Origin: Okamejei kenojei
Taxonomy: Eukaryota
Direction of reading: 5' to 3'
NCBI GenBank assembly: GCA_035221665.1
Contig: CM069151.1
Location: 39,680,001-39,744,000, forward strand
Length of the DNA: 64,000 nt
Shown: in pieces, positions 1 to 64,000 of the stretch
Numbering within the stretch: the first letter of the stretch is position 1
Layout: the number at the start of each line of letters is the position of its first letter
Program-made: the position numbers and the translations under genes
Notes under the pieces: generated by a model
What the model was told of the DNA's origin: nothing
Database searches by the model: none
Seen by the model: only the letters and a program-made list of their open reading frames with translations

Positions 1-938
1 AGGGGGGTAGTGTAAGCGGGGCACAAGGGGGGTAGTGTAAGCGGGGCACAGGGGGGTAGTGTAAGCGGGGCACAGGGGGGTAGTGTAAGCGGGGCACAAG
101 GGGGGTAGTGTAAGCGGGGCGAGGGGGGTAGTGTAAGCGGGGCACAGGGGGGTAGTGTAAGCGGGGCACAGGGGGGTAGTGTAAGCGGGGCACAAGGGGG
201 GTAGTGTAAGCGGGGCACAAGGGGGGTAGTGTAAGCGGGGCGAAGGGGGGTAGTGTAAGCGGGGCACAAGGGGGTAGTGTAAGCGGGGGCACAAGGGGGG
301 TAGTGTAAGCGGGGGCACAAGGGGGTAGTGTAAGCGGGGCACAGGGGGGTAGTGTAAGCGGGGCACAAGGGGGGTAGTGTAAGCGGGGCACAGGGGGTAG
401 TGTAAGCGGGGCACAAGGGGTAGTGTAAGCGGGGCACAGGGGGGTAGTGTAAGCGGGGACAGGGGGGTAGTGTAAGCGGGGCGAGGGGGGTAGTGTAAGC
501 GGGGCACAGGGGGTAGTGTAAGCGGGGCACAAGGGGGTAGTGTAAGCGGGGGGGGGGTGTGTTAAGCGGGGCACAAGGGGGTAGTGTAAGCGGGGCACAG
601 GGGGGTAGTGTAAGCGGGGCACAGGGGGGTAGTGTAAGCGGGGCACAGGGGGTAGTGTAGTGTAAGCGGGGCACGGGGGGTAGTGTAAGCGGGGCACAGG
701 GGGTAGTGTGTAAGCGGGGCACAAGGGGGGTAGTGTAAGCGGGGCGGGGGGTAGTGTAGGTAAGCGGGGCACAGGGGGTAGTGTAAGCGGGGCACAGGGG
801 GTAGTGTAGTGTACGGGGCACAAGTGGGCACAGGGGGTAGTGTAAGCGGGGCGAGGGGGTAGTGTAAGCGGGGCAGGGCCACGGGGCACAGGGGGTAGTG
901 TACGGGGAAATGGGGGTAGTGTAAGCGGGGCGAGGGGG
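1..938. repeat. G-rich minisatellite, ~24-25 bp unit (A)GGGGGGTAGTGTAAGCGGGGCAC(A)
   Basis: More than 30 directly visible tandem copies with variable G-run length, decaying after ~850; the array runs off the window start. Confidence 0.97.
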
Positions 939-1726
939 GGAAGAGTTGCGCGGGGAGGGCGACAAGGATTGACGAGGCAGAGATGACGGAGCAGCAAGGG
1001 GGCCAGGCGAAGGGAAGGGCGTAACGGGTTTTTTTCGCGCATCAGCCTGGTGTTCAGTCAAGGGTGTTGTTTACCAGAGTATACATTTCTCAGCAGAGTG
1101 ATGCAATTGACAAGAGGTGGAGAGACCACGGACGGGACCAATAGGATACGGGACCATAGGCTCCACCTCTTGCTTGTAATGTGCTTGTGTTTCTAAACCA
1201 ATTCATTGAAACGCGAAGAACTGCATGTGAAAGGAGAGTTTAAGAAGAGAAATAGATATCCATGTATCATTGGGGAGAGTGGAACTGAGAGAAATAATTA
1301 AAGAGGGCTTAACAAAATAATGGCAGAGAGGATGGGAAAAGGAAGTCAGGGGTAGACACTACTTTTCTGTACAAGCTGAAGTTAGAAAAATATGTTTCTG
1401 TACATCTCTGTCCCGTAGGGACTCAGTTAGACTGTGTAGATTGAGGTTGGGACATTGTGGGTTAAATTACTGTTTGTTTTCCTAGAATGTAAAAAGTATA
1501 GGGTAGAAAGAAAGGCATTGTTTGCTAGACTGACAGGACTTGGAGTTGAGGCTTTTTCTGTTTTATCTTTGTTTGGACACAGTGAGAAACATCAGCTGAT
1601 ATCCAGGGCTGTTCTTCAATTCCTGCATGTTACAGGACTGTATGTAAGAATTTAGTTCAAACTTTGACCTGTGGAGGTCATTGATACGCTTAGCAGCGTC
1701 TACACTGCCGGAATCCTATAAGAAGA

Positions 1727-1880
1727 AACATAGAAAAACATAGAAATTAGGTGCAGGAGCAGGCCATTCGGCCCTTCGAGCCTGCACCGCCATTCAATAT
1801 GATCATGGCTGATCATCCAACTCAATATCCTGTACCTGCCTTCTCTCCATACCCCCTGATCCCTTCAGCCACAAGGGCCA
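1727..1880 (-). mobile_element. CR1-type LINE 3' terminal fragment
   Basis: (GAAACATA)n tail plus 3' sequence nearly identical to the end of the CR1 at 25141-25300. Confidence 0.85.
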
Positions 1881-1894
1881 AGAAGAAGAAGAAG

Positions 1895-2790
1895 GTGGCT
1901 GATAAAAGAGACTCAAAGTGCCGGAGCAACTCGGCGAGTCGGGCGATAATTCTGGAGAACATGGACGTGTGACATTTCAGTCAGGACTCTTCTTCAGGCG
2001 GATTGACATGGGGGTAAAAGAAAGCGGGGAGAGAGGAGAAGCTGGACACAATGTGGCAGGTGATGGGGAGACTCAGGCGATGGGGGGTAGAAAAGGAGGG
2101 GTATGGGGTCGGATGGAGGCGGTGGTTTATAGGGGTTACCTAAAATTGGAGATTTAAATGTGCACACCACTGGATTGTAAGTTATCCAAACAGAATATGA
2201 GGTGCTGTCCCTTCAGTTTGTATGTGGCCTCGCTCTGATAATGGTGGAGGCCCAGGAAAGAAATGAATGGGGAGGGAGGGGTTAAAATGGTGAGCAACCG
2301 GAAGATCCAGTAGGTGATGAGATTAGAGAAGGCGCACGTGAACCACTGTCTTATTTGAAGCACTGCTGGGTGCCTGGATGCCTGGATGGAGACGAGGTTG
2401 GAGGTATGTGGATCTCCTGCGAATGTAGGCGAAAATACCTGGGAAGGGAGTGGATTGGGAGGGAAGGGATGAGTGAACCAAGGAGATGCGAAGGAAGCGG
2501 ATCTGTGGAAGGCAAAAAGAAGTGGAGATGGGAAGATGTGACTGGTGGTGGGACCATGTTGAAGGTGATGGAAATGTCGGAGAAAGACGTGTTGGATGCA
2601 GGGACTGGTGTGGTGGTTGTGAAGATCAGGGGAACTCTATCCTCGTGTTGGATGTGCAAGTGTTTTGGGGAAGAGTGGTTTAAAAATAGTCTCTGATACC
2701 TCTCTGCCCGCAAATTCTATCTCTGAAACCTCTCCCCTTTCTTGATCTCTGTCTTCATTACAGGGGACAGACTATCGACTGCCATCTATT
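1895..2790 (-). mobile_element. Decayed Penelope-like retroelement fragment (GIY-YIG C-terminal region and 3' terminus)
   Basis: Minus ORF 2154-2363 reads LGLHHYQSEATYKLKGQHLIFCLDNLQSSGVHI, like the Penelope C-terminal motif (R-LEEQHLIF-LG-L-P-G-N); adjacent to the recurrent Penelope terminal repeat. Confidence 0.65.
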
Positions 2791-2949
2791 ACAATTAGGT
2801 TAACGGGGCTCTGTGTATTGCCCCCCTTGCGTAGAGAGTGGATGAGGAAGTGGGATGAGATAGAACTGGTGTGAATGGGCGATTGATGGTCAGCAAGGAC
2901 TTGCGACAAAGGACCTGATTCCGTGCTGTATCTTTCAACGAATCAATCA

Positions 2950-3730
2950 AATAATTTGGATGATGAGTTTGATGACAGTGGCCAAGTTTGTGGATGATAC
3001 AAAGATAGGTGGAGGGGTAGGTAGTATTCAGGAAGCAGGGAGTTTGCAGCAGGATTTAGACCGGTTGGGAGAGCGGGCAAAGAAGTGGCAGATGGAATAC
3101 AGTGTAGCAAAGTGTACAGACATGCACCTTGGTAGTAGGAATGAAGGTGTAGAATATTTTCTAAATGGGGAGAGGATTCAGAAATGTGACGTTTAAATGG
3201 ACTTGGAAATGCTGGTGCACGATTCCCAAAATATTAATTTGCAAGTTAAAACGTTAATTAGGAAGGCAAATGCAATGTTAGAATTTATGTGGGGAGGACT
3301 AGATTATAAAAACATAGATGTAATGCTGAAGATTTATAAGGCACTGCTCATTTGGAATATTGTGAGCGGTTTTGGGCCTCGTATTGGAGGAGGGATGTGC
3401 TGGCATTGGAGAGGGTCCAGAGGAGGTTTACGAGAATGATCTTGGGGATGAATGGGCTAACATATGATGAGCGTTTGATGACACTGGGCCTGTACTTGCT
3501 GGAGTTTATGATGAGGGAGGGGCCTAATTGAAACTTACTGCACAGTGAAAAGCAAAGATAAGCCTGCATGGAATGGATGTGGACAGGATATTTCCACAGA
3601 TGGGGGAGTCTGGGACCAGAGGGCACAGCCTTAGAATAAAAATAGATATCTTTAGTCAGAAGGTGGTGAATCTGGAATTCATTGTTACAGGCGGCTGAAG
3701 GAGGCGGTCATTGGGTATTTTAAAGCCGAA
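2950..3730 (+). mobile_element. Old decayed CR1-type LINE RT fragment
   Basis: KFVDDTKIGG, LQQDLDRL and KKWQMEYSVAKC remnants with stops and frameshifts. Confidence 0.85.
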
Positions 3731-4380
3731 ATGGTATGTTAGCTTTCATAGCAAAAGGATTTGAGTACAGGAGCAGGGAGGTACTACTTCTGTTATACAG
3801 GGTCTTGGTGAGACCACACCTGGAGTATTGCGTACAGTTTTGGTCTCCAAATCTGAGGAAGGACATTATTGCCATAGAGGGAGTGCAGAGAAGGTTCACC
3901 AGACTGATTCCTGGGATGTCAGGACTGTCTTATGAAGAAAGACTGGATAGACTCGGTTTATACTCTCTGGAATTTAGGAGATTGAGAGGGGATCTTATAG
4001 AAACTTACAAAATTCTTAAGGGGTTGGACAGGCTAGATGCAGGAAGATTGTTCCCGATGTTGGGGAAGTCCAGGACAAGGGGTCACAGCTTAAGGATAAG
4101 GGGGAAATCCTTTAAGACCGAGATGAGAAAGACTTTTTTCACACAGAGAGTGGTGAGTCTCTGGAACTCTCTGCCACAGAGGGTTAATTGAGGCCAGTTC
4201 ATTGGCTATATTTAAGAGTGAGTTGGATGTGGCCCTTGTGGCTAAGGGGATCAGAGGGTATGGAGAGAAGGCAGGTACGGGATACTGAGTTGGATGATCA
4301 GCCATGATCATATTGAATGGCGGTGCAGGCTCGAAGGGCTGAATGGCCTACTCCTGCACCTAATTTCTATGTTTCTATGT
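3731..4380 (+). mobile_element. Young 5'-truncated CR1 LINE (ORF2 C-terminus and 3' tail)
   Basis: ORF 3736-4191 (LYRVLVRPHLEYCVQFWSP...RRLRGDLIETYKI) nearly identical to the copy at 25242; TTTCTATG tail. Confidence 0.95.
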
Positions 4381-4996
4381 TTAAATTGGCATGTTCGTTC
4401 ATGATTACTAAGGTTGTCAAAGGTTACAGGGGGAAGGTTGGATAATGGGATTAGAAAGTGATAGATCAGCCAGCATTGAGTGGCGAAGTAGACTCGATGA
4501 GCCAAATGGCCTAATTCTGCTCCTATAACATAAACTTAGGAACTTCCAAATAGTTGAACGGCGACCTTTCTACCCTTGCAGAGCGAATGAAAATTAGTAT
4601 CCAAAGTGCTTGCTTGACAATTGTTCTAGTTATTCGACTTGAAGAAGGGTCCTGACCAGAGTGTGGTCTTTCCACGTTCTCCAGAGAAGCTGCCTGAGCC
4701 GCGGAATTACTCCAGCACTTTGTATCACTTTTTGTAAACCAGTATTTTGCAGCTCCTTGTGTCTATAATGTATCCACTTGTCTTGTTACAGTCGGGGATC
4801 CTTTCATATGCGTACTGAAGTCCATCTGCCCCTCTGTACTTGCGGAGTTCTACATTTTACCGTGTATGGCCTTCTCCCTCTCTCAAAACACATCCCCTAA
4901 CATGGTGAATACAGATGAGAAACGGCCAGGTCCACGCTGATGGCTACACACTGGTCTCGATTGTGCTCCACAGAAACTGCCCGAACGGAGAACTGC

Positions 4997-7200
4997 CTCA
5001 ATGAGACCGAGCTAAGAACTTAGTGCACCGTTGTCAGGGCATGGTGCAGCGTGTGATCCGAGTGCCCGGCAAAAGGCTGCCTCGACCGTTGCACAAATTG
5101 TATATGAGACGCATTTTATGAAATGTGGCGGCTCAGGAAATTTGAAACTCGTTAGACAAGTGGGTGTGTCGCATATTTGCAGTTGCTTGCACAGTGACAT
5201 TGCTGTTTGTTTCCTGGTTTCCTTTATTCACTTTGCACCCGCTCCCGCTGTTAGCGAAAACATATCCAACGCTGGAGAGCTGGCCGCGATATTTCAATAT
5301 GCGGGGTTTTAGTGTCCGGACAACCCAAAAGGAGTGGACAAATGCGATCCAAATCATCAGTGAGTGTGTTTCGATGGACATGGCATAAAACTGATAGTTC
5401 GCTGTTGGTTTCGCATTCACGATTCAAACTTTTCGAGTTCAAGGGCGAGGAGGGTGGGAGGGAGACGGAGCAAAGATGGGAGCGGGTTAGGGGGCAATGG
5501 GCAGGAAGTGGGTGGGGGGAGGGTGGGGGATAAGGAGCGAGTGGGGAAAGAGGGACGCAATTAAACTAAATAGTAATAAGCAACAGATTCCACAGACCGG
5601 TGTTTTGCGAGGTCGCGTTGTTTACCAGAACACTTTACAAATTGCGCAACCCGCTGAGTTGCTCCAGAAGTTTGTGTATTTTGCTTTGTAAAACAGCATC
5701 TGCGGTTCCTTGTGTCAACACCCGTGCTGTTGTCGTTGGTGATTGTGGAATTTGACCTTTAGGTCTCTTTGTTCCTCAGTATTGGAAGTACAGCCATTTA
5801 CAGCATAGGGCCTCACAAAATATGGCGAATGCAAATAAACATGTTTAATCCTCTCTTGCGGCATCGGGCTCCACACACTGTTGAGTCCTGCTCTTCCCCG
5901 CCACTTTACATTGGCAGGGCAGCAAAATGTCTGCCTGTGCAAACAATGTTGTTTTCAACTGCCCGTAAACAATAAGCTACCGCAATGAGAGCGAGTTAAC
6001 AGCGAGTGCACCGTGTTCAGGGATTAGTACAGCGTATGACTCAAGTACCCGGCATTGTGATCCGCCGACCGCTGCAGACATTTGTCTATGAGTCGCATTT
6101 TATACAAAAGTTCGAGTGTTAGGCTGTTCGAAACTAGTCAGACAAGAATAGAAAGTGGCGTAAAGACAAGGAATTGCAGATGCCAGAGAAAGAGGCGCCG
6201 AGTTTTGGAGTAACTCAGCGGGTCATGCATGCAGCATCTCTGGAGAACATGGATAAACGAATCTTCTTAAGAAGGGCCCCGAAACGAAAGGTCGTCTATC
6301 TATGTTCTCCAGAGAAGCTGCCTGACCCCGGCCCTTTGTTCATTTATAACACAAATAAACAGGTGGAGTCGTCGAGCGCCTTCCGGGTTCGTCTCCGCAC
6401 AGCCCCCTGCTGCGAATGGACGATGTGGTCGAGCTGATTTAATAAGAGGATTCCCGGCTCCGGACAACCCAAAGGGACAGGATAAATGCGATCAAAATAC
6501 TTTGTGAGTTTGTGTTTGTACCATCTCGCTGTCACGCCGATAGTTCGCTGTTAGTTTCACCTTCGCATTCGCGGCCCGAACGTTTCAAGTTCAAGGGCGA
6601 GTATGGGTTGGCGAGGGAGGGGCGCAGGGCAAGGGGGGAGAAGCGGAGCATGGGGGTTTCAGGGAGAGGGTAAAGCAAGAGAGGGACGTGGACGTGAGTG
6701 GGGCAAGGGAGGGACGTAAAGGAGGTGGGGGAGGGAGAGGGAAACCAGGCAGAGAGGGGGGGCGATGGCGGGGGGGGGGGGGGGGGGGGGGGGGGGCTAA
6801 GAAGGGCGCAGGGAAGTGAAGAAGAATCGCAATGAAATTAAACAAATTCGATCCTAACTAAAAATAAAATAGAATGCAAAGGATCCCACCGCGGACCAGC
6901 CTGGGGTTCAGTGAGGTGTGACACAAAATGCTGGGGTCACTCAGCGGGACAGGTAGCATATCTGGGGAGAAGGAATGGGTGACTTTTGTGGTCGAGACAC
7001 TTCTTCAGATTGAGAGTCAGGGGAGATGGAGACTAGGGTAAAATTGTGAAAACAACAGATCAAAGCAACCAGCACTGGCTCTTCCGTGAGGCGTGTTGTT
7101 TACCAGAACATATAATGCATTTCTCGGAAAAGTGATACATTTGCCAAGAGGTGGAGCTGGTGGACGGGACCAATGGGGTACAACCACCTCCTTCCCCTCC
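4997..7200 (+). repeat. Locally duplicated CpG-rich unit (copies ~4997-5640 and ~5983-7200; third partial copy ~1040-1230)
   Basis: Shared blocks such as CAATGAGA-CGAG-TAA, CGGACAACCCAAA-GG, GATAGTTCGCTGTT-GTTTC, GTTCAAGGGCGAG followed by a G-rich tract, and GTTGTTTACCAGA in all three copies. Confidence 0.75.
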
Positions 7201-7214
7201 ACTCGGAGCGGCAG

Positions 7215-7458
7215 CAAAGATCCTATTGCGAACATCCTCGTAAAAATAAAAGTTATTTGGTAAAAAAATCTTCTCCTCATTTTCAGAATTTTAATTTATT
7301 AACACAAACTGTTCCCCCGCAACGTTGATTACACTGACAGTCGGGTCGGGTTACGGAAATGGATGAAAAAAAGCCCCACGTTCCGTTCCGTTGCTACTAC
7401 ACGTCAGCCCATTGCATTTAGCAGGAGTGGTCTATCTTGCTCCGCTATCGGACCTTTG
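7215..7458. mobile_element. hAT-like MITE
   Basis: Imperfect TIRs CAAAGATCCTATTGCG / CGCTATCGGACCTTTG; 8-bp flanking duplication AGCGGCAG / AGCGGCAC. Confidence 0.65.
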
Positions 7459-7849
7459 AGCGGCACTGTGCATATGACGCCTCCGTGTCCTTGTGTTTCA
7501 AGATCAAGTCGTTGAAACACTAGCAACTGCAGATACTGGTTTACAAAAAAAAGAGAAAGAATGATCTTGCATTAATGATCTTGACCACAAAGATAAATAC
7601 TTGATTAGTACGGGTGTCAAGGGATACGGGGAGAAGGCAGGATATTGAGGTTCGGAGGGAGAGATAGACCAGCCATGATTGAATGGTGGAGTAGACTTGA
7701 TAGCAGAATGACCTTACGGAGTAATTTAACAGATTGAGCGCATCTCTGGAGAACATGGATAACTGGTTAGTCTGAAGAAGGATGCCAACCTGAAATGTCA
7801 CCAATGCTACCTGACCCATTGAGTTACTCCAATATACCAGAATTATAGT

Positions 7850-10830
7850 AATATGGTGTGCAAATGGGCCCAACCTACCCTTGTCCCAACATGTCCTATC
7901 AAGATTTGTCTAACTTGCTTGCGTTTGTTTGGCCCATATCCCTCTAAACCGGTCCTATCCACATACCAATCTAATTGCTCCTTAAACGTTGCTATAATCC
8001 CTGCCTCTACTATCTCCTCCAGCTGCTTGTTGCTTACACCCAGCACCCTTTGCCTGAAAATGTTATCCCTCAGATTCCTATAAAATCTTTTCCCCTTCAC
8101 CTTAAAACTATGCCCTTTGATTCTCGATTCCCCCACCCTGGGCTAGAAACTCTGTGTGTCCACCTGATGTATTCCTCTCATGATTTTATACACCTCTATC
8201 AGATCACTCCTCATCATCCTGCTCTCCAGGTAATAGAGTCCCAGACTGCGCAATCTTTCCCAACAGCTCAGATTCTCGAGTCCTGGCACCATTCTTGTAA
8301 ATCTTCTCTGCACCCTTTCCAACTAAACATCTTTTCTATGGCATGGTGTCCAGGACTGAATGCAATACTCTAGAAACATAGAAACATAGAAAATAGGTGC
8401 AGGAGGAGGCCATTCGGCCGTTCGAGCCAGTACCGCCATTCATTGTGATCATGGCTGATCGTCCGCTATCAATAACCCTTGCCTGCCTTCTCCCCATATC
8501 CCTTGACTCCACTAGCCCCTAGAGCTCTATCCAACTCTCCCTTAAATCCATCCAGTGATTTGGCTTCCACTGCCCTCTGTGGCAGGGAATTCCATAAATT
8601 CACAACTCTCAGGGTAAAAATCCTGGTCTAAATGAGGTCTCACTGATATCTTATATACAATGGCTTGCAAAAGTTTTCATACCGCTTGAACTTTCCACAT
8701 TTTGTTACGTTACAACCACAAACGTAAATGTATTTTATTGGGATTTTATGTGATAGACCAACACAAAGTGGTGCATAATTGTGAAGTGGAAGGAAAATGA
8801 TACATGGTTTTCAAATTTTTTTACAAATAAAAAACTGAAAAGTGTGGCGTGCAAAAGTATTCAGCCCCCTTTACTCTGATACCCCTAAATAAAATCCAGT
8901 GCAACCAATTGCCTTCAGAAGTCACCTAATTAGTAAATAGAGTCCACTTATGTTTAATCTAATCTCAGTATAAATACAGCTGTTCTGTGACGGCCTCAGA
9001 GGTTTGTCAGAGAACATTAGTGAACAAACAGCATCATGAAGCCCAAGGAACACACCAGACAGGTCAGGGATAAAGTTGTGGAGAAGTTTAAAGCAGAGTT
9101 AGGTTATAAAAAAATATCCCAAGCTTTGAACATCTCACGGAGCATTGTTCAATCCATCATCCGAAAATGGAAAGAGTATGGCACAACTGCAAACCTACCA
9201 AGACATGGACGTCCACCTAAACTGACAGGCCGGGCAAGGAGAGCATTGAAGCAGCCAAGAAGCCCATGGTAACTCTGGAGGAGCTGCAGAGATCCACAGC
9301 TCAGGTGGGAGAATCTGTCCACAGGACAGCTATTAGTCGTACACTCCACAAATCGGACCTTTATGGAAGAGTGGCAAGAAGAAAGCCATTGTTGAAACAA
9401 AGCCATAAGAAGTCCCGTTTGCAGTTTGCCATAAGCCATGTGGTGGAAGGTGCTCTGGTCTGATGAGACCAAAATCGAAGTTTTTGTCCTAAATGCAAAA
9501 CGCTATGTGTGGCGGAAAACTAACTCTGCACATCACCCTGAACACACCATCCCCACTGTGAAACATGGTGGTGGCATCATCATGCTGTGGGGATGCTTTT
9601 CTTCAGCAGGGACAGGGAAGCTGGTCAGAGTCGATGGGAAGATGGATGGAGCCAAATACAGGGCAATCTTGGAAGAAAACCTGTTAGAGTCTGCAAATGA
9701 CTTGAGACTGGGGCGGAGGTTCACCTTCCAGCTGGACAACGACCCTAAACATACAGCCAGAACTACAATGGAATGGTTTAGATCAAGGCATGTCCTTGTG
9801 TTAGAATGGCTCAGTCAAAGTCCAGACCTAAATCCAATTGAGAATCTCTGGCAAGACTGGAAAATTGTTGTTCACAGATGCTCTCCATCCAATCTGACTG
9901 AGCTTGTGCTATTTTGCAAGATAAATGGGCAAAGAAATTCAGTCTCTAGATGTGCACAGCTGGTAGAGACATACCCTGAAAGACTTGCAGCTGTAATTGC
10001 AGCGAAAGGTGGTTCTACAAAGTATTGACTCAGGGGGGCTGAATACTTTTGCACACCACACTTTTCAGTTTTTTATTTGTAATAAAATTTGGAAACCATG
10101 TATCATTTTCCTTCCACTTCACAATTATGCACCACTTTGTGTTGGTCTATCACGTTAAATCCCAATAAAATACATTTACACTTGTGGTTGTAACGTGACA
10201 AAATGTGGAAAAGTTCAAGGGGTATGAAAACTTTTGCAAGCCACTGTAATTGCAATATGACCTCCCAGGTTCTATACTCAATACTCTGACTGATGAAGGC
10301 CAATGTGTCAAAAGCCTTTTTCACTACCTTGACGCCACTTTCAAGGAATTATGTACCTGCACTTATAGGTCCCTCTGCTCTACAACAATTCACAGAGCCT
10401 GACCATTCACCGTGTAGGTCTTACCTATATTAGACTTTCCAAAATGCAACAACTGAAATGTTTCTGTATTAAATTTCATCAACCATTCCTGAGCCCACCA
10501 GGCCAACTGGTCAAGACCCTGCTGCAATTATTGACAACCAGCTTCACTATCTGCAACACCACCCACTTTTGTATCATCTGCAAATTTGTTAATCTTGCCA
10601 TGTACATACTCATGCAAATCATTGAAATAGATACCAAATAGTAATGGGTCCAGCACCGAACCCTGAGGCACACTACTAGTCACAGACCTCCAGTCCAAGA
10701 AGCAGCCTTCCCATCACCCTCTGCTCCTTCCAAGAAGCTAGTTTTCTATCCATTCAACTATCTCTCCTTGGATCCCATGTGATATAACCTTCCAGAACAG
10801 TCTACCATGTGGTATTGACTCATGCAAGTC
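7850..10830 (-). mobile_element. Decayed CR1-type LINE, interrupted by a younger CR1 tail (8371-8620) and the Tc1 element
   Basis: Minus-strand RT remnants (GESRIKGHSFKVKG; KKAFDTLAFISQSIEYR) continue on both sides of the insertions. Confidence 0.75.
8658..10246 (+). mobile_element. Tc1/mariner DNA transposon, Passport-like, full length with frameshifted DD34E transposase (9036-10028)
   Basis: ~210-bp TIRs (CAATGGCTTGCAAAAG... / ...CTTTTGCAAGCCACTG), TA on both sides, motifs GRPPKL, WSDETK, DNDPKH and SPDLNPIENLW; ORF split into three frames. Confidence 0.97.
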
Positions 10831-11139
10831 ATTGAGTATTGACATGCACTGAAGCACATGAGATCATCGGTCTTAGGATTACAATCCACAGGTCAAGGGT
10901 CCAGTGTTAGCCCAGCCGTGTCAACAGCAGTGCCCTCTGACAATAAAAGTCCATCCTGTGACCCTGGAGGATGTGGACCGTTTATTATTTCTCAGAGCCG
11001 TCTTCTGATGAAGGCAGATGTCTGTGATGACATTTCGCATCAACTTGGTTTGTTATCCATCGCTCCCGAGGCACTGTTCCTGAAGATTTGGAGAAGATGC
11101 TCAAAAAAGTAACTTGTTCTATTTTTAATCTTCAAGGCA

Positions 11140-11194
11140 ATGGAGTGTACATTGGAAAAGATGCTGTTGTCATTGCTACTGTTCCCGAGCTTGG
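11140..11194 (+). CDS. Ig-NLR exon 1: signal peptide MECTLEKMLLSLLLFPSL
   Basis: GCAATGG Kozak context, hydrophobic core, phase-1 donor G|GTGAGT. Confidence 0.8.
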
Positions 11195-14100
11195 GTGAGT
11201 GTTCATCTCAATGGGGAGATTGTGTACGTTTCTCATCCACTCGCTGGCTGCTTCTCACAAGTCATGAATCTGATCTTAGAGGCATTACGTTTCCTGTTTT
11301 ATTCATTGCCTAATTTAAGATTGAAGAGTAAACCCTTTGCTCAACAATATAACAAAGATTCTCACACAATTTTTCTTTCATTGCTTATTTGCCGATTGCG
11401 GTGACATTATTCTCCTGCTTTTACCTTAATTTCAATCCTAACATTCCTTTTTTCCCTTCATTTCATTTTGTAACTAAAGTAATATCTTGTAAAGTGTGAT
11501 ATAGCCAGTAGATGTGGAAACATGTCAGTGGATTGGATTTGTGACATGCTGGAAGCTATAGCGTACCACAGCCAGAGAGCAGTGCTGAACTACTATCTAC
11601 CTCGTTGGTGACCTTCAGACTTTCCTTGTTCGGACTTTGCTGGCTTTACCTTGCACTAAACGTTATTCCCTTGTACTGTACTATAATACACTGTAAATAA
11701 ACTGTACATTGTGTGGTTCAATTGTTATCATGTATTGTCTTTCTACTCACTGGATAGCATGCAACAAAAGGTTTTCACTGTACCTCAGTACCCACGCCAA
11801 TAAACTAAACTGAACTGAGTGATATTCGGTTGGAGGTAGATGACTCCAACTTTATCTGCAAGTTATCGCATGCGTTTTCATTTCCTCTATTTTCCCAGTT
11901 GAAGGTTCTTTCTCTCGATCCTATGGGATGTTGCATAGAGACATCTTGCTGCACTCCACTTTCCATGCTTCATCCAACTTCAATCTGAAGAATCTCATCA
12001 TCACATGGCAGCGGACAGACAGTCTCGCCGTGGTTTACAGTTTCTATTCTGGATCAGTCCATCCAGAGCATCACGACACAGCGTTCCTGGGCCGCACTCA
12101 AGTATTTCCTTTGGAATTCTCCAAAGGGAATGCGAGCCTGAAATTGGAAAGAATGTTGTTATCGGATGTGGGAAACTACACTTGCTTTGTAACTGTGGAC
12201 GATGGAATGCCACACATTGAGAACTTGGTGGAACTAAAATTAAATGGTGAGTGCATCGTGTGACAGATTGATCGATGATTTGTTGTGTAAATTTCACAGA
12301 GTTGTAAAGCACAGAAAGGGAATATTTTGGCCATCTCATGCCAATGCCATTCTCTGCCAATCCCATTTGTCTGCATTAGACCAGTATCATTCTCTGTCTT
12401 TCCCATCCAAGTACCTTTCCAAATGTCTTTCAAACATTATAATATTATCACCCTCTACTACCTCCTCCGGAAGCTCATCCCAGATATTATCATCCTGTGT
12501 GAAAACTTTCGCATCAGATCTCTTTTAAAAGTCTCCCCTCTCACCTTGAACTGGTCTTAGTCTCGACCCGCAATCTTATCTGTCCATTCCCCTCCGTGGA
12601 TGTCGAGTTTCTCCAACATTTTGTATTTTGATGCAGATTCCAGCATCAGTCACAACTTGCGTCTCCATTAAACCTGTGCCCTCTAGTTCTGGCACCCTGT
12701 GGAAAAAGATTCTGGCTATATCCCGTTGATATCCTATTTAAACTGGTAGGGGCAAAGTACTCTGTCGTGTGACATTCCAGTGAGTGAAAATCCAGCCTTT
12801 CCAATTTCTCATTATAATTACATTCCACTATTCTGGGCTACATGCTGCTGAATATCTTGTGAATGCTTTTACAATAACACTTCCTGTAACGTGGCAACTA
12901 GAACTGCACTCAGTGTTCCAAATGCAGTGTAAGCAGTGTTTAGTACAGCTCCAACATGATGTTCCAACTCTTGCAGTCATGGCCCTGGCCTATGAAAGCA
13001 AAGGGACCATTCCAATTTATGTTTTGCCTTCTCTGGTGATAGGTTTGGAAGTGCAAGTGAATAAGTGCCACATCTGGGAAGACTGTATCCCTGGACAGTG
13101 GGAAGGGAAGAGATGAAAAGGCAGGTTTTGCAACTTCTGTGGTTGCATGAGAGAGTGTCCCAAGCTTGGGAGCGATTGATCAATACAGAAGACCGGACCA
13201 GGGAAATGCATATAATGTAAAACAGTGCAGCACAGGAGCAGGACATTCGGCCCGTAATGTCCACGCCAAACATGTCAGGTTAAAATAACTGCCCTCTGCC
13301 TGCACTCAGAGTGATTCCTTCAAAATGCTGAAAAGGGAGGAGAGGAAATCAGTCTGAAGAAGGGTCTCGACCCGAAACGTCACCCATTCCTTCTCTCCAG
13401 AGATGCTGCCTGTCCTGCTGAGTTACTCCAGCATTTTGCGTCTATCTTCGATTTAAACCAGCATCTGCAGTTCTTTCCTACGCAGAGGAAAATATATGTT
13501 TGGTGGTCAAGTCTTGTTGGAGCTGTTGGAATTTGCAAAGATGATCCATTGAACGGAGAGGCAACTGGGTAGAAGGACAGATCCAGGGAACTCTGTTGTG
13601 TAGGAAGGAACTGCAGATGCTGGTTTAAACCGAAGATAGACACAAAAAGCTGGAGCAACTCAGTGGGTCAGGCAGCATCTCTGGAGCAAAGGAATAGGTG
13701 ACGTTTCAGATCGAGATCGTTCTCTTCAGCCTGTAATGTCAGTTTGTCGCTCGCCAATCCCCTGAACTGATGATAGAGATCCAGAAGGAGAATGGGAGAG
13801 TCGGATGCTGGAAATTGGAAGCAAAAAGGTAGGTATTTGAGTTGTGCCTGAGTGCAGGAAGCAGCACTGATATAATCGTTGATGTACCAGAAGAACAGTT
13901 GAGGGATGTGCCAGAGTTGCCCCCAAAACAGTGACAGCTCCCTATATCCCACAAAAAGACAGGCATAGCTTAGCCCATGTGAACGCACATAGCAGCACTG
14001 TTGATCTGGGGATTATGGTCATAGTCATTTGTGACAGGTTTGTATCGTGTTAGCACTTGTTGCTTCTAAAAAGTTGTATTCAAAATAGAAGACTTATACT

Positions 14101-17100
14101 TGCAATAAAAGGGTCAATCAGATTTTATCAATCCTGTTCCAAAATGTTAATTATAAAATTAATGACATTATACTAAATCTTGATTTGAAAGCGTGTTTTA
14201 GCTCAATTCTTAATTGAACACTAACCATTTGCTCTTTTGTGCTCTGAACATCGTAGATACATCGGAGAATAATGCATCCGATGGCATCGACCCAGCTTCA
14301 GAAAGGCACAAGCTTGTACTGCTACTTGCAGTGCTGCATGTTTTAACTGCCTGCACAGTTGGAATTGTGTTTTGGAAAATGAAAAACAAGAAGAAACCTG
14401 ATATTGAAGAGAGTGAGTAATATGTTTAAGATTTTGGCCATAATCACACAAACTGAATACCTATTCGAGAATGTGCTCCGAACACTCCAATGGGAAAGGA
14501 TTTCTAGGCACTTTCAGCCACAGTGTATATGACATCCTTTGAGAGGAACATTAACAAATGGTTTATTCTATTTCTTTTTCCAGGTATTCATTTACTGGCA
14601 GAAAATATAAAAGGTAAAGAACCAACCTCCATTGAGATTTTCTTAAGTTATGCTCCAGCATGGAGTAGTTTCCGCCCACAATAGTAGAAGTGGTCTCCTT
14701 GTCCACTACTGGAATCTGCCTTGGAATCAATCTTCAGAAGGGTGTGAAATAATTGTTTTTAGAATGTGGTCGTTGAATGAATAAAAAAATTAAATAATAA
14801 TGAATGTTGAAAGAAAGAACATACAAAATATAAATAAAATCCAGACATGTTTGAGCAAAGTATCTTGACAAGAAATTAATTTTATTCTTTTCAGGAAGCC
14901 CACCCAGTCTCACAACTCATTCAGCAGCTGTTTGACTTTTCAAGCCACATCAGGCTAGAATGGCAGATATCTGAAATTATTGATGCTGATGGATTTTTAC
15001 GGCAGTCCTGTCACTTCCTCATCACCATTACTGAGATTGTTTGAATCTTCAATTCCGCAGCTGCTGTGGTGGGATTTGGGCTGATGTCACTTGATCAATG
15101 GTCCAAGCCTCTAGATGTTAATCACTATGCCAGCATACTCCACTGCTTGCCCTACTCCCTACACAGCCTCATAGTTAACCTTGACACTATTGTAAATGGT
15201 TCGATCAGTGCCCCTTGGCTTGGTGTAATCATACGGTGACCAACCTAGAGTCCCACCAATATGTCCTGAATGGTACCCTAGTGTTGGGTGCAAGGATAGT
15301 TCCTTGTTTCTCACTCCCAAATCATGGATCCATTCTACGATGGAGTTGCATGCTGGAGGCCATAATCTAGCCATTGAGTATTATCTGGCAGGAGGATCGT
15401 CATTCTGCATCATCCCCACACACCCAGGAATCCCAAGTTCACCTTCAAACTGCATCAGATTTTGTTATGTGAAATATTTTCATAATATGGATATTTTGAA
15501 CTATGTAACAAAGTGCCAACCAAAAGCTGGTGTAGATGACGAATGGAAAATCTGCAAGATTTTAATACTTGTGTCAGCAGGGCATAGTGACCAACAATTG
15601 GCAAATGGAATAGTATAGATGGTTACTTGATGATTGACATGGACAAGGTGGGCTGAAGGGGCTGTTTCTGTGCTGCATAACTCTGACAAATTAAACCTGA
15701 AACGATGTGGGAATTCGTAAAGGGGATCAGCAACTTGATGGATATCTGATGCTCACAGTTCTCACATTTTGTTAATCCATGATAATAAAATTCTTACTCG
15801 TTCTGAGAAATGTATCTTTTTCTTCAGATGCCATTCAGAACTATAAAGGGTACATCTTGAAAGATAAAATGCATTTATGTTCATTAACACAACGGCGATT
15901 CGCAAACAATTCGCTTGCCAGAACCATCAATGTTACCAACCCGAAGGAACAAGACCCAGACGGTGATCTTATCAGGAGTGATGACTCAAATATTGCACAA
16001 GAAGTACAAATTTCACAACTGCTGTCTTTGCTTCAGGAAGAAAACTTCTCAAAGCGAGTCCTGCTGGTAGGTGATGCAGGAGTAGGGAAAAGTTGGACTG
16101 TTGTCAGCATGGAACAAGAGTGGGCATCTCAACCAACCCACACCTTGAGGAGCGTCTTGGTTCTCAGATTCCGTGACTTGAATGAGGTTAAAGGAAAGAC
16201 ATCTCTCCGGGATCTGCTCAAGAAGCATTGCACACCTTTGTCATCAGTCCTAACAGAACTCCTCTCGAACCCTCAAGATGTGTTAATCATTTTGGACGGG
16301 CTTGATGAATTCGCCCATCAGTTGCAATGGAATCCATCAGGCTGTGATTTCAACCTGGATAGTGAGGCTGAAGTAGGTGTTCTTGTTTCCAAACTAATAT
16401 CCAAGGACCTCCTTCGAGAAGCCCAGGTGTTGGTTACCTCCCGGTGGAATACCAAGCAGATAGAATTTAACCAGAAGTACTTTGATCGGCTTTTTGTCAT
16501 CTCTGGCTTTACCAATGATCAGTTGAAAAGATATTGTGAGGTGTTTTGTGGAGAGAAGCAAAAGGCGGAAGAAATGTATCAACGCATTACAGAGAATGCG
16601 ACCATCAAATGTCTGGCTTCCAATCCCCTCAACAGCTTCATTCTGTGCAATATTTTGGACAAGTGTACCAGCTCTCAACAAGTGCCTGCAAATGAACCAG
16701 TGACAAATAGCAAAATCTTTACATTGCTGCTGTACAGTCGGTTTAACTGCAGCATGCGTAAAGAAACAGACGCTGAGAATACGAGTGAAGAGGAGAAGGA
16801 ATTGTTTAAAGACACCATCCTGAAACTGGGAGAACTATCCTTCAACTCTCTGCTATCTGGGAAACTTAAGATAGATGTGACTGATCTGAAGACCTATGAC
16901 ATAGACCCAGACAGCCTTTCAAAATATCTCTCAAATCTTGTGCTGGACTGTAAATGCCAAGGAGTCTTTGAGTTCCACCATGCAGTGCTGAAGGAACAAT
17001 TTGCAGCTTTGTATTGTGCTACTTTACTCAAAAATGAAGCTGAAGAGTTGGTCAAGTGTCTGGATCTGTGGTGCTTTGGGAAAAGACCACTAAATCAAAT

Positions 17101-20100
17101 GAGCCAATTTTATTTGCAATCTTTTCAACCTGATCACACGGAGAAACTGTACAATTTTCTGAGGTTTCTCACTGGCTTCTTAACCGCAGGAAGGGATGGC
17201 AAGTTGTGGAACTATACAACTCCTCTCCCCCCTTCTACAGCCAGAGCTCTCACAACATGGTTCAAAAACAGCCTTCAGCAAGACATTAAGAAGGCAGAAT
17301 TGCTGAATTTGATGCATTGTCTCTTTGAACTGAATGATGCCAGTGTAACGGCTGAAGTATCTCCTTGCATCCAACATGTGGATTTTCACAACGTTTCTCT
17401 GAGCCCACTCGATCTGCGTGCTTTGTGCTACTGTCTCAATCGTACCACCGTGGAGGAGATGGATTTGAGGCACTGTAGCATTGGTGATAAAGGAATAAAG
17501 CAGCTCCAAGAAATACTAGTCAAGTGCAGAACTCTTCTGTGAGTAATGACTTTCAAAAGAATATTAAGCCCCAGTTGCACTAATCTACCTTCTTGCATGC
17601 TCAATGTTTGTCGGCATGTTTTATACTTTCTTTTGTCACATTTTATGCCCTGCATGTCCTGATTTATTCTATCCCACCTAATATTTGTGCCTGAAAGTCG
17701 TAATGAAATATATGCATATGGAGATATTACTCTTCAAGACTAAAATGGAAACAATGTGTGCAATCATCTCCCTCACCTACATTGTTCTGTCATAACCCTA
17801 CCCTCCTCCAATGTTGCCGTGTAGAGCCACAGAGCTGTAATGAGTCACAGAGCTGCATTGTAATAACCACAAGGGCAGGGATTTAATTATTTGCATTCAT
17901 TCTAATTGTTGCTCTTATGAATACATTTGCATTGATTAGCAATGTTACAAAATTTTGAGATTTAAAAAATCCAGTCTGCAATTTATCCCATCAGATAAAG
18001 CATTCATATCATCACTTTCATATCTTCAGTATTAAAAAAGTTATGGCCATTTTCATACTCGGAAATTAGCATCTTGTTCCCTATTGTTTTTCTATTGACT
18101 CAACACCAAAGCTGTGATCGAGGACAGTCAAAAGCCCATAACTTTCTTAAAAATTAAGAGAACTGAAACATATCGGCAGGAAAAATACTGCCGGTTCGTA
18201 TGTGGCCTAAATCACCTTTTCGCAACGTAAAATTTGGATTAAGGTAATCCTGAGAAGCACGTTTACATGTAAAATAAACGGCTTACGTTTAGCTGTCCCG
18301 TACGTGAAATCCGTCCTGTTGTCGGCGTTGACGGCATTAGAAGAGGATTTTTATTTTACTCCAGCGCTGAAATTGTCCCGCGGTTTAAAAAAAATAATTC
18401 ACAGAACGGCAGTCGGAACAATTCTTCAGCATTAGCTAGCACCCCGAGAAAATATATCTCGGACAGGCAGGGGAAAATTGCATTTTAACCCCGCCCCCCC
18501 CCCCCCCCCCCCCCCAAAGGCGCCAAAGTCGCGCACACGGCCAGTGGCAGACCGCTGAAGGTAAGTTTTGAAACACACCTACATTGATCTCTATAAAAAG
18601 ACTTGAGGACGGTTTACTTTACCTGCATACACCTGTTGGGGGTTTGATCTTCCTGTAAATCTTGCCCCACCGCATTTACAACACAGCAGTGTCAATGGAC
18701 TGGTATTCATGTATCTAGAGGAACAGCATCTCCTATCTCACCTGGGTGGTCTACAACCTAATGGTATGAACATCGAATTCACGTAACCCCTCTGTCTATT
18801 TGTTGTCTCCTGATACACCTAGGTTGTCTCACATGCCCCTTCTTTTCAAACCTAGCCCCTCTTACTCTCAGTTTCTGTAATCACCCTACCTCATCCCAAA
18901 TGATTCCATCAGTATGATTCCAACACCCACTTGATTTCCCTATTCCCTCCACTGCTCCCCTTTTGCCTGCCATCCCATCCTAATGTGGTTCCACTCACCA
19001 TTATCCTTTCTTATCAGATTCCATAATCTACAGTTCTTTGTACCCATTATCACCTGCCACCTCCTCAGCTTCAGGTTCATCTCAGCACTCCTCATCTGGA
19101 TCCACCTATTACTTAAGGGCACAAAGTGCTGGGGCAACTCAGCGGGTCAGGCAGCATCTCTGGAGAACACGGATCGCTGACGTTTCAGGTCGGGACCCAC
19201 TACAGACTGATCATCAGTTTGAAGAAGAATCCTGACATGAAACATCATCTATGACGTTCTCCAGAGATGCTGCCTGACCTGCTGAGTTACTACAGTGTAC
19301 TATAGTCTTTTGTGTAAATCGGCATCTGCAGTTCCTTGTTTCTACCTATCATTTGCCAGATCCTGCCTCTCGATCTCCCACTCACTTCTGTCCTGGCCAT
19401 ATCCCCTTTATGCTCTCAATTCTCGACCGCAAACATCGATGTCTCTCTGCCTCCACCGATGCTGCTTGACCCGCTGAGTTCTTCCACCACTTTGTTTTTG
19501 CTCCAGATTCCAGCGTTTGCTGTCTCTTGTATATCCAAATATCCAAACATTCATCATTACAAAAAAAGGTTGAATTGATTTTGTGTATTTGAAACTGCTC
19601 AAGCAGAAGCACAGGATCTCAACGATGTAATTATCTGGTCATTTTAAGCCTCATTTGCACTATTGTTCATAAGTCATTGCCCAGACACACGTGTTAGACC
19701 AAGGTTGGGCACTCTGCTCTCCCGGCAGTGCCACAACTGTTTATTTTGCAGCTGCCTTTGCAGGCAGCAGTTTGTGAGGCTTGTGTTCTGTCCCCAGGCA
19801 CTCGGGTCTCTAATTGTTTTCAACATCTTGTGTTTCCAGGGTAAGCTCCAACAAACTGACTGCAAAGTCAGCAAAGAATTTGAGTGCCATCCTTGAAGAC
19901 CCAAAGTGCAGGATTGAGACATTATCGTGAGATTTTTCATCACATAAATACTCTTGTAAAATTCTCCAAGTTTCTATAAAGCTTCTAATCCCTGACATTT
20001 GCCATTTGGTTCCGTTTTCAGGAGTGGTACAAACTCTTTAGGTTCGGCGGGAGCTCAGATTCTTTGGAAAGCTCTGGCAAGAAACAGAAGTCTCAAAATC

Positions 20101-21549
20101 CTTCGCCTGTATGACAATGGGATCACAGGTGAAGGCACAGAGAACATGAATCAGTACCTGACATTCAACAAAACTCTCCAGAAGCTCTAGTAAGTAGCTG
20201 GTAGATGTGAGTGCATAAGCAGTTTATTTGATAAATGCTCACACGGATTGGTTTGTGTGCAATTGTGTTGGCGTTGGTGAGTTTGAGACATGTTATGTAA
20301 ATGTGAAAATGTGGAAACAAGGCATGGCGGATGCTAGTTTACCAGGGAAAGACACAAAAAGCTGGAGTAATGCAGCGGGTCAGGCAGCATTCCTGGAGAA
20401 CATGGATAGGTGACGTTTTGGGACAAGACCCTTTGGTCAGACTGGTTAGTCTGAAGAAGTGTACTGACCTGCAAGTTTGATGAATTTGATTAATCTGATT
20501 GATCAATTCAGACTGATTAAACTGAAGAAGGGTCCCAACTAGTAACGTCATCTATCCATGTTCTCCAGGGATGCTGACTGACCCACTGAGTCAGTCTTTT
20601 TTTTCTTCTTTCCCAGTCTCCATGGGACCTTCTAGCACACAAGGAACACTGCTGTTCCAGATATGTCCATGTGTTTTTGTTTCAATGTGAAGGAGTGGCA
20701 AGAAAGGAACAAGGATTGAGAGTGCATTCTAACTGTGCATTTCAAGACTGTGGCTGAATCACCATTAGCATTGCACTAAGATTAGCTGGCAAAGATTACG
20801 CTTTTCGGAAGGAACCAGGCACATCCTACATTGAGTAATAAAAAAAAGAAACGAGATGTAGGTTTGGAAATATTTTAGATGAGTAAATAGTTTAGAAGGT
20901 CAAAGAAAATTAGGATATAGGGGAACTTTTGTTCAAATTTTCAAATGGGGTAATAATATTTGAAGAAGCATTTGCACGGATACGAGAAAGAGTAGAAGGA
21001 GTGAGCAAGTACAAACCTGCCTAAAGGTCTGCACAGTCATGATGCTGAATGGCCACTTCCTCATTGTAGAAGCTGATGGTTATTAAGTTAACGTGAATGA
21101 GATGGTTGGAATTTAAAATTCTGATTCCTAATTTAAATACGATTGAAGCATTTGCTAATGATCATTGCCTTGTTGCTTTCAGTTTATGTGCAAACAAACT
21201 TGATGACCTTGAACAGAAAAACATTCAAGAAGTCGCAAAGCTGTGTCACGGGCTAAAGGTCATCACTAAAATCCGAGACGATGAAGAGCTCTTACTCCGA
21301 GTTGAAAGTCAGGTTCAAATGCTTCCCTCCCATGAGCAGAGTTACGGCACAAAGTGGCTGCACAAACTATTGAAATCCATTCTGAAAGACCTGGGAGATG
21401 AGAGTACCATACCTGATCTAGACACTCGGGTAAGGATAGGAAAGATAAAAGCAAATATTAACAAATATCTTCAGAAGAACAAAGTGACAATGATTGATGT
21501 TCCAGACAATGAGAATGGGTTCCTTACTCCTGCAAATAACATAATATAA
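11140..21549 (+). CDS. Multi-exon type I membrane IgV-TM-NACHT-LRR protein (~973 aa; 8 coding exons)
   Basis: Exons 11140-11194, 11899-12246, 14257-14412, 14584-14613, 15828-17538, 19840-19926, 20022-20189 and 21183-21549; all introns GT-AG; phases 1,1,1,1,2,2,2 join into one open frame of 2922 nt. Confidence 0.8.
11899..12246 (+). CDS. Ig-NLR exon 2: B7/butyrophilin-family IgV domain
   Basis: Acceptor TTTCCCAG; IITWQR (C-strand Trp), GRTQVF, GNASLKL and DVGNYTCFV motifs; 348 nt, phase 1-1; donor G|GTGAGT. Confidence 0.93.
13350..13730. repeat. Inverted pair of Penelope-derived short terminal repeats (family recurs many times across the window)
   Basis: CTGAAGAAGGGTCTCGACCCGAAACGTCACC...GATGCTGCC...GAGTTACTCCAGCA in opposite orientations; similar pairs at ~19120-19340, 36440-36650 and 53990-54190. 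Confidence 0.75.
14257..14412 (+). CDS. Ig-NLR exon 3: stalk, transmembrane helix and basic stop-transfer sequence
   Basis: DTSENNASDGIDPASERHK-LVLLLAVLHVLTACTVGIVFW-KMKNKKK; 156 nt, phase 1-1; donor A|GTGAGT. Confidence 0.88.
14584..14613 (+). CDS. Ig-NLR exon 4: 30-nt juxtamembrane micro-exon (SIHLLAENIK)
   Basis: Strong acceptor TTTCTTTTTCCAG, donor AAG|GTAAAG, phase 1-1, open frame. Confidence 0.72.
14895..14935 (+). CDS. Candidate alternative terminal exon (GSPPSLTTHSAAV*) giving a short IgV-TM isoform
   Basis: Strong acceptor TTTTATTCTTTTCAG; read in phase 1 it stops after 13 codons. Confidence 0.35.
15828..17538 (+). CDS. Ig-NLR exon 5: NACHT NTPase, HD1, winged helix, HD2 and first LRRs
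   Basis: Walker A GDAGVGKS, Walker B VLIILDGLDEF, sensor-1 VLVTSR, SNPL, winged-helix FEFHHAVLKEQFAALY, LLNLMHCLFEL, LSPLDLRAL; acceptor TTTTTCTTCAG in phase 1; donor CT|GTGAGT. Confidence 0.95.
17938..18581. mobile_element. Probable non-autonomous DNA transposon in the NLR intron
   Basis: Imperfect terminal inverted match AGCAATGTTACAAAA / TTTTGAAACACACCT and a CpG-rich interior unlike the flanking intron; family not assigned. Confidence 0.4.
19840..19926 (+). CDS. Ig-NLR exon 6: LRR (VSSNKLTAKSAKNLSAILEDPKCRIETL)
   Basis: 87-nt phase 2-2 exon typical of RI-like NLR LRRs; acceptor TTTCCAG, donor TC|GTGAGA. Confidence 0.88.
20022..20189 (+). CDS. Ig-NLR exon 7: two LRRs (NSLGSAGAQILWKALARNRSLKILRLYDNGITGEG...)
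   Basis: 168 nt (2 x 84), phase 2-2; donor TA|GTAAGT. Confidence 0.92.
21183..21549 (+). CDS. Ig-NLR exon 8: last LRR, NLRX1-like C-terminal helical bundle and stop
   Basis: Acceptor TTGCTTTCAG in phase 2; YLCANKL LRR followed by KWLHKLLKSILKDLGD...IGKIKANINKYL; TAA at 21547-21549. Confidence 0.85.
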
Positions 21550-24500
21550 GATATAGGGTTGTTAGCACGCAATATTCAACATATTTTTATATTTCCTTAC
21601 GGTGATTGTATTTTATCAATGCGTCTTTTCTTCATTTCCCAACTAATTGGGAGCTAATTATGCAGGGTCGAGCACATCAGTGTCCAGTGACAGTAATTCC
21701 ATGTAATGTTGCCTTTTCTCAGAGAGTCTTTGCAGTGGCTACACTGACCATCAGTGTGGCCTTCAGCACTTCTTCCAGTAGAAACAAGTTGCCAAACATG
21801 TCTTCACATTCACTCAGTCTACCTTGGAGCACTTCCCAGATGAGAAAGTGTCCATTTCAACCAGGAGGTAAATGTTGCCAGTCTACAAATAATATGTGGC
21901 AGCATTTTGTTTGCAGTTTTAGAGAACAAGACTTAAGTGCAAATATGCTTTAAGTGTAGTGGAGCAGCTGATGCCACAGATGGTGCTGTCAAACACCTGT
22001 TTGGGGAAAAACATGTGCAAAAAAGTTGAAGTTAAAGTCAACATGTGTTCCCAGGTAGACTGTGAACGTGAAGAATGTTTCTCTGTCCAATATGTGTGAC
22101 ATTTCATAAAGCGAACCACTGTAAATAATGATTGAGTTCAATCTATCATTGTAATCAAATTGACAAGATATGACTGCACTATATGAAGGCATATTATTAT
22201 GGCTGTAGATGGAGGCAAACTAACAAGACACAGTGTTGATAGACACAAAATGCTGGAGTAACTCAGTGGGTCAGACAGCATCTCTGGAGTAGGTGACATT
22301 TTGGGTGGAGACCCTTTTTCAGACTGAGAGTCAGGAAAAGGAAACGAGGGATATAAATGGTGATGTATATGCATATCTTTCATTCATTTATTCTATATCT
22401 CACTACATCACAGTCTATATCACTCATTTCCCTTTCCCCTGATAGTCATGCACTGGTGAAGGACTGGTTGGTCATTGCACTTTGTTTGCTATGACTAGTA
22501 GTGATTGAGAAACAACACCTTGAGTAGAAAAGCAGCAAAAGTTAACGTGTAAGATTTTAGCTCAGCAAGTGTGAAAGGTATTGAGAACAGGAATTGTCAG
22601 GACAAGTTGTCATTTGAAGTTCAAAGCTGGTAGCTGGACCTGTTGTATTAAATGTGTTTACCTTCTGACAAACCTAAACGTCAATATTAACCAAGACTTC
22701 ATTTCCAAGCTGCTCCACAGACTTAAACTGATTGTATATAGATCCACAAATGACAACAGTAACGCAGATCATAATAGAAATGTAATGGCGTTTGGATAAT
22801 AAAATCATCATGTATTTTAATCTAAATCTAAATCACATTGGTAGTAGTAGGAGGGAGGATCAATTCATGGGGTGCATATGAGATGGTTTCTGAATCATTT
22901 TGTGGAGAAAGCAACAATGAACAGGCTATTTTAGATATGGGATACTGCAATGAGAAAGGGTTAAATTATCTAAGTGACCATTAGGGAAGAGAGATCATAA
23001 TAAGATAAAATTTTGTTCAAAGTTTAGTTCAATCTGAAGATAGTACCCAAACAGGGATAATATAAAAATCACGAGCATTAGGGATGAGGTGGCCTGGTAG
23101 GTTGGGAAACACCATTGATAATTATAACAATAAACAAGCAATAAAATAAACAATAAAAAATTACCACATAGTTTACTTGTGATATTTATATCTTTCTTTG
23201 TGGAATAAAATGTATCCAATTATAACCGTGAGAAAGATAACAATATGTCAAAGGAAAGTGTTTATGTTATTCAATAAAGCTGTAAGCTTGAGGTTTGGGA
23301 ACGTCATTAGGCACATGGACATGTAGGGAATGGAGGGATATGGATCACATACAATCAGAGGAGAATAGTTTAATTTGGAATCGTAATCATGATCATGAAC
23401 AAAGGGCCTGTTCCTGTGTTTTACTGTTCCACGTTCTAAAACCGCTAGTCATGAAATAAATGCTTTATGTACTTCAAAGGTAAGACCAAGGTATTGGCAA
23501 TGAAAAGGTGGGGAGACTGTAAGAATAGCTGAGAGATAAATATCCTGTAAGAGTTTCTAAAGGTACATAAAGAGGAAAATATTAGTGGAAATTAAGGTGA
23601 AAACACTTTGCAGGCGTTAAAGAAAACTTTAAAACACACCACCAAGATCAGGCAAGGCAATCAAGACTTTATTAAGAGCATCAAATACAGTGATCAGTGG
23701 GAGGAGTTTCTCCCTGAACAAAGATTCATCTACTTCTTATATACTGAATTTTGATTTGTTATGTTGTTTACTGTAGCAGGCACTTATGCACTTTTCCTTC
23801 TGCTGAATGATCTTATAACAATTTTACTTCGGAGTCACGTGAGTGACTACGTGAAGAAGCCCCGCCTGGCGCATGATCGGCATTACGTCGACGCTGACGG
23901 CAGAGCAAGAGCTGCAGAGGCAGCTCCTCTACAGCGGTAAGTACAGGCCCACAGGTAAGTGCAGTTGAAATACTTACAGGGCATATCCAAACTCCGTGGC
24001 TGGTGTATAGAGCCACCAGGTGTTAAAAAGAAATGGAATTTAAAAGCAAAAAATAAAATAAAAGTTAAAATGAAAAGAAAATACAGATATACGGTGGAAA
24101 AAACGGAGTTTAAAAAGCGTCCCAGGGGAAAACTCAGCGATCGGGATGGCAGATTAAGTGATGAGCCGGTTCCGATACCGGTGGCCGTTAAAATTACCGT
24201 TAGGGAGACTTTAGTTGCTCCACAAACTTTTGGCTATAAGGAAAAACGGAGTTTAAAAGTTAAAAAGAAAAGAAAATACTCCGGGGGAAAAAATGGAGTA
24301 TAAAAGTTAAAAAGGAAAATAAATACTCCGGGTGAAAAAAAAGGAGTTTAAAAGTTAAAATGAAAAGAAAAAACTCCAGTGGGAAGGAAAAAATTTAAAA
24401 AAGTCAGAGAGGCCATGTTTTAAAAAGTTCTAATAAAAAGGCCTCCAGACAAAAAAGCTTTATGGCTTAAAATTAATGGAGAAAGACTCCAAAAATAAAA

Positions 24501-25140
24501 AATTCAACCAAAGGGTTTAAAAAGGCCCAAAATATTCCCAAAAAACAGACCCTGAGGGGTTTCCATATATTAATATATATGGTGGAATTTATCAATGTGG
24601 GAATATCTACCTCGGATTGTTTTGGAGGTAGTCTCCTTGAGGAAAAACTCAGGAGTAACCCGGGCAGTAAAAGAATATGAAAAACTGACCCTAAAGGTGC
24701 ATTGATAGTGGTGGCTGGTCATAAAGTACCCACCACAGCACAAATGTATATACAGGTGTACTAGGTACGATACCAGAATGAAGGAGTGAGGCCATGGAAA
24801 GTAACCATGGAAACCAAAATTAATTGGTCTCTCACCCTAGCTGTATGGTTGAAACAGCAGAGTTATTGATAAAACTTTTTATGTTTTATTAAGGTATCAA
24901 CGGTGAATCCGAGTATGGTACCCATGTCTCAGTTATATGGAGACATAAGGAAATACGATTTCAAAGTATTTCAAGCTGGTGCGTGGCATCACTACTTATG
25001 TAAAACAAAGAAAACATTTAAAATAAAAAGACAAATTGCCATTAGTTTGTGGAGCTCAGCGGGATAAATATATATATATATATATAAAATTGTTATTGGG
25101 ACCAATTTTGCACTTTATATTTGCAGGTCAAAACAGATCA

Positions 25141-28100
25141 AACATAGAAACATAGAAACATAGAAATTAGGTGCAGGAGTAGGCCATTCAGCCCTTCGAG
25201 CCTGCACCGCCATTCAATATGATCATGGCTGATCATCCAACTCAGTATCCCGTACCTGCCTTCTCTCCATACCCTCTGATCCCCTTAGCCACAAGGGCCA
25301 CATCCAACTCACTCTTAAATATAGCCAATGAACTGGCCTCAACTACCCTCTGTGGCAGAGAGTTCCAGAGACTCACCACTCTCTGTGTGAAAAAAGTCTT
25401 TCTCATCTCGGTCTTAAAGGATTTCCCCCTTATCCTTAAGCTGTGACCCCTTGTCCTGGACTTCCCCAACATCGGGAACAATCTTCCTGCATCTAGCCTG
25501 TCCAACCCCTTAAGAATTTTGTAAGTTTCTATAAGATCCCCTCTCAATCTCCTAAATTCCAGAGAGTATAAACCGAGTCTATCCAGTCTTTCTTCATAAG
25601 ACAGTCCTGACATCCCAGGAATCAGTCTGGTGAACCTTCTCTGCACTCCCTCTATGGCAATAATGTCCTTTCTCAGATTTGGAGACCAAAACTGTACGCA
25701 ATACTCCAGGTGTGGTCTCACCAAGACCCTGTACAACTGAAGTAGAACCTCCCTGCTCCTGTACTCAAATCCTTTTGCTATGAAAGCTAACATACCATTC
25801 GCTTTTTTCACTGCCTGCTGCACCTGCATGCCTACTTTCAATGACTGGTGTACCATGACACCCAGGTCTCGCTGCATCTCCCCTTTTCCTAATCGGCCAC
25901 CATTTAAATAATAGTCTGCTTTCCTGTTTTTGCCACCAAAGTGGATAACCTCACATTTATCCACATTATACTGCATCTGCCAAACATTTGCCCACTCAAC
26001 CAGCCTATCCAAGTCATCTTGCAGTCTCCTAGCATCCTCCTCACAGCGAACACTGCCCCCCAGCTTAGTGTAATCCGCAAACTTGGAGATATTGCCTTCA
26101 ATTCCCTCATCCAGATCATTAATATATATTGTAAATAGCTGGGGTCCCAGCACTGAGCCCTGCGGTACCCCACTAGTTACTGCCTGCCATTGTGAAAAGG
26201 ACCCGTTTACTCCTACTCTTTGCTTCCTGTTTGCCAGCCAGTTCTCTATCCACATCAATACTGAACCCCTAGTACCGTATGCTTTAAGTTTGTATACTAA
26301 TCTCTTATGTGGGACCTTGTCGAAAGCCTTCTGGAAGTCCAGATATACCACATCCACTGGTTCTCCCTTATCCACGCTACTAGTTACATCCTCGAAAAAT
26401 TCCACAAGATTCGTCAGACATGATTTACCTTTTGTAAATCCATGCTGACTTTGTCCAATGATTTCACCACTTTCCAAATGTGCTGCTATCCCATCTTTAA
26501 TAACTGACTCTAGCAGTTTCCCCACTACCGATGTTAGACTAACTGGTCTGTAATTCCCCGTTTTCTCTCTCCCTCCCTTCTTAAAAAGAGGGGTTACATT
26601 TGCTACCCGCCAATCCTCAGGAACTACTCCAGAATCTAAAGAGTTTTGAAAGATTATCACTAATGCATCCACTATTTCCTGAGCTACTTCCTTAAGTACT
26701 CTGGGATGCAGCCTATCTGGCCCTGGGGATTTATCGGCCTTTAATCTATTCAATTTACCCAACACCACTTCCCGACTGACCTGGATTTCACTCAATTCCT
26801 CCTTTGACCCACAGTCCCCTGCTATTTCAGGCAGATTATTTATGTCTTCCTTAGTGAAGACGGAACCAAAGTAGTTATTCAATTGGTCCGCCATATCCTT
26901 GTTCCCCATGATCAACTCACCTGTTTCTGACTGCAAGGGACCTACATTTGTTTTAACTAACCTCTTTCCCTTCACATATCTATAAAAACTTTGTTCCCTG
27001 CCAGTTTTCTTTCATAATCTATTTTTCCTTTCCTAATTAAGCCCTTTGTCCTCCTCTGCTGGTCTCTGAATTTCTCCCAGTCCTCTGGTATGCTGCTTTT
27101 TCTGGCTACTTTGTACGCATCATCCTTTGCTTTGATACTATCCCTGATTTCCCTTGTTATCCACGGATGCACTACCTTCCCCGATTTATTCTTTTGCCAA
27201 ACTGGGATGAACAATTTTTGTAGTTCATCCATGCAGTCTTTAAATGTCTTCCATTGTATATCCACCGTCAACCCTTTTAGAATTAATTGCCAGTCAATCT
27301 TGGCCAATTCACGTCTCATACCCTCAAAGTTACCTTTCTTTAAGTTCAGAACCATTGTTTCTGAATTAACAATGTCACTCTCCATCCTAATGAAGAACTC
27401 AACCATATTATGGTCACTCTTGCCCAAGGGGGCACGTACAACAAGACAGCTAATTACCCCTTCCTCATTACTCAAAACCCAGTCTAAAATAGCCTGCTCT
27501 CTCGTTGGTTCCTCTACATGTTGATTTAGATAACTATCCCGCATACATTCCAAAAAATCCTCTTCCTCATCACCCCTGCCAATTTGATTAACCCAATCTA
27601 TATGTAGATTGAAGTCACCCATTATAACTGTTTTGCCTTTGTCGCACGCATTTCTAATTTCCTGTTTGATACCATCCCCAACTTCTCTGCTACTGTTAGG
27701 TGGCCTGTACACAACACCCACAAGCGTTTTCTGCCCCTTAGTGTTTTGTAGCTCTACCCATACCGATTCCACATCCTCCAAGCTAATGTCCTTCCTTTCC
27801 ATTGCGTTAATCTCCTCTCTAACCAGCAACGCTACCCCACCTCCTTTTCCTTTCTCTCTATCCCTCCTGAATATTGAATATCCCTGGATGTTCAGCTCCC
27901 AGCCTACGTCACCCTGGAGCCATGTCTCCGTGATCCCAACTATATCATAATCATTAATATCTATCTGCACGTTCAACTCGTCCACCTTATTACGAATACT
28001 CCTTGCATTGAGACACAAAGCCTTCAGGCTTGTCTTTACAACGCACTTACCCCTTATACAATTTTGCTGAAAAGTGGCCCTTTTTGATTTTTGCCCTGGT

Positions 28101-29016
28101 TTCGTCTGCCTGCCACTTTTACTTTTCACCTTGCTACCTAATGCTTCTACCCTCATTTTACACCCTCCTGCCTCTCTGCTCTTGTACCCATCCCCCTGCC
28201 ACATTAGTTTAAATCCTCCCCGACAGCACTAGCAAACACTCCCCCAAGAACATTGGTTCCATTCCATTCCAGGTGCAAACCGTCCTGTTTGTACCGGTCC
28301 CACCTCCCCCAGAACTGGTCCCAGTGCCCTAAAAATTTGAATCCCTCCCCCTTGCACCACTTTTCAAGCCACGTATTCATTTGCATTATCCTCCTATTTC
28401 TACTCTGACTGGCCCGTGGTACTGGTAGTAATCCGGAGATTACTACCTTTGAGGTCCTACTTTTAAGTTTATCTCCTAGCTCCCTAAATTCACCTTGTAG
28501 GACCTCATCCCTTTTTTTACCTATATCGTTGGTGCCAACATGCACCACGACAACTGGCTGTTCACCCTCCCCCTCCAGAATGTTCTGCAGCCGTTCAGTG
28601 ACATCCCTGACCTTTGCACCAGGGAGGCAACATACCATCCTGGAGTCTCGTTTGCGGCCGCAGAAACGCCTATCTATTCCCCTGACAATTGAATCCCCTA
28701 TTACTATTGCCCTTCCCCTCTTTTTTCCCCCATCATGTGCTGCAGAGCCACCCATGGTGCCATGAACCTGGCTGCTGCTGCATTCCCCTGATGAGCTATC
28801 TCCCTCAACAGTATCCAAAATGGTATACCTGTTTAGGAGGGAGATGACCGCAGGGGACTCCTGCACTACCTGCCTACTGCTTTGCTGGCTATTGGCCACC
28901 CGTTCCCTTCTTGTCCTCTTACCTTTTGCCTGCGGTGTGACCAACTCACTGTACGTGCTATCCACGACTTTCTCCGCATTGTGGATGCTCCAGTATGAAT
29001 CCAGCCGCAGTTCCAA
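25141..29016 (-). mobile_element. Near full-length young CR1 LINE nested in the DIRS element: ORF1 (SGNH/GDSL esterase) and ORF2 (APE endonuclease + RT) with one frameshift
   Basis: ORF1 28204-29016 (IVIGDSIVR, VHVGTND, DGLHL); ORF2 with [52 protein letters not shown]; short deletion near 26990 relative to the copy at ~50470; (GAAACATA)n tail. Confidence 0.97.
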
Positions 29017-31410
29017 TCAAGTTATGTTAAACTCCTGATTATTATGGAGTAAACCTGCTTCAGGATAAATCAAAGACATTGATTACAAAGGAAAGACTAT
29101 TGGTCATTAAACTTTGGAAAAATTATGATCCAATGTAAAGATTTGATAATGGATCAAAACAAAGGCAGGAGTATGATAAATACATATTTATCCAACACAG
29201 CCTTATTTGAACCCATATGATTGGGAAGAAAAGGCTTCATGTACATTTGAAGAGGTGCAAAAACTTGTTACAGAAGAAGTTAATGAAATCTACAATGTGG
29301 GAGATTACAGGTGTGTTATGATCAATGATATGGCATAACAAAGGGTTGATTTATTTTAATGTGTAAAGGATCTACAAAAAAATTGTAGAAGGAATTGGTT
29401 CACCTGTATAGGAAAACCTAAAAATTGATTTTAGGTTTGCACCTAAAATATTTCCAATAAAGAAGGGGTACGTAAATTTGTATCATAAATTTCCCCAGGG
29501 AAAAAGATGTGATAAAGCCATACAAGACATCATTTTAAATACACTTTTACAGTGTAAAAACATTTTATTGAAATGGACATCTTCAACATTGAAAAACAGT
29601 TGTTATTAACAAATTGTTAATCATTACTATAAGACTCGAAGGATTGGTATTTAGTACCAATTTATTATCATATTTACAGGTGCTTGAAATTAATTAGAAT
29701 GGGTCAGCTGTGCAAGTTAAGACATTGTCTAATGGATTAAACTCAGTTCTAGGCTGTTCACATAATTACTGGAACAACAATTGCACTGATAAGAAGATCA
29801 GCACTTGCACTAATGAGGACATGGTCATGGTTTATCTTGATCAGATTTTAAATTGGAAGGTTGATCAGGAGTTAGCTGCAAATTAGTGCAGCAATTACAA
29901 GCCTGTTGAGAGGCAAGGGTCCTGACCCATCCAATAAAAACTATGTTTTAGGCATTCATAAACATTCCTAAATTACTATTCTGGGTTTAGGAGTAATTCA
30001 GCACCATATGAGGGGGAAAAATGTTTTCTGAGATACAAATGTCTCATTGCTTTGTTGACAAACTTTGTCCCTCCATCAGAGAAGGAGCTTAGGTAAAAGA
30101 GTTTTTTTTTTAAATAAATAAATAAATAAAAGCTGCAAATAAGGGAAAACACAAGCATTATAAGAGTATGCAGGCCTTTTTGACAGGCCTATGCAAATAC
30201 CAAAAGATGCGTTATCATAATTAAAGTGGTGAATAGAAAAGGTTCCACAAGCTGCTTTAAATATATAAGCTTAGCAGCCGTTGCAAGCTGAAGCAAGTAT
30301 TATCGGATGATGGATAGCTTCTGTGATTATTTGGGTTAAGATAAGTATAATATCTATTCTTATCAAGTTAATATTTGATACGTCCCTTGTTAGGGGACTA
30401 CGGACAATAACACCAGGGAATTGCAAATGGATTGTCCTAAGAAATATTTCACCAAGCATTTGTATTAATTATTGGAGTATCAGGAGCTTTTTATGGATTA
30501 AATGCCTATTCTTCTATTATGAAAGTGTGCATGTCATATCAGGTGACCAATACCACGGCTGTGGCATATATCAATCACATGAGTCAAGTAAGATCATTAT
30601 CAAGTGATTATCTGGGTAACCAGATGTGGCGTATTCTAAAAATGTTTTAGTTCAGCTGTTTATCTCTAAGGAAGAGACAATGTTGTCGCAGACAATAAAT
30701 CAGGGGAAAAACATTGTCAGTAATATGGATTACTTACCATTAATCTGGTTGTATCCAGATTAAATCACCGATCTCTCAAATGTTCCGTGGGAAAACCGAG
30801 AGCAGGAGCGGTGGATATATTTCGCTAAATTACATGAGGAAAGATGTTCTTTTATGTTCCTCATTTTTGTTTCATAGGGCAGTGTCTGATGAAAATGTAG
30901 CAGGACGCTGCCAGGGGCGCTTTGGTGGCCCAAACCGGACCTTCATGGTTCTCATTAATGTTGAGAGTGATGTTTGAACCAGTTATGATGACTCATAGTT
31001 GCAGTAATTTATTGTTGTACAAATTCATCCAGGGCATGAAGATATGAATTTGGTTATCTGCAGGTTTGACCAGACCATTATAACAATTTGACGGTCAAAG
31101 AGGTCTATGAATGTTTTAACTAATATAACAATATAACAATTATGTACAAAAGGAATGTTATACCTGCAATTTGGAGAAATAGCTAAAAAACAATATTTTG
31201 TTTATAAGAAATTGGAAGTATTTTGCAGACAGTAAAAGTCATTTTATCATATTAGATATATGGGAGTTCCTTGTGGATTGCATTTTTTCTCAGCATCTAA
31301 GTGATAGAGCCAATAATAGAGCTCATAGTGTTTATCGGCCTATTTAGGACAAATTGCTGACCAAGAATTTATCGGGCTCATTCATAATATCCCGATATGA
31401 AAAAGGGACA

Positions 31411-31418
<8 letters not shown>

Positions 31419-31458
<40 letters not shown>
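31419..31458. repeat. (TA)n microsatellite
   Basis: Directly visible. Confidence 0.95.
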
Positions 31459-31461
<3 letters not shown>

Positions 31462-32890
31462 CTGTCCAAAGTTGAAATACAGAAGTTGGGAGATCAGCAT
31501 AGTCCTGACTTGCCTTGGGCAATGGACTCCAATTCTATCAATGATTCAAAAGATTAACATTGAAAGTAATAATGCTCATGACTTTAGTGTCAGCATAAAA
31601 GTGCAAACATTGCAAATGTTACGTTATATAATTGCATGTGGCTACAGATTACATTATCTTGTATGTTTATGAATTTATCAAACAAAGAAGACCAAGAAGA
31701 GCTGGAACCAAGGTAAAATTTAAGCATATCCTGTCGGCCAAAAATTGTGTGCGGGTCAACATTGACTCAATATGTTAAAGTAGGTAAGAGTCTCTGTGGT
31801 GGTGAGACAGCACTACTTATTACACATAAAAACCACATTAAGTATCAGTAAAAACTGATGGCTCTAGATAATTATATTCTAGATGGTTAAAACATGTTTA
31901 AAACTCAGTGGAACTAGACATTGAGATGTGGAAAATCACTCCATTAAGGAGGGAGATACATTCACAGGAATGGCACAGGATGGGCCGCTCGAGCAAAGAT
32001 TCAAGGCCGCAGGAGGGTGTAAAGTAAATATTAAAGTTACAATGATTCAGTCATGGTGTCAGGATTGGACACGGAGTGTTGGATTCTCTGTAATTGTTGT
32101 TTTGTTTATACTATCAAATTATATTATCAATGGATATTTGGTGATAAATTTGCCTTTCAATGAAAAGGGCATTATTTTCATTCTTTTATAATGGAAAAGA
32201 TTTATCACATAAACCCAGGCAATGTTTGGGAAAAAATGTGTTATTTGCTCATTACTGTGTTGGTTGAGCCAGTTTGTCGTATGGAATAAGTCTACGACAT
32301 AAAAAACACAGAAGCTACAAAATCTTCACGGAATCACTCACGTGACTCCGAAGTAAAATAGTAAGATTAAACGAGAATTTACCAGTTCGAAGTTTGATCG
32401 TTATTTTATGAGGCGTAACGATGAGGGATTACGTGCCCTCCACTCCCGACCCTCATAAAATAAATGATCATCTGGTAGTTCTAAATCTATGTTGAGCCTT
32501 ACTATCTTATTCCGGCTATTATGTTCTGTGTTTTTCATGCTGCTGCTTTGAAGTATGCCGATCAAGCGCCAGGCGGGGCTTCTTCACGTAATCCCTCATC
32601 GTTACTCCTCATAAAATAACGATCAAACTTCGAACTGGTAAGTTCTCGTTTAAGCTTACTATTATAAATCATGCACCTCTGAAAATTACAAATCAATTTA
32701 ACAGCCCAATTCCACCCCACTGATGATAAGCAGATGTTCCGTTATCCTTTCGACCTCTTTTTATTGTTTTTGAGATTGCCATTAGTTCTTTGGCAACAGA
32801 GAACAGAATCTGACTAAAGTGGATTGCGTTAAGTGCCAGGTACACATGCTCAGTTTCAACCTTCTTTAAAGCACAGAATTATTATGACAC

Positions 32891-33207
32891 ATGGCGGTGC
32901 AGCGGTAAAGTTGCTGCCTTGCAGCAAATGCAGCGCTGGAGACCCAAGTTCGAACCCGACTACAGCTGCTGTACTGTACGGAGTTTGTATGTTCTCCCCG
33001 TGACTTGCGTGGGTTTACTCAGAGATCTTTGGTTTCCTCCCACACTCCAAAGACGTATAGATTTGTAGGTTAATTGGCGGTAAATCTTAAAAGAATTGTC
33101 CCGCGTGTGTGTAGGATAGTGTCAATGTGAGGGGATCGCTGGTCGGCGCGGACCTGGTGGGCCAAAGGGCCTGTTTCCACGCTGTATCTCTAAAGTAAAC
33201 TAAACTA
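32891..33207 (+). mobile_element. tRNA-derived V-SINE (HE1-like)
   Basis: A box TGGCGGTGCAGCGG, B box GTTCGAACCC, V-domain-like GTTTGTATGTTCTCCCCGTGAC...GGTTTCCTCCCACACTCCAAAGAC, (TAAAC)n tail; partial copies near 39422, 42430-42600 and 43290-43535. Confidence 0.8.
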
Positions 33208-33349
33208 ATGAAGAGGACTTTGAGCATTTTTAGGCACTCTACCTGTCCTCATCCCCTGCTGTCTTCTTAAAATATTTGCAATTTATTTTTGACACAGGTC
33301 AGGTATCATCTATGGAAACTGAAACAGAGTATACGCTATAGGTTTGAGA

Positions 33350-34348
33350 TCCCTCCGCAAGGTGTTTGATGAGGTTTTGCACGGTGGACGGCTGTAGAAG
33401 ACTAGGTCACGTGGGATCCAGAGAGAGCTAGCCAACTGATTACAGAATTGGTTTGATACAGAATACGGGTGGTATGCCTCAGATTCAGTGCTGGGCCCAT
33501 TGCTGTTTGTGGTTTACATCAACAATTTGGATGAGAATGTGCAAAGCATGATTAGCAAGTTTGCAGATGACACTAAAGTGGGATGTATTGTAGACAGTGA
33601 AGATGGTTATCAAAAATTACAGCAGGACCTTGATCAGTTGGACAAGTGAACTGAGGAGTGGCTCATGGATTTTAATGCAGATAAGTGTGAGGTATTTCAT
33701 TTTGGGAAGTCAAACCAGGCCAGGACCTTCACAATAAATGGTAGGGTCCTGGGGGTGTATTGTAGGGCAGAGGGACCAAGGAGTACAGGCACATAGTTCT
33801 CTGAAAATTGTGTCATGGGTAGATCTGTTGGTCAAGAAAGCTTTCAGTATATCGGCCTTCATCAGTCAGGGTATTGAGTATAGAGGTTGGGATGTTATGT
33901 TACACTAGGACAAGACATTGGTGGGGCCACATTTGGAGCAATGTGTTCAGTTTTAGTCTCCCTGCTATAGGAAAGATGCTGTTAAGCTTGAAAGACTGCA
34001 GAGAAGATTTATGAGGATGTTACTAGGACTCATAGGCATGAGCAACATGGAGAGGATGGGTAGACTAGGATTTTATTCCTTGGAGCACAGGAGGTTGAGT
34101 GGTGATCATATAGAGGTGTATAAAATCATGGAAGGATAGATGGGGTTAATGCACACTTTTACTGGAATGGGGGAATCAAGTTTAAGGTGAGACGGGAAAC
34201 ATTTAATAGGAACCTGAGGAGGGGCACCTTTTTCACACAGGGTGGTGGAAAAGAACCGCCAGATGGTGTAGTTTGAGGCAAGAACCATTAGCAATATTTA
34301 AAATACATTTGTACGTGTATCATGGATAGGAAATGTTTAGAGGGTATT
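33350..34348 (+). mobile_element. Old decayed CR1-type LINE RT fragment
   Basis: AAGTTTGCAGATGACACTAAAGTGGG (KFADDTKV) and downstream CR1 motifs with stops. Confidence 0.85.
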
Positions 34349-35895
34349 TAGAAACATAGAAATTAGGTGCAGGAGTAGGCCATTTGGCCCTTCGAGCCTG
34401 CACCGCCATTCAATATGATCATGGCTGATCATCCAACTCAGTATCCCGTACCTGCCTTCTCTCCATACCCTCTGATCCCCTTAGCCCAAGGGCCACATCT
34501 AACTCCCTCTTAAATATAGCCAATCAACTGGCCTCAACTACCCTCTGTGGCAGAGTTCCAGAGACTCACCACTCACTGTGTGAAAAAAGACTTTCTCATC
34601 TCGGTCTTAAAGGATTTTCCCCCTTATGCTTAAGCTGTGACCCCTTGTCCTGGACTTCCCCAACATCGGGAACAATCTTCCTGCATCTAGCCTGTCCAAC
34701 CCCTTAAGAATTTTGTAATTTTCTATAAGATGCCCTCTCAATCTCCTAAATTCTAGAGAGTATAAACTGAGTCTATCCAGTCTTTCTTCGTAAGACAGTC
34801 CTGACATCCCAGGAATCAGTCTGGTAAACGTTCTCTGCACTCCCTCTATGGCAATAATGTCCTTCCTCAGATTTGGAGACCAAAACTGTATGCAATACTC
34901 CAGGTGTGGTCTCACCAAGACCCTGTACAACTGAAGTAGAACCTCCCTGCTCCTATACTCAAATCCTTTTGCTATGAAAGCTAACATACCATTCGCTTTC
35001 TTCACTGCCTGCTGCACCTGCATGCCTACTTTCAATCACTGGTGTACCATGACACCCAGGTCTCGCTGCATCTCCTCTTTTCCTAATCGGCCACCATTTA
35101 GATAATAGTCTGCTTTCCTGTTTTTGCCACCAAAGTGGATAACCTCACATTTATCCACATTATACTGCATCTGCCAAACATTTGCCCACTCGCCCAGCCT
35201 ATCCAAGTCACCTTGCAGCCTCCTAGCATCCTCCTCACAGCTAACACTGCCTCCCAGCTTAGTGTCACCCGCAAACATGGAGATATCGCCTTCAATTCCC
35301 TCATCCAGATCATTAATATATATTGTAAATAGCTGGGTCCCAGCACCGAGCCTTGTGGTACCCCACTAGTCACTGCCTGCCATTGTGAAAAGGACCCGTT
35401 TACTCCTACTCTTTGCTTCCTGTTTGCCAGCCAGTTTTCTATCCACATCAATACTGAATCCCCAATGCCGTATGCTTTAAGTTTGTATACTAATCTCTTA
35501 TGTGGGACCTTGTCCAAAGCCTTCTGGAAGTCCAGATATACCACATCCACTGGTTCTCCCTTATCCACGCTACTAGTTACATCCGCGTAAAATTCGACAA
35601 GATTCGTCAGTCATGATTTACCTTTCGTAAATCCATGCTGACTTTGTCCAATGATTTCACCACTTTCCAAATGTGCTGCTATCCCATCTTTAATAACTGA
35701 CTCTAGCAGTTTCCCCACTACCGATGTTAGACGAACTGGTCTGTAATTCCCCGTTTTCTCTCTCCCTCCCTTCTTAAAAAGAGGGGTTACGTTTGCTACC
35801 CGCCAATCCTCAGGAACTACTCCAGAATCTAAAGAGTTTTGAAAGATTATCACTAATGCATCCACTATTTCCTGAGCTACTTCCTTAAGTACTCT
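34349..35895 (-). mobile_element. 5'-truncated CR1 LINE (same subfamily as 25141)
   Basis: ORFs 34607-35997 match the CR1 RT with several frameshifts; tail at 34349. Confidence 0.95.
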
Positions 35896-36659
35896 TGGAT
35901 TTGGGCCAATGCGGGCAGGTGGGATTAATGCATGTGGGCACCTTGGTCGGCATGGACAAGTTGGGCCGAAGGGCCTGTCACTGCGCCTTGGAACCACAGA
36001 TACTGCCCGGCCTGCTTAGAATTTACAGTATTTTCTGTTTTCATTTAATGTGGAGTCTCAGTTATGAAATAGACAATGGGTGCAGGAGTAGGCCATTCGG
36101 CCCTTTGAGCCAGCACCGGCATTCAATGTGATCATGGCTGATCATCCCCAATCGGTCCCTCGTTCCTGCCTTCTCCCCATATCTCCTGACTCTGCTATTT
36201 TTAAGAGCCCTATTTAGCTCTCTCTTGAAAGCATCCAGAGAACCTGCCCCCACCTGAGGCAGAGAATTCCCCAGACAGGGAGAGTCAACAGACTGCAAAT
36301 GCTGGAATCTGGAGCAAAAAGTACTGGAGTAAGTCAGCGAGCCAGGCAGCATCTGTGGAGACAACGGACAAGGCGACGTTTCGGTTTGGGATCCTTCTTT
36401 CGGACGTTATGTTGATCACAGAAGGTGGATTAAAGTGAGCGCGTCTGTGGTCAGTTGGGCTGTCACTGATCTTGAACCTGTTGCTTAGAATGCACCATAG
36501 ACGCAAAATGGTGGAGTAACTCAGCGAGCCAGGCAGCATCACTGGAGAGAATGAATGGGTGACGTTTCCGATCGAGGCCCTTCTTCAGACTGAAGACGAT
36601 GCTGCCTGTCCCGCTGAGTTACTCCAGCATCTGCAGTTCCTTCCTACACGCTTAGAATG

Positions 36660-36897
36660 CACCGACGCGTGGACGCGTCTCCTCTTGCTCGAGTATCTTT
36701 GGTCTCCATTGCTGTCCCGTCAGCTGACAGAGGGGAGGTTTGGTGAGATGACACCGCCTCTGGTGAGTCACCAGGGAGCGGCCACAGCCCGTCCTGCGGA
36801 CGAGGCGCAGCGTGAGCCGGGCGGAGCCTCCCCTAACGCGGACAAGGCTGCTCCCAGGAAGCGCGGAGTGGGAGCTTGCGGGGAAGGCTTGCACTCG
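36660..36897 (+). promoter_or_regulatory. CpG-rich candidate promoter and first exon of the legumain-prodomain-only gene
   Basis: CpG-dense island; palindromic AP-1 site CTGGTGAGTCACCAG (36760-36774); GC box GGGCGG (36819); ETS-like CAGGAAG; strong donor TCG|GTGAGT at 36897/36898. Confidence 0.55.
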
Positions 36898-38206
36898 GTG
36901 AGTTCAGTTCACATTTGGGGTATCCCCCCCCCCCCCCATCCTCTGTATCTGAATATCTGATTTATTTTTTGAAATTGACCGTGGAGTATTGTAAATCACT
37001 TTTTAAAGTTGAAAGTGGAAAGGTATATCGTCAATGTAACAAATTTAAAGTTATATATCCAATTACAAGATGTTTGAAGGAGGGTCTCGACCCGAAGCGT
37101 CACCAGAGATGCTGCCTGTCCCGCTGAGTTACATTTTGTGTCTATTTTCGGTGAAAACCAGCATCTGCAGTTCCTACATTAAAGATATTTTCTCTTGGGA
37201 AGGAAATGATTAAACTGGTAAATATAATAGCTGGGATGTTGATGCTCAGGGAGGTTGGTGGGATTAGGGAATCGTACAGTGTAGGGCGAGGGGGATGAGG
37301 AGTCAAGGAGGAAGACACAAAGTGCTGGAGGACTCAGTGGGTCAGGCAGCCTCCCTCAGTGGAGGGCACAGGCACACGATCTTTCTTCAGCCTCTGGTCA
37401 GCTTTTGCCCCCTCGTGTTCAATTTGGGAAAAGCCTGTAGCGGAAACTCTGACAGAATTCCTCGATCAACATCCCCATCCACATCAACACTTCCTTATCT
37501 ATGTATCTCCCTCTCCCCTGACTCCAGTCTGGAGAAGGGTCTCGACCCGACATGTCACCCATTCCTTCTCTCCAGAGATGCTGCCTGTCCCGCTGAGTTA
37601 CTCCAGCATTTTGTGCCTATCTGGCAGAAATGCCACTGGCCCCCTCCCTCCGTGAGATATCTGTCAGGTCACAAGATTGTCACGTTCCATGCAAATCCCC
37701 AACGTGCCTTTTGTTCGAGACGGTGACAATCTGCCAACCTTTTTTGATTTGATTCACGGCTCAGTTATCTGCTGGTTACCAGGAAGCAAATACACTGCCA
37801 TAGTCCCGACAACACAACAACCATTCTGCATCGCAGTGTTTCACCAGCCGTGTAGATCTCGGAAATAAGACACAAAATGCTGGAGTAACTCAGCGGGTCA
37901 GGCAGCATCTCTGGAGAGAAAGGAATGGGTGACGTTTCGGGCCGAGACCCTTCTTCAGTTCTCGGGGTTTTTCTGAGCTCATGAAATGATATGCATGAGA
38001 ATGAACTGTAAAAGCCCCTGACTATCCTGAGTGTCTTCATGTTTGTCACTGATTAGGAGAATCCTGATGATAAATATTGATTCCTGCTCCTTGAGGTGTT
38101 CAGACTCTCTGTGCTGTCCCCTTAGGATTGGAGAGCTTTGTTTCTTTGTGAGAACTACAGTGTTCCCATGTTGCTTCCTGCTGCAGGGACGGGCAAACCC
38201 ACTCTA

Positions 38207-38332
38207 ATGGCGGGAATGGAGACTGTGGCACAGTGCGACGTACCTGTTACTCTTCTTGAGAATAGGATCAAAGCTGCTAAGGATCCAGAGGAGAAGGAAA
38301 AGCTGCAGAAAGACCTGGACCATCTCCTTGAG
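38207..38332 (+). CDS. LGMN: Legumain-like exon (activation-peptide/LSAM start): MAGMETVAQCDVPVTLLENRIKAAKDPEEKEKLQKDLDHLLE
   Basis: Resembles legumain [32 protein letters not shown]; candidate acceptors at 38125 (phase 0) and 38186 (phase 1); donor GAG|GTAATG; start codon uncertain. Confidence 0.8.
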
Positions 38333-38859
38333 GTAATGGTGCAAACTTGTTCTTCTACCCTGGGCCCCATACGAGGCATCTTCACTCATCGGGAACCAGA
38401 GACTGTTGGATGGTGCTAGTCAGTGTGGGGCAGAGCCACATTAACCTGCCTACAGTGCAGGGAGACACACACTGGTAGTGCTGCTGTCAAATGGGGCTCC
38501 TGCTCCAGGGAATTCTTCAAAGGGTTTCGGCCTATTTCCTTCGCTCCACAGATGCTGCTGCACCCGCTGAGTTTCTCCAGCATTTTTGTGTACCTTCGAC
38601 TTTCCAGCATCTGCAGTTCCTTAAACAATTCTTCACTGTTCCCAGGACAGGCAGTAAAATGATGGATTTCCAGTCTTTGTTTACAGTTTAGTTTATTGTC
38701 ACGTGAACTGAGGTACAGTGAAAAGCATTTGCGGCGTGCTATCTAGTCAGCGGAAAGACAATACATGATTACAATTGCGACATTTACAGTGTACAGATAC
38801 ACGATACGGGTCCTTCCAGTGTGGTCGGGGTGTAACCAAACAGTTCTGTTGTGTTACAG

Positions 38860-39030
38860 GTGAGGGAGCTTATCCGACAGACAGTGCGAGAGATTGTTAC
38901 TCTGGCCACGGACTCCGAGGAACAGGCTGAGCGAGTGCTCACCGGCAAGAAGCGCCTCACAGAGCGGGAAAACTACCGCTCTGCGGTGGAGTATTTCCAA
39001 ATGCGGTGCTTTGACTGGCATAATCCAGAG
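38860..39030 (+). CDS. LGMN: Legumain-like LSAM exon VRELIRQTVREIVTLATDSEEQAERVL...YFQMRCFDWHNPE
   Basis: 171-nt phase 0-0 exon matching legumain LIEKSVRKIVSLL...HFRTHCFNWHSP. Confidence 0.92.
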
Positions 39031-39560
39031 GTACGTCTGTGATGCATTCACATAGTACAGAGATAGCTGCCAAGGTGAGTTCATGCCACCATTGTCAAAT
39101 CAATATTATCAAGAGGCCAAAGAGAAAATATACCAGGGTAGGCGATCAAAAGCTGGGTCAACGGGTCAGCTTTAAGGAGGGGAGAGAGGCAGGGTACTTG
39201 CCCCCTCCTCCCAGAAACCTGCAAACCAGAAGATCTCAGGGTCTTCAACCCATGTGCCAGAGCCTGCGTTGTGCAGTGGCTTGGAAAAGTGTAGCGATAC
39301 GACAAGAAGAAGACTGGCTGGGAACTCTGCTGCTGTTCACAGCGCTGATAAAACAGCTCGATGCAGCACTGAGCAGCTTCTTAACTGAAACCAATGACCA
39401 CAGGAAGAGCCAGATTTAATAGGGGCAGCACAGTGGTGCAGTTAGCTGTGTTGCTGCCTCACCGTTCCAGCGACTGGGTTTCAATCCTGATCTCTGGGAC
39501 TGAATGTTTGGAGCTTGCACATTCTCCCTGTCACTGCCTGGGTTTCTTCCCCCTGAATAT

Positions 39561-42427
39561 TAGAAACATAGAAAATAGGTGCAGGAGGAGGCCATTCAGC
39601 CCTTCGAGCCAGCACCGCCATTCATTGTGATCATGGCTGATCGTCCGCTATCAATAACCCGTGCCTGCCTTCTCCCCATATCCCTTGACTCCACTAGCCC
39701 CTAGAGCTCTATCTAACTCTCTCTTAAATCCATCCAGTGACTTGGCCTCCACTGCCCTCTGTGGTAGGGATTTCCACAAACTCACAACTCTCTGGCTGAA
39801 AAAAAATGTTCTCACCTCAGTCTTAAGTGACCTCCCCTTTATTCTAAGACTAGAAGCCCCTGGTTCTGGACTCACCCAACATTGGGAAAATTTTTCCTGC
39901 ATCTAGCTTGTCCATTCCTTTTATAATTTTATATGTTTCTATAAAATCTCCCCCTCATCCTTCTGAACTCCAGTGAATACAAGCCTAGTCTTTTCAATCT
40001 TTCCTCATATGACAGTCCCGCCATCCCAGGGATCAATCTCGTGAACCTATGCTGCACTGCCTCAATCACAAGGATGTCCTTCCTCAAATTAGGAGACCAA
40101 AACTGTACACAATACTCCAGATGTGGTCTCACCAGAGCCCTATACAACTGCAGAAGAACCTCTTTACTCCTGTACTGAAATCCTCTTGTTATGAAGGCCA
40201 ACATTCCATTAGCTTTCTTCACTGCCTGCTGTACCTGCACGCCAACTTTCAGTGACTGGTGTACAAGGACACCCAGGTCTCGCTGTACCACCCCCTTACC
40301 TAACCAAACCCCATTGAGATAATAATCTGCCCCCTTGTTTTTGCCACCAAAGTGGCTCACATTTATCTATATTATACTGCATCTGCCACGCATCTGCCCA
40401 CTCACTCAACCTGTCCAGGTCCCCCTGCAACCTCCTAACATCCTCTTCACAGGTTACACTGCCACCCAGCTTTGTGTCATCCGCAAACTTGCTAGTGTTG
40501 CTCCTAATTCCCTCTTCAAAATCATTAATATATATGGTAAACAGTTGCGGCCCCAACACCGAGCCTTGCGGCACTCCACTTGCCACTGCCTGCCATTCTG
40601 AAAAGGACCCGTTCACTCCTACTCTTTGCTTCCGGTCTGCCAACCAATTTTCTATCCATGTCAACACCCTACCCCCAATACCATGTGCTCTAATTTTAGT
40701 CACCAGTCTCCCGTGCGGGACCTTATCAAAGGGTTTCTGAAAGTCTAGATACACTACATCCACTGGCACCCCTTCATCCATTTTACTTGTCACATCCTCA
40801 AAAAATTCCAGAAGATTAGTCAAGCATGATTTCCCTTTCATAAATCCATGTTGACTTGGACTAATCCTTTTACTGCTATCCAAATGCTGCGTTATTACCT
40901 CTTTAATAATTGACTCCAGCATCTTTCCCACCACCGAAGTCAGGCTAACTGGTCTGTAATTCCCCGTTTTCTCACTCGCTCCTTTCTTGAAAAGTGGGAT
41001 AACATTAACTATCCTCCAATCCACAGGAACTGATCCTGAATCTATTGAACATTGGAAAATGATCACCAATGCGTCCACTATTTCTAGAGCCACCTCCCTG
41101 AGGTCCCTGGGATGCAGACCATCAGGCCCAGGGGATTTATCATCCTTCAGTCCCATTAGCCTACCCAATACTATTTCTCGCCTAATGAAAATTTATTTCA
41201 GTTCCTCTACCCCCTTAGATCTTCTGTCCTCCAGTACATCTGGGAGATTGTTTGTGTCCTCCTTAGTGAAGACAGATCCGAAGTACCTATTCAACTCTTC
41301 TGCCACTTCCTTGTTACCCATAATTATTTCACCCGTGTCTGCCTTCAAGGGACCCACATTTGACTTTGCTACATTTTTCCCCTTAACATATCTAAAGAAG
41401 CTTTTACTGTCCTTCTTTATATTCCTGGCCAGTTTCCCCTCATACTTCATCTTTTCAGCCCGTATTGCCCATTTTGTTTCCATTTTGTCCTATGAAAGTT
41501 TCCCAATCCTCTGGCTTCCGGCTACTCTTTGCTGTGTTATACATCTTTTCTTTTAGTTTTATTCTATCCCTAACTGCTCTTGTCAGCCACGGTTGCCTCC
41601 TACTCCCCTTAGAATCTTTCTTCCTTTTTGGAATGAAATGAGCCTGCGTCTTCCGGATTATGCCCAGAAATTCCTGCCATTGCTGTTCCACCGTCATTCC
41701 TGCTAGGATCCCTTTCCAGTCTACTTTGGCCAGTTCCCCTCTCATGCCTTCATAGTCCCCTTTGTTCAACTGCATCACTGCCACTTCCGATTTAAAGTTC
41801 TCCTTCTCAAATTGCAGATTAAAACTAATCATATTATGATCACAACCTCCAAGCGGTTCCTTTGCCTCGAGTTCTCTTATCATATCTGGTTCATTGGACA
41901 ACACTAAATCCAGAATTGCCTTTTCTCTGGTCGGCTCCATTACAAGCTGCTCTAAGAATCCATCTCGGAGGCATTCTACAAACTCTCTTTCTTGGCGTCC
42001 TGAACCAACCTGATTTTCCCAGTCTACCTGCATATTGAAATCCCCCATCACCACAGTGGCATTACCTTTGTTACATGCCAGTTTTAACTCCTGTTGCAAC
42101 TTACACCCTACATCCACCCTACTATTTGGGGGTCTGTAAATAACACCAATCAGTGTCTTCTTGCCTTTACAATTCCTCAACTCAATCCACAGTGACTCTA
42201 CCTCATCAGTCCGTATGTCTTCCCTCGCAAGGGACTGAATTTCATCCCTCACCTGCAGAGCTACCCCCCCTCCTCTGCCCACCTGCCTGTCCTTTCTACA
42301 GGATGTATAACCCTGAATATTAAGTTCCCAGGCCCGATCCTCCTGCAGCCACGTCTCAGTAATCCCCACAATGTCATATCTACCAATCGCTAACTGAGCC
42401 TCAAGCTCATCTACTTTACTTCTTATA
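39561..42427 (-). mobile_element. CR1 LINE (second subfamily) with EN and RT remnants, in an intron of the legumain-like gene
   Basis: ORFs 39651-42558 with GITETW, GDFN, YLDFQKPFDKVPH and FADDTK; frameshifted. Confidence 0.95.
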
Positions 42428-43098
42428 CCTAGTTCTATCCTACACAATAGGGACAATTTACAGAAGCCAATTAACCAACAAACCTGCATGTCCTTGGAAT
42501 GTCGAAGGAAACTGGAGCACCCAGAGAAAACCCACACGGTCACAGGGAGAACATACAAGCTCTATACAGACAGCGCCCATAGTCAGGATCTTGACGCTGT
42601 AAGACAGTGTGCAGTGTGGGATTGACGATCGGAATTGGATGGGTGGGTCAAAGGACCTTTTCTGTGCTATACAACCCTAATAGTCTGAAATGTTGCACAA
42701 AGCATAGGGTTTTGGCCCTAGAGAAGAGTAGGTGCCTGGGTGTTGCTTCGTGTTGTTCCAGTGCCCATTCTCAGCATGGAGAACATAAGAAAGTGGTTGA
42801 GGTGAGGGGTAGGAGGTATAGTGAGAGATGTTTTGACTCAAAGCTGAGAATTTTGGAGTATCTCATGGTTGTGAATGGTGTGGAAAAGAGGAATCCCTCT
42901 GCACCAGTCTGGGCACTGTAAATAATTGTTCTGATGTATATTGTTACAGTATGTTACATAATGAAAGTGTGGGAAAGTGAGTTGTGAGGATGACAAAAGG
43001 GCGACACAAAGAGGCAAAAAAAAAGGGTGCGCATGGCCAAAGATTGTGTTAATGTGAGAAAATGTGGGATCGTCCAATTTTGTGCTTTGTTGTTACAG

Positions 43099-43166
43099 CA
43101 TGAATATGCTCTTCACCAGTTGAGTCCCTTCGTCAATTTATGTGTGGAGCAGATTCCACTGACACG
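43099..43166 (+). CDS. LGMN: Legumain-like LSAM exon HEYALHQLSPFVNLCVEQIPLTR
   Basis: 68-nt phase 0-2 exon matching legumain [23 protein letters not shown]. Confidence 0.92.
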
Positions 43167-44199
43167 GTACAGTAATACCCAACTCTCTCTCTTTGCTCAA
43201 GCAATCAAAGCAAATAACATCTGGAATTAACTTTTAACAGACCATTGATCCCTTTAACAGAAAGCCTGATGGAAAAGTAGTGAGCTGGGCAGTGCAATGT
43301 GTATATTCTGTATGTTCTCCCTGTGGTCGCTTTGGCTTCCCCCAAGTGCTCTAGTTTCCGCCCACATCCCAAACTCATGTAGGTTAATTTGCCTCTGTAA
43401 ATCGCCCCTAGTGCTTTAGGATGTGTGTGAAGGTGGGGTGGCATGGAATTGGTGTGAGCAGGTGATTGGTTGCAGGTTTGGACTCCGTGGGGTGAAGGGC
43501 CTGTTTCCATGCTGTATATTTAAACTAAACTAAACAGCATGGTAGTATGTTTCTGTGCCTCTTAGAGTAATGGATGCTATGTTATGTAATTAAACTGATC
43601 ACATCTATTTACTCAGAGTAATGGGGCTAAGTTCCACAATACAAATATTCAACAGAGATATCGTGAGTTAGGTCAGGTTACCCAGAGTAAAAACAGCAAT
43701 AGCCTTTGTCAAACTTGAAATAATCATCAAAATCAGCCTTCGAGTCTGAATTAGCAGCAGGCTAACTTTGTACAGTCTTGTCTTTCTGAAGCAGGGAATC
43801 CCGGGCAGAGGGATAGTTTACAGCCATTGACCCAGCACAATCAAAGCCTCCTTTTAGTCATCAGTTCAGGACCATTCAAGTCAGAGAATTAAGGAAAGTG
43901 CTGGTAATATGATCATGAAAGTATTGTCATTCAATCTGAAAGTATTGAAAAGCATTAAATGTACTGACTTATTTTATCCAAAATAAGTGTCTCCACTTTG
44001 TCATCTTGAATCAAATATTGGTTGAAATTGTTCATCTTGGTCTCTTGTCTTGGAAAGCAGCCGTCAGAATTGTAATAGATCTTTGCCTCTAACTTTTCTT
44101 AACAAATGTAGATTGTGTTCCATTTTTTTCAAAAAAAAAATTCTGTGCTATCCCCCTGTGCACGAGCTGCATTGTAATCACTCCTTTGTTTTTAAATAG

Positions 44200-44245
44200 G
44201 ATCAAGGAAGCGATTGACCAAGTCAGTGAAAAGCTGAAGAAATGA
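44200..44245 (+). CDS. LGMN: Legumain-like terminal exon IKEAIDQVSEKLKK*
   Basis: Acceptor TTTTTAAATAG in phase 2; matches legumain IKLSMDHVC; candidate AATAAA at 45291. Confidence 0.85.
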
Positions 44246-47200
44246 AGAGCTGGCACTCCTCATCTTCAGCACAGCAGAGGGAGGGACCCTCAGGAAGGAC
44301 CTGTCCCTCCCCCATCCCGTGTGCTTTCCAACTGGAATTGTAATTTTTTTGTGCTTGTTTTTTCTCTCTCTCCCTCTGCTGGTCAGATCATCTTGCTTGC
44401 AATAACTGGGAGGAGGTTTCTGCTGAAAAGCAAATCATGAGAGACAAAAGCAAATCATAGACAGCCTTTGTACTTTAAATAATCAGACCATTTTTTTTAA
44501 ATGGATGACACAATGATACCATTAGTTGAATGCTACCTCAGATGGTAGAAACATTTCTGTGCCATTAATATTTGTAATATTGAAAATTCCTTCTCAGTAG
44601 GTATGGAGTCATTGTAGTTAAATATACTTGATTATCGCAAATCAATTTACTATTTTTTTTCCAAATCTTTATTTTAAAGATTTAAACAGCTTCTGAGTGG
44701 CCTACTTTAATTTCTCTCACCGTTCACATCTGCATTGTGAAGCAATTTAATCAGAAGTTGACAATCGAGCTTCACTAAATCTCCTTTTGGCAATGGCGAG
44801 GCTTAATTTTGCAGTGATTTTAGTAATTTCTTACCAGCAGGGCAGGCGGTTAGTTCTAAGGTGGCTGAGTCTTGAGAACAAGATCCAGACTGATACATAA
44901 GTGCATTTCTGAGAGAGTGCAGTATTTGTGTGCATGCCGACTTCTGGGTGAGATTTATACCAAAGCCATCCAATCTTTTGCAGGATGTAATGTAAAGGTC
45001 CCTATCCAAATATATGTAAAGATTAAAGTAGACAAAAATGCTGGAGAAAATCAGCGGGTGAGGCAGCATCTATGGAGCGAAGGAAATAGGCAACGTTTCG
45101 GGTTGAAACCCTTCTTCAGAAGTGAAGATGAATGTGGATTCCCGACCAGCATTTACTGCTAAACTAGACCTTTTGGCCTGTCCTTTGTTTAATATTGTTC
45201 ATTGTACATACATTCCCAATGGTAACTACGTTTCAAAGCTAATTGGCTGGGAAGGCCTCAAGAATAGTGCTTGAGAAATGAATGGTGTTAAATAAATTCT
45301 AATCTTTTTAAAATTATTCCTTTTATTTTAAGTAAATGAAATGATTAATTCATTGTTCTGATTATTTGTTCTCTGTGTTAGTATTTCTGTTGATTGCTCT
45401 TCTGATCACATTATTTTTTCAAAAATGTAAACATTTAAGTCTAACTTCTGGAACCTGAGCACATGTTAGAACCTCCCTGATTGTTGGAGATAACCTAGTA
45501 TGCCAGCTGTTGAATTTATCTCCACCCTTCCTCACAGGCAATGGGGTTAGGAGGGAGAGATAGATCAGCCATGATTGAATGGCGGAATAGATTTGATGGG
45601 CCGAATGGCCCAATTCTAACCTATTTCTATGACCATATGAAACAGGCCATTGTTAGCTGTGGCCAATGTGAAAACTAGTGTAGACATGAAGTATTGAGTA
45701 CATAATAATAGTTACATTGGGTAGTGGTGAGTCTGGAGTACTGTGTACAGCTTTGGTCTTATTTAAGGAACACAATAGAAGCACGAGAAGCAGTTCAGAG
45801 AGGTGAACTAGACTGATAGCTGGAGTTGTTGGGTGGTCTTGTGGGGAAAGGTCAGACAAGCAGGGAGTTTAGAAGAGTGAGCGGGGATTTGATTAAAACG
45901 TGCACTCCAGAAAGGTTATGAATAAATTCATGGATTCGTGGAGTGGATTTTTTGTAGAAGAATCTGGAACTAGTGTCATTGTGGAAATATAATTTAAGAT
46001 AACGGAGGTGAAATATCTTTCCTCGGTTGAGTCTTTGGAACTCTTCCCTAAAGAGCAGTGAAGGGAGACAGTCTTTAAATGTTTTACGGCAGATGCAAGT
46101 ATCCTTGCCAAGCAAGAGGTGAAAAGTGCCTCATGTAGGCAGGAATGTGGTTAGAATTGGATTAGCCATGATCTTGTTTAAGGGTGGAGGTGGCTCGTGG
46201 GTCTGTGAGAGGTCTATGCCTGCTGATGATTCATATGTATAGAATGTACCAGCATGGAATTTGACTTTACATTCCACTCCTCTTATCCAACACCCTTTTG
46301 TTTCCTTTTCACCTCAAGCCTTTGACATTTACTCCTCCCATCCGCCAATGAAACCGCTCGCCTGAAGAGTCCCGGCCCAAAACGTCACCCATCCATTTTC
46401 TCCAGTGATGCTGCCTGACCTGTTGAGATACTCCTGCACTTTGTGTCTATCCACCGGTCATTTGCCAGGTTTTGTCCCACCCCCGCATCTCATTTCCAGC
46501 TTCCTCCTCCCTACTACAACCAGTCTGAAGAAGGACCCTGAATTGAAACGTCACCTGTCCATTCCCTCCACAGGTGCTGCCTGAGTTCCTCCAGCACTTT
46601 GTGTTTTGTCCACTATCCTGCAGGTTGTCCTTGATGAGCTGATGCTTTGACAAAATCTCTTTTTCTTTAGTCTCGCTGAGATTCAGGTCTGTGTTTTGAC
46701 CGAGAAAGAGAGGCTTGAAATGAGAGTAAGATCAGATTACAGGCATTTGCATTGGACACTGTCCAGGAATGCAATAAGGAGACAGATGGAGTTCTGAAGG
46801 GTTCAGGCAAAGTGGAGCAATTATTTCAGTGACTGCTTTTCTAACACACAATCTCCTGGCAGGTGAGTTTTAAGATGCCATTGCTACTTTAGGTAGCTTT
46901 GCTCATGAGATAGTGAGAATGGACCTTGCACATCCCATCGTGCTGTGTTAGAACCACGCCTCATATATAACTAATGTCTGACCCTTGCACAAGGTCAATG
47001 GCAATAATAAACTCTTGATGCTTTTCATCTTCTGTAACCAAAGCTCTGCTCAGTTCCAGAATGATTAATATCAAAGCTAGAAGTATCACTGAGAAGAGGG
47101 GAATCTAATTTCTCCGACAGCTGACAAATTCATTAGCAATGCACTGTCAGCTCAGCTGTACAGTATGTCCAAAAAAAGTCATCCCAAAGTGAATTAATGT

Positions 47201-47934
47201 TGGATCGATGATTTTTTTGTTTCTCCTCTGCCCTATAGTGCTGAGTGTCAGTCTCTGTCTTGGTACCTCGTGCCAAGTGGCTGCTCTCCAGCTATTGATT
47301 TAGCAAAATGAGTGCTGGTAGGATATTCATTCATACGGGTAACTCCATATCTTCATTTAGGCTCGACACACAAGTGCTTAAAGCAGAGTGATTTGGGTAA
47401 TTCTCCTAGGTGATGACTGTACGGTGGAGGGCAGAGTGACTGGTTGCTTCAACAAGTCAAAGAACAAATTGATCGATTGATACTTTATTGTCACGGTTAC
47501 TAGGCCCACTGAGATTCCTTGTTTGCATACAGTACGAGTGTGCAATAGTTGCCATGTAAAGGACACCGACAAGGTTACAAAAGTATTCAATATAGTGCCT
47601 CTTCCTTCTCTCTCGGAGAGGTAGACACTGCTCAGTCCATCACAGCTACTGACCTTCATATAAGGTGCTGTCCTAAAAGCCAACCAATATCATCAAAGAC
47701 CCCCAACACCCTAGCCATGCTTGCATTTAGCTCCTACCACCAGGAAGAAGGTATAAGAGTGGAAACCTTGACCACCAGGTTCAAGAACAGTTTTTTAGAG
47801 CCATGCAGCACGGAAACTGTGCCTTCGGCCCAAGTTACCCATGTCGACCATGATGCCCCATTTACACAGGACTCAATTGTCCATGTTTGGCCCAAATCCC
47901 ACTAAGCCTTTCCTATTCATGTACCTGTCCAAAT

Positions 47935-48215
47935 GTCTGGGCCTCCTTCATGGCCAAAGTGAGCACCACCGGAAATTGGAGGAGCAGCACCTCATATTTT
48001 GTTTGGGCAGTCTATACCCCAGTGGCATGAACTTTGACTTCTCCAATTTCTGGTAGTCCTTATTGTCTCCTCCCCTTCTCAGCTCTCCCTCAACCCTCTG
48101 GCTGCTCCTCTTCCTTTCTTCCCTCCCCCCCAACCCTACATCAGTCTGAGGAAGGGTTTCGGCCCGAAACGTTGCCTATTTCCTTCGCTCCATAGATGCT
48201 GCCCCTCCCGCTACG
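47935..48215 (+). mobile_element. Penelope-like 3' fragment
   Basis: GLLHGQSEHHRKLEEQHLIFCLGSLYPSGMNFDFSNF followed by the CTGAGGAAGGGTTTCGGCCCGAAACGTT terminal motif. Confidence 0.75.
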
Positions 48216-48257
48216 TTACCCCAAATGCAGCCTCATCACTATCGTGTACAACTTTAA

Positions 48258-48976
48258 AGGGGCTGTCCCACTGCGGCGACCTAATCCGCGAGTTAAGAAG
48301 AGTGTCTTTGACCTTCAAGCTCGAGGGCACTCGCCTGAAAAACCACGAGCTGGATCGACCGTCAGCATGGAAACCGCGAGCTGGATCGACCGGCCATATA
48401 CACACACACACACACACACACACATCGCAAAGACGGGGGCCAGAGAAAGCGGGGGAGCGCTGTCCGAAATGGAGAGGAGTGGAAGATAAAAGATGGCTGC
48501 ACAATGTACGGCAAGTCCTTTGGAGAGTGGGGGGGTGGGGGGAGAGGGAAGGGGGGAGAGAAGGAGTGGAGACACTTTTAAGAAATATAATAAAGTTTAG
48601 TGGACATTTTACCTACCAGTCGGTTTTCCTTGGTCCTGAAAACTCCAATGAGCCAATTAAAATGCCCGGTCAGTGAAGGAGCTTGCCTACGGCTGCCCTC
48701 GACTGCCTGTAACTAAATAGCGACCCCACACCACTGCACTACGAGCTAAAAAGAACCATGCCGCCCAGATTTTACTTGCGGAAATTTTTTCTACATGCTG
48801 AAACATTTTCCACGACCTAGCTGAGGCCGCGATTATGCGGGAACTTCCCTCGAGCATGAGAGTTCCAGTGACCTCATAGGACTACCTAGGACCACGTGTC
48901 GATCGTGCTGCGAGTTTGAGTCGAGGGCAAACTCTTCTCAACTCGCAGATTAGGTCGCCGCAGTGGGACAGCCCCT
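48258..48976. mobile_element. PIF/Harbinger-type MITE
   Basis: TIR AGGGGCTGTCCCACTGCGGCGACCTAATC / GATTAGGTCGCCGCAGTGGGACAGCCCCT with TAA on both sides. Confidence 0.88.
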
Positions 48977-49012
48977 TAACATATCATCACAACTTATCAG
49001 CACTCAACGCAT

Positions 49013-50540
49013 CATAGAAACATAGCAACATAGAAATTAGGCGCAGGAGTAGGCCATTCGGCCCTTCGAGCCCGCACCGCCATTCAATATGATCATGGCT
49101 GATCATCCAACTCAGTATCCCGTACCTGCCTTCTCTCCATACTCCTCTGATCCCTTTAGCCACAAGGGCCACATCTAACTCCCTCTTAAATATAGCCAAT
49201 CAACTGGCCTCAACTACCCTCTGTGGCAGAGAGTTCCAGAGACTCACCACTCTCTGTGTGAAAAAAGTCTTTCTCATCTCGGTCTTAAAGGATTTCACCC
49301 TTATCCTTAAGCTGTGACCCCTTGTCCTGGACTTCCCCAACATCGGGAACAATCTTCCTGCATCTAGCCTAGCCAACCCCTTAAGAATTTTGTAAGTTTC
49401 TATAAGATCCCCTCTCAATCTCCTAAATTCTAGAGAGTATAAACCGAGTGTCTATCCAGTCTTTCTTCATAAGACAGTCCTGACATCCCAGGAATCAGTC
49501 TGGTGAACCTTCTCTGCACTCCCTCTATGGCAATAATGTCCTTCCTCAGGGTATACAAAAGGCTGGAGAAACTCAGCGGGTGCAGCTTCAATTCCCTCAT
49601 CCAGATCATTAATATATATTGTAAATAGCTGGGGTCCCAGCACTGAGCCCTGCAATACCCCACTAGTCACTGCCTGCCATTGTGAAAAGGACCCGTTTAC
49701 TCCTACTCTTTGCTTCCTGTTTGCCAGCCAGTTCTCTATCCACATCAATACTGAACCCCCAATGCCGTATGCTTTACGTTTGTATACTAATCTCTTATGT
49801 GGGACCTTGTCGAAAGCCTTCTGGAAGTCCAGATATACCACATCCACTGGTTCTCCCCTAGTTACATTCTCGAAGAATTCCACAAGATTCGTCAGATATG
49901 ATTTACCTTTCGTAAATCCATGCTGACTTTGTCCAATGATTTCACCACTTTCCAAATGTGCTGCTATCCCATCTTTAATAACTGACTCTAGCAGTTTCCC
50001 CATTACCGATGTTAGACTAACTGGTCTGTAATTCCCCGTTTTCTCTCTCCCTCCCTTCTTAAAAAGAGGGGTTACGTTTGCTACCCGCCAATCCTCAGGA
50101 ACTACTCCAGAATCTAAAGAGTTTTGAAAGATTATCACTAATGCATGCACTATTTCCTGAGCTACTTCCTTAAGTACTCTGGGATGCAGCCTATCTGGCC
50201 CTGGGGATTTATCGGCCTTTAATCCATTCAATTTACCCAACACCACTTCCCGACTAACCTGGATTTCACTCAATTCCTCCTTTGACCCGCGGTCCCCTGC
50301 TATTTCCGGCAGATTATTTATGTCTTCCTTAGTGAAGACGGACCAAAGTAGTTATTCAATTGGTCCGCCATATCCTTGTTCCCCATGATCAACTCACCTG
50401 TTTCTGACTGCAAGGGACCTACATTTGTTTTAACTAATCTCTTTCTCTTCACATATCTATAAAAACCTTTGCAGTCAGGTTTTATGTTCCCTGCCAGTTT
50501 TCTTTCATAATCTATTTTTCCTTTCCTAATTAAGCCCTTA
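49013..50540 (-). mobile_element. 5'-truncated CR1 LINE with internal deletion
   Basis: ORFs 49200-50662 match the 25242 copy; ~0.4 kb missing near 49550. Confidence 0.93.
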
Positions 50541-51455
50541 ATCATAACATCAGCCATGACCACATTGAATGGCGGTGCTGGCTCGAAGGGCCGAATGGCC
50601 TCCTCATGCACCCATTGTCTATTGTCTATTATATATTCAATACCCTGACTGATAAAGGCCAATGTACTGTAAGCCTTCTTGACTACCCTATTTACCTATG
50701 GTGCCACTTTCAAGGAACTATGTACTTGCACTCCTAGATCCCTCTGTTCTCCAACACACTGCAGGACCCTACCATTCACTGTGTAGGCCCTGCCCTGGTT
50801 TGACTTCCCAAAATGCAACACCTCGCACTTATCTCCATCAACCATTCTTCAGCCCACTCGCCCAATTGATCAAGGCCCTGCTGTAATTTTTGATAACATC
50901 TTCACTACGATGCCATCCACTTTCATGCCATCTGCAGACTTACTAATCATGTCTTCTTTTTTTTTTTATTTCAAAATATACTTTATTCAAATGTCTTCTA
51001 CATCACAGGCCTCCAGTCCTGAAAACAACCATCCATCATCAAACTCTGCTTCCTTCCATGAAGCCATTTCACTCTCCAGTCAGGAACAGGGAGTACTGAT
51101 TGTGGATGATCAGCCATGATCACAGTGAATGGCGGTGCTGGCTAGAAGGGCCGAATGGCCTATTCCTGCACCTATTGTCTATTGTCTATCAATTGTCTGT
51201 GTTTGTTTGCACGAAGGACTGTTTTTTTTGCACAGTATTATGGTTATAGATTTTTTTTGCTTAATATTTATTCTCTCTGTGTATTACATTTGCAGGCCTG
51301 TTATGCTGCTGCAAGTAAAAAAAATAATTGATCAGTTGTCAGTAGATAGACAATTAAAGACTCTTGATCTCTCTATGCCAGCCTCCTACTGTCCCAGTAG
51401 AGTCTTTAATATACATTCTTGCAATGTGAACAGTTATGGCAAGACTAACATTTAT

Positions 51456-52144
51456 GGCCCTGTCTCACGGTGCGAGTTGACCCACGAGGTACCCCGAGTG
51501 ACAGACTCGTGGCTGTGTACGAGACTTCAAGTTTATGATCAAGTGTGTAACCGAGTTCCCACGGGTATGTTATTTCTGCGATGCTCCAACTTCCTCTCCC
51601 GAGTTACCAAGTTCCTCTCCCGTTACTCTTGAGCCAACCGTGAATGAAGGTATGTTTTAATAAAGCAACAATGTTAAAATACATCTCCATCCTGTGGCTT
51701 TGAGTTATTTCAGCGCGGCCGCATCTATTGATACGACCTACAAAGGGAAAATGCGCACCCTCCAGTAACCAATAACGTGGTAAGTGCATTTCTTGTTGTT
51801 TTATGTTTTTAAATACTGTCTTTCCCCGGGTTGGGGGGAGAGCTCAGTTCATAGTATTTGGGGAGTCTGGCGTTGTGAAGGAGGGGATTGGGGTCAGTAA
51901 CCCACTTGCCACGCTCCGGTCTGAGTGCAGGTAGATGGGACTAGGTGAGTAGTGTTCAGCACGGAGTAAAAGGGCAGAGATGGCCTGTTTCCGTGCTGTC
52001 ATTGCTATATGGTTTTATTGTGGCCGGGGAGTGAATTAGCTTGGGTGGCTGCCGCAGCGCTCCGGGCACGGACAGCAGAACTGGCCGCCACTTCCGAGGA
52101 AGGAAGCAGCTCGGGTGACTGACTTTGAGCGGCCGCCGGGACCC

Positions 52145-52231
<87 letters not shown>

Positions 52232-53272
52232 CACAGACAGCAGGACTGGCCGCCACTTCAGAGGAAGGAAGCAGCTCGGGTGACTGACTTTGAGCGGCCG
52301 CCGGGACCCGACAGCAGACACACACACAGATACACACAGATAGACAGAGAGGAGAGAGAGACACACACACATACACACACAGAGAGAGAGAGAGAGAGAT
52401 ACACACAGACAGCAGCTGGCCACCACTTCAGAGGAAGGAAGCAGCTCGGGTGACTGACTTTGAGCGGCCGNNNNNNNNNNNNNNNNNNNNNNNNNNNNNN
52501 NNNNNNNNNNNNNNNNNNNNNNNNNNNNNNNNNNNNNNNNNNNNNNNNNNNNNNNNNNNNNNNNNNNNNNNNNNNNNNNNNNNNNNNNNNNNNNNNNNNN
52601 NNNNNNNNNNNNNNNNNNNNNNNNNNNNNNNNNNNNNNNNNNNNNNNNNNNNNNNNNNNNNNNNNNNNNNNNNNNNNNNNNNNNNNNNNNNNNNNNNNNN
52701 NNNNNNNNNNNNNNNNNNNNNNNNNNNNNNNNNNNNNNNNNNNNNNNNNNNNNNNNNNNNNNNNNNNNNNNNNNNNNNNNNNNNNNNNNNNNNNCCCTTC
52801 TTCAGACAATCCAATGTCCCATAATATATTCTTTAAATATTAAGTTTTCTGTTGAAAGTGTGGTGCCGTGGTTATGGGTGGTCGGAAGGAAGATGATGAG
52901 GTCTGGTACAAGTTGACTTTATATAATATGTATATACATATTATACTACTTTGGTTCAGTCCCTTTCAGATTATAAAAAAGTTCCCACGATAGACTCACG
53001 AGACACTAAGGTAAACGCACGGGCCATTACGTTACTGCAACGAGTTTAAATGTTTCCATTTTTTAACTTGAACAGTTAATTTGACTCGTGGAAAAAATCA
53101 AACATGTTTGATTTTTTTCACGAGTTAACAAGTTTCCCGAGTACCTGCCGTTAGCGCCACGAGTGGACAAGTTGAACGCGCGAGTTCCGACGTTGCTGCT
53201 ACGTTCATCGTACGTGACCACCACGAGTGAAAACTCTGGGTCACTCGTGGGCCAACTCGCACTGTGAGACAG
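51456..53272. mobile_element. Harbinger-like non-autonomous element spanning the assembly gap
   Basis: TIR GGCCCTGTCTCACGGTGCGAGTTGACCCACGAG / CTCGTGGGCCAACTCGCACTGTGAGACAG; interior has repeated ~70-bp blocks separated by (CA)n(GA)n. Confidence 0.65.
52471..52794. other. Assembly gap (324 N)
   Basis: Run of N. Confidence 1.
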
Positions 53273-54644
53273 TTATGTCAAGACTAACATTTATTGCCTT
53301 TCCCCTGTTAGCTTTAGATGGGTGTGATTGACCTTCTTATCTGATGCATCTGACTTTTATTTCTTGCAGTGAATAAATTCGAATTGCTACTTGCTTGCTC
53401 CTTAGCTTCAGGGAGTAGCTGATGATTATCTGCTTCCTGCGGGACTGGAGGCGGATGTGACCCAGACTGGGCATGGGTGGACCACAGCGAACGTTAGTTA
53501 GCAAACTAGATTTGTCACTAGATTTGATCCAACGGCTTCACAGTCAACGGAAATAAAAGCGTTAAAAAACTTAAAACACTCATGTTGGCATGGTGGGTTT
53601 GACATGCGGGTGAAAAAACAGCAACAGAACCACTGCAACACATATATCGTCTGCAGCTCACGCCTGAGTTTGGGACCCTGACCAATTTATACAGCGTCAC
53701 CAGAGGTTTGATGAGACCAAATTTAATGCCCCGAGATGATCTTGTCAAACAACTGTACTACAGGAATGCTCGCTGTGCTCGCAGTCTGTTCACAGTGACA
53801 CACACACACCGCAGATGTGTTACAATCTCACTTAGCACATACACACACCCGTCAAATATTTATGCAAATTCATGTCCAAAATTAATTGGATATTAACATC
53901 TTCAATCGCACTGACCTAAAAGCTATAGAGTGTTGTTAAAATCAGTTCAAATTTTATTTCTGCATTGCTAAATCCAGACTGTTCAATACGTTTAAGAAAG
54001 AACTGCAGATGCTGGAAAAATTGAAGGTAGACAAAAAGCTGGAGAAACTCATCGGGTGAGGCAGCATCTACGGAGCGAAGGAATGGGTGACGCAGTCTGA
54101 AGAAGGGTCTCGACCCAAAACGTCACCCATTCCTTCGCTCCATAGATGCTGCCTCACCCGCTGAGTTTCTCCAGCTTTTTGTCTACCTCAGACTGTTCAA
54201 TAAGTTGATTCACATACAAACCTTCACCATTGTTATTAATGGGATGAGACTTGTCCCGCTAGTCCTTTTCTGTCTCTGCTTTGTCCTCTCCCTCTGCCAC
54301 TCTTTATTTGTCTCTGCCTCCTTGCATTTTTCTTCTTGGCATTGCCTCCATCTGTAATATCCTCTTCTTATAAATCACTTTTTTTCCCATTTGTGGAAAG
54401 AAATTTCCAAACATTTTTACAGTACATATTATGCATGTTGATTTGGACTTACTACTGTCTGGGAACCTAATTTGTGGACTGGGTCTTGGGTGAGTGAACA
54501 CAAGGCTCTAGACCTTGCTGCCATTGACAATGCTTTCTGTGATATCTCACATACCCATCAACTTACATATGATTTTTTAGCCACTTAACTACGTGAAAGG
54601 ATAATTTACAGTAGTCAATTGATCTGCCGGTGTATTTATGGGGA

Positions 54645-55002
54645 TAGCATAGAAGATAGGTGCAGAAGGAGGCGATTCGGCCCTTCAAGTCAGCACCGCC
54701 ATTCATTGTGATCATGGCTGATCGTCCCCTATCAATAACCCGTGCCTGCCTTCTCCCCATATCCCTTGACTGCACTAGCCCCTAGAGCTCTATCTAACTC
54801 TCTCTTAAATCCATCCAGTGACTTGGCCTCCACTGCCCTCTGTGGTAGGGATTTCCACAAACTCACAACTCTCTGGCTGAAAAAGTTTTTTCTCACCTCA
54901 GTCTTAAATGACCTCCCCTTTATTCTAAGACTGTGGCCCCTGGTTCTGGACTCGCCCAACATTGGGAACATTTTTCCTGCATCTAGCTTGTCCAGTCCTT
55001 TT
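54645..55002 (-). mobile_element. CR1 3' fragment
   Basis: ORF 54732-54971 (GESRTRGHSLRIKG...GYGEKAGTGY), like the 39561 subfamily. Confidence 0.9.
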
Positions 55003-55350
55003 ATCTATCTATATTACTAAAAGTCTGATCTTGACTGCTTTTGGCTCGCTGTGCTGTGATTTCCGAGAGAAAGCCTACGGCCGTCATTTTTGGCCACCTC
55101 GCTCAGAGCCCTCCTCCGCCTTCCAGGACCAGAGGAGTTTTCCCATCGATGAAAAATCAGAGAGATATTACTGTTTTTAAAATATTCCCCATTCTCTCTG
55201 CTGCCCCTGCTGGAGGGAGGGGGAGGGACTATAAAACCAGGAAGTGGTGTGCCTCACTCAGTCTCTGCAAGATGGAGGAAGCCAGTGGTGTGCCTCACTC
55301 AGTCTCTCTAAATAGCACTGAACACATATCTACTCAACTGTGAGTGCCCT
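55003..55350 (+). mobile_element. Helitron-like 5' end preceding the satellite (second truncated copy ~60452-60522)
   Basis: A|TCTATCTATATTACTAAAAGTCTGATCTTGACTG start is repeated at ~60452; a TC 5' terminus after A is Helitron-like; no 3' end visible. Confidence 0.45.
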
Positions 55351-58300
55351 TAATGTTGTTCTAAAAAGGTTGCAAAAAATGTGTATTGGTTCTAAAATGG
55401 TTACAAAAAGTGTATTTTTTGGTTCAAAAATGGCTGCACAAATGGTCTATTGGTTCTAAAATGCTTGCAAAAAGTGTCTATATTGGTTCTAAAATGCAGA
55501 AATTGTTTCTTTTCGTTCAAAATGCTTGCAAAAACTGTCTCTATTGGTTCTAAATAGCTTGCAAAAAGTGTCTATTGGTTCTAAAATGGTTGCAAAAAGT
55601 GTCTATTGGTTCTAAAATGCTTGCAAAAAGTGTCGATTGGTTTCTTAAATGCTTGCAAAAGTGTCTATATTGGTTCTAAAATGGTTGCAAAAAGTGTGTC
55701 TTTTGGTTCTAAAATGGTTGCAAAAGGTGTGCCTATTGGTTCTAAAATGGTTGCAGAAAGTGTCTCTATTGGGTCTCAAATGGTTGCAGAAAGTCTCAAT
55801 TGGGTCAAAAATGCTTGCAGATAATAATTAATTAATAATTAATTATTAATAATTAATTATTAATAATTAATTATAGCCGATTAACCTAGAATTAAGTAAT
55901 TAGCTGGAATGTTAAAGGTATTAACGAACCAATTAAGATAGGTAAAGTATTAGCACATTTAAGAGCATTTAAAGTAGATGTGGCATTCATCCAAGAGACA
56001 CATTTAAAAAAAGAGGCAGAACATAGATTAAAGGCTAAATGGATTGATAAAGTCTATCATTCTTCTTTCACACACAAATCTAGAGGTGTAGCAATATTAA
56101 TTCGTAAAGGCACTGCATTTAAACATACTTCAACAATAACTGATAGTGACGGTAGATATATTATTGTAATGGGAGAATTATATACACAAAAAATGATTTT
56201 TGTCAATGTATATGGCCCAAATTTTGATAGCCCGCTGTTTTTAAAAAAAATATTTAATACCATTCCGGAATTATCACAAAACATAATTGGAGGAGATTTA
56301 AATTGTACACTAGGTCCTTATTTGGACAGATCATCAAAACAACGGAAACTTAAATCGCATTCCAGTGAGTTAATAAATGCATATATAGATACTAGTAATA
56401 TTAAAGATGTTTGGAGATTGCAAAACCCAACAGGACGAGAACACTCATTTCACTCACCTGTGCATAAAATTTATTCAAGAATAGATTATTTTTTGGTAGA
56501 TTTAAAACTTATTCCACTTACGTATAATTCAAAATATCACAATATTATAATTTCAGATCATGCACCTTTAACTTTTATGATGAAAATAACTGGTAAAACG
56601 GAAAAACAAGGACAATGGAGATTTAACCCACAAATTTTAAAAGACAAAATAACTCAAGAATATATCACAAAACAGATCAAGATTTTCTTTGAAATAAATG
56701 ATACTCCAGAAATATCTTCGTCCCTATTATGGGAAACTTTTAAAGCGTATGTTCGGGGAATTATCATATCCTCTCAAACATTTTATAATAAAGAGAATCG
56801 GAGGGTACAACAGGCATTGGAAAGGGAGATCAAACAATTAGACACAGAGAATGCTGTTAATCCAACCATGATAAAACATAATAAAATCTTTGCATTGAAA
56901 TATAAATTAAATAAAATACAGTCAGACCAAGTTGTAAAACTATACCAATATACTAAACAAATACAATTTGAATTTGGAGACAAACCACATAAATTATTGG
57001 CTCGTCAATTACGAAAATTGGAAGGAGAAAAATTAATCTATAGGATTAAATCAGATAAAGGGGAATTACTAGTACAAACTAAAGATATAAACGAGAGATT
57101 TTGCAATATTATAAAAATTTATATTCAGCCAAAACAAAAGAAAATCGGATAGGAGTAGAAACATTCTTAAAAAATTGTAATCTAAAAGGACTGGATTTAG
57201 AAGATAGAGAATTATTAAACGTTGAAATAACTACTAAAGAAATTGAAGAAGCTATTAGATCATTAAAAAATGGTAAAACTCCAGGACCAGATGCTATTGG
57301 ATCAGAATGTTATAAAACATTTTATGATATGATAGCTCCACGTTTGAAGACACTATATGAACACATTTTTGCACAACAGAAATTACCAGAAACATTAAAT
57401 GAATCTATTATAATGCTCATACCTAAATCAGATAAAAATCTGGATGATCCAGGGTCATATAGAGCTATATCTCTTTTAAATACTGATCAAAAAATATTAA
57501 CCAAAATACTAGCACAAAGACTAAATGCAGTGATTAATAAACTAATTCATTCAGATCAAACAGGATTTATACCAAAACGATACTCCTCAAACAACCTGAG
57601 AAGATTATTCAATATTATATACTCAAAAAGAAACATTAATAAGGATTTATCAATTATTTTGTTGGACGCAGAGAAAGCTTTTGATCAGATTGAATGGTCT
57701 TATTTATTTTCGGTTATGGAATCTTTTCAGTTGGGGGAGAAGTTTATAACATGGGTTAAGTTACTATATACCAAGCCAACAGCTAGAATATTAATAAACC
57801 AAATGTTAACAACTAAATTTAACTTATTCCGAGGCTGCAGACAAGGTTGTCCTTTATCTCCACTACTGTTTGCACTTGCAATAGAACCACTAGCAAAATC
57901 CGTGAGATTGCATCCTGAAATATACGGGTATGAAACTAAAGAAACTGAAAATAAAATCTCTTTATATGCAGATGATGTATTACTTTATATCACAAAGCCG
58001 GAAATTAGTATTCCTAACTTATTAGATTTAATAACTCAGTTTGGATTGTTTTCAGGATATAGAATTAATTGGAATAAAAGTGAACTTATGCCAATAATGG
58101 GAAATAACTTACATATATTACAACAATATCCTTTTAAGATAGCAAATGAAAAAAATCAAATATCTTGGAATTTATGTAACAAAAAGATATGATTCTTTAT
58201 TTAAATCTAATTTCCCACCTTTATTGAATAAACTACTTAACAATATCCTATATTGGAAAACATTACCTATTTCAATGCTAGGTAAAATTAATGCGATAAA

Positions 58301-61300
58301 AATGATTTTTCTTCCACAATTATTATACTTGTTTCAAATGATCCCGATATATCTTCCTAAAAAAATTTTTAAGAAAGTGGACTCTATAGTTACCAATTTT
58401 ATTTGGGATTATAAGAACCATAGAATAATTAAAAAACATCTATGTAAATCAAAAATGAATGGAGGTTTTGCATTGCCTAATTTTATGTTTTATTATTGGG
58501 CAGTTAATATAAAAAATATGAATTACTGGTTGAAAGAAGTAGATAAACAACCAAACTGGTTAAAAATGGAAAAGGAAGACTGTTCACCTTTCGAAATTAG
58601 CTCGATTTTATTTGCTAACACTAAAATATGTAAGAAAATTTATAGAGGAAACCCAATAATAGAAAGTGGTATACGTATTTGGAAACAATTAAAAAAAACA
58701 TTAAAATTACAGAGTATACCACTAGCTCTTCCAATTGTAAACAACATTACTTTTAAACCTTCATTAATGGATAAAGGTTTTTTTTTAATGGAAGAACTAT
58801 GGAATAAATAAGATGGGTGATCTCTACAGGGAAAGTTTATTTCTTTCATTTCAGGAATTACAACAAAATTATGGATTACACTCCAAAGAATATTTTAGAT
58901 ATCTACAAATTAGAGATTATATTAAATCAAATACACCAATTTTAGGAATAGAAAGACAGAAATTTAGATGAATGTCTAAATAAACATCCAAATACAGAAA
59001 AATTAATATCATATATTTATAATATCTTACTGGAAAATGATTTACCAAATACGGAAAAATATCGACAAGCATGGGAAAATGAATTAGGTCAAACAATTAG
59101 TATAGAAGTATGGAATGAAAGTTTACAACATATACACCATTGCTCATTAAATGCCAGACACTCCTTGATACAATTTAAAGTTATACTTAGATTACACTTC
59201 TCAAAATCCAAATTAAACAGAATTTTCTCAAATGTTTCCGCTATATGTGATAAATGTCAACAGTTAGAAGCTAATCTAACGCATTCATTCACAAAACGTA
59301 CAAAAATTACTAATTTTTGGACAGAAATTTTTAAGATAATCTCGAATGTAGTTAATGCAAATTTAATTCCAGACTCAAAATTAATTATATTAGGAATATT
59401 AGAAACGGATCAGCTACTAACAACACAACAAATAATTTTTATTGGTTATAGTTTAATAATTGGTAAAAAATTAATACTAAGATTTTGGAAAGGTCCCATA
59501 TCCCCCACAATCAAAATGTGGATTACAGAAATGTCGGAGACACTTCACCTGGAAAGATTAAGACTTGTCCTAATGGACAGGTTAGATCAATTCAGAGGAA
59601 TATGGTCTCCATTTATTGAATACTTAAAGGGTTAAGGTGGTCCGGTTCGAGGCCCTGACTGAAGCCTGAATGAAGGAATAGATGAAGAATTATATACAAT
59701 AGATCACGAATATATCTCCAATTAAGAATATCTTGCTTAATACTCCACTCATTTTATTGATTTTTTATTTCTTTCTTATTTCTTTTTCTTTTTATTATTT
59801 CTCTTTATTTTCTACTGTTATAAAATAATAAAAAAATATAGAAGTATAAATAAGAATGACCATAAATTTTAAAAATATTAAGAATGTATGTGACAAATAA
59901 TATGTTTTCTTTTATTTTCGATTTTATATTATTTCTTCTTAATATGTATTTACTTCTAATAAAAATATTTTACAAAAAAAAATGCTTGCAGAAAGTGTCT
60001 TTTGGTTCTAAAATGCTTGCAAAAACTGTCTCCTGGTTCTAAAGTGCTTGCAAAAAGTGTCACTCGGTTCTAAATGGTTGCATAAACTGTCTGTTGGGTC
60101 TAAAAGGTTGCAGAAAGTGTCCATTGTGTCTAAATAGTTGCAAAAAGTGTCCATTGTGTCTAAAATGGTTGCACAATTGTTTATTGGGACTAAAATTGTT
60201 GCAGAAAGTGTCTATTGGGTATAAATGGTTGCAGAAAGTCTCTATTGGGTCTAAAATGCTTGCTGAAAGAGTGTCTCTATTCCATCTGAAATGCTTGCTG
60301 AAAGAGTGTCTCTTTTGGGTCTAAAATGCTAGCTGAAAGAGTGTCTATTGGTTCTAAAACACGTGCTGAAAGAGTGTCTCCATTTGTTCTAAAATGCAAA
60401 AAGTGTGTCTATTGGTTCTAAAATGCTTGCAAAAAGTGTGTCTATCTGTCTGTCTATCTATCTATATATTACTAAAATTCTGATCTTGACTGTTTTTGGC
60501 TCGTTGTGATTTCCAAGAGAAATGGGTGCAAAAAGTGTATTTTTTTGGTTCTAAAAAGGTTGCAAAAATGGTCTATTCGTTCCAAAATGCTTGCAAAAAG
60601 TGTCTCTATTGGTGCTAAGATGCTTGCAAAAAGTGTCTATTGGTTCTAAAATGCTTGCAAAAGGTGTCCATTGTGTCTACAATATTTCGTTCCAAAATGC
60701 TTGCAAAAAGTGTCTCTATTGGTGCTAAGATGCTTGCAAAAAGTGTCTATTGGTTCTAAAATGCTTGCAAAAAGTGTCTATGGGTTCTAAATGGTTGCAA
60801 AAAGTGTCTATTGGTTCTAAATGGTTGCAAAAGGTGTCCATTGTGTCTACAATAGTTGCAGAAAGTGTCTATTGGGTCTAAAATGGTTGCTGAAAGTGTC
60901 TTGCAAAAAGTGTCTCATTTTGTTCTAAAATGCTTGCAAAAAGTGTGTCTATTGGTTCTAAATTGTTTGCAAAAAGTGTCTCTATTGGTTCTAAAATGGT
61001 TGCAAAAAGTGTCTATTGGTTCTAAAATGGTTGCAAAAAGTGTCTCTTGGTTCTAAAATGGTTGCAAAAAGTGTCTCTTGGTCCTAAAATTGTTGCAAAA
61101 AGTGTCTCTTGGATCTAAAATGGTTGCAAAAAGTATCTCTTGATTCTAAAATGGTTGCAAAAAGTGTCTCTATTGGTGCTAAAATGCTTGCAGAAAGTGT
61201 CTCTTGGTTCTAAAATGCTTGCAGAAAGTGTCTCTTGGTTCTAAAATGTTTGCAGAAAGTGTCTATTGGTTCTAAATTGTTGCAAAAAGTGTCTATTACG

Positions 61301-64000
61301 TCCAAATGGTTGCAAAATGTGTCTATTACGTCCAAATGGTTGCAAAAAGTGTCTATTGTGTCTAAATGGTTGCATAAAGTCTCTCTTGGGTCTAAAATGG
61401 TTGCAGAAAGTGTCTATTGGGCTTAAAATGGTTGCAGAAAGTGACTATTGGGTCTAAAATGGTTGCAGAAAGTGTCTATTGGTTCTAAAATGCTTGCTGA
61501 AAGAGTGTCTCTATTAGTTCTACAATGCTTGCTGAAAGAGTGTCTCTATTGGTTCTAAAATGCTTGCTGAAAGAGTGTCTCTATTGGTTCTAAAATGCTT
61601 GCAGAAAGTACCTATTGGTTCTACAATGCTTGCAGAAAGTGCCTCTCTTGGTCTAAAATGATTGCAGAAAGTGTATCTATTGGTTCTAAACTGCTTGCAG
61701 AAAGTGTCTCTTTTGGTTCTAAAATGCTGGCAAAAAGTGTCTATTGGTTCTAAATGGCTTGGAAAAAGTGTCTCTATTAGTTCTAAAATGCTTGCAGAAA
61801 GTGTCTATTGGGTCTAAATGGTTGCATAAAGTCTCTCTTGGGTCTAAAATGGTTGCAGAAAGTGTCTATTGGGTCTAAATGGTTGCATAAAGTCTCTCTT
61901 GGGTCTAAAATGGTTGCAGAAAGTGTCTATTGGGCTTAAAATGGTTGCAGAAAGTGACTATTGGGTCTAAAATGGTTGCAGAAAGTGTCTATTGGTTCTA
62001 AAATGCTTGCTGAAAGAGTGTCTCTATTAGTTCTACAATGCTTGCTGAAAGAGTGTCTCTATTGGTTCTAAAATGCTTGCAGAAAGTACCTATTGGTTCT
62101 AAAATGCTTGCAGAAAGTGCCTCTCTTGGTCTAAAATGATTGCAGAAAGTGTGTCTATTGGTTCTAAACTGCTTGCAGAAAGTGTCTCTTTTGGTTCTAA
62201 AATGCTGGCAAAAAGTGTCCATTGGTTCTAAATGGCTTGGAAAAAGTGTCTCGATTAGTTCTAAAATGCTTGCAGAAAGTGTCTCTTGGTTCTAAAATGC
62301 TTGCAGAAAGTGTCTCTTGGTTCTAAAATGTTTGCAGAAGGTGTCTATTGTTTCTAAATGGTTGCCGAAAGTGTCTATTATATCCAAATGGTTGCAAAAA
62401 GTGTCTATTGTGTCTAAATGGTTGCAAAAAGTATCTATTGTTTCTAAATGGTTTCAAAAAGTGTCTATTGGGTCTAAGATGGTTGCAGAAAATTTCTGTT
62501 GGGTTGAAAATGGTTGCAGAAAATGACTATTGGGTCTAAAATGGTTGCAGAAAGTGACAATTGGTTCTAAAATGCTTTCTGAAAGAGTGTCTCTATTGGT
62601 TCTAAAATGCTTGCTGAAAGAGTGTGTCAAATGGTTGTAAAATGCATGCAAAAAGTGTCTGTATTGGTTCTAAAATGGTTGCCAAAAGTATCTATTGGTT
62701 CTAAACGGTTGCAAAACGTGTGTAATGGTTCTAAAATGGTTGCAAAACGTGTGTATTGGTTGTAAAATTGTTGTAAAAAGTGTGTCTATTGATCCTAAAA
62801 TGGTTGCAGAAAGTGTATCTATTGGGTCTAAAATGGTTGCAGAAAGTCTCTATTGGTTCCAAAATGCTTGCAGAAACTGTCTCTATAGTTTCAAAAATGC
62901 TTGCAGAAATTGTCTCTATTGGTTCTAAGATGCTTGCACAAAACGGCTATTGGTTCTAAATTAGTTGCAAAAAGTGTCTCTATTGGTTCTAAAATGCTTG
63001 CTGAAAGTGTCTCTTGGTTCTAAAACGCTTGCAAAAAGTGTCTCCTGGTTCTAAAATGGTTGCAAAAGGTGTCTCTATTGGTGCTAAAATGGTTGCAAAA
63101 AGTGTCTCTATTGGTTCCAAAATGCTTGCTGAAAGTGTCTCTTGACTCTAAAACTCTTGCAAAAACTGCCTCTTGGTTCTAAAATGGTTTCAAAAAGAGT
63201 CTCAATTGGTTCTAAAGTGCTTGGAGAAAGTGTCTCGCTTCTAAAATGCTTGCAAAAAGTGTCTCTTGGTTCTAAAATGCTTGCAAAAATGTCTCTTGGT
63301 TCTAAAATGCTTGCAAAAAGTGTTTCTTGGTTCTAAAATTCTTGCAAAAAGTGTCTATTAGTTCTAAATGGTTGCAAAACGTGTCTATTGGTTCTAAATG
63401 GTTGCAAAACGTGTCTATTGGTTCTAAATGGTTGCAAAAAGTGTCTATTGGTTCTAAATGGTTGCAAAAAGTGTCTATTAGTTCTAAATGGTTGCAAAAC
63501 GTGTCTATTGGTTCTAAATGGTTGTAAAAAGTGTCTATTGGTTCTAAATGGTTGCAAAAAGTGTCTATTGGTTCTAAATGGTTGCAAAAAGTGTCTATTA
63601 GTTCTAAATCATTGCAAAAAGTGTCTATTAGTTCTAAATGGTTGCAAAAAGTGTATATTAGGTCCAAGTGGTTGCATAAAGTGTCTATTGGTTCTGAATG
63701 GTTGCAAAAAGTGTCTATTTGGTCTATAATGGTTGCAGAAATTGTCTATTGGGACTACAATAGGTGCGGAAAGTGTCTATTGGGTCTAAAATGGTTGCAG
63801 AAAGTGTCTGTTGGGTCTAAAATGGATACAGAAAGTGTCTATTGAGTCTAAAATGGTTGCTGAAAGTCTCTATTGGTTCTAAAATGCTTGCTGAAAGAGT
63901 GTCTCTATTGCATCTAAAATGCTTGCTGAAAGAGTGTCTCCATTGGTTCTAAAATGCTTGCAGAAAGTGTGTCTATTGGTTCTAAAATGCTTGGCTCGCT
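55350..64000. repeat. Satellite array, ~31-34 bp unit GTGTCT(CT)ATTGGTTCTAAAATG(C/G)TTGCA(A/G)AAA
   Basis: More than 100 diverged tandem units, interrupted by the L1; continues past the window end. Confidence 0.97.
55822..59982 (+). mobile_element. 5'-truncated L1-clade LINE (ORF2: APE endonuclease, RT, C-terminal Cys region; frameshifted) with poly(A) tail
   Basis: SWNVKGIN, FIQETH, GGDLN, SRIDYF, SDHAP, LDAEKAFD, RQGCPLSPLLF, LYADD, KYLGI and CDKC; AATAAA at 59958 followed by an A tail; AAAATGCTTGCAGA on both sides. Confidence 0.96.

What the first reader, a model, noticed from the sequence alone, without database searches (positions are those of the whole stretch)
11140..21549. Cell-surface NLR: signal peptide, B7-type IgV and TM helix spliced in frame to a cytoplasmic NACHT-LRR
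Seen in sequence: eight exons with canonical GT-AG sites join into one 973-aa frame. The large NACHT exon has no PYD/CARD/BIR upstream, and its strong acceptor (15827) is in phase 1, matching the phase-1 donors of the Ig/TM exons only 1.2-1.4 kb upstream. N-glycosylation sequons (NAS, NYT, NAS) lie before the TM and a KMKNKKK stop-transfer sequence follows it. Established: vertebrate NLRs are cytosolic with an N-terminal death-fold or similar effector; B7-family IgV proteins are surface ligands/receptors; butyrophilins couple IgV-TM to a cytosolic B30.2 sensor. Inference: this is a type I membrane receptor in which an NLR ATPase switch is wired to an extracellular Ig domain. It could signal inside-out (the cytosolic LRR senses danger, NACHT oligomerises and clusters a B7-like ligand for lymphocytes, as BTN3A does) or outside-in. 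I know of no characterised vertebrate protein with this architecture.
Basis: partly seen in the sequence, partly recalled or inferred. Interest (0 to 1): 0.97.

Follow-up and report, generated by a model that had tools for sequence, protein, structure and literature searches.

The report
Membrane-anchored NLR with B7-like ectodomain
This skate gene really is spliced into one mRNA that puts a B7-H3-like immunoglobulin domain and a membrane anchor in front of a complete NOD-like-receptor ATPase, and the same undescribed design is conserved from sharks to alligators, so a "cytosolic" innate sensor appears to be wired through a membrane in many non-mammalian vertebrates.

Summary
**Observation: confirmed.** The eight GT-AG exons (11140-21549, + strand) join into an open 973-aa frame.

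- **Transcript evidence.** In four RNA-type runs of the same organism, from two studies, contigs join exon 1 > IgV > TM > 30-nt exon > NACHT at the predicted junctions.
- **Domains.**
  - The IgV is closest to B7-H3 and B7-H4.
  - The cytosolic part is a full NOD module with intact ATPase motifs and about 7 LRRs. It ends in a C-terminal three-helix bundle.
  - There is no CARD, PYD or BIR domain.
- **Conservation.** At least 51 public gene models carry IgV > TM > NACHT. They come from elasmobranchs, gar, lungfish, caecilian, salamanders, frogs and alligator. Their NACHT regions form one clade together with two N-terminally truncated models. The family is therefore ancient and under selection. 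I saw it in no teleost, bird or mammal.
- **Sorting motif.** An acidic dileucine motif follows the TM in 24 of 28 members.
- **Short isoform.** An alternative terminal exon (14895-14935) gives a short IgV-TM isoform.
- **Literature.** Seven searches found no vertebrate description. The nearest characterised analogue is the sea-cucumber membrane NLR AjNLRC4.
- **Odd allele.** This genome's allele carries Ser in place of the canonical first Ig cysteine.

The architecture is about 95% sure. The mechanism I favour, inside-out clustering of a B7-like ectodomain, is inference at about 40%. Membrane topology and localisation were not tested. I rate it a new variant of a known kind, of high interest.

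The parts
11137..11194 (+). First coding exon. The ATG is at 11140. It encodes MECTLEK + MLLSLLLFPSL, a signal-peptide-like n- and h-region. The donor is phase 1. An acceptor AG at 11135-11136 shows that a 5' non-coding exon lies further upstream.
   Evidence: Sequence. The joint 11193>11898 (GT..AG) is present in all four runs. The contig match stops at about 11137, while the contigs carry about 280 more 5' letters. The N-terminus is conserved in P0001 and P0002.
11899..12246 (+). IgV exon (phase 1-1) of B7-H3/B7-H4 type, with sequons NAS and NYT. Codon 38 (11955-11957) is Ser in this assembly, where orthologues and other individuals have the canonical Cys.
   Evidence: V-set 23.9 bits. CD276 IgV about 1e-12 per domain and VTCN1 3e-12. 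Variant 11956 C>G in runs X1-X3. Cys45 of P0001 is conserved in at least 90% of 34 family members, and W62 and N103 are invariant.
14257..14412 (+). Exon (phase 1-1) encoding the stalk (NAS sequon), the single TM helix LVLLLAVLHVLTACTVGIVFW, the KMKNKKK stop-transfer sequence and the start of the acidic dileucine motif.
   Evidence: This is the only 19-residue window with Kyte-Doolittle score above 1.6; the peak is 2.6 at aa 154. AlphaFold models a helix at 164-183 in orthologue P0001. Joints 12245>14256 and 14412>14585.
14584..14613 (+). 30-nt mini-exon (phase 1-1) encoding SIHLLAENIK. It completes the motif EESIHLL, which fits [DE]xxxL[LI].
   Evidence: Joints on both sides in all four runs. 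The motif is present 9-19 residues after the TM in 24 of 28 family members.
14895..14935 (+). Alternative terminal exon. Spliced after exon 4 it adds GSPPSLTTHSAAV and a stop, giving a short IgV-TM isoform of about 210 aa without the NLR.
   Evidence: A canonical acceptor precedes it. 10 of 12 residues are identical to the tail of P0123, a 214-aa protein that represents a cluster of 5 sequences from short assembled contigs of public runs of a related skate. The splice itself was not listed for this organism's runs.
15828..17538 (+). Large exon (phase 1 in, 2 out). It encodes the juxtamembrane helix, NBD (Walker A GDAGVGKS, Walker B LIILDGLDE, sensor-1 TSR), HD1, WHD (conserved His), HD2 and the first LRR.
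   Evidence: Pfam NACHT 3e-25, NLRC4_HD2 2e-16 and NOD2_WH 1e-4. PDB sequence hits NLRP3 1e-17 and NOD2 1e-14. Joint 14611>15826 GT..AG. Foldseek on the orthologue model gives NOD2 2e-30.
19840..19926 (+). LRR exon (87 nt, phase 2-2).
   Evidence: tblastn of P0001 and P0002, 86% identity. Canonical sites and the only frame-preserving combination.
20022..20189 (+). LRR exon (168 nt, phase 2-2).
   Evidence: tblastn 91-93% identity. LRR_6 hit. Frame check.
21183..21549 (+). Last exon, encoding the final LRR and a C-terminal three-helix bundle, then the stop.
   Evidence: tblastn 74-87% identity. AlphaFold pLDDT 86 with helices 34-53, 56-70 and 79-104. The best structural match is the NLRX1 C-terminal bundle, Z 8.6, but it does not stand clear of generic bundles.

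Best explanation
This is one intact, expressed gene for a type I membrane NLR.

**Architecture.**
- A cleavable signal peptide and a single glycosylated B7-H3/B7-H4-like IgV domain lie on the extracellular or luminal side.
- One TM helix follows, with a polybasic stop-transfer sequence.
- A juxtamembrane acidic dileucine motif (EESIHLL) probably routes the protein between the plasma membrane and endosomes through AP adaptor complexes.
- On the cytosolic side sits a complete NOD module: NBD-HD1-WHD-HD2, about 7 LRRs and a three-helix cap. There is no CARD, PYD or BIR domain.
- It belongs to an ancient single-clade gnathostome family, seen in elasmobranchs, gar, coelacanth, lungfish, amphibians and crocodilians.

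**Most likely mechanism (inference).**
- The design follows ordinary NLR logic: C-terminal LRR as sensor and autoinhibitor, NACHT as nucleotide-driven oligomerisation switch, N-terminal domain as effector.
- Here the effector position is filled by the IgV-TM unit.
- A cytosolic cue sensed by the LRR/NACHT would therefore oligomerise the protein in the membrane and cluster the B7-like ectodomains.
- The clustered ectodomains would form a high-avidity ligand for a conserved host counter-receptor. This is inside-out signalling, as in BTN3A1.
- A short IgV-TM isoform from an alternative terminal exon could dilute or tune that display.
For: **Shown.**
- The frame and splice sites hold.
- Spliced contigs join exons 1-5 in four runs. 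Exon depth is 10-100 against about 0-9 in the introns.
- The IgV is closest to CD276 and VTCN1.
- NACHT, WH and HD2 are found by Pfam, and the ATPase motifs are intact.
- The AlphaFold model of the 93%-identical orthologue has an IgV, a TM helix and a NOD2-like module with 7 LRR strands.
- 51 models carry IgV>TM>NACHT. The clade has SH-aLRT support of 100.
- The nearest paralogue group (sister at SH-aLRT 94, inside the 100-supported complementary split) carries a CARD at the same position in the one member where Pfam finds an N-terminal domain.
- All N-terminal exons are phase 1-1, as expected of shuffled IgSF exons.
- The dileucine motif is present in 24 of 28 members.

**Bearing on the mechanism.**
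- No cytosolic effector domain was found.
- Between cartilaginous and bony vertebrates, the IgV (39% identity) and the LRR (44%) are better conserved than the NACHT (27%). That fits conserved host partners on both sides of the membrane.
- The butyrophilin precedent for inside-out signalling is established knowledge, not a test done here.
Against: - Topology, glycosylation and localisation are predicted, not measured. No SignalP or TMHMM-type tool was available.
- No ligand, counter-receptor or cytosolic trigger is known.
- The only characterised analogue, AjNLRC4, is reported to work outside-in as a phagocytic receptor (PMC8699970).
- Single-IgV type I proteins are more often receptors than ligands.
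- This genome's allele lacks the canonical first Ig cysteine, which could weaken the ectodomain.
- Contigs cannot give isoform ratios or tissue of expression.
- The 3' junctions (exons 5-8) rest on orthologue alignment, not on reads of this organism.
Confidence: 0.4

Rival explanations
1. Outside-in receptor. The IgV binds an extracellular or luminal ligand, microbial or host. That clusters the protein, drives NACHT oligomerisation and dileucine-mediated internalisation, and starts a cytosolic response or phagocytosis. This is what is reported for sea-cucumber AjNLRC4.
For: - AjNLRC4 has an extracellular Ig, a TM and an intracellular NACHT. It binds bacteria and drives actin-dependent uptake (PMC8699970).
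- The conserved endocytic-type motif lies next to the TM.
- The single-IgV ectodomain resembles receptors of the CD28, NKp30 and TREM type. This rests on my own knowledge.
- The IgV exon shows more within-species differences than the NACHT exon: 9 of 348 nt against 10 of 1175 nt, with 5 of the 8 IgV differences that were listed by position being non-synonymous.
Against: - No cytosolic effector domain is present to pass a signal on.
- The IgV is deeply conserved, which is not the pattern of a pathogen-chasing receptor.
- The LRR, the usual sensor, is the best conserved part.
- Homology with AjNLRC4 was not tested, and AjNLRC4 lacks LRRs.
Confidence: 0.3
2. Compartment-tethered regulatory NLR. 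The SP-IgV-TM unit mainly serves as an address and anchor, as the mitochondrial presequence does for NLRX1. It would hold a non-inflammasome, NLRC3/NLRX1-like regulator on endosomal or plasma membranes, where it scaffolds or damps signalling.
For: - There is no death-fold domain. The nearest relatives are annotated 'NLRC3-like'.
- The top structural match of the C-terminal bundle is the NLRX1 C-terminal bundle, residues 906-970: Z 8.6, rmsd 2.3 A over 64 residues.
- A sorting motif is conserved.
Against: - A mere anchor would not need a B7-type IgV conserved at 39% over more than 400 My, with an invariant Trp and N-glycan site.
- The NLRX1 match is tied with generic three-helix bundles at Z 8.0-8.1, and there is no sequence match.
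Confidence: 0.2
3. Not one functional gene. The linkage would be a read-through or chimeric transcript of a B7-like gene and a neighbouring NLR gene. Alternatively the intron-less contigs come from a processed retrocopy, or the locus is decaying in this species because of the lost Ig cysteine.
For: - Two runs are labelled only 'RNA?' and one 'probably DNA'.
- A short IgV-TM isoform exists.
- An intron-4-retaining contig is present in X19.
- There is an in-frame ATG at 15779 upstream of the NACHT exon.
- Ser replaces the canonical Cys in the assembly and in X19.
Against: - The same joined architecture appears in at least 51 models across about 450 My, and their NACHT regions form one clade.
- All junctions are canonical and in frame, and the 973-aa frame is open with intact motifs.
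- Exon depth far exceeds intron depth in all runs, which DNA or a retrocopy alongside its parent gene would not give.
- X19 shows no differences in the 1175 nt of the NACHT exon that were laid (15826-17000) and shares the joints.
- Other individuals carry the Cys, so the Ser is an allele and not a species-wide loss.
Confidence: 0.03

Closest known systems
AjNLRC4, membrane NLR of the sea cucumber Apostichopus japonicus (PMC8699970; related AjNLR-new, PMC13133943)
   Same: It has an extracellular Ig domain or domains, a transmembrane segment and an intracellular NACHT, with no CARD or PYD. It is the only characterised Ig-TM-NACHT protein I found. Membrane localisation was shown experimentally.
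   Different: It is an echinoderm protein with two Ig-type domains and two predicted TM segments, and no LRR. Its Ig is not reported as B7-type. It is reported to bind bacteria and actin. I did not hold its sequence, so common descent versus independent domain shuffling was not tested.
Butyrophilins (BTN3A1, BTN2A1)
   Same: They are type I proteins with a B7-superfamily IgV ectodomain, a single TM helix and a cytosolic sensor domain. They are the established example of inside-out signalling to lymphocytes. The IgV exon matches BTN3A1 and BTN3A3 at about 4e-6 to 1e-5.
   Different: Butyrophilins have IgV plus IgC and a B30.2/SPRY tail. This protein has IgV only, followed by a NACHT-LRR ATPase switch.
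B7-H3 (CD276) and B7-H4 (VTCN1)
   Same: They are the closest relatives of the IgV exon by sequence, at about 1e-12 per B7-H3 IgV domain and 3e-12 for B7-H4. The shared motif is GNASL...SDxGxYxC.
   Different: B7-H3 and B7-H4 carry IgV-IgC units and short cytoplasmic tails, with no ATPase.
Canonical cytosolic NLRs (NOD2, NLRP3, NLRC3-type)
   Same: They share the NBD-HD1-WHD-HD2-LRR module. Foldseek gives NOD2 (ADP-bound) at 2e-30 and NLRP3 at 3e-27. The Walker A/B, sensor-1 and WHD His motifs are present.
   Different: The N-terminal CARD or PYD is replaced by signal peptide, IgV and TM. The protein is predicted to be membrane-integral. It has only about 7 LRRs and an extra C-terminal helical bundle.
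NLRX1
   Same: It is an NLR whose N-terminus is a targeting signal and not a death-fold domain. Its LRRs are followed by a C-terminal helical bundle, which is the top VIA-align match of the last exon (3un9 residues 906-970, Z 8.6).
   Different: It uses a mitochondrial presequence, not a secretory signal with IgV and TM. There is no detectable sequence similarity in the tail, and the structural match is not above generic bundles.
Teleost NLR-C / NLR-B30.2 family
   Same: It is a lineage-restricted vertebrate NLR family made by fusing an NLR to a domain otherwise found in butyrophilin or TRIM proteins (PMC4852459).
   Different: The B30.2 is C-terminal and cytosolic, and there is no TM or ectodomain. 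It sits in a different NACHT clade.

Membership tests
NLR (NACHT-LRR STAND ATPases) | NACHT NTPase domain with Walker A, Walker B and sensor 1 | tested here: met
   Pfam NACHT 89 bits against a cut-off of 26.7. GDAGVGKS, LIILDGLDE and VTSR are read in the translation.
NLR (NACHT-LRR STAND ATPases) | Winged-helix and helical domains (WHD, HD2) after the NBD | tested here: met
   NLRC4_HD2 61 bits against a cut-off of 33.1. NOD2_WH 22.7 bits, just under its cut-off of 23.1. The orthologue model superposes on NOD2 and NLRP3.
NLR (NACHT-LRR STAND ATPases) | C-terminal leucine-rich repeats | tested here: met
   Weak LRR_6 hits in the exons; LRR_6 reaches its cut-off in P0001. The AlphaFold model has 7 LRR strands.
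NLR (NACHT-LRR STAND ATPases) | N-terminal death-fold or BIR effector domain and a soluble cytosolic protein | tested here: not met
   No CARD, PYD or BIR by Pfam in any exon or in the orthologues. Transcripts splice the IgV-TM exons directly to the NACHT exon. A TM helix is predicted.
B7 / butyrophilin family | B7-type IgV domain | tested here: met
   CD276 about 1e-12 per domain, VTCN1 3e-12, BTN3A and PD-L1 weaker. In this allele the first canonical Cys is Ser.
B7 / butyrophilin family | Membrane-proximal IgC domain after the IgV | tested here: not met
   The IgV exon is spliced directly to the stalk/TM exon. No C1-set or C2-set hit was found in P0001, P0291 or P0292.
B7 / butyrophilin family | Type I membrane topology (signal peptide, one TM, N-glycans outside) | tested here: inconclusive
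   Hydropathy, sequon positions and the positive-inside rule all fit, and AlphaFold models a helix there. No dedicated predictor or experiment was available.
B7 / butyrophilin family | Butyrophilin-type cytosolic B30.2 domain | tested here: not met
   No SPRY or PRY hit.
Echinoderm AjNLRC4-type membrane NLR | Extracellular Ig, TM, intracellular NACHT | tested here: met
   The domain order is the same here by prediction. The AjNLRC4 architecture is taken from PMC8699970.
Echinoderm AjNLRC4-type membrane NLR | Common descent (sequence homology beyond the shared domains); absence of LRR | not tested
   The AjNLRC4 sequence was not on hand. This family has LRRs whereas AjNLRC4 lacks them, so the architecture differs in that respect.
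NLRX1-like NLR | LRR followed by the NLRX1-type C-terminal three-helix bundle | tested here: inconclusive
   By sequence there is no hit. By fold, 3un9 is top with Z 8.6, rmsd 2.3 A over 64 aa, but generic bundles reach Z 8.0-8.1.

The most novel reading that the evidence does not exclude
Jawed vertebrates ancestrally had a direct link between innate cytosolic sensing and lymphocyte co-signalling. In it, an NLR switch uses a B7-H3-like ectodomain as its effector. Activation in the cytosol oligomerises the protein and displays a clustered B7-type ligand to a conserved orphan receptor. One candidate is a CD28-family member such as CD28X, which is likewise present in sharks, rays, gar, turtles and crocodilians and absent from teleosts and mammals (PMC11599192). 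Mammals would have lost this link and kept only the butyrophilin version of the same idea.
Probability: 0.2. Interest if true: 0.95.

Novelty: new variant of a known kind. Interest (0 to 1): 0.82.

Why it matters
Vertebrate NLRs are taught as soluble cytosolic sensors whose N-terminal death-fold domain recruits caspases or kinases. This family puts a B7-type immunoglobulin ectodomain and a membrane span at the effector position. It has kept that design from sharks to crocodilians.

- **A new signalling mode.** The design implies one not represented in mammals. Either an NLR reports cytosolic danger on the outside of the cell, or a surface or endosomal receptor uses a STAND ATPase as its transducer.
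- **Orphan checkpoint molecules.** B7-H3 and B7-H4, whose receptors are still unknown, gain an evolutionary relative.
- **A testable pairing.** Orphan CD28-family receptors that were lost in mammals become candidate partners.
- **Convergence.** It gives a vertebrate counterpart to the echinoderm membrane NLR.
- **Tractable models.** Axolotl, Pleurodeles, frogs and gar carry the gene, so the function can be tested by knockout.

Tried and rejected
- **The look-up of encoding contigs was closed.** I could not inspect the 3341-nt contig behind P0001 or any synteny.
- **The joined 973-aa model was not searched.** All searches were exon by exon by reference. Full-length work used the public orthologue P0001.
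- **Last exon against PDB by sequence:** no hit. Foldseek gave nothing at E <= 0.001.
- **NLRX1 kinship** stays unproven.
- **FISNA domain:** not detected upstream of the NACHT.
- **Rfam on 10500-22500:** nothing.
- **Second word-indexed protein search, with gar P0018:** only 5 hits at E <= 1e-40, so it is uninformative on teleosts.
- **Seven literature searches** found no vertebrate description. The whale-shark NLR survey does not mention the architecture.
- **Retrocopy or DNA-contamination reading of the spliced contigs:** rejected on the contrast between exon and intron depth.
- I could not check junctions 5-8, the alternative-exon splice or the 5' UTR exon in this organism.
- **Complex prediction was not used,** because no specific binding pair is claimed.
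- **The search of earlier findings by words:** blank.

Full report
**1.

I read the region and recomputed the model. The eight + strand exons are 11140-11194, 11899-12246, 14257-14412, 14584-14613, 15828-17538, 19840-19926, 20022-20189 and 21183-21549.
- All have canonical AG/GT boundaries.
- They join into 2922 nt, or 973 aa, with no internal stop.
- Exons 2, 3 and 4 are phase 1-1. The NACHT exon is entered in phase 1 and left in phase 2. The LRR exons are phase 2-2.
- The sequons NAS, NYT, NDT and NAS (aa 96, 111, 134, 140) precede the only strongly hydrophobic segment, aa 154-174, with a Kyte-Doolittle peak of 2.6. KMKNKKK follows it.

I assembled the joined protein only inside scripts for these checks. 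Searches were done exon by exon by reference, and full-length analyses used a public orthologue.

**2. What the pieces are**

- **NACHT exon.** It scores NACHT 89 bits, NLRC4_HD2 61 bits and NOD2_WH 22.7 bits. It carries Walker A GDAGVGKS, Walker B LIILDGLDE, sensor-1 TSR and the winged-helix His.
- **IgV exon.** It reaches only 23.9 bits on Pfam V-set, against a cut-off of 26. Against PDB sequences it clearly matches the IgV domains of B7-H3/CD276 (about 1e-12 each) and B7-H4/VTCN1 (3e-12). BTN3A, MOG and PD-L1 score far lower. "B7-type IgV" is therefore correct and can be narrowed to B7-H3/H4-like.
- **Cytosolic module by sequence.** It is nearest to NLRP3, NLRP6 and NOD2, at 1e-17 to 1e-14 only. 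It is a branch of its own.
- **Death-fold domains.** No CARD, PYD, BIR, FISNA or B30.2 was found.

**3. The exons are joined in RNA**

The NACHT exon is held by runs of the window's organism. X19 holds 100% of the sampled words, and X1-X4 hold 76%. I laid X19, X1, X2 and X3 on 11100-17000.
- All four runs show the joints 11193>11898, 12245>14256 and 14611>15826 (each GT..AG), and 14412>14585.
- In X1, X2 and X3, single contigs of 3015, 4055 and 4131 nt run with continuous record coordinates through the IgV exon, the TM exon, the 30-nt exon and at least 1175 nt of the NACHT exon.
- Exon depth is 10-100, while most intron bins are 0-9. This is RNA, not genomic DNA or a retrocopy sitting beside its parent gene.
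- X19 also has a low-depth contig (9 against 100) running unspliced from 14585 to 15855. That is pre-mRNA or intron retention.
- The match to exon 1 stops at an acceptor at 11137, and the contigs carry about 280 further 5' letters. At least one non-coding exon therefore lies upstream.
They rest on colinear tblastn matches of orthologues P0001 and P0002 and on the frame check.

**4. It is a conserved family, not a one-off**

- **First search, with the NACHT exon alone.** It returned proteins of about 810-1000 aa from Rhinoraja, Pristis, Narcine, Mobula, Hemitrygon, Hypanus, Pristiophorus, Heterodontus, Mustelus, Scyliorhinus, Stegostoma and Chiloscyllium. These are 56-85% identical, and nearly all carry V-set plus NACHT. 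P0001, a 982-aa protein from a 3341-nt assembled contig, is 93% identical. Gar and salamander proteins with V-set plus NACHT came at 31-34%.
- **Exhaustive profile-free search with P0001, with names.** It added frogs of many families, a caecilian, axolotl, African lungfish and both alligators. It also added a partial turtle model and a coelacanth model that fuses the 3' end of one copy to the IgV-TM of the next.
- **Domain order.** A script found the order IgV > hydrophobic helix > NACHT in 51 models, 36 of which also have the same C-terminal tail.
- **Tree.** On a tree of the NACHT region, all IgV-TM proteins form one group with SH-aLRT 100. Two N-terminally truncated models sit with them. 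The branching roughly follows the species tree.
  - The nearest other group holds frog NLRs and teleost "NLRC3-like" proteins. It is sister at SH-aLRT 94, inside the 100-supported complementary split.
  - The one frog member scanned carries a CARD at the same position.
- **Absences.** I saw no teleost, bird or mammal member among the best 150 representatives. That is an absence of evidence only.

**5. Family features**

- **Ectodomain.** The Ig Cys pair, an invariant Trp and the invariant N of GNASL are conserved.
- **Linker.** The distance from the TM to Walker A is about 76-141 residues.
- **Sorting motif.** Within 9-19 residues of the TM, 24 of 28 members have [DE]xxxL[LIV].
  - Examples are EESIHLL here, EKAPLL, EKMPLL and EKTPLL in sharks, EGVPLI in gar and DQEALL in salamanders.
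  - In the window the motif spans the exon 3/4 junction. That gives the 30-nt mini-exon a purpose.
  - By established knowledge this is the AP-complex acidic dileucine signal of proteins such as tyrosinase and LIMP-II. Its function here is inferred.
- **Conservation by domain.** Between cartilaginous and bony vertebrates, identity is IgV 39%, LRR 44%, NACHT 27%, HD2 30% and TM 14%.
- **Full-length model.** AlphaFold on P0001 with a 34-sequence alignment gave pLDDT 79.
  - It shows an IgV (29-140, pLDDT about 90), a disordered stalk and a TM helix (164-183).
  - A juxtamembrane helix (188-213), a NOD module, 7 LRR strands and terminal helices (889-955) follow.
  - Foldseek's best matches are ADP-bound NOD2 (2e-30) and closed NLRP3.
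- **C-terminal tail.** The last exon modelled alone (pLDDT 86) is a three-helix bundle.
  - Its top VIA-align match is the C-terminal bundle of NLRX1: 3un9 residues 906-970, Z 8.6, rmsd 2.3 A over 64 residues.
  - Generic bundles follow at Z 8.0-8.1, and there is no sequence match.
  - The NLRX1 resemblance noted earlier in this scan is compatible but unproven.

**6. Isoforms and alleles**

- **Short isoform.**
  - The alternative terminal exon proposed in another note of this scan (14895-14935) has a good acceptor. In phase 1 it encodes GSPPSLTTHSAAV followed by a stop.
  - P0123 is a 214-aa protein that represents a cluster of five sequences from short assembled contigs of public runs of a related skate. 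It is SP-IgV-TM-exon 4 followed by GSPSSLTAHSAA and a stop, identical at 10 of 12 residues.
  - A short B7-like isoform that keeps the dileucine motif is therefore conserved. Its splice was not among the joints listed for this organism.
- **The Ser38 allele.** At 11956 the assembly and X19 have C (Ser38). X1-X3 have G (Cys38), which is the canonical first Ig cysteine present in at least 90% of the family. This genome thus carries an expressed allele without the canonical disulfide.
- **Other variation.**
  - X1-X3 also lack 6 nt in frame in the TM exon.
  - The IgV exon differs from X1-X3 at 9 of 348 nt. Of the 8 differences listed by position, 5 are non-synonymous.
  - The NACHT exon differs at 10 of 1175 nt, 5 of them non-synonymous.
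  - With only three haplotypes this is a hint and not a test.

**7. How it probably works**

What is shown is one mRNA, the domain order, intact ATPase motifs and deep conservation. The type I topology is inferred with good support.

Inferred mechanism:
- Tripartite NLRs place the sensor at the C-terminus, the switch in the middle and the effector at the N-terminus. Oligomerisation brings the effectors together.
- Here the effector slot holds IgV-TM, and no other effector domain exists.
- I therefore favour inside-out signalling, at about 0.4. In this reading a cytosolic cue drives NACHT oligomerisation in the membrane. That oligomerisation produces clustered B7-like ectodomains, which are read by a conserved host receptor, as with BTN3A1.
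- High conservation of both the IgV and the LRR fits this reading.

Alternatives:
- Outside-in reception with dileucine-driven uptake, as reported for AjNLRC4 (PMC8699970), is the main rival at about 0.3.
- A compartment-tethered regulatory NLR is third, at about 0.2.
- Read-through, retrocopy or pseudogene readings are about 0.03.

**8. Comparison with what is known, and novelty**

- Seven full-text searches found no description of a vertebrate IgV-TM-NACHT protein. The whale-shark NLR survey does not mention it.
- Public annotation pipelines have predicted these proteins under generic names such as "NLRP1 homolog" and "NLRC3-like". The sequences are therefore catalogued, but the architecture is unremarked.
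- The closest characterised system is echinoderm AjNLRC4/AjNLR-new. It has a different Ig type and number and no LRR. Its relationship to this family is untested.
- A paper on CD28-family receptors reports orphans such as CD28X in sharks, rays, gar, turtles and crocodilians, but not in teleosts or mammals (PMC11599192). I take this only as a lead for a counter-receptor.

Noticed in passing
window 11955-11957 (codon 38): The assembly and run X19 read TCC (Ser) where runs X1-X3 read TGC (Cys). Cys is the canonical first Ig-fold cysteine, conserved in at least 90% of the family. This is an expressed allele without the canonical disulfide.
   Followed up: partly
window 12110 and 12112: All four runs, including the otherwise near-identical X19, read C where the assembly has T. 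The changes are P89P and L90S, and S90 is also the orthologue state. This is either a haplotype difference or a small assembly error in the IgV exon.
   Followed up: no
window 14347-14353: Runs X1-X3 lack 6 nt in frame inside the TM exon, relative to the assembly and X19. This is a length polymorphism of the membrane span or stalk.
   Followed up: no
window 14585-15855: Run X19 has a 1272-nt contig running unspliced from exon 4 through intron 4 into the NACHT exon, at about a tenth of the exon depth. It is either intron retention (read-through would end the protein at 14684) or pre-mRNA.
   Followed up: partly
window 13267-13857 and 11494-11887 (introns 2 and 1): Summed contig depth in all four runs is extremely high, up to 10^5, with many internal joints. 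These look like high-copy transcribed repeats, SINE or LINE-like. Rfam finds no known RNA family there.
   Followed up: partly
P0168 (Narcine bancroftii), P0238 (Cololabis saira), P0196 (Metynnis): Other gene models combine Ig ectodomains with NLRs outside this clade. Narcine has V-set + C1-set + TM + NACHT. Cololabis has V-set + Ig + TM + PYD + FISNA + NACHT-LRR. They are either independent Ig-NLR fusions or read-through models.
   Followed up: partly
P0134 (Latimeria chalumnae): This coelacanth model joins NACHT and C-terminal tail to a following IgV-TM. That suggests tandem copies of the gene fused by annotation. Frogs also show at least two clades of copies.
   Followed up: no
window 9438-10028; 25242-29016; 39929-42558; 49467-50662; 55980-59635: These regions hold a Tc1/mariner-type transposase ORF and several LINE-type endonuclease/reverse-transcriptase ORFs on both strands. 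The gene sits in repeat-rich DNA, with an assembly gap or masked stretch at 52471-52794.
   Followed up: no
window 15779-15827: An in-frame ATG lies 49 nt upstream of the NACHT-exon acceptor, inside intron 4. It could start an NLR-only protein from an unspliced or internally initiated transcript. No evidence for or against was obtained.
   Followed up: no

What the first reader, a model, noticed from the sequence alone, without database searches (positions are those of the whole stretch)
17440..21549. LRR region and C-terminal helical bundle resemble NLRX1
Seen: the LRRs end in LQKLYLCANKLDDLEQKNIQEV..GLKVITKIRDD..SYGTKWLHKLLKSILKDLGD..RIGKIKANINKYL. From memory, human NLRX1 ends [66 protein letters not shown], and the earlier repeats also align (ILEDPKCRIETL versus LLLHDQCQITTL), with about one LRR fewer here. 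Established: NLRX1 lacks a death-fold domain, has an N-terminal mitochondrial targeting sequence, and its C-terminal fragment oligomerises with the help of a terminal helical bundle. Inference: this may be an NLRX1-related paralogue whose targeting module was swapped for SP-IgV-TM, relocating it to the plasma or endosomal membrane.
Basis: partly seen in the sequence, partly recalled or inferred. Interest (0 to 1): 0.75.

Follow-up and report, generated by a model that had tools for sequence, protein, structure and literature searches.

The report
NLRX1-like tail on a membrane NLR
The end of this cartilaginous-fish immune-receptor gene is predicted to fold most like the end of human NLRX1, among solved structures, but I found no sequence evidence that the two are close relatives.

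Summary
Window 17440-21549 encodes the C-terminal part of a + strand gene: the end of the NACHT exon (to 17538), then exons 19840-19926, 20022-20189 and 21183-21549. Spliced contigs in 4 of 4 public runs show two of the three junctions as GT..AG joints; the third follows from contig positions.

It forms six ribonuclease-inhibitor-type leucine-rich repeats (LRRs), a seventh strand, and a conserved three-helix bundle (AlphaFold2 pLDDT 86).

The tail alone lands on NLRX1's bundle, residues 906-970 (rmsd 2.2 Å), but at Z 8.4 it ties with generic bundles.

Of 15 hits among 1.84 billion representatives, 13 are this family (cartilaginous fish, coelacanth, lungfish, amphibians, turtle) and 2 are repeat-protein noise. 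The LRR unit pattern and the quoted motif type recur in ray "NLRP3-like" NLRs that lack a tail. The NACHT forms its own deep clade.

I could not obtain an NLRX1 sequence, so paralogy is untested. The scan noted this gene before, on this same window only (s1-880312).

The parts
11140..11196 (+). First coding exon: start codon and signal-peptide-like hydrophobic stretch (MECTLEKMLLSLLLFPSLG). The end coordinate is approximate.
   Evidence: Frame translation. It matches the N-termini of the orthologues. Not studied further here.
11889..12245 (+). IgV (V-set) exon. Borders are those of the tblastn match.
   Evidence: Pfam V-set E 9e-5. tblastn of P0001 residues 21-141.
14244..14411 (+). Stalk, transmembrane helix (LVLLLAVLHVLTACTVGIVFW) and basic stop-transfer stretch (KMKNKKK).
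   Evidence: Translation. tblastn of P0001 residues 138-191.
15827..17538 (+). Large exon holding NACHT, winged helix, HD2 and LRR1-2. The start is approximate; the donor is ct|gtgagt after 17538.
   Evidence: Pfam NACHT 3.4e-25, NLRC4_HD2 1.8e-16, NOD2_WH 1.1e-4. Donor site read. Contig pieces end at 17538 in 4 of 4 runs.
19840..19926 (+). 87-nt exon for LRR3, the 29-residue unit (VSSNKLTAKSAKNLSAILEDPKCRIETL).
   Evidence: Splice sites read. The joint 19926>20022 occurs in 4 of 4 runs, and 87 record letters separate the flanking pieces in contigs of X1, X2 and X4.
20022..20189 (+). 168-nt exon for LRR4 and LRR5 (two 28-residue units).
   Evidence: Splice sites read. Joints 19926>20022 and 20189>21183 are GT..AG in 4 of 4 runs.
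21183..21261 (+). Start of the last exon: LRR6 (LCANKLDDLEQKNIQEVAKLCHGLKV).
   Evidence: Acceptor site read. Alignment A4. Strands E141-143 and E168-170 in the model.
21262..21483 (+). Terminal strand (ITKI) and a conserved three-helix bundle of 74 residues. Near-invariant positions fall in the DDEELLLRVE, Y..EWL and ILKDLGDE stretches.
   Evidence: Alignments A3 and A4. Helices 177-193, 199-213 and 222-247 in the model, and 34-54, 56-70 and 79-104 in the model. The tail model aligns to 3UN9 residues 906-970.
21484..21549 (+). Poorly conserved, low-confidence C-terminal extension and the stop codon (21547-21549).
   Evidence: pLDDT below 50 for model residues 247-270. Variable columns in A4. 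A 6-nt insertion after 21520 appears in contigs of 3 of 4 runs.

Best explanation
What it is. The stretch encodes the cytoplasmic C-terminal module of a type-I membrane NLR with the layout signal peptide, IgV, TM helix, NACHT, LRR, tail. The gene belongs to an unnamed family that predates the split of cartilaginous and bony vertebrates.

Structure. The module has six ribonuclease-inhibitor-type LRRs of about 27, 25, 29, 28, 28 and 28 residues, then a seventh beta-strand, capped by a conserved three-helix bundle. Among solved structures this architecture is seen in the NLRX1 C-terminal fragment, so the two look alike. The evidence favours a family of its own. The likeness of its cap to the NLRX1 bundle is one of fold class and position, and shared descent is not shown.

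Likely working (inferred, not shown). As in other NLRs, the LRR arc probably folds back on the NACHT and holds it inactive, or binds a partner. The helical cap probably seals the hydrophobic end of the short solenoid. Its conserved acidic and hydrophobic face probably serves as a docking or self-association surface, as has been proposed for the NLRX1 bundle.
For: Gene model and expression:
- Splice sites and spliced contigs in 4 of 4 runs.

Family:
- 16 cartilaginous-fish orthologues at 47-93% identity among the 26 hits.
- The tail profile finds 15 proteins at E<=0.001 among 1,835,955,588. One is the family's own representative and 12 are family members or fragments from coelacanth, lungfish, salamanders, frogs and a turtle. 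Two are repeat-protein noise.
- 6 of the 10 scanned carry V-set + NACHT + HD2.
- The NACHT tree gives the family 100/100 support, with a cartilaginous-fish (100/99) versus lobe-finned (100/98) split as in the species tree. It lies outside the group of NOD1/2, ray NLRP3-like and teleost NLR-C (95/93, 38 rows).

Fold:
- pLDDT 86, pTM 0.81.
- 3UN9 is top by Foldseek and VIA.
- The tail maps to 3UN9 906-970 at 2.2 Å.

Why it is not shown to be NLRX1 kin:
- Searches give no 3UN9 hit at E<=10; one search gives none named NLRX1.
- Structure-based identity to 3UN9 is 20-21%, against 26-28% to the NLRP1 LRR.
- Ray NLRP3-like proteins match profile positions 2-169 in one near-gapless stretch (82 and 71 bits) and end there.

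Published background: NLRX1 has unit lengths 29, 25, 29, 28, 28, 28, 28, 28 plus a helical LRRCT (PMC4598782, passages).
Against: - No NLRX1, NLRC3, NLRC5 or CIITA sequence is in my tree. A sister relation to NLRX1 is therefore not excluded, and the family's isolated position would fit it.
- 3UN9 is the single best structural match, and no other listed chain has a helical cap that aligns.
- The run of 25- then 29- then 28-residue units matches the published NLRX1 pattern. The profile matched 129 positions to 129 residues of the NLRX1 chain, which fits an in-register alignment.
- A paralogue split at the base of jawed vertebrates could be too old for a 74-position profile to detect.
- The proposed functions are inferred from analogy only.
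Confidence: 0.55

Rival explanations
1. True NLRX1 paralogue. The LRR plus three-helix-bundle module, and perhaps the NACHT, descend from the same ancestor as NLRX1, for instance through the early vertebrate genome duplications. The N-terminal localisation module differs: a mitochondrial presequence in NLRX1, and SP-IgV-TM here.
For: - 3UN9 is the top structural match by three routes.
- The tail alone superposes on NLRX1 906-970 at 2.2 Å.
- The LRR unit pattern x-25-29-28-28-28 matches the published 29-25-29-28-28-28-28-28 (PMC4598782, passages; my count).
- The profile matches the NLRX1 LRRs at 72 bits in one stretch of equal length on both sides.
- Neither protein has a death-fold domain.
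- Both lineages date to early jawed vertebrates (Howe et al. 2016, PMC4852459, passage, for NLRX1; for this family).
- The family's NACHT nests in no other sampled clade.
Against: - No sequence or profile signal for the tail.
- The tail-only structural score ties with generic bundles, at 9% identity, and Foldseek finds nothing for the tail alone.
- The whole-module and tail-only alignments disagree by about one repeat, and the whole-module rmsd is 8.4 Å.
- The same LRR pattern occurs in tail-less ray NLRP3-like NLRs, so it may be ancestral.
- Word-limited searches and the language-model atlas never brought up an NLRX1-named protein. That is weak evidence.
Confidence: 0.25
2. The family is an offshoot of the NLRP / fish NLR-C / shark 'NLRP3-like' group. 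It gained the IgV-TM head and the helical tail as its own additions, and the NLRX1 likeness is convergent.
For: - The best non-family sequence matches are teleost FISNA-NACHT NLR-C proteins (1e-31 to 1e-16; down to 2e-94 with the profile) and ray NLRP3-like proteins (1e-27).
- PDB best hit is NLRP3 at 1.4e-17, against NOD2 at 8.5e-15.
- Atlas nearest clusters are FISNA-NACHT.
- Ray NLRP3-like proteins share the six-LRR layout almost without gaps.
- The whale shark paper reports a novel shark NLR family near the NLRPs (PMC8455134, passages). I did not check whether that is this family.
Against: - The careful tree puts NOD1/2 together with NLR-C and ray NLRP3-like, to the exclusion of this family (95/93). 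That reading depends on one long amphioxus branch for the root.
- Pfam FISNA does not hit the NACHT exon at E<=1.
- NLRP3 and NOD2 E-values differ by less than three orders of magnitude.
Confidence: 0.15
3. The three-helix cap is a prediction artefact. In this reading the tail is really a coiled coil, an extended helix or disordered, and the 3UN9 match reflects only LRRs followed by any helices.
For: - The alignments are shallow (14 and 23 rows).
- The isolated tail model has pTM 0.62 and no Foldseek match at E<=0.001.
- Axonemal LRR proteins (DRC5) also gave long Foldseek alignments of 236-258 columns.
Against: - Tail pLDDT is 86-91 in most blocks, dipping to 71 for residues 191-200.
- Two independent predictions place the three helices at the same residues.
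- Hydrophobic positions are conserved from chimaera to frogs.
- The VIA alignment at 2.2 Å to a real three-helix bundle covers all three helices.
Confidence: 0.05

Closest known systems
Human NLRX1 C-terminal fragment (PDB 3UN9; residues 629-975)
   Same: - Both have short ribonuclease-inhibitor-type LRRs followed by a C-terminal three-helix bundle.
- It is the best structural match of the whole module.
- The tail maps onto residues 906-970.
- The run of unit lengths 25-29-28-28-28 is similar (PMC4598782, passages).
- Neither protein has a death-fold domain.
   Different: - There are six LRRs plus a strand here, against eight (or seven) in NLRX1.
- Structure-based identity is 20-21% overall and 9% in the bundle.
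- Profiles detect no similarity in the tail.
- The N-terminus here is SP-IgV-TM, not a mitochondrial targeting sequence.
- The relationship of the NACHT domains is untested.
Ray/shark 'NLRP3-like' NLRs (P0017, P0020 and relatives; database names only)
   Same: They have the same six LRRs with the same unit lengths, aligned in one near-gapless stretch of 82 and 71 bits. They also carry the same type of '...P.C.I..L' motif. They come from the same animal group.
   Different: They end 2 residues after the last LRR strand and have no helical tail. Pfam finds no V-set domain in them. NACHT identity is only 23-25%, and they form a separate clade.
Teleost NLR-C (FISNA-NACHT, often with B30.2)
   Same: They are the best-scoring non-family sequence matches over NACHT-HD2 and the nearest clusters in the atlas.
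   Different: They have FISNA, many more LRRs with 4-residue insertions relative to this family, and often B30.2. They have no IgV-TM and no helical tail.
NOD1 / NOD2
   Same: They share the NACHT-WH-HD2-LRR core. The NOD2 LRRs superpose at 1.9 Å over 162-170 residues.
   Different: They have CARD heads. Sequence matches are weak (1e-6 to 1e-4). There are indels in LRR1-2. They have no helical cap, and they form a separate clade.
Ribonuclease inhibitor and axonemal LRR proteins (LRRC34, DRC5)
   Same: They belong to the same LRR class and give the best profile scores in PDB (2e-33 to 2e-28). The LRR arc superposes at about 2.0 Å.
   Different: They have no NACHT, and no three-helix cap aligned in the VIA runs (model range ends near residue 172). 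Their higher profile scores partly sum several repeated stretches.

Membership tests
NLRX1 (orthologue or close paralogue) | N-terminal mitochondrial targeting sequence and no other N-terminal effector domain | tested here: not met
   The N-terminus is a signal-peptide-like stretch, a V-set Ig domain and a TM helix. The NLRX1 targeting sequence is taken from PMC6797603 (passage).
NLRX1 (orthologue or close paralogue) | NACHT groups with NLRX1 in a phylogeny of vertebrate NLRs | not testable with these tools
   No NLRX1 sequence came back from three word-indexed searches. Three candidates checked against PDB were not NLRX1. The tree without NLRX1 shows a separate deep clade.
NLRX1 (orthologue or close paralogue) | C-terminal three-helix bundle (LRRCT) directly after RI-type LRRs | tested here: met
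   Predicted helices at 177-193, 199-213 and 222-247 follow the last strand. 3UN9 is the top match. The tail aligns to 906-970 at rmsd 2.2 Å. This rests on prediction, not on a solved structure.
NLRX1 (orthologue or close paralogue) | Detectable sequence or profile similarity of the tail to the NLRX1 bundle | tested here: not met
   There is no 3UN9 hit at E<=10 with the single exon, the 15-row profile or the 23-row profile. No NLRX1-named protein is among the 15 hits in 1.84 billion representatives.
NLRX1 (orthologue or close paralogue) | Eight (or seven) LRRs | tested here: inconclusive
   There are six LRRs plus a terminal strand here. The order of unit lengths matches the first six published NLRX1 units except the first (PMC4598782, passages). 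The same pattern occurs in ray NLRP3-like NLRs.
NLR (NACHT-LRR STAND ATPases of animals) | NACHT with Walker A (GDAGVGKS) and Walker B (ILDGLDE), winged helix, HD2, and C-terminal LRRs | tested here: met
   Pfam NACHT 3.4e-25, HD2 1.8e-16, NOD2_WH 1.1e-4 (below its cut-off). The Walker residues are invariant across the family; the names 'Walker A/B' for these stretches are my own labelling. NLRP3 and NOD2 hits in PDB.
NLRP / NLR-C (FISNA-type) | FISNA extension before the NACHT; PYD, or a B30.2 tail | tested here: not met
   No Pfam FISNA, PYD or SPRY hit at E<=1 on the exons. The alignment to NLRP3 does start about 40 residues before the Walker A, so a remnant is not excluded.
Unnamed IgV-TM-NLR family (database proteins P0001-P0016, P0027, P0104-P0127) | V-set + TM + NACHT-HD2 + six LRRs + conserved 74-residue tail | tested here: met
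   The window exons align to P0001 at 66-93% identity, exon by exon. The architecture is conserved in 14 aligned orthologues and in 6 of 10 lobe-finned or amphibian proteins scanned.

The most novel reading that the evidence does not exclude
This family and NLRX1 may be sister paralogues born at the base of jawed vertebrates. Both would have kept one sensor and assembly module, short RI-type LRRs closed by a three-helix bundle, while their N-terminal address labels diverged. NLRX1 goes to mitochondria by a presequence. This family goes to the plasma or endosomal membrane by a signal peptide, an extracellular IgV and a TM helix. The same cytoplasmic module would then work from two different membranes. 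The membrane-anchored version was later lost, or not detected here, in teleosts, birds and mammals.
Probability: 0.25. Interest if true: 0.8.

Novelty: new variant of a known kind. Interest (0 to 1): 0.55.

Why it matters
Reviews still call the NLRX1 three-helix bundle uncharacterised (PMC6797603, passage), and in my structure searches no other listed chain had a comparable cap. Here a second, independent and strongly conserved NLR family carries a cap in the same position and of the same fold class. This suggests that 'LRR plus helical cap' is a recurring, and possibly ancestral, way to finish an NLR sensor. The two families can be compared to learn what the cap does.

The host protein is itself unusual: a vertebrate NLR anchored in a membrane with an extracellular IgV. 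I found no paper on it. Searches turned up no paper on such a protein among the rows listed, going by titles and abstract starts; I read passages only of PMC8455134 and PMC4852459. Supplements, which could list it, were closed.

If the paralogy with NLRX1 were shown, it would date both the module and the change of address label to early jawed vertebrates.

Tried and rejected
**Fetching an NLRX1 sequence.**
- Three word-indexed searches returned no protein named NLRX1: the NACHT exon, P0002 residues 200-760 and the 16-row family profile.
- Three unnamed candidates of suitable length (P0101, P0085, P0201) were checked against PDB sequences and are not NLRX1.
- The scan's own notes hold no other NLRX1 or NACHT note for this genome.
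- So I could not run the NACHT tree with NLRX1, a profile-profile comparison of the tails, or the check for a separate NLRX1 gene in this genome. For the last point I have only the literature: an NLRX1 orthologue in whale shark (PMC8455134, passage) and an origin of NLRX1 at the base of jawed vertebrates (PMC4852459, passage).

**Searches that gave little.**
- Pfam on the tail gave nothing at E<=1.
- The atlas gave only generic ribonuclease-inhibitor LRR clusters for the LRR-tail part and FISNA-NACHT or NLRC3 clusters for the NACHT part.
- I first read the PDB ranking (3UN9 at rank 23) as evidence against NLRX1. I withdrew that reading: proteins with many LRRs sum several stretches, while the NLRX1 score is one stretch of 72 bits.
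- The window holds no gene useful for synteny. Most other long ORFs are retroelement or transposase remnants, judged by eye.
- The original NLRX1 structure paper (PMC3368889) is not held. [quoted passage not shown]

The exons were searched one by one, and full-length database orthologues stood in for the spliced product.

**Rows dropped.**
- A1 left out P0009 and P0012, which are shorter isoforms.
- The tree had 46 rows.
- The trees had 38 rows. Dropped were three long-branch 'ena' rows (P0085, P0100, P0101), two goby CARD-NACHT rows (P0091, P0092), P0018, P0028 and the long-branch P0110.

Full report
**1. What is there**

The window carries a multi-exon gene on the + strand. A large open exon (about 15827-17538) holds NACHT (Pfam 3.4e-25), a winged helix and HD2 (1.8e-16). 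Upstream lie a V-set Ig exon (Pfam 9e-5) and an exon with a hydrophobic helix followed by KMKNKKK.

By the splice sites it continues through exons 19840-19926 (87 nt), 20022-20189 (168 nt) and 21183-21549, which ends in the stop codon. One of them, LQKLYLCANKLDD..., spans a junction.

They were searched one at a time, and full-length database orthologues stood in for the spliced product.

**2. The model is transcribed and spliced as read**

Contigs of four public runs were laid on 17300-21650.
- The joints 19926>20022 and 20189>21183, both GT..AG, occur in 4 of 4 runs.
- In three runs (X1, X2, X4) a single contig of 3015-4055 letters lies on 17300-17538, 20022-20189 and 21183-21650. Exactly 87 record letters separate the first two pieces, which equals exon 19840-19926. 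In X19 the pieces are on two contigs.
- The 17538>19840 joint itself was not among the rows printed.
- The runs are only guessed to be RNA. Intron-less contigs with canonical junctions are, however, what transcripts give.
- Three runs carry a 6-nt insertion after 21520, in the unconserved end.

**3. The family**

The NACHT exon finds 26 proteins at E<=1e-10 among 8000 scored candidates. Sixteen are orthologues at 47-93% identity from skates, rays, sawfish, sharks and a chimaera. All but two shorter isoforms (810 and 855 aa) are 934-1024 aa, and 14 of the 16 have V-set on record with NACHT and HD2. The other ten are only 23-30% identical. Fourteen of the orthologues align end to end, and their sequence runs straight through the window's exon junctions. 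By identity, the window's organism is a cartilaginous fish closest to skates.

**4. Fold of the C-terminal module**

The C-terminal 270 residues of the skate orthologue P0002 were folded with 13 other orthologues as the alignment. The model has pLDDT 86.0 and pTM 0.81. It shows seven short strands alternating with helices, then helices at 177-193, 199-213 and 222-247, and then a disordered end.

By the LxxLxLxxN/C pattern I count units of 27, 25, 29, 28, 28 and 28 residues plus a last strand. This is my own count on the sequence.

**5.

- Foldseek against the PDB puts the NLRX1 C-terminal fragment first: 3un9_A, E 1.3e-14, TM 0.64/0.59, 266 columns, 20% identity. The next entry scores 1.9e-9.
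- VIA-align gives 3un9_A Z 24.4 (212 residues aligned, rmsd 8.4 Å, model 1-250 on chain 697-948), against Z 21.8 and below for chains that cover only the LRR arc (model 1 to about 172, rmsd about 2.0 Å). This holds in the second look at 988 chains and in the independent run over 48,161 representatives, where it ranks first.
- The window's last exon was folded with 22 relatives (pLDDT 80.6, pTM 0.62). That model aligns to 3UN9 residues 906-970, the terminal bundle, with 64 residues at 2.2 Å. It ranks 4 of 48,161.
- Published passages say NLRX1 has eight RI-type LRRs of 29, 25, 29, 28, 28, 28, 28 and 28 residues and a helical bundle after them (PMC4598782), or seven LRRs and an 'uncharacterized three-helix bundle' (PMC6797603). 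The run 25-29-28-28-28 is the same as here.
- The profile of the module matched 129 positions to 129 residues of the NLRX1 chain in a single stretch of 72 bits.

**6. Evidence against a specific link**

(a) The tail has no sequence link to NLRX1.
- The single exon, a 15-row tail profile (38 weak hits, the best being EF-Tu at 0.076) and a 23-row profile spanning sharks to frogs (14 weak hits) give no 3UN9 hit at E<=10.
- The 15-row profile, read against 1,835,955,588 representatives, gives 15 proteins at E<=0.001. One is the family's own representative. Twelve are family members or fragments from coelacanth, lungfish, salamanders, frogs and a turtle; ten of these were looked up by name and the others judged from their sequences. 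Two are repeat proteins. None is NLRX1.

(b) The tail-only structural score is not discriminating. Z 8.4 at 9% identity ties with norovirus NS3, a plant NLR, designed bundles, spectrin, GAT and BAG domains. The tool itself warns that Z below about 13 is common for helical bundles. Foldseek finds nothing at E<=0.001 for the tail model, and 3UN9 is not among the rows listed.

(c) The whole-module and tail-only alignments place the tail about one repeat apart on NLRX1. This explains the 8.4 Å rmsd. The two proteins share a layout, not a rigid shape.

(d) The LRR likeness is shared with other NLRs.
- Ray 'NLRP3-like' NLRs match profile positions 2-169 in one stretch with a single one-residue insertion (82.0 and 71.1 bits), and they end two residues later, with no tail.
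- NOD2 (57.7 bits) and NOD1 (47.8 bits) need indels in the first repeats.
- Structure-based identity is higher to the NLRP1 LRR (26-28%) than to NLRX1 (20-21%).

**7. The NACHT**

- Against PDB sequences the best hits are NLRP3 (1.4e-17), NLRP6 and NOD2 (8.5e-15). No full-length NLRX1 appears among the hits.
- Outside the family, the best database matches are teleost FISNA-NACHT NLR-C proteins (1e-31 to 1e-16). NOD1 and NOD2 reach only 1e-6 to 1e-4 (92 hits among 8000 candidates). With the family profile there are 106 hits, again none named NLRX1. These searches depend on shared words, so a blank proves little.
- A careful tree of NACHT-HD2 (38 rows, 491 columns) gives the family 100/100 support. 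It splits into cartilaginous fishes (100/99) and lobe-finned fishes plus amphibians (100/98), as expected for one gene inherited from the common ancestor. NOD1/2, ray NLRP3-like and teleost NLR-C group together to its exclusion (95/93). In the quick tree of 46 rows the same fork was unresolved.
- The root rests on one long amphioxus branch. NLRX1, NLRC3, NLRC5 and CIITA are absent because I could not fetch them.
Support for NLRX1 kinship is not obtained either.

**8. Range of the family**

Pfam finds V-set, NACHT and HD2 in 6 of 10 lobe-finned or amphibian proteins scanned: Pleurodeles, Discoglossus, Pelodytes, Ranitomeya, Protopterus and Pelobates. The other four are fragments, an isoform without the Ig part, or a coelacanth model that joins the 3' half of one copy to the IgV-TM of the next.

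No teleost, bird or mammal protein was among the tail hits. This is absence at that sensitivity only.

Published passages say NLRX1 itself exists in whale shark (PMC8455134) and arose at the base of jawed vertebrates (PMC4852459). If so, this family is not the shark NLRX1 orthologue. I could not check whether this genome has its own NLRX1.

**9. Reading**

The stretch encodes the sensor end of a membrane-anchored NLR: six short LRRs closed by a conserved three-helix cap. The architectural likeness to NLRX1 is real, and NLRX1 is the best match among solved structures.

Whether the cap is inherited from a common ancestor with NLRX1 or arose separately is open. I put it at about 0.25 for sister paralogy, and 0.55 for a lineage of its own whose cap resembles NLRX1's only in fold class.

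The proposed role of the cap is inference by analogy. It would seal the end of the solenoid and offer a conserved docking or self-association face (DDEELLLRVE, Y..EWL, ILKDLGDE).

**10. Novelty**

The proteins are in public databases under automatic names (NLRC3-like, NLRP1 homolog and others). My three literature searches turned up no paper on an IgV-TM-NLR or on its tail among the rows listed, going by titles and abstract starts. I read passages only of PMC8455134 and PMC4852459. Supplements were closed and could list such genes.

The scan noted the same gene on this same window (s1-880312).

Noticed in passing
window 14412-15826: About 10 residues present in the closest orthologue (P0001 192-201, between the TM exon and the NACHT exon) were not found by tblastn, so a micro-exon is missing from my model. 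A candidate reading PLLESALE lies near 14703-14726, but its splice sites are unclear. Another note of the scan proposes an alternative terminal exon at 14895-14935, which I did not test.
   Followed up: partly
proteins P0112 versus P0125 (Lissotriton) and P0114 (Chrysemys): One predicted newt isoform lacks exactly the 56-residue LRR4-5 unit, as if the 168-nt exon were skipped in frame. The 284-residue turtle protein has HD2 and LRR1-2, then goes straight to LRR6 and the tail, with no Ig or NACHT part. It could be a remnant or a partial gene model.
   Followed up: no
protein P0105 (Latimeria): This gene model joins HD2-LRR-tail of one copy to the IgV and TM of a following copy. That suggests tandem copies of the family in coelacanth.
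   Followed up: no
proteins P0017, P0020 and relatives (rays): 'NLRP3-like' NLRs of rays share the six-LRR layout of this family, including the 25- and 29-residue units, but end right after the last strand. They may be the novel shark NLR family that the whale shark paper mentions. I did not check this.
   Followed up: partly
window 17884-18175, 19052-19343, 20220-20657: The introns of the LRR region hold high-copy repeats. Summed contig depth there reaches thousands to hundreds of thousands, against 10-120 on the exons, with many joints between the repeat copies.
   Followed up: no
window 21520: Contigs of three runs carry a 6-nt in-frame insertion here, in the unconserved C-terminal end, plus seven single-letter differences in the last exon. 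The fourth run matches the window exactly. These are probably alleles or a close relative.
   Followed up: no
window 25242-29016 (-), 39929-42558 (-), 49467-50662 (-), 55980-59635 (+), 9438-10028 (+): These are long ORFs that look like reverse transcriptase and endonuclease (LINE-like) and a Tc1-like transposase remnant. I judged this by eye from the translations and ran no family search on them.
   Followed up: no
window 52471-52794: A run of 324 N flanked by CA/GT and GA/CT-type simple repeats.
   Followed up: no

What the first reader, a model, noticed from the sequence alone, without database searches (positions are those of the whole stretch)
36660..44245. Stand-alone legumain pro-domain (LSAM) gene with no protease domain and no signal peptide
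Seen: four exons match the last four legumain exons in sequence, size (171 and 68 nt internal exons) and phase, with an open frame and intact splice sites. I found no legumain catalytic-domain exons upstream (no AGS-GW-NYRHQAD, DHG or EACESGS motifs); the 15 kb back to the NLR stop is mostly TE. Instead, a CpG-rich segment with a strong donor (36897) sits 1.2 kb upstream, and in-frame ATGs (38207; 38216 in GGAATGG context) give a ~133-136-aa protein. Established: the LSAM domain has a death-domain-like helical fold and normally stabilises and inhibits the lysosomal protease in cis. Inference: a partial duplicate has been domesticated as an independent, probably cytosolic, death-fold-like protein.
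Basis: partly seen in the sequence, partly recalled or inferred. Interest (0 to 1): 0.85.

Follow-up and report, generated by a model that had tools for sequence, protein, structure and literature searches.

The report
Stand-alone legumain prodomain gene, ancient
This is a real, transcribed gene that encodes only the tail (prodomain) of the lysosomal protease legumain, with no protease part. It belongs to a gene family at least as old as the shark/bony-fish split, which public databases list as "legumain-like" and which I found no paper on.

Summary
Four coding exons (38187-38332, 38860-39030, 43099-43166, 44200-44245, + strand) have canonical splice sites. They give one open frame of 136 aa (ATG 38207) or 133 aa (ATG 38216), homologous to the legumain activation-peptide helix plus LSAM domain.

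- **Transcript:** Four in-frame stops in that exon rule out any upstream coding extension.
- **No protease part:** full-length legumains match nothing else in the 64 kb.
- **Age:** this is not a recent, lineage-specific duplicate. Orthologues of 134-170 aa exist in sharks (sawshark, 81% identical, same MAGM start), sturgeon, gar, tarpon/bonefish, milkfish, suckers, characins and catfishes. They split from canonical legumain with 100/100 support, and their tree follows the species tree.
- **Family traits:** all members lack two of the four LSAM cysteines and the Asn323 cleavage site, and the well-predicted N-termini lack a signal peptide. They carry their own conserved motifs.
- **Structure:** the predicted fold superposes on prolegumain (TM 0.78).
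- **Function:** open. A modelled complex with the legumain catalytic domain passes its controls (0.87 against 0.38), but this may be memory of solved prolegumain. The docking surface is not specially conserved in the family.

I found no paper on it.

The parts
36603..36897 (+). Exon 1, non-coding, CpG-rich. The 5' end is uncertain because the contig stops in a SINE-like repeat. Donor TCG|GTGAGT at 36897.
   Evidence: X1 record 5 covers 36603-36896 and is then spliced to 38186/7. GC 0.65, CpG o/e 0.84. In-frame stops at 36615, 36744, 36813, 36834.
38187..38332 (+). Start codons at 38207 (MAGM..., weak context) and 38216 (GGAATGG, strong context). Encodes the short N-terminus, the DVP motif and the activation-peptide alpha6 helix.
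   Evidence: 34/42 residues identical to sawshark P0058, which also starts MAGM; whale shark P0057 starts at the second Met. Spliced on both sides in X1 record 5.
38860..39030 (+). Exon 3, 171 nt, phase 0/0. Encodes LSAM helices with the family-specific TDSEE loop and the FDWH motif.
   Evidence: PDB legumain 343-397, E 3e-7. Pfam Legum_prodom 15.1 bits on this exon alone. 44/57 identical to P0058. Spliced in X1 and X6 contigs.
43099..43166 (+). Exon 4, 68 nt. Encodes HEYALHQL...NLC.
   Evidence: tblastn with canonical legumains, residues about 400-425. 18/22 identical to P0058. Its junctions lay outside the laid stretch and were not seen directly.
44200..45058 (+). Exon 5: last 15 codons (IKEAIDQVSEKLKK), stop at 44243-44245, then 3' UTR. 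The end is approximate.
   Evidence: 13/14 identical to P0058. The 927 nt of X1 record 5 beyond 39030 equal 68 nt plus about 859 nt, which places the contig end near 45058, inside a SINE-like repeat. This is inference from lengths.
39929..42558 (-). LINE fragment (reverse transcriptase plus endonuclease ORFs) inside intron 3. Not part of the gene product.
   Evidence: Pfam RVT_1 at 4e-32 and Exo_endo_phos_2 at 1e-9.

Best explanation
Shown: this is the window species' orthologue of an ancient stand-alone gene family. The family arose from legumain by a DNA-level duplication that kept the last four coding exons and their intron positions, lost all catalytic exons, and gained its own CpG-rich promoter exon. 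The product is a 133-136-aa protein made of the activation-peptide alpha6 helix plus the LSAM bundle (six predicted helices in all).

Inferred: it has no signal peptide and cannot form the two native LSAM disulfides, so it probably folds and acts in the cytosol or nucleus.

Inferred, least certain: it works as a non-catalytic protein-binding module whose constraint has moved away from the surface that caps legumain in cis. The conserved surfaces are now family-specific: the T-D-S-x-E loop between helices 2 and 3, an invariant Glu and Lys, and the E-R-I-K-x-A-I-D-x-V C-terminal helix. On this reading it has taken on a partner or role of its own and is not simply a free copy of the zymogen cap.
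For: - **Independent transcript:** spliced 1545-nt contig with the 36897->38187 junction and in-frame stops in exon 1.
- **No catalytic exons:** none in the 64 kb.
- **Family:** about 30 database proteins of 134-201 aa from sharks to catfishes. Some come from 1.1-1.5-kb Logan contigs that encode the whole protein and are therefore spliced RNA (P0037, P0038).
- **Separate loci:** in Megalops, Albula, Chanos and Astyanax the stand-alone and canonical genes sit on different chromosome-sized contigs.
- **Tree:** stand-alone versus canonical split has 100/100 support, and the stand-alone topology follows the species tree.
- **Rate:** pairwise identity between species is 0.45-0.67, against 0.56-0.81 for the canonical prodomain. 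It evolves faster but is clearly constrained.
- **Fold:** pLDDT 86.8, TM 0.76-0.78 and rmsd 2.1-2.4 A to prolegumains.
- **Shift of constraint:** predicted-interface columns are more conserved than others in canonical legumains (0.84 against 0.71, p 0.01) but not in the stand-alone family (0.66 against 0.69, p 0.52).
- **Canonical invariants replaced:** Lys of KRK, Asn323-Asp324, Glu and Arg of Y-E-Y-A-L-R, and Cys 1 and Cys 4.
- **Stand-alone-specific invariants:** they appear elsewhere in the protein.
- **Charge:** net charge falls from +2.4 (pI 8.3) to -1.3 (pI 6.7); the window protein is about -5. The canonical LSAM holds the acidic catalytic domain electrostatically (PMC9788469).
Against: - The modelled complex of gar stand-alone protein with the gar legumain catalytic domain passes its controls and sits on the active site.
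- The alpha6 helix and the DVP motif, parts of the zymogen cap, are among the best-kept segments.
- The interface set comes from a model, burial was not controlled for, and the conservation contrast is modest.
- No localisation, partner or phenotype data exist.
- No alternative partner is identified.
Confidence: 0.45

Rival explanations
1. Free-standing prodomain that regulates legumain in trans. The protein docks on the active-site face of mature legumain as the cis AP-LSAM does. It would block endopeptidase activity and/or stabilise the enzyme at near-neutral pH wherever legumain meets the cytosol or nucleus. This is the same logic as stefins, or as the propeptide-like inhibitors of cathepsin L.
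For: - Complex model: ipSAE 0.87 in three runs against a best control of 0.38. Partner pLDDT is 85 and the runs agree in at least 94% of contacts. That mark was reached by 51 of 78 solved complexes and 2 of 108 mismatched pairs.
- The interface covers the His150 and Cys191 segments and residues 214-221 of the catalytic domain.
- The fold matches the prolegumain prodomain, including the alpha6 helix.
- 47% of interface columns keep the canonical consensus, against 33% elsewhere (not significant, p 0.21).
- After cleavage, LSAM is known to stay bound non-covalently and to modulate activity (PMC9788469).
- There is a precedent for stand-alone pro-regions acting as inhibitors (I29 family, PMC4089206).
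Against: - The pass may be memory of solved prolegumain structures; the tool itself warns of this.
- There is no signal peptide, so the protein would sit in a different compartment from the bulk of legumain.
- The net positive charge is lost, as are the canonical invariant Arg and Glu at the interface.
- Interface columns are not preferentially conserved within the family.
Confidence: 0.35
2. Transcribed relic: a duplicated gene fragment that is expressed but has no function.
For: It is a partial copy in a transposon-rich region. Conserved cysteines are lost. There are no functional data.
Against: The frame is open and the splice sites intact, with the same start, length and C-terminus from sharks to catfishes. 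The tree follows the species tree with branch lengths like those of the canonical prodomain. There are family-specific invariant residues. A neutral sequence would not stay alignable across the shark/bony-fish split.
Confidence: 0.03
3. The 3' end of a full-length legumain gene whose catalytic exons lie outside the window or were missed, or a short isoform from an internal promoter of canonical LGMN.
For: The exon structure is shared with canonical legumain. The upstream region is long and repeat-rich.
Against: The transcript contig starts in exon 1, and four in-frame stops precede the ATG. The window has no catalytic-domain match. In four bony fishes the stand-alone and canonical genes lie on different large contigs. 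The sequence belongs to the stand-alone clade, not to canonical legumain: 81% identity to the sawshark stand-alone protein against 35% to a canonical prodomain.
Confidence: 0.02

Closest known systems
C-terminal prodomain of legumain / asparaginyl endopeptidase (activation peptide + LSAM; PDB 4FGU, 4NOK; Pfam PF20985)
   Same: Homologous: exon B reaches E 3e-7 to PDB legumain, and identity is 35-37%. It has the same helical fold including the alpha6 helix (TM 0.78). The intron positions around the 171-nt exon are the same. The DVP, FNWH, Y-x-x-A-L and N-L motifs are kept.
   Different: It is encoded alone, with no peptidase C13 domain and no signal peptide. The Asn323-Asp324 cleavage site and the KRK motif are replaced. 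The first and fourth LSAM cysteines are absent in all 24 members. The protein is acidic to neutral where the prodomain is basic. It has its own invariant T-D-S-x-E loop and C-terminal helix.
RefSeq/UniProt 'legumain-like' short proteins of fishes (e.g. sawshark P0058, whale shark P0057, gar P0036, channel catfish P0049, piranha XP_017554107.1)
   Same: Orthologues. They share the length, the start, the motifs and the C-terminus (...IDxVSEKLKK). Identity over the four exon translations is 81% (sawshark), 73% (whale shark) and 52% (gar).
   Different: No differences of kind. These are automatic gene models, and I found no publication on them. Several carry mis-predicted ends (for example P0001 runs into a reverse transcriptase).
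Propeptide-like cysteine protease inhibitors, MEROPS I29 (mouse CTLA-2alpha, Drosophila crammer, Bombyx BCPI; PMC4089206)
   Same: The same concept: a protease pro-region encoded as a separate small protein.
   Different: They are unrelated in sequence and fold (cathepsin L propeptide, clan CA, N-terminal pro-region). Their inhibition has been shown experimentally; nothing has been shown for this protein.
Death-domain superfamily (DD, CARD, PYD, DED)
   Same: The LSAM domain is described as having death-domain-like topology (PMC7489914, PMC12320161), and this protein is a small helical bundle.
   Different: No member of the superfamily appeared above background in either structure search. There is no sequence similarity.

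Membership tests
Legumain proenzyme (peptidase family C13) | Caspase-like catalytic domain with the His (DHG) and Cys (ACESGS) dyad | tested here: not met
   tblastn with four full-length legumains finds no catalytic-domain match in the 64 kb at E<=1. The transcript contig has none, and in-frame stops precede the ATG.
Legumain proenzyme (peptidase family C13) | N-terminal signal peptide for the secretory/lysosomal route | tested here: not met
   The N-terminus MAGMETVAQCDVP... has a highest 11-residue hydropathy of 1.4. Orthologues with well-predicted starts have similar N-termini. No dedicated signal-peptide predictor was available.
Legumain proenzyme (peptidase family C13) | Autocleavage site Asn323-Asp324 between the activation peptide and LSAM | tested here: not met
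   Asn is invariant and Asp nearly so (94%) in 18 canonical fish legumains. They are replaced by Lys (83%) and Ser/Thr/Asp-Pro in the stand-alone family; the window has K-D-P.
Legumain proenzyme (peptidase family C13) | Two conserved LSAM disulfides (four invariant cysteines) | tested here: not met
   Four Cys are invariant in canonical sequences. The first and fourth are absent from all 24 stand-alone members and from the window (N and S); the second and third are kept in the window. The 1-3/2-4 pairing is from memory and was not verified.
Pfam Legum_prodom (PF20985) | Profile match above the gathering score | tested here: inconclusive
   Exon B alone scores 15.1 bits against a cut-off of 25.2. 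The joined product was not scanned, by rule. Orthologues P0057 and P0058 carry PF20985 in the precomputed annotation.
Legumain AP-LSAM fold | alpha6 helix plus five-helix LSAM bundle superposable on solved prolegumain | tested here: met
   Tested on the orthologue P0058 (81% identical), not on the window product. pLDDT 86.8, six helices. 4nom/4fgu TM 0.78, rmsd 2.1-2.2 A over about 122 residues. OaAEP1 Z 11.2.
Stand-alone 'legumain-like' LSAM family of fishes | 134-170 aa; starts a few residues before DVP; K/R-x-P in place of N-D; T-D-S-x-E loop; no Cys 1 or Cys 4; C-terminal E/T-R-I-K-x-A-I-D-x-V-S | tested here: met
   Exon-by-exon alignment to family members. All listed motifs are present in the window exons.
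Stand-alone 'legumain-like' LSAM family of fishes | Separate from canonical legumain prodomains in a tree | tested here: met
   The split has 100/100 support, and shark members branch first within the stand-alone group. The window product itself was left out of the tree; its membership follows from 81% identity to P0058 against 35% to canonical P0082.
Death-domain superfamily | Structural similarity to DD, CARD, PYD or DED domains above background | tested here: not met
   None appears among Foldseek hits with E<1, or in the top 50 of the wide VIA-align search. Non-legumain rows have Z<=5.3 and cover only two helices.
Propeptide-like protease inhibitors (functional class) | Binds and inhibits the parent protease in trans | not testable with these tools
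   Only a model is available: ipSAE 0.87 against a best control of 0.38, and it may be memory of solved prolegumain. A biochemical assay is needed.

The most novel reading that the evidence does not exclude
Jawed vertebrates ancestrally had a second, protease-less legumain gene. It encodes a cytosolic, disulfide-free copy of the prodomain that acts as an endogenous trans-regulator (guard or stabiliser) of legumain outside the lysosome. It has been kept for over 400 million years in sharks and many ray-finned fishes. It was not found here in tetrapods or euteleosts. If true, it would be the first natural stand-alone LSAM and a handle on what the released LSAM domain does.
Probability: 0.3. Interest if true: 0.8.

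Novelty: new variant of a known kind. Interest (0 to 1): 0.6.

Why it matters
Legumain (AEP, delta-secretase) is studied intensively in antigen processing, cancer and neurodegeneration. Whether its released LSAM domain has any role of its own is an open question. Work on the isolated domain has also been hampered by its disulfides (PMC12320161).

This family is a natural experiment. It is the same fold, made without the protease, without a signal peptide and without the native disulfides, and it has been held under selection from sharks to catfishes. The protein is small and should be easy to express. It exists in laboratory-tractable fishes (Astyanax, channel catfish, gar).

It offers a direct test of two things: whether an LSAM-type module can act in trans on legumain, and whether it has been re-used for something else. 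It also shows that 'legumain' and 'legumain-like' labels on about 140-aa fish proteins hide a distinct gene and are not fragments.

Tried and rejected
- **Joined model not searched.** The exons were searched one by one by reference. Natural orthologues (P0058 sawshark, P0036 gar) stood in for the whole protein. The join was translated only locally to check the frame.
I therefore have no orthologous loci, no synteny, no exon structure of orthologues or of canonical LGMN, and no coding DNA for dN/dS.
- **Read laying limits.** The one call allowed 6000 nt, so I chose the upstream side. The B->C and C->D junctions were not seen directly. Its table of differences is truncated, so exon-versus-intron divergence in the related genomes (X21, X22) could not be counted.
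- **Pfam on single exons:** below threshold or spurious (Protealysin propeptide 14 bits, Topo-V 12.6 bits). Rejected as noise.
- **ESM Atlas look-up of P0058:** best feature score 0.75, TM below 0.5. Uninformative.
- **Death-domain similarity:** not found.
- **Literature:** searches for a stand-alone LSAM or legumain-prodomain gene found nothing.
- **Disulfide pairing:** the 2013 PNAS prolegumain paper is not held. A search for the cysteine pairing found nothing relevant, so the 1-3/2-4 pairing stays from memory.
- **Absence from tetrapods, euteleosts and zebrafish:** this is only 'not among the hits' of word-limited searches. It is not shown.
not used in the contig that covers that junction (X1 record 5).
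Full report
**1. What is in the sequence**

On the + strand there are four coding exons:
- 38187-38332 (146 nt)
- 38860-39030 (171 nt, phase 0 at both ends)
- 43099-43166 (68 nt)
- 44200-44245 (46 nt, including TGA)

Every junction is GT-AG, and three of the four acceptors follow a clear pyrimidine-rich tract. Read in phase, they give one open frame. Exon B alone matches solved legumains at residues 343-397 (E 3e-7). On its own it scores 15 bits on Pfam Legum_prodom.

The exons were searched one by one by reference, and natural orthologues served as whole-protein proxies. The join was translated only in local scripts, to check frames.

**2. No protease part, and its own promoter exon**

Four full-length legumains (gar, tarpon, bichir and a record labelled lamprey) hit only exons B and C anywhere in the 64 kb, on either strand, even at E<=1.

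I laid Logan contigs of four runs on 33150-39149. Run X1 holds a 1545-nt contig (record 5, depth 83) that lies as 36603-36896 | 38186-38330 | 38858-39030, with 927 more nucleotides beyond the stretch. The exons have no mismatches. Its length is accounted for by exon 1, the four coding exons and about 0.8 kb of 3' UTR.

Run X6, from a related species, holds a 416-nt contig with the A->B junction. Runs X21 and X22 are unspliced genomic contigs of relatives, with 4-6% divergence.

Exon 1 is CpG-rich (GC 0.65, CpG o/e 0.84, against 0.44 upstream). It carries stops at 36615, 36744, 36813 and 36834 in the frame of the ORF. Nothing upstream can therefore be read into the protein, wherever transcription really starts. 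Contigs cannot show a start, and this one ends in a SINE-like repeat.

The ORF begins at ATG 38207 (136 aa) or 38216 (133 aa, better context). The only assembly gap is 8 kb downstream. The surrounding DNA is LINE/SINE-rich.

**3. It is a member of an old family**

A search of 1.8 billion representatives with exon B, followed by a profile search, found about 30 proteins of 134-201 aa that consist only of this region. They come from:
- whale shark (P0057, 134 aa) and Japanese sawshark (P0058, 136 aa)
- sturgeons and alligator gar (P0036)
- bonefish and tarpons
- milkfish
- two suckers
- seven characiforms
- eight catfishes

Source names are 'legumain-like', 'legumain' or 'Legumain prodomain domain-containing protein'.

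Over the four exon translations the window is 81% identical to the sawshark protein, which shares the MAGM start. It is 73% identical to whale shark, 52% to gar and 35% to a canonical gar prodomain.

In tarpon, bonefish, milkfish and cavefish the short gene and the canonical legumain sit on different chromosome-sized contigs.

I built a maximum-likelihood tree of 23 stand-alone proteins and 19 canonical prodomains. It splits the two groups with 100/100 support. Inside the stand-alone group the order follows the species tree: sharks, sturgeon, gar, elopomorphs, milkfish, suckers, characins and catfishes. Two defective gene models and the window's own joined product were left out.

The simplest reading is one origin before the split of cartilaginous and bony fishes, followed by vertical descent.

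Many database fragments of canonical legumains begin at ...Q|[VI]RE and run into an intron right after ...NWHxx[ET], 57 codons later. The 171-nt phase-0 exon is therefore shared. This points to a DNA-level duplication and not to retroposition.

**4. What changed relative to the prodomain**

Compared with 18 canonical fish legumains, the 24 stand-alone proteins and the window differ as follows:
- They lack the first and fourth of the four invariant LSAM cysteines.
- The invariant Asn323 (and Asp324, kept in 94%) autocleavage site is replaced by Lys-(Ser/Thr/Asp)-Pro.
- The first Lys of the KRK motif is replaced by Gln.
- The invariant Glu and Arg of Y-E-Y-A-L-R are lost.

They gain invariants of their own: a Val before the DVP motif, the T-D-S-x-E loop, a Glu and a Lys in helices 4-5, and the E-R-I-K-x-A-I-D-x-V C-terminal helix.

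Net charge moves from +2.4 (pI 8.3) to -1.3 (pI 6.7); the window protein is about -5. The N-terminus has no hydrophobic core.

The literature states that LSAM has two conserved disulfides and a death-domain-like topology. It also states that the basic LSAM holds the acidic catalytic domain electrostatically and stays bound after cleavage above pH 4 (PMC7489914, PMC12320161, PMC9788469).

Between species the stand-alone proteins are 0.45-0.67 identical where the canonical prodomains are 0.56-0.81. They evolve faster but are plainly under constraint.

**5. Fold**

AlphaFold2 on the sawshark orthologue, with a 42-row alignment, gave pLDDT 86.8, pTM 0.79 and six helices.
- Foldseek finds only legumain proenzymes. 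Mammalian ones give TM 0.76-0.78 and rmsd 2.1-2.4 A over about 122 residues; plant ones are lower.
- The wide VIA-align search gives one clear hit, OaAEP1 proenzyme at Z 11.2 over 128 residues. The rest is helical-hairpin noise at Z<=5.3.
- No death domain, CARD, PYD or DED chain appears.

**6. How it may work**

I folded the gar stand-alone protein with residues 25-290 of gar legumain. The result was ipSAE 0.87 in all three runs, with a best control of 0.38. Partner pLDDT was 85 and at least 94% of contacts were shared between runs. That mark was reached by 51 of 78 solved complexes and 2 of 108 mismatched pairs.

The interface lies over the His150 and Cys191 segments and residues 214-221. 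As the tool warns, prolegumain structures are solved. This shows likeness to the zymogen arrangement; it does not show that this copy binds.

I then asked whether that interface is under special constraint. In canonical legumains the interface columns are more conserved than the rest (0.84 against 0.71, p 0.01). In the stand-alone family they are not (0.66 against 0.69, p 0.52). This test is modest, because the interface comes from a model and burial is not controlled.

Together with the lost charge, the lost invariant Arg and Glu, the lost secretory signal and the new family-specific conserved patches, I favour a re-purposed cytosolic binding module (0.45). A faithful trans-regulator of legumain comes second (0.35). 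A functionless relic (0.03) or a mis-read full-length gene (0.02) is very unlikely.

**7. Comparison and novelty**

By descent and fold it is a legumain prodomain. It fails the tests for being a legumain proenzyme: no catalytic domain, no signal peptide, no cleavage site and no pair of disulfides.

The nearest concept is the I29 propeptide-like inhibitors (CTLA-2alpha, crammer, BCPI; PMC4089206). These are unrelated in sequence, and their activity has been shown by experiment.

Gene models of the family are public, but three full-text searches found no paper on a stand-alone LSAM gene. I class it as a new variant of a known kind, with interest 0.6. It is a solid, conserved and easily testable oddity for protease biology. 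Its existence is already visible in annotation and its function is unknown.

**8. Limits**

- Exon C/D junctions were not observed directly.
- Tissue of expression is unknown because run identities are coded.
- Absence from tetrapods and euteleosts is only 'not among the hits'.
- The disulfide pairing is from memory.

Noticed in passing
window 36748-38206 (spliced: 36748-36897 + 38187-38206): An upstream ORF of 56 codons starts in exon 1 in another frame. It ends at a TAA that overlaps the first main ATG (TAATG at 38204-38209). This could couple termination to re-initiation, if transcription starts upstream of 36748.
   Followed up: partly
window 30314-30415 (+): Rfam U2 snRNA match of 50.7 bits (gathering score 46). 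It spans only 102 nt of a 192-position model, so it is probably a truncated U2 pseudogene.
   Followed up: no
window 25242-29016 (-); also 55980-58811 (+), 35098-35997 (-), 49467-50273 (-): LINE copies. The first has three long ORFs: a GDSL-lipase/OSK-like ORF1, an endonuclease and a reverse transcriptase. It looks nearly intact. The others are fragments.
   Followed up: partly
window 36500-36650, 37090-37180, 37520-37620, 37870-37960, 38530-38620, 45030-45120: Many copies, in both orientations, of one SINE-like repeat (core ...GCTGCCTG(T/A)CCCGCTGAGTTACTCCAGCA...). It reaches enormous summed depth in all four runs and breaks the transcript contigs at both ends.
   Followed up: no
protein P0114 (record named Lampetra planeri legumain-like): In the tree its prodomain nests inside euteleost legumains, next to medaka and fugu (100/97 support). 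The record is probably contamination or mislabelled and is not a lamprey gene.
   Followed up: partly
proteins P0008, P0044, P0045, P0039, P0040 (bonefish, tarpons, two characiforms): These gene models carry hydrophobic N-terminal extensions of 25-55 residues upstream of the conserved start. They may be mis-called 5' UTR, or real alternative first exons that add a signal or anchor. If real, some lineages would route the protein differently.
   Followed up: no
It lies 8 kb downstream of the gene and does not affect it.
   Followed up: no
window 38315 and 38961: Differences seen in related species' contigs. 38315 C>T (X21, X22) would change His to Tyr at a position that also varies among sharks. 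38961 A>G (X6, X21, X22) is synonymous (ACA to ACG). The table was truncated, so no rate could be derived.
   Followed up: partly
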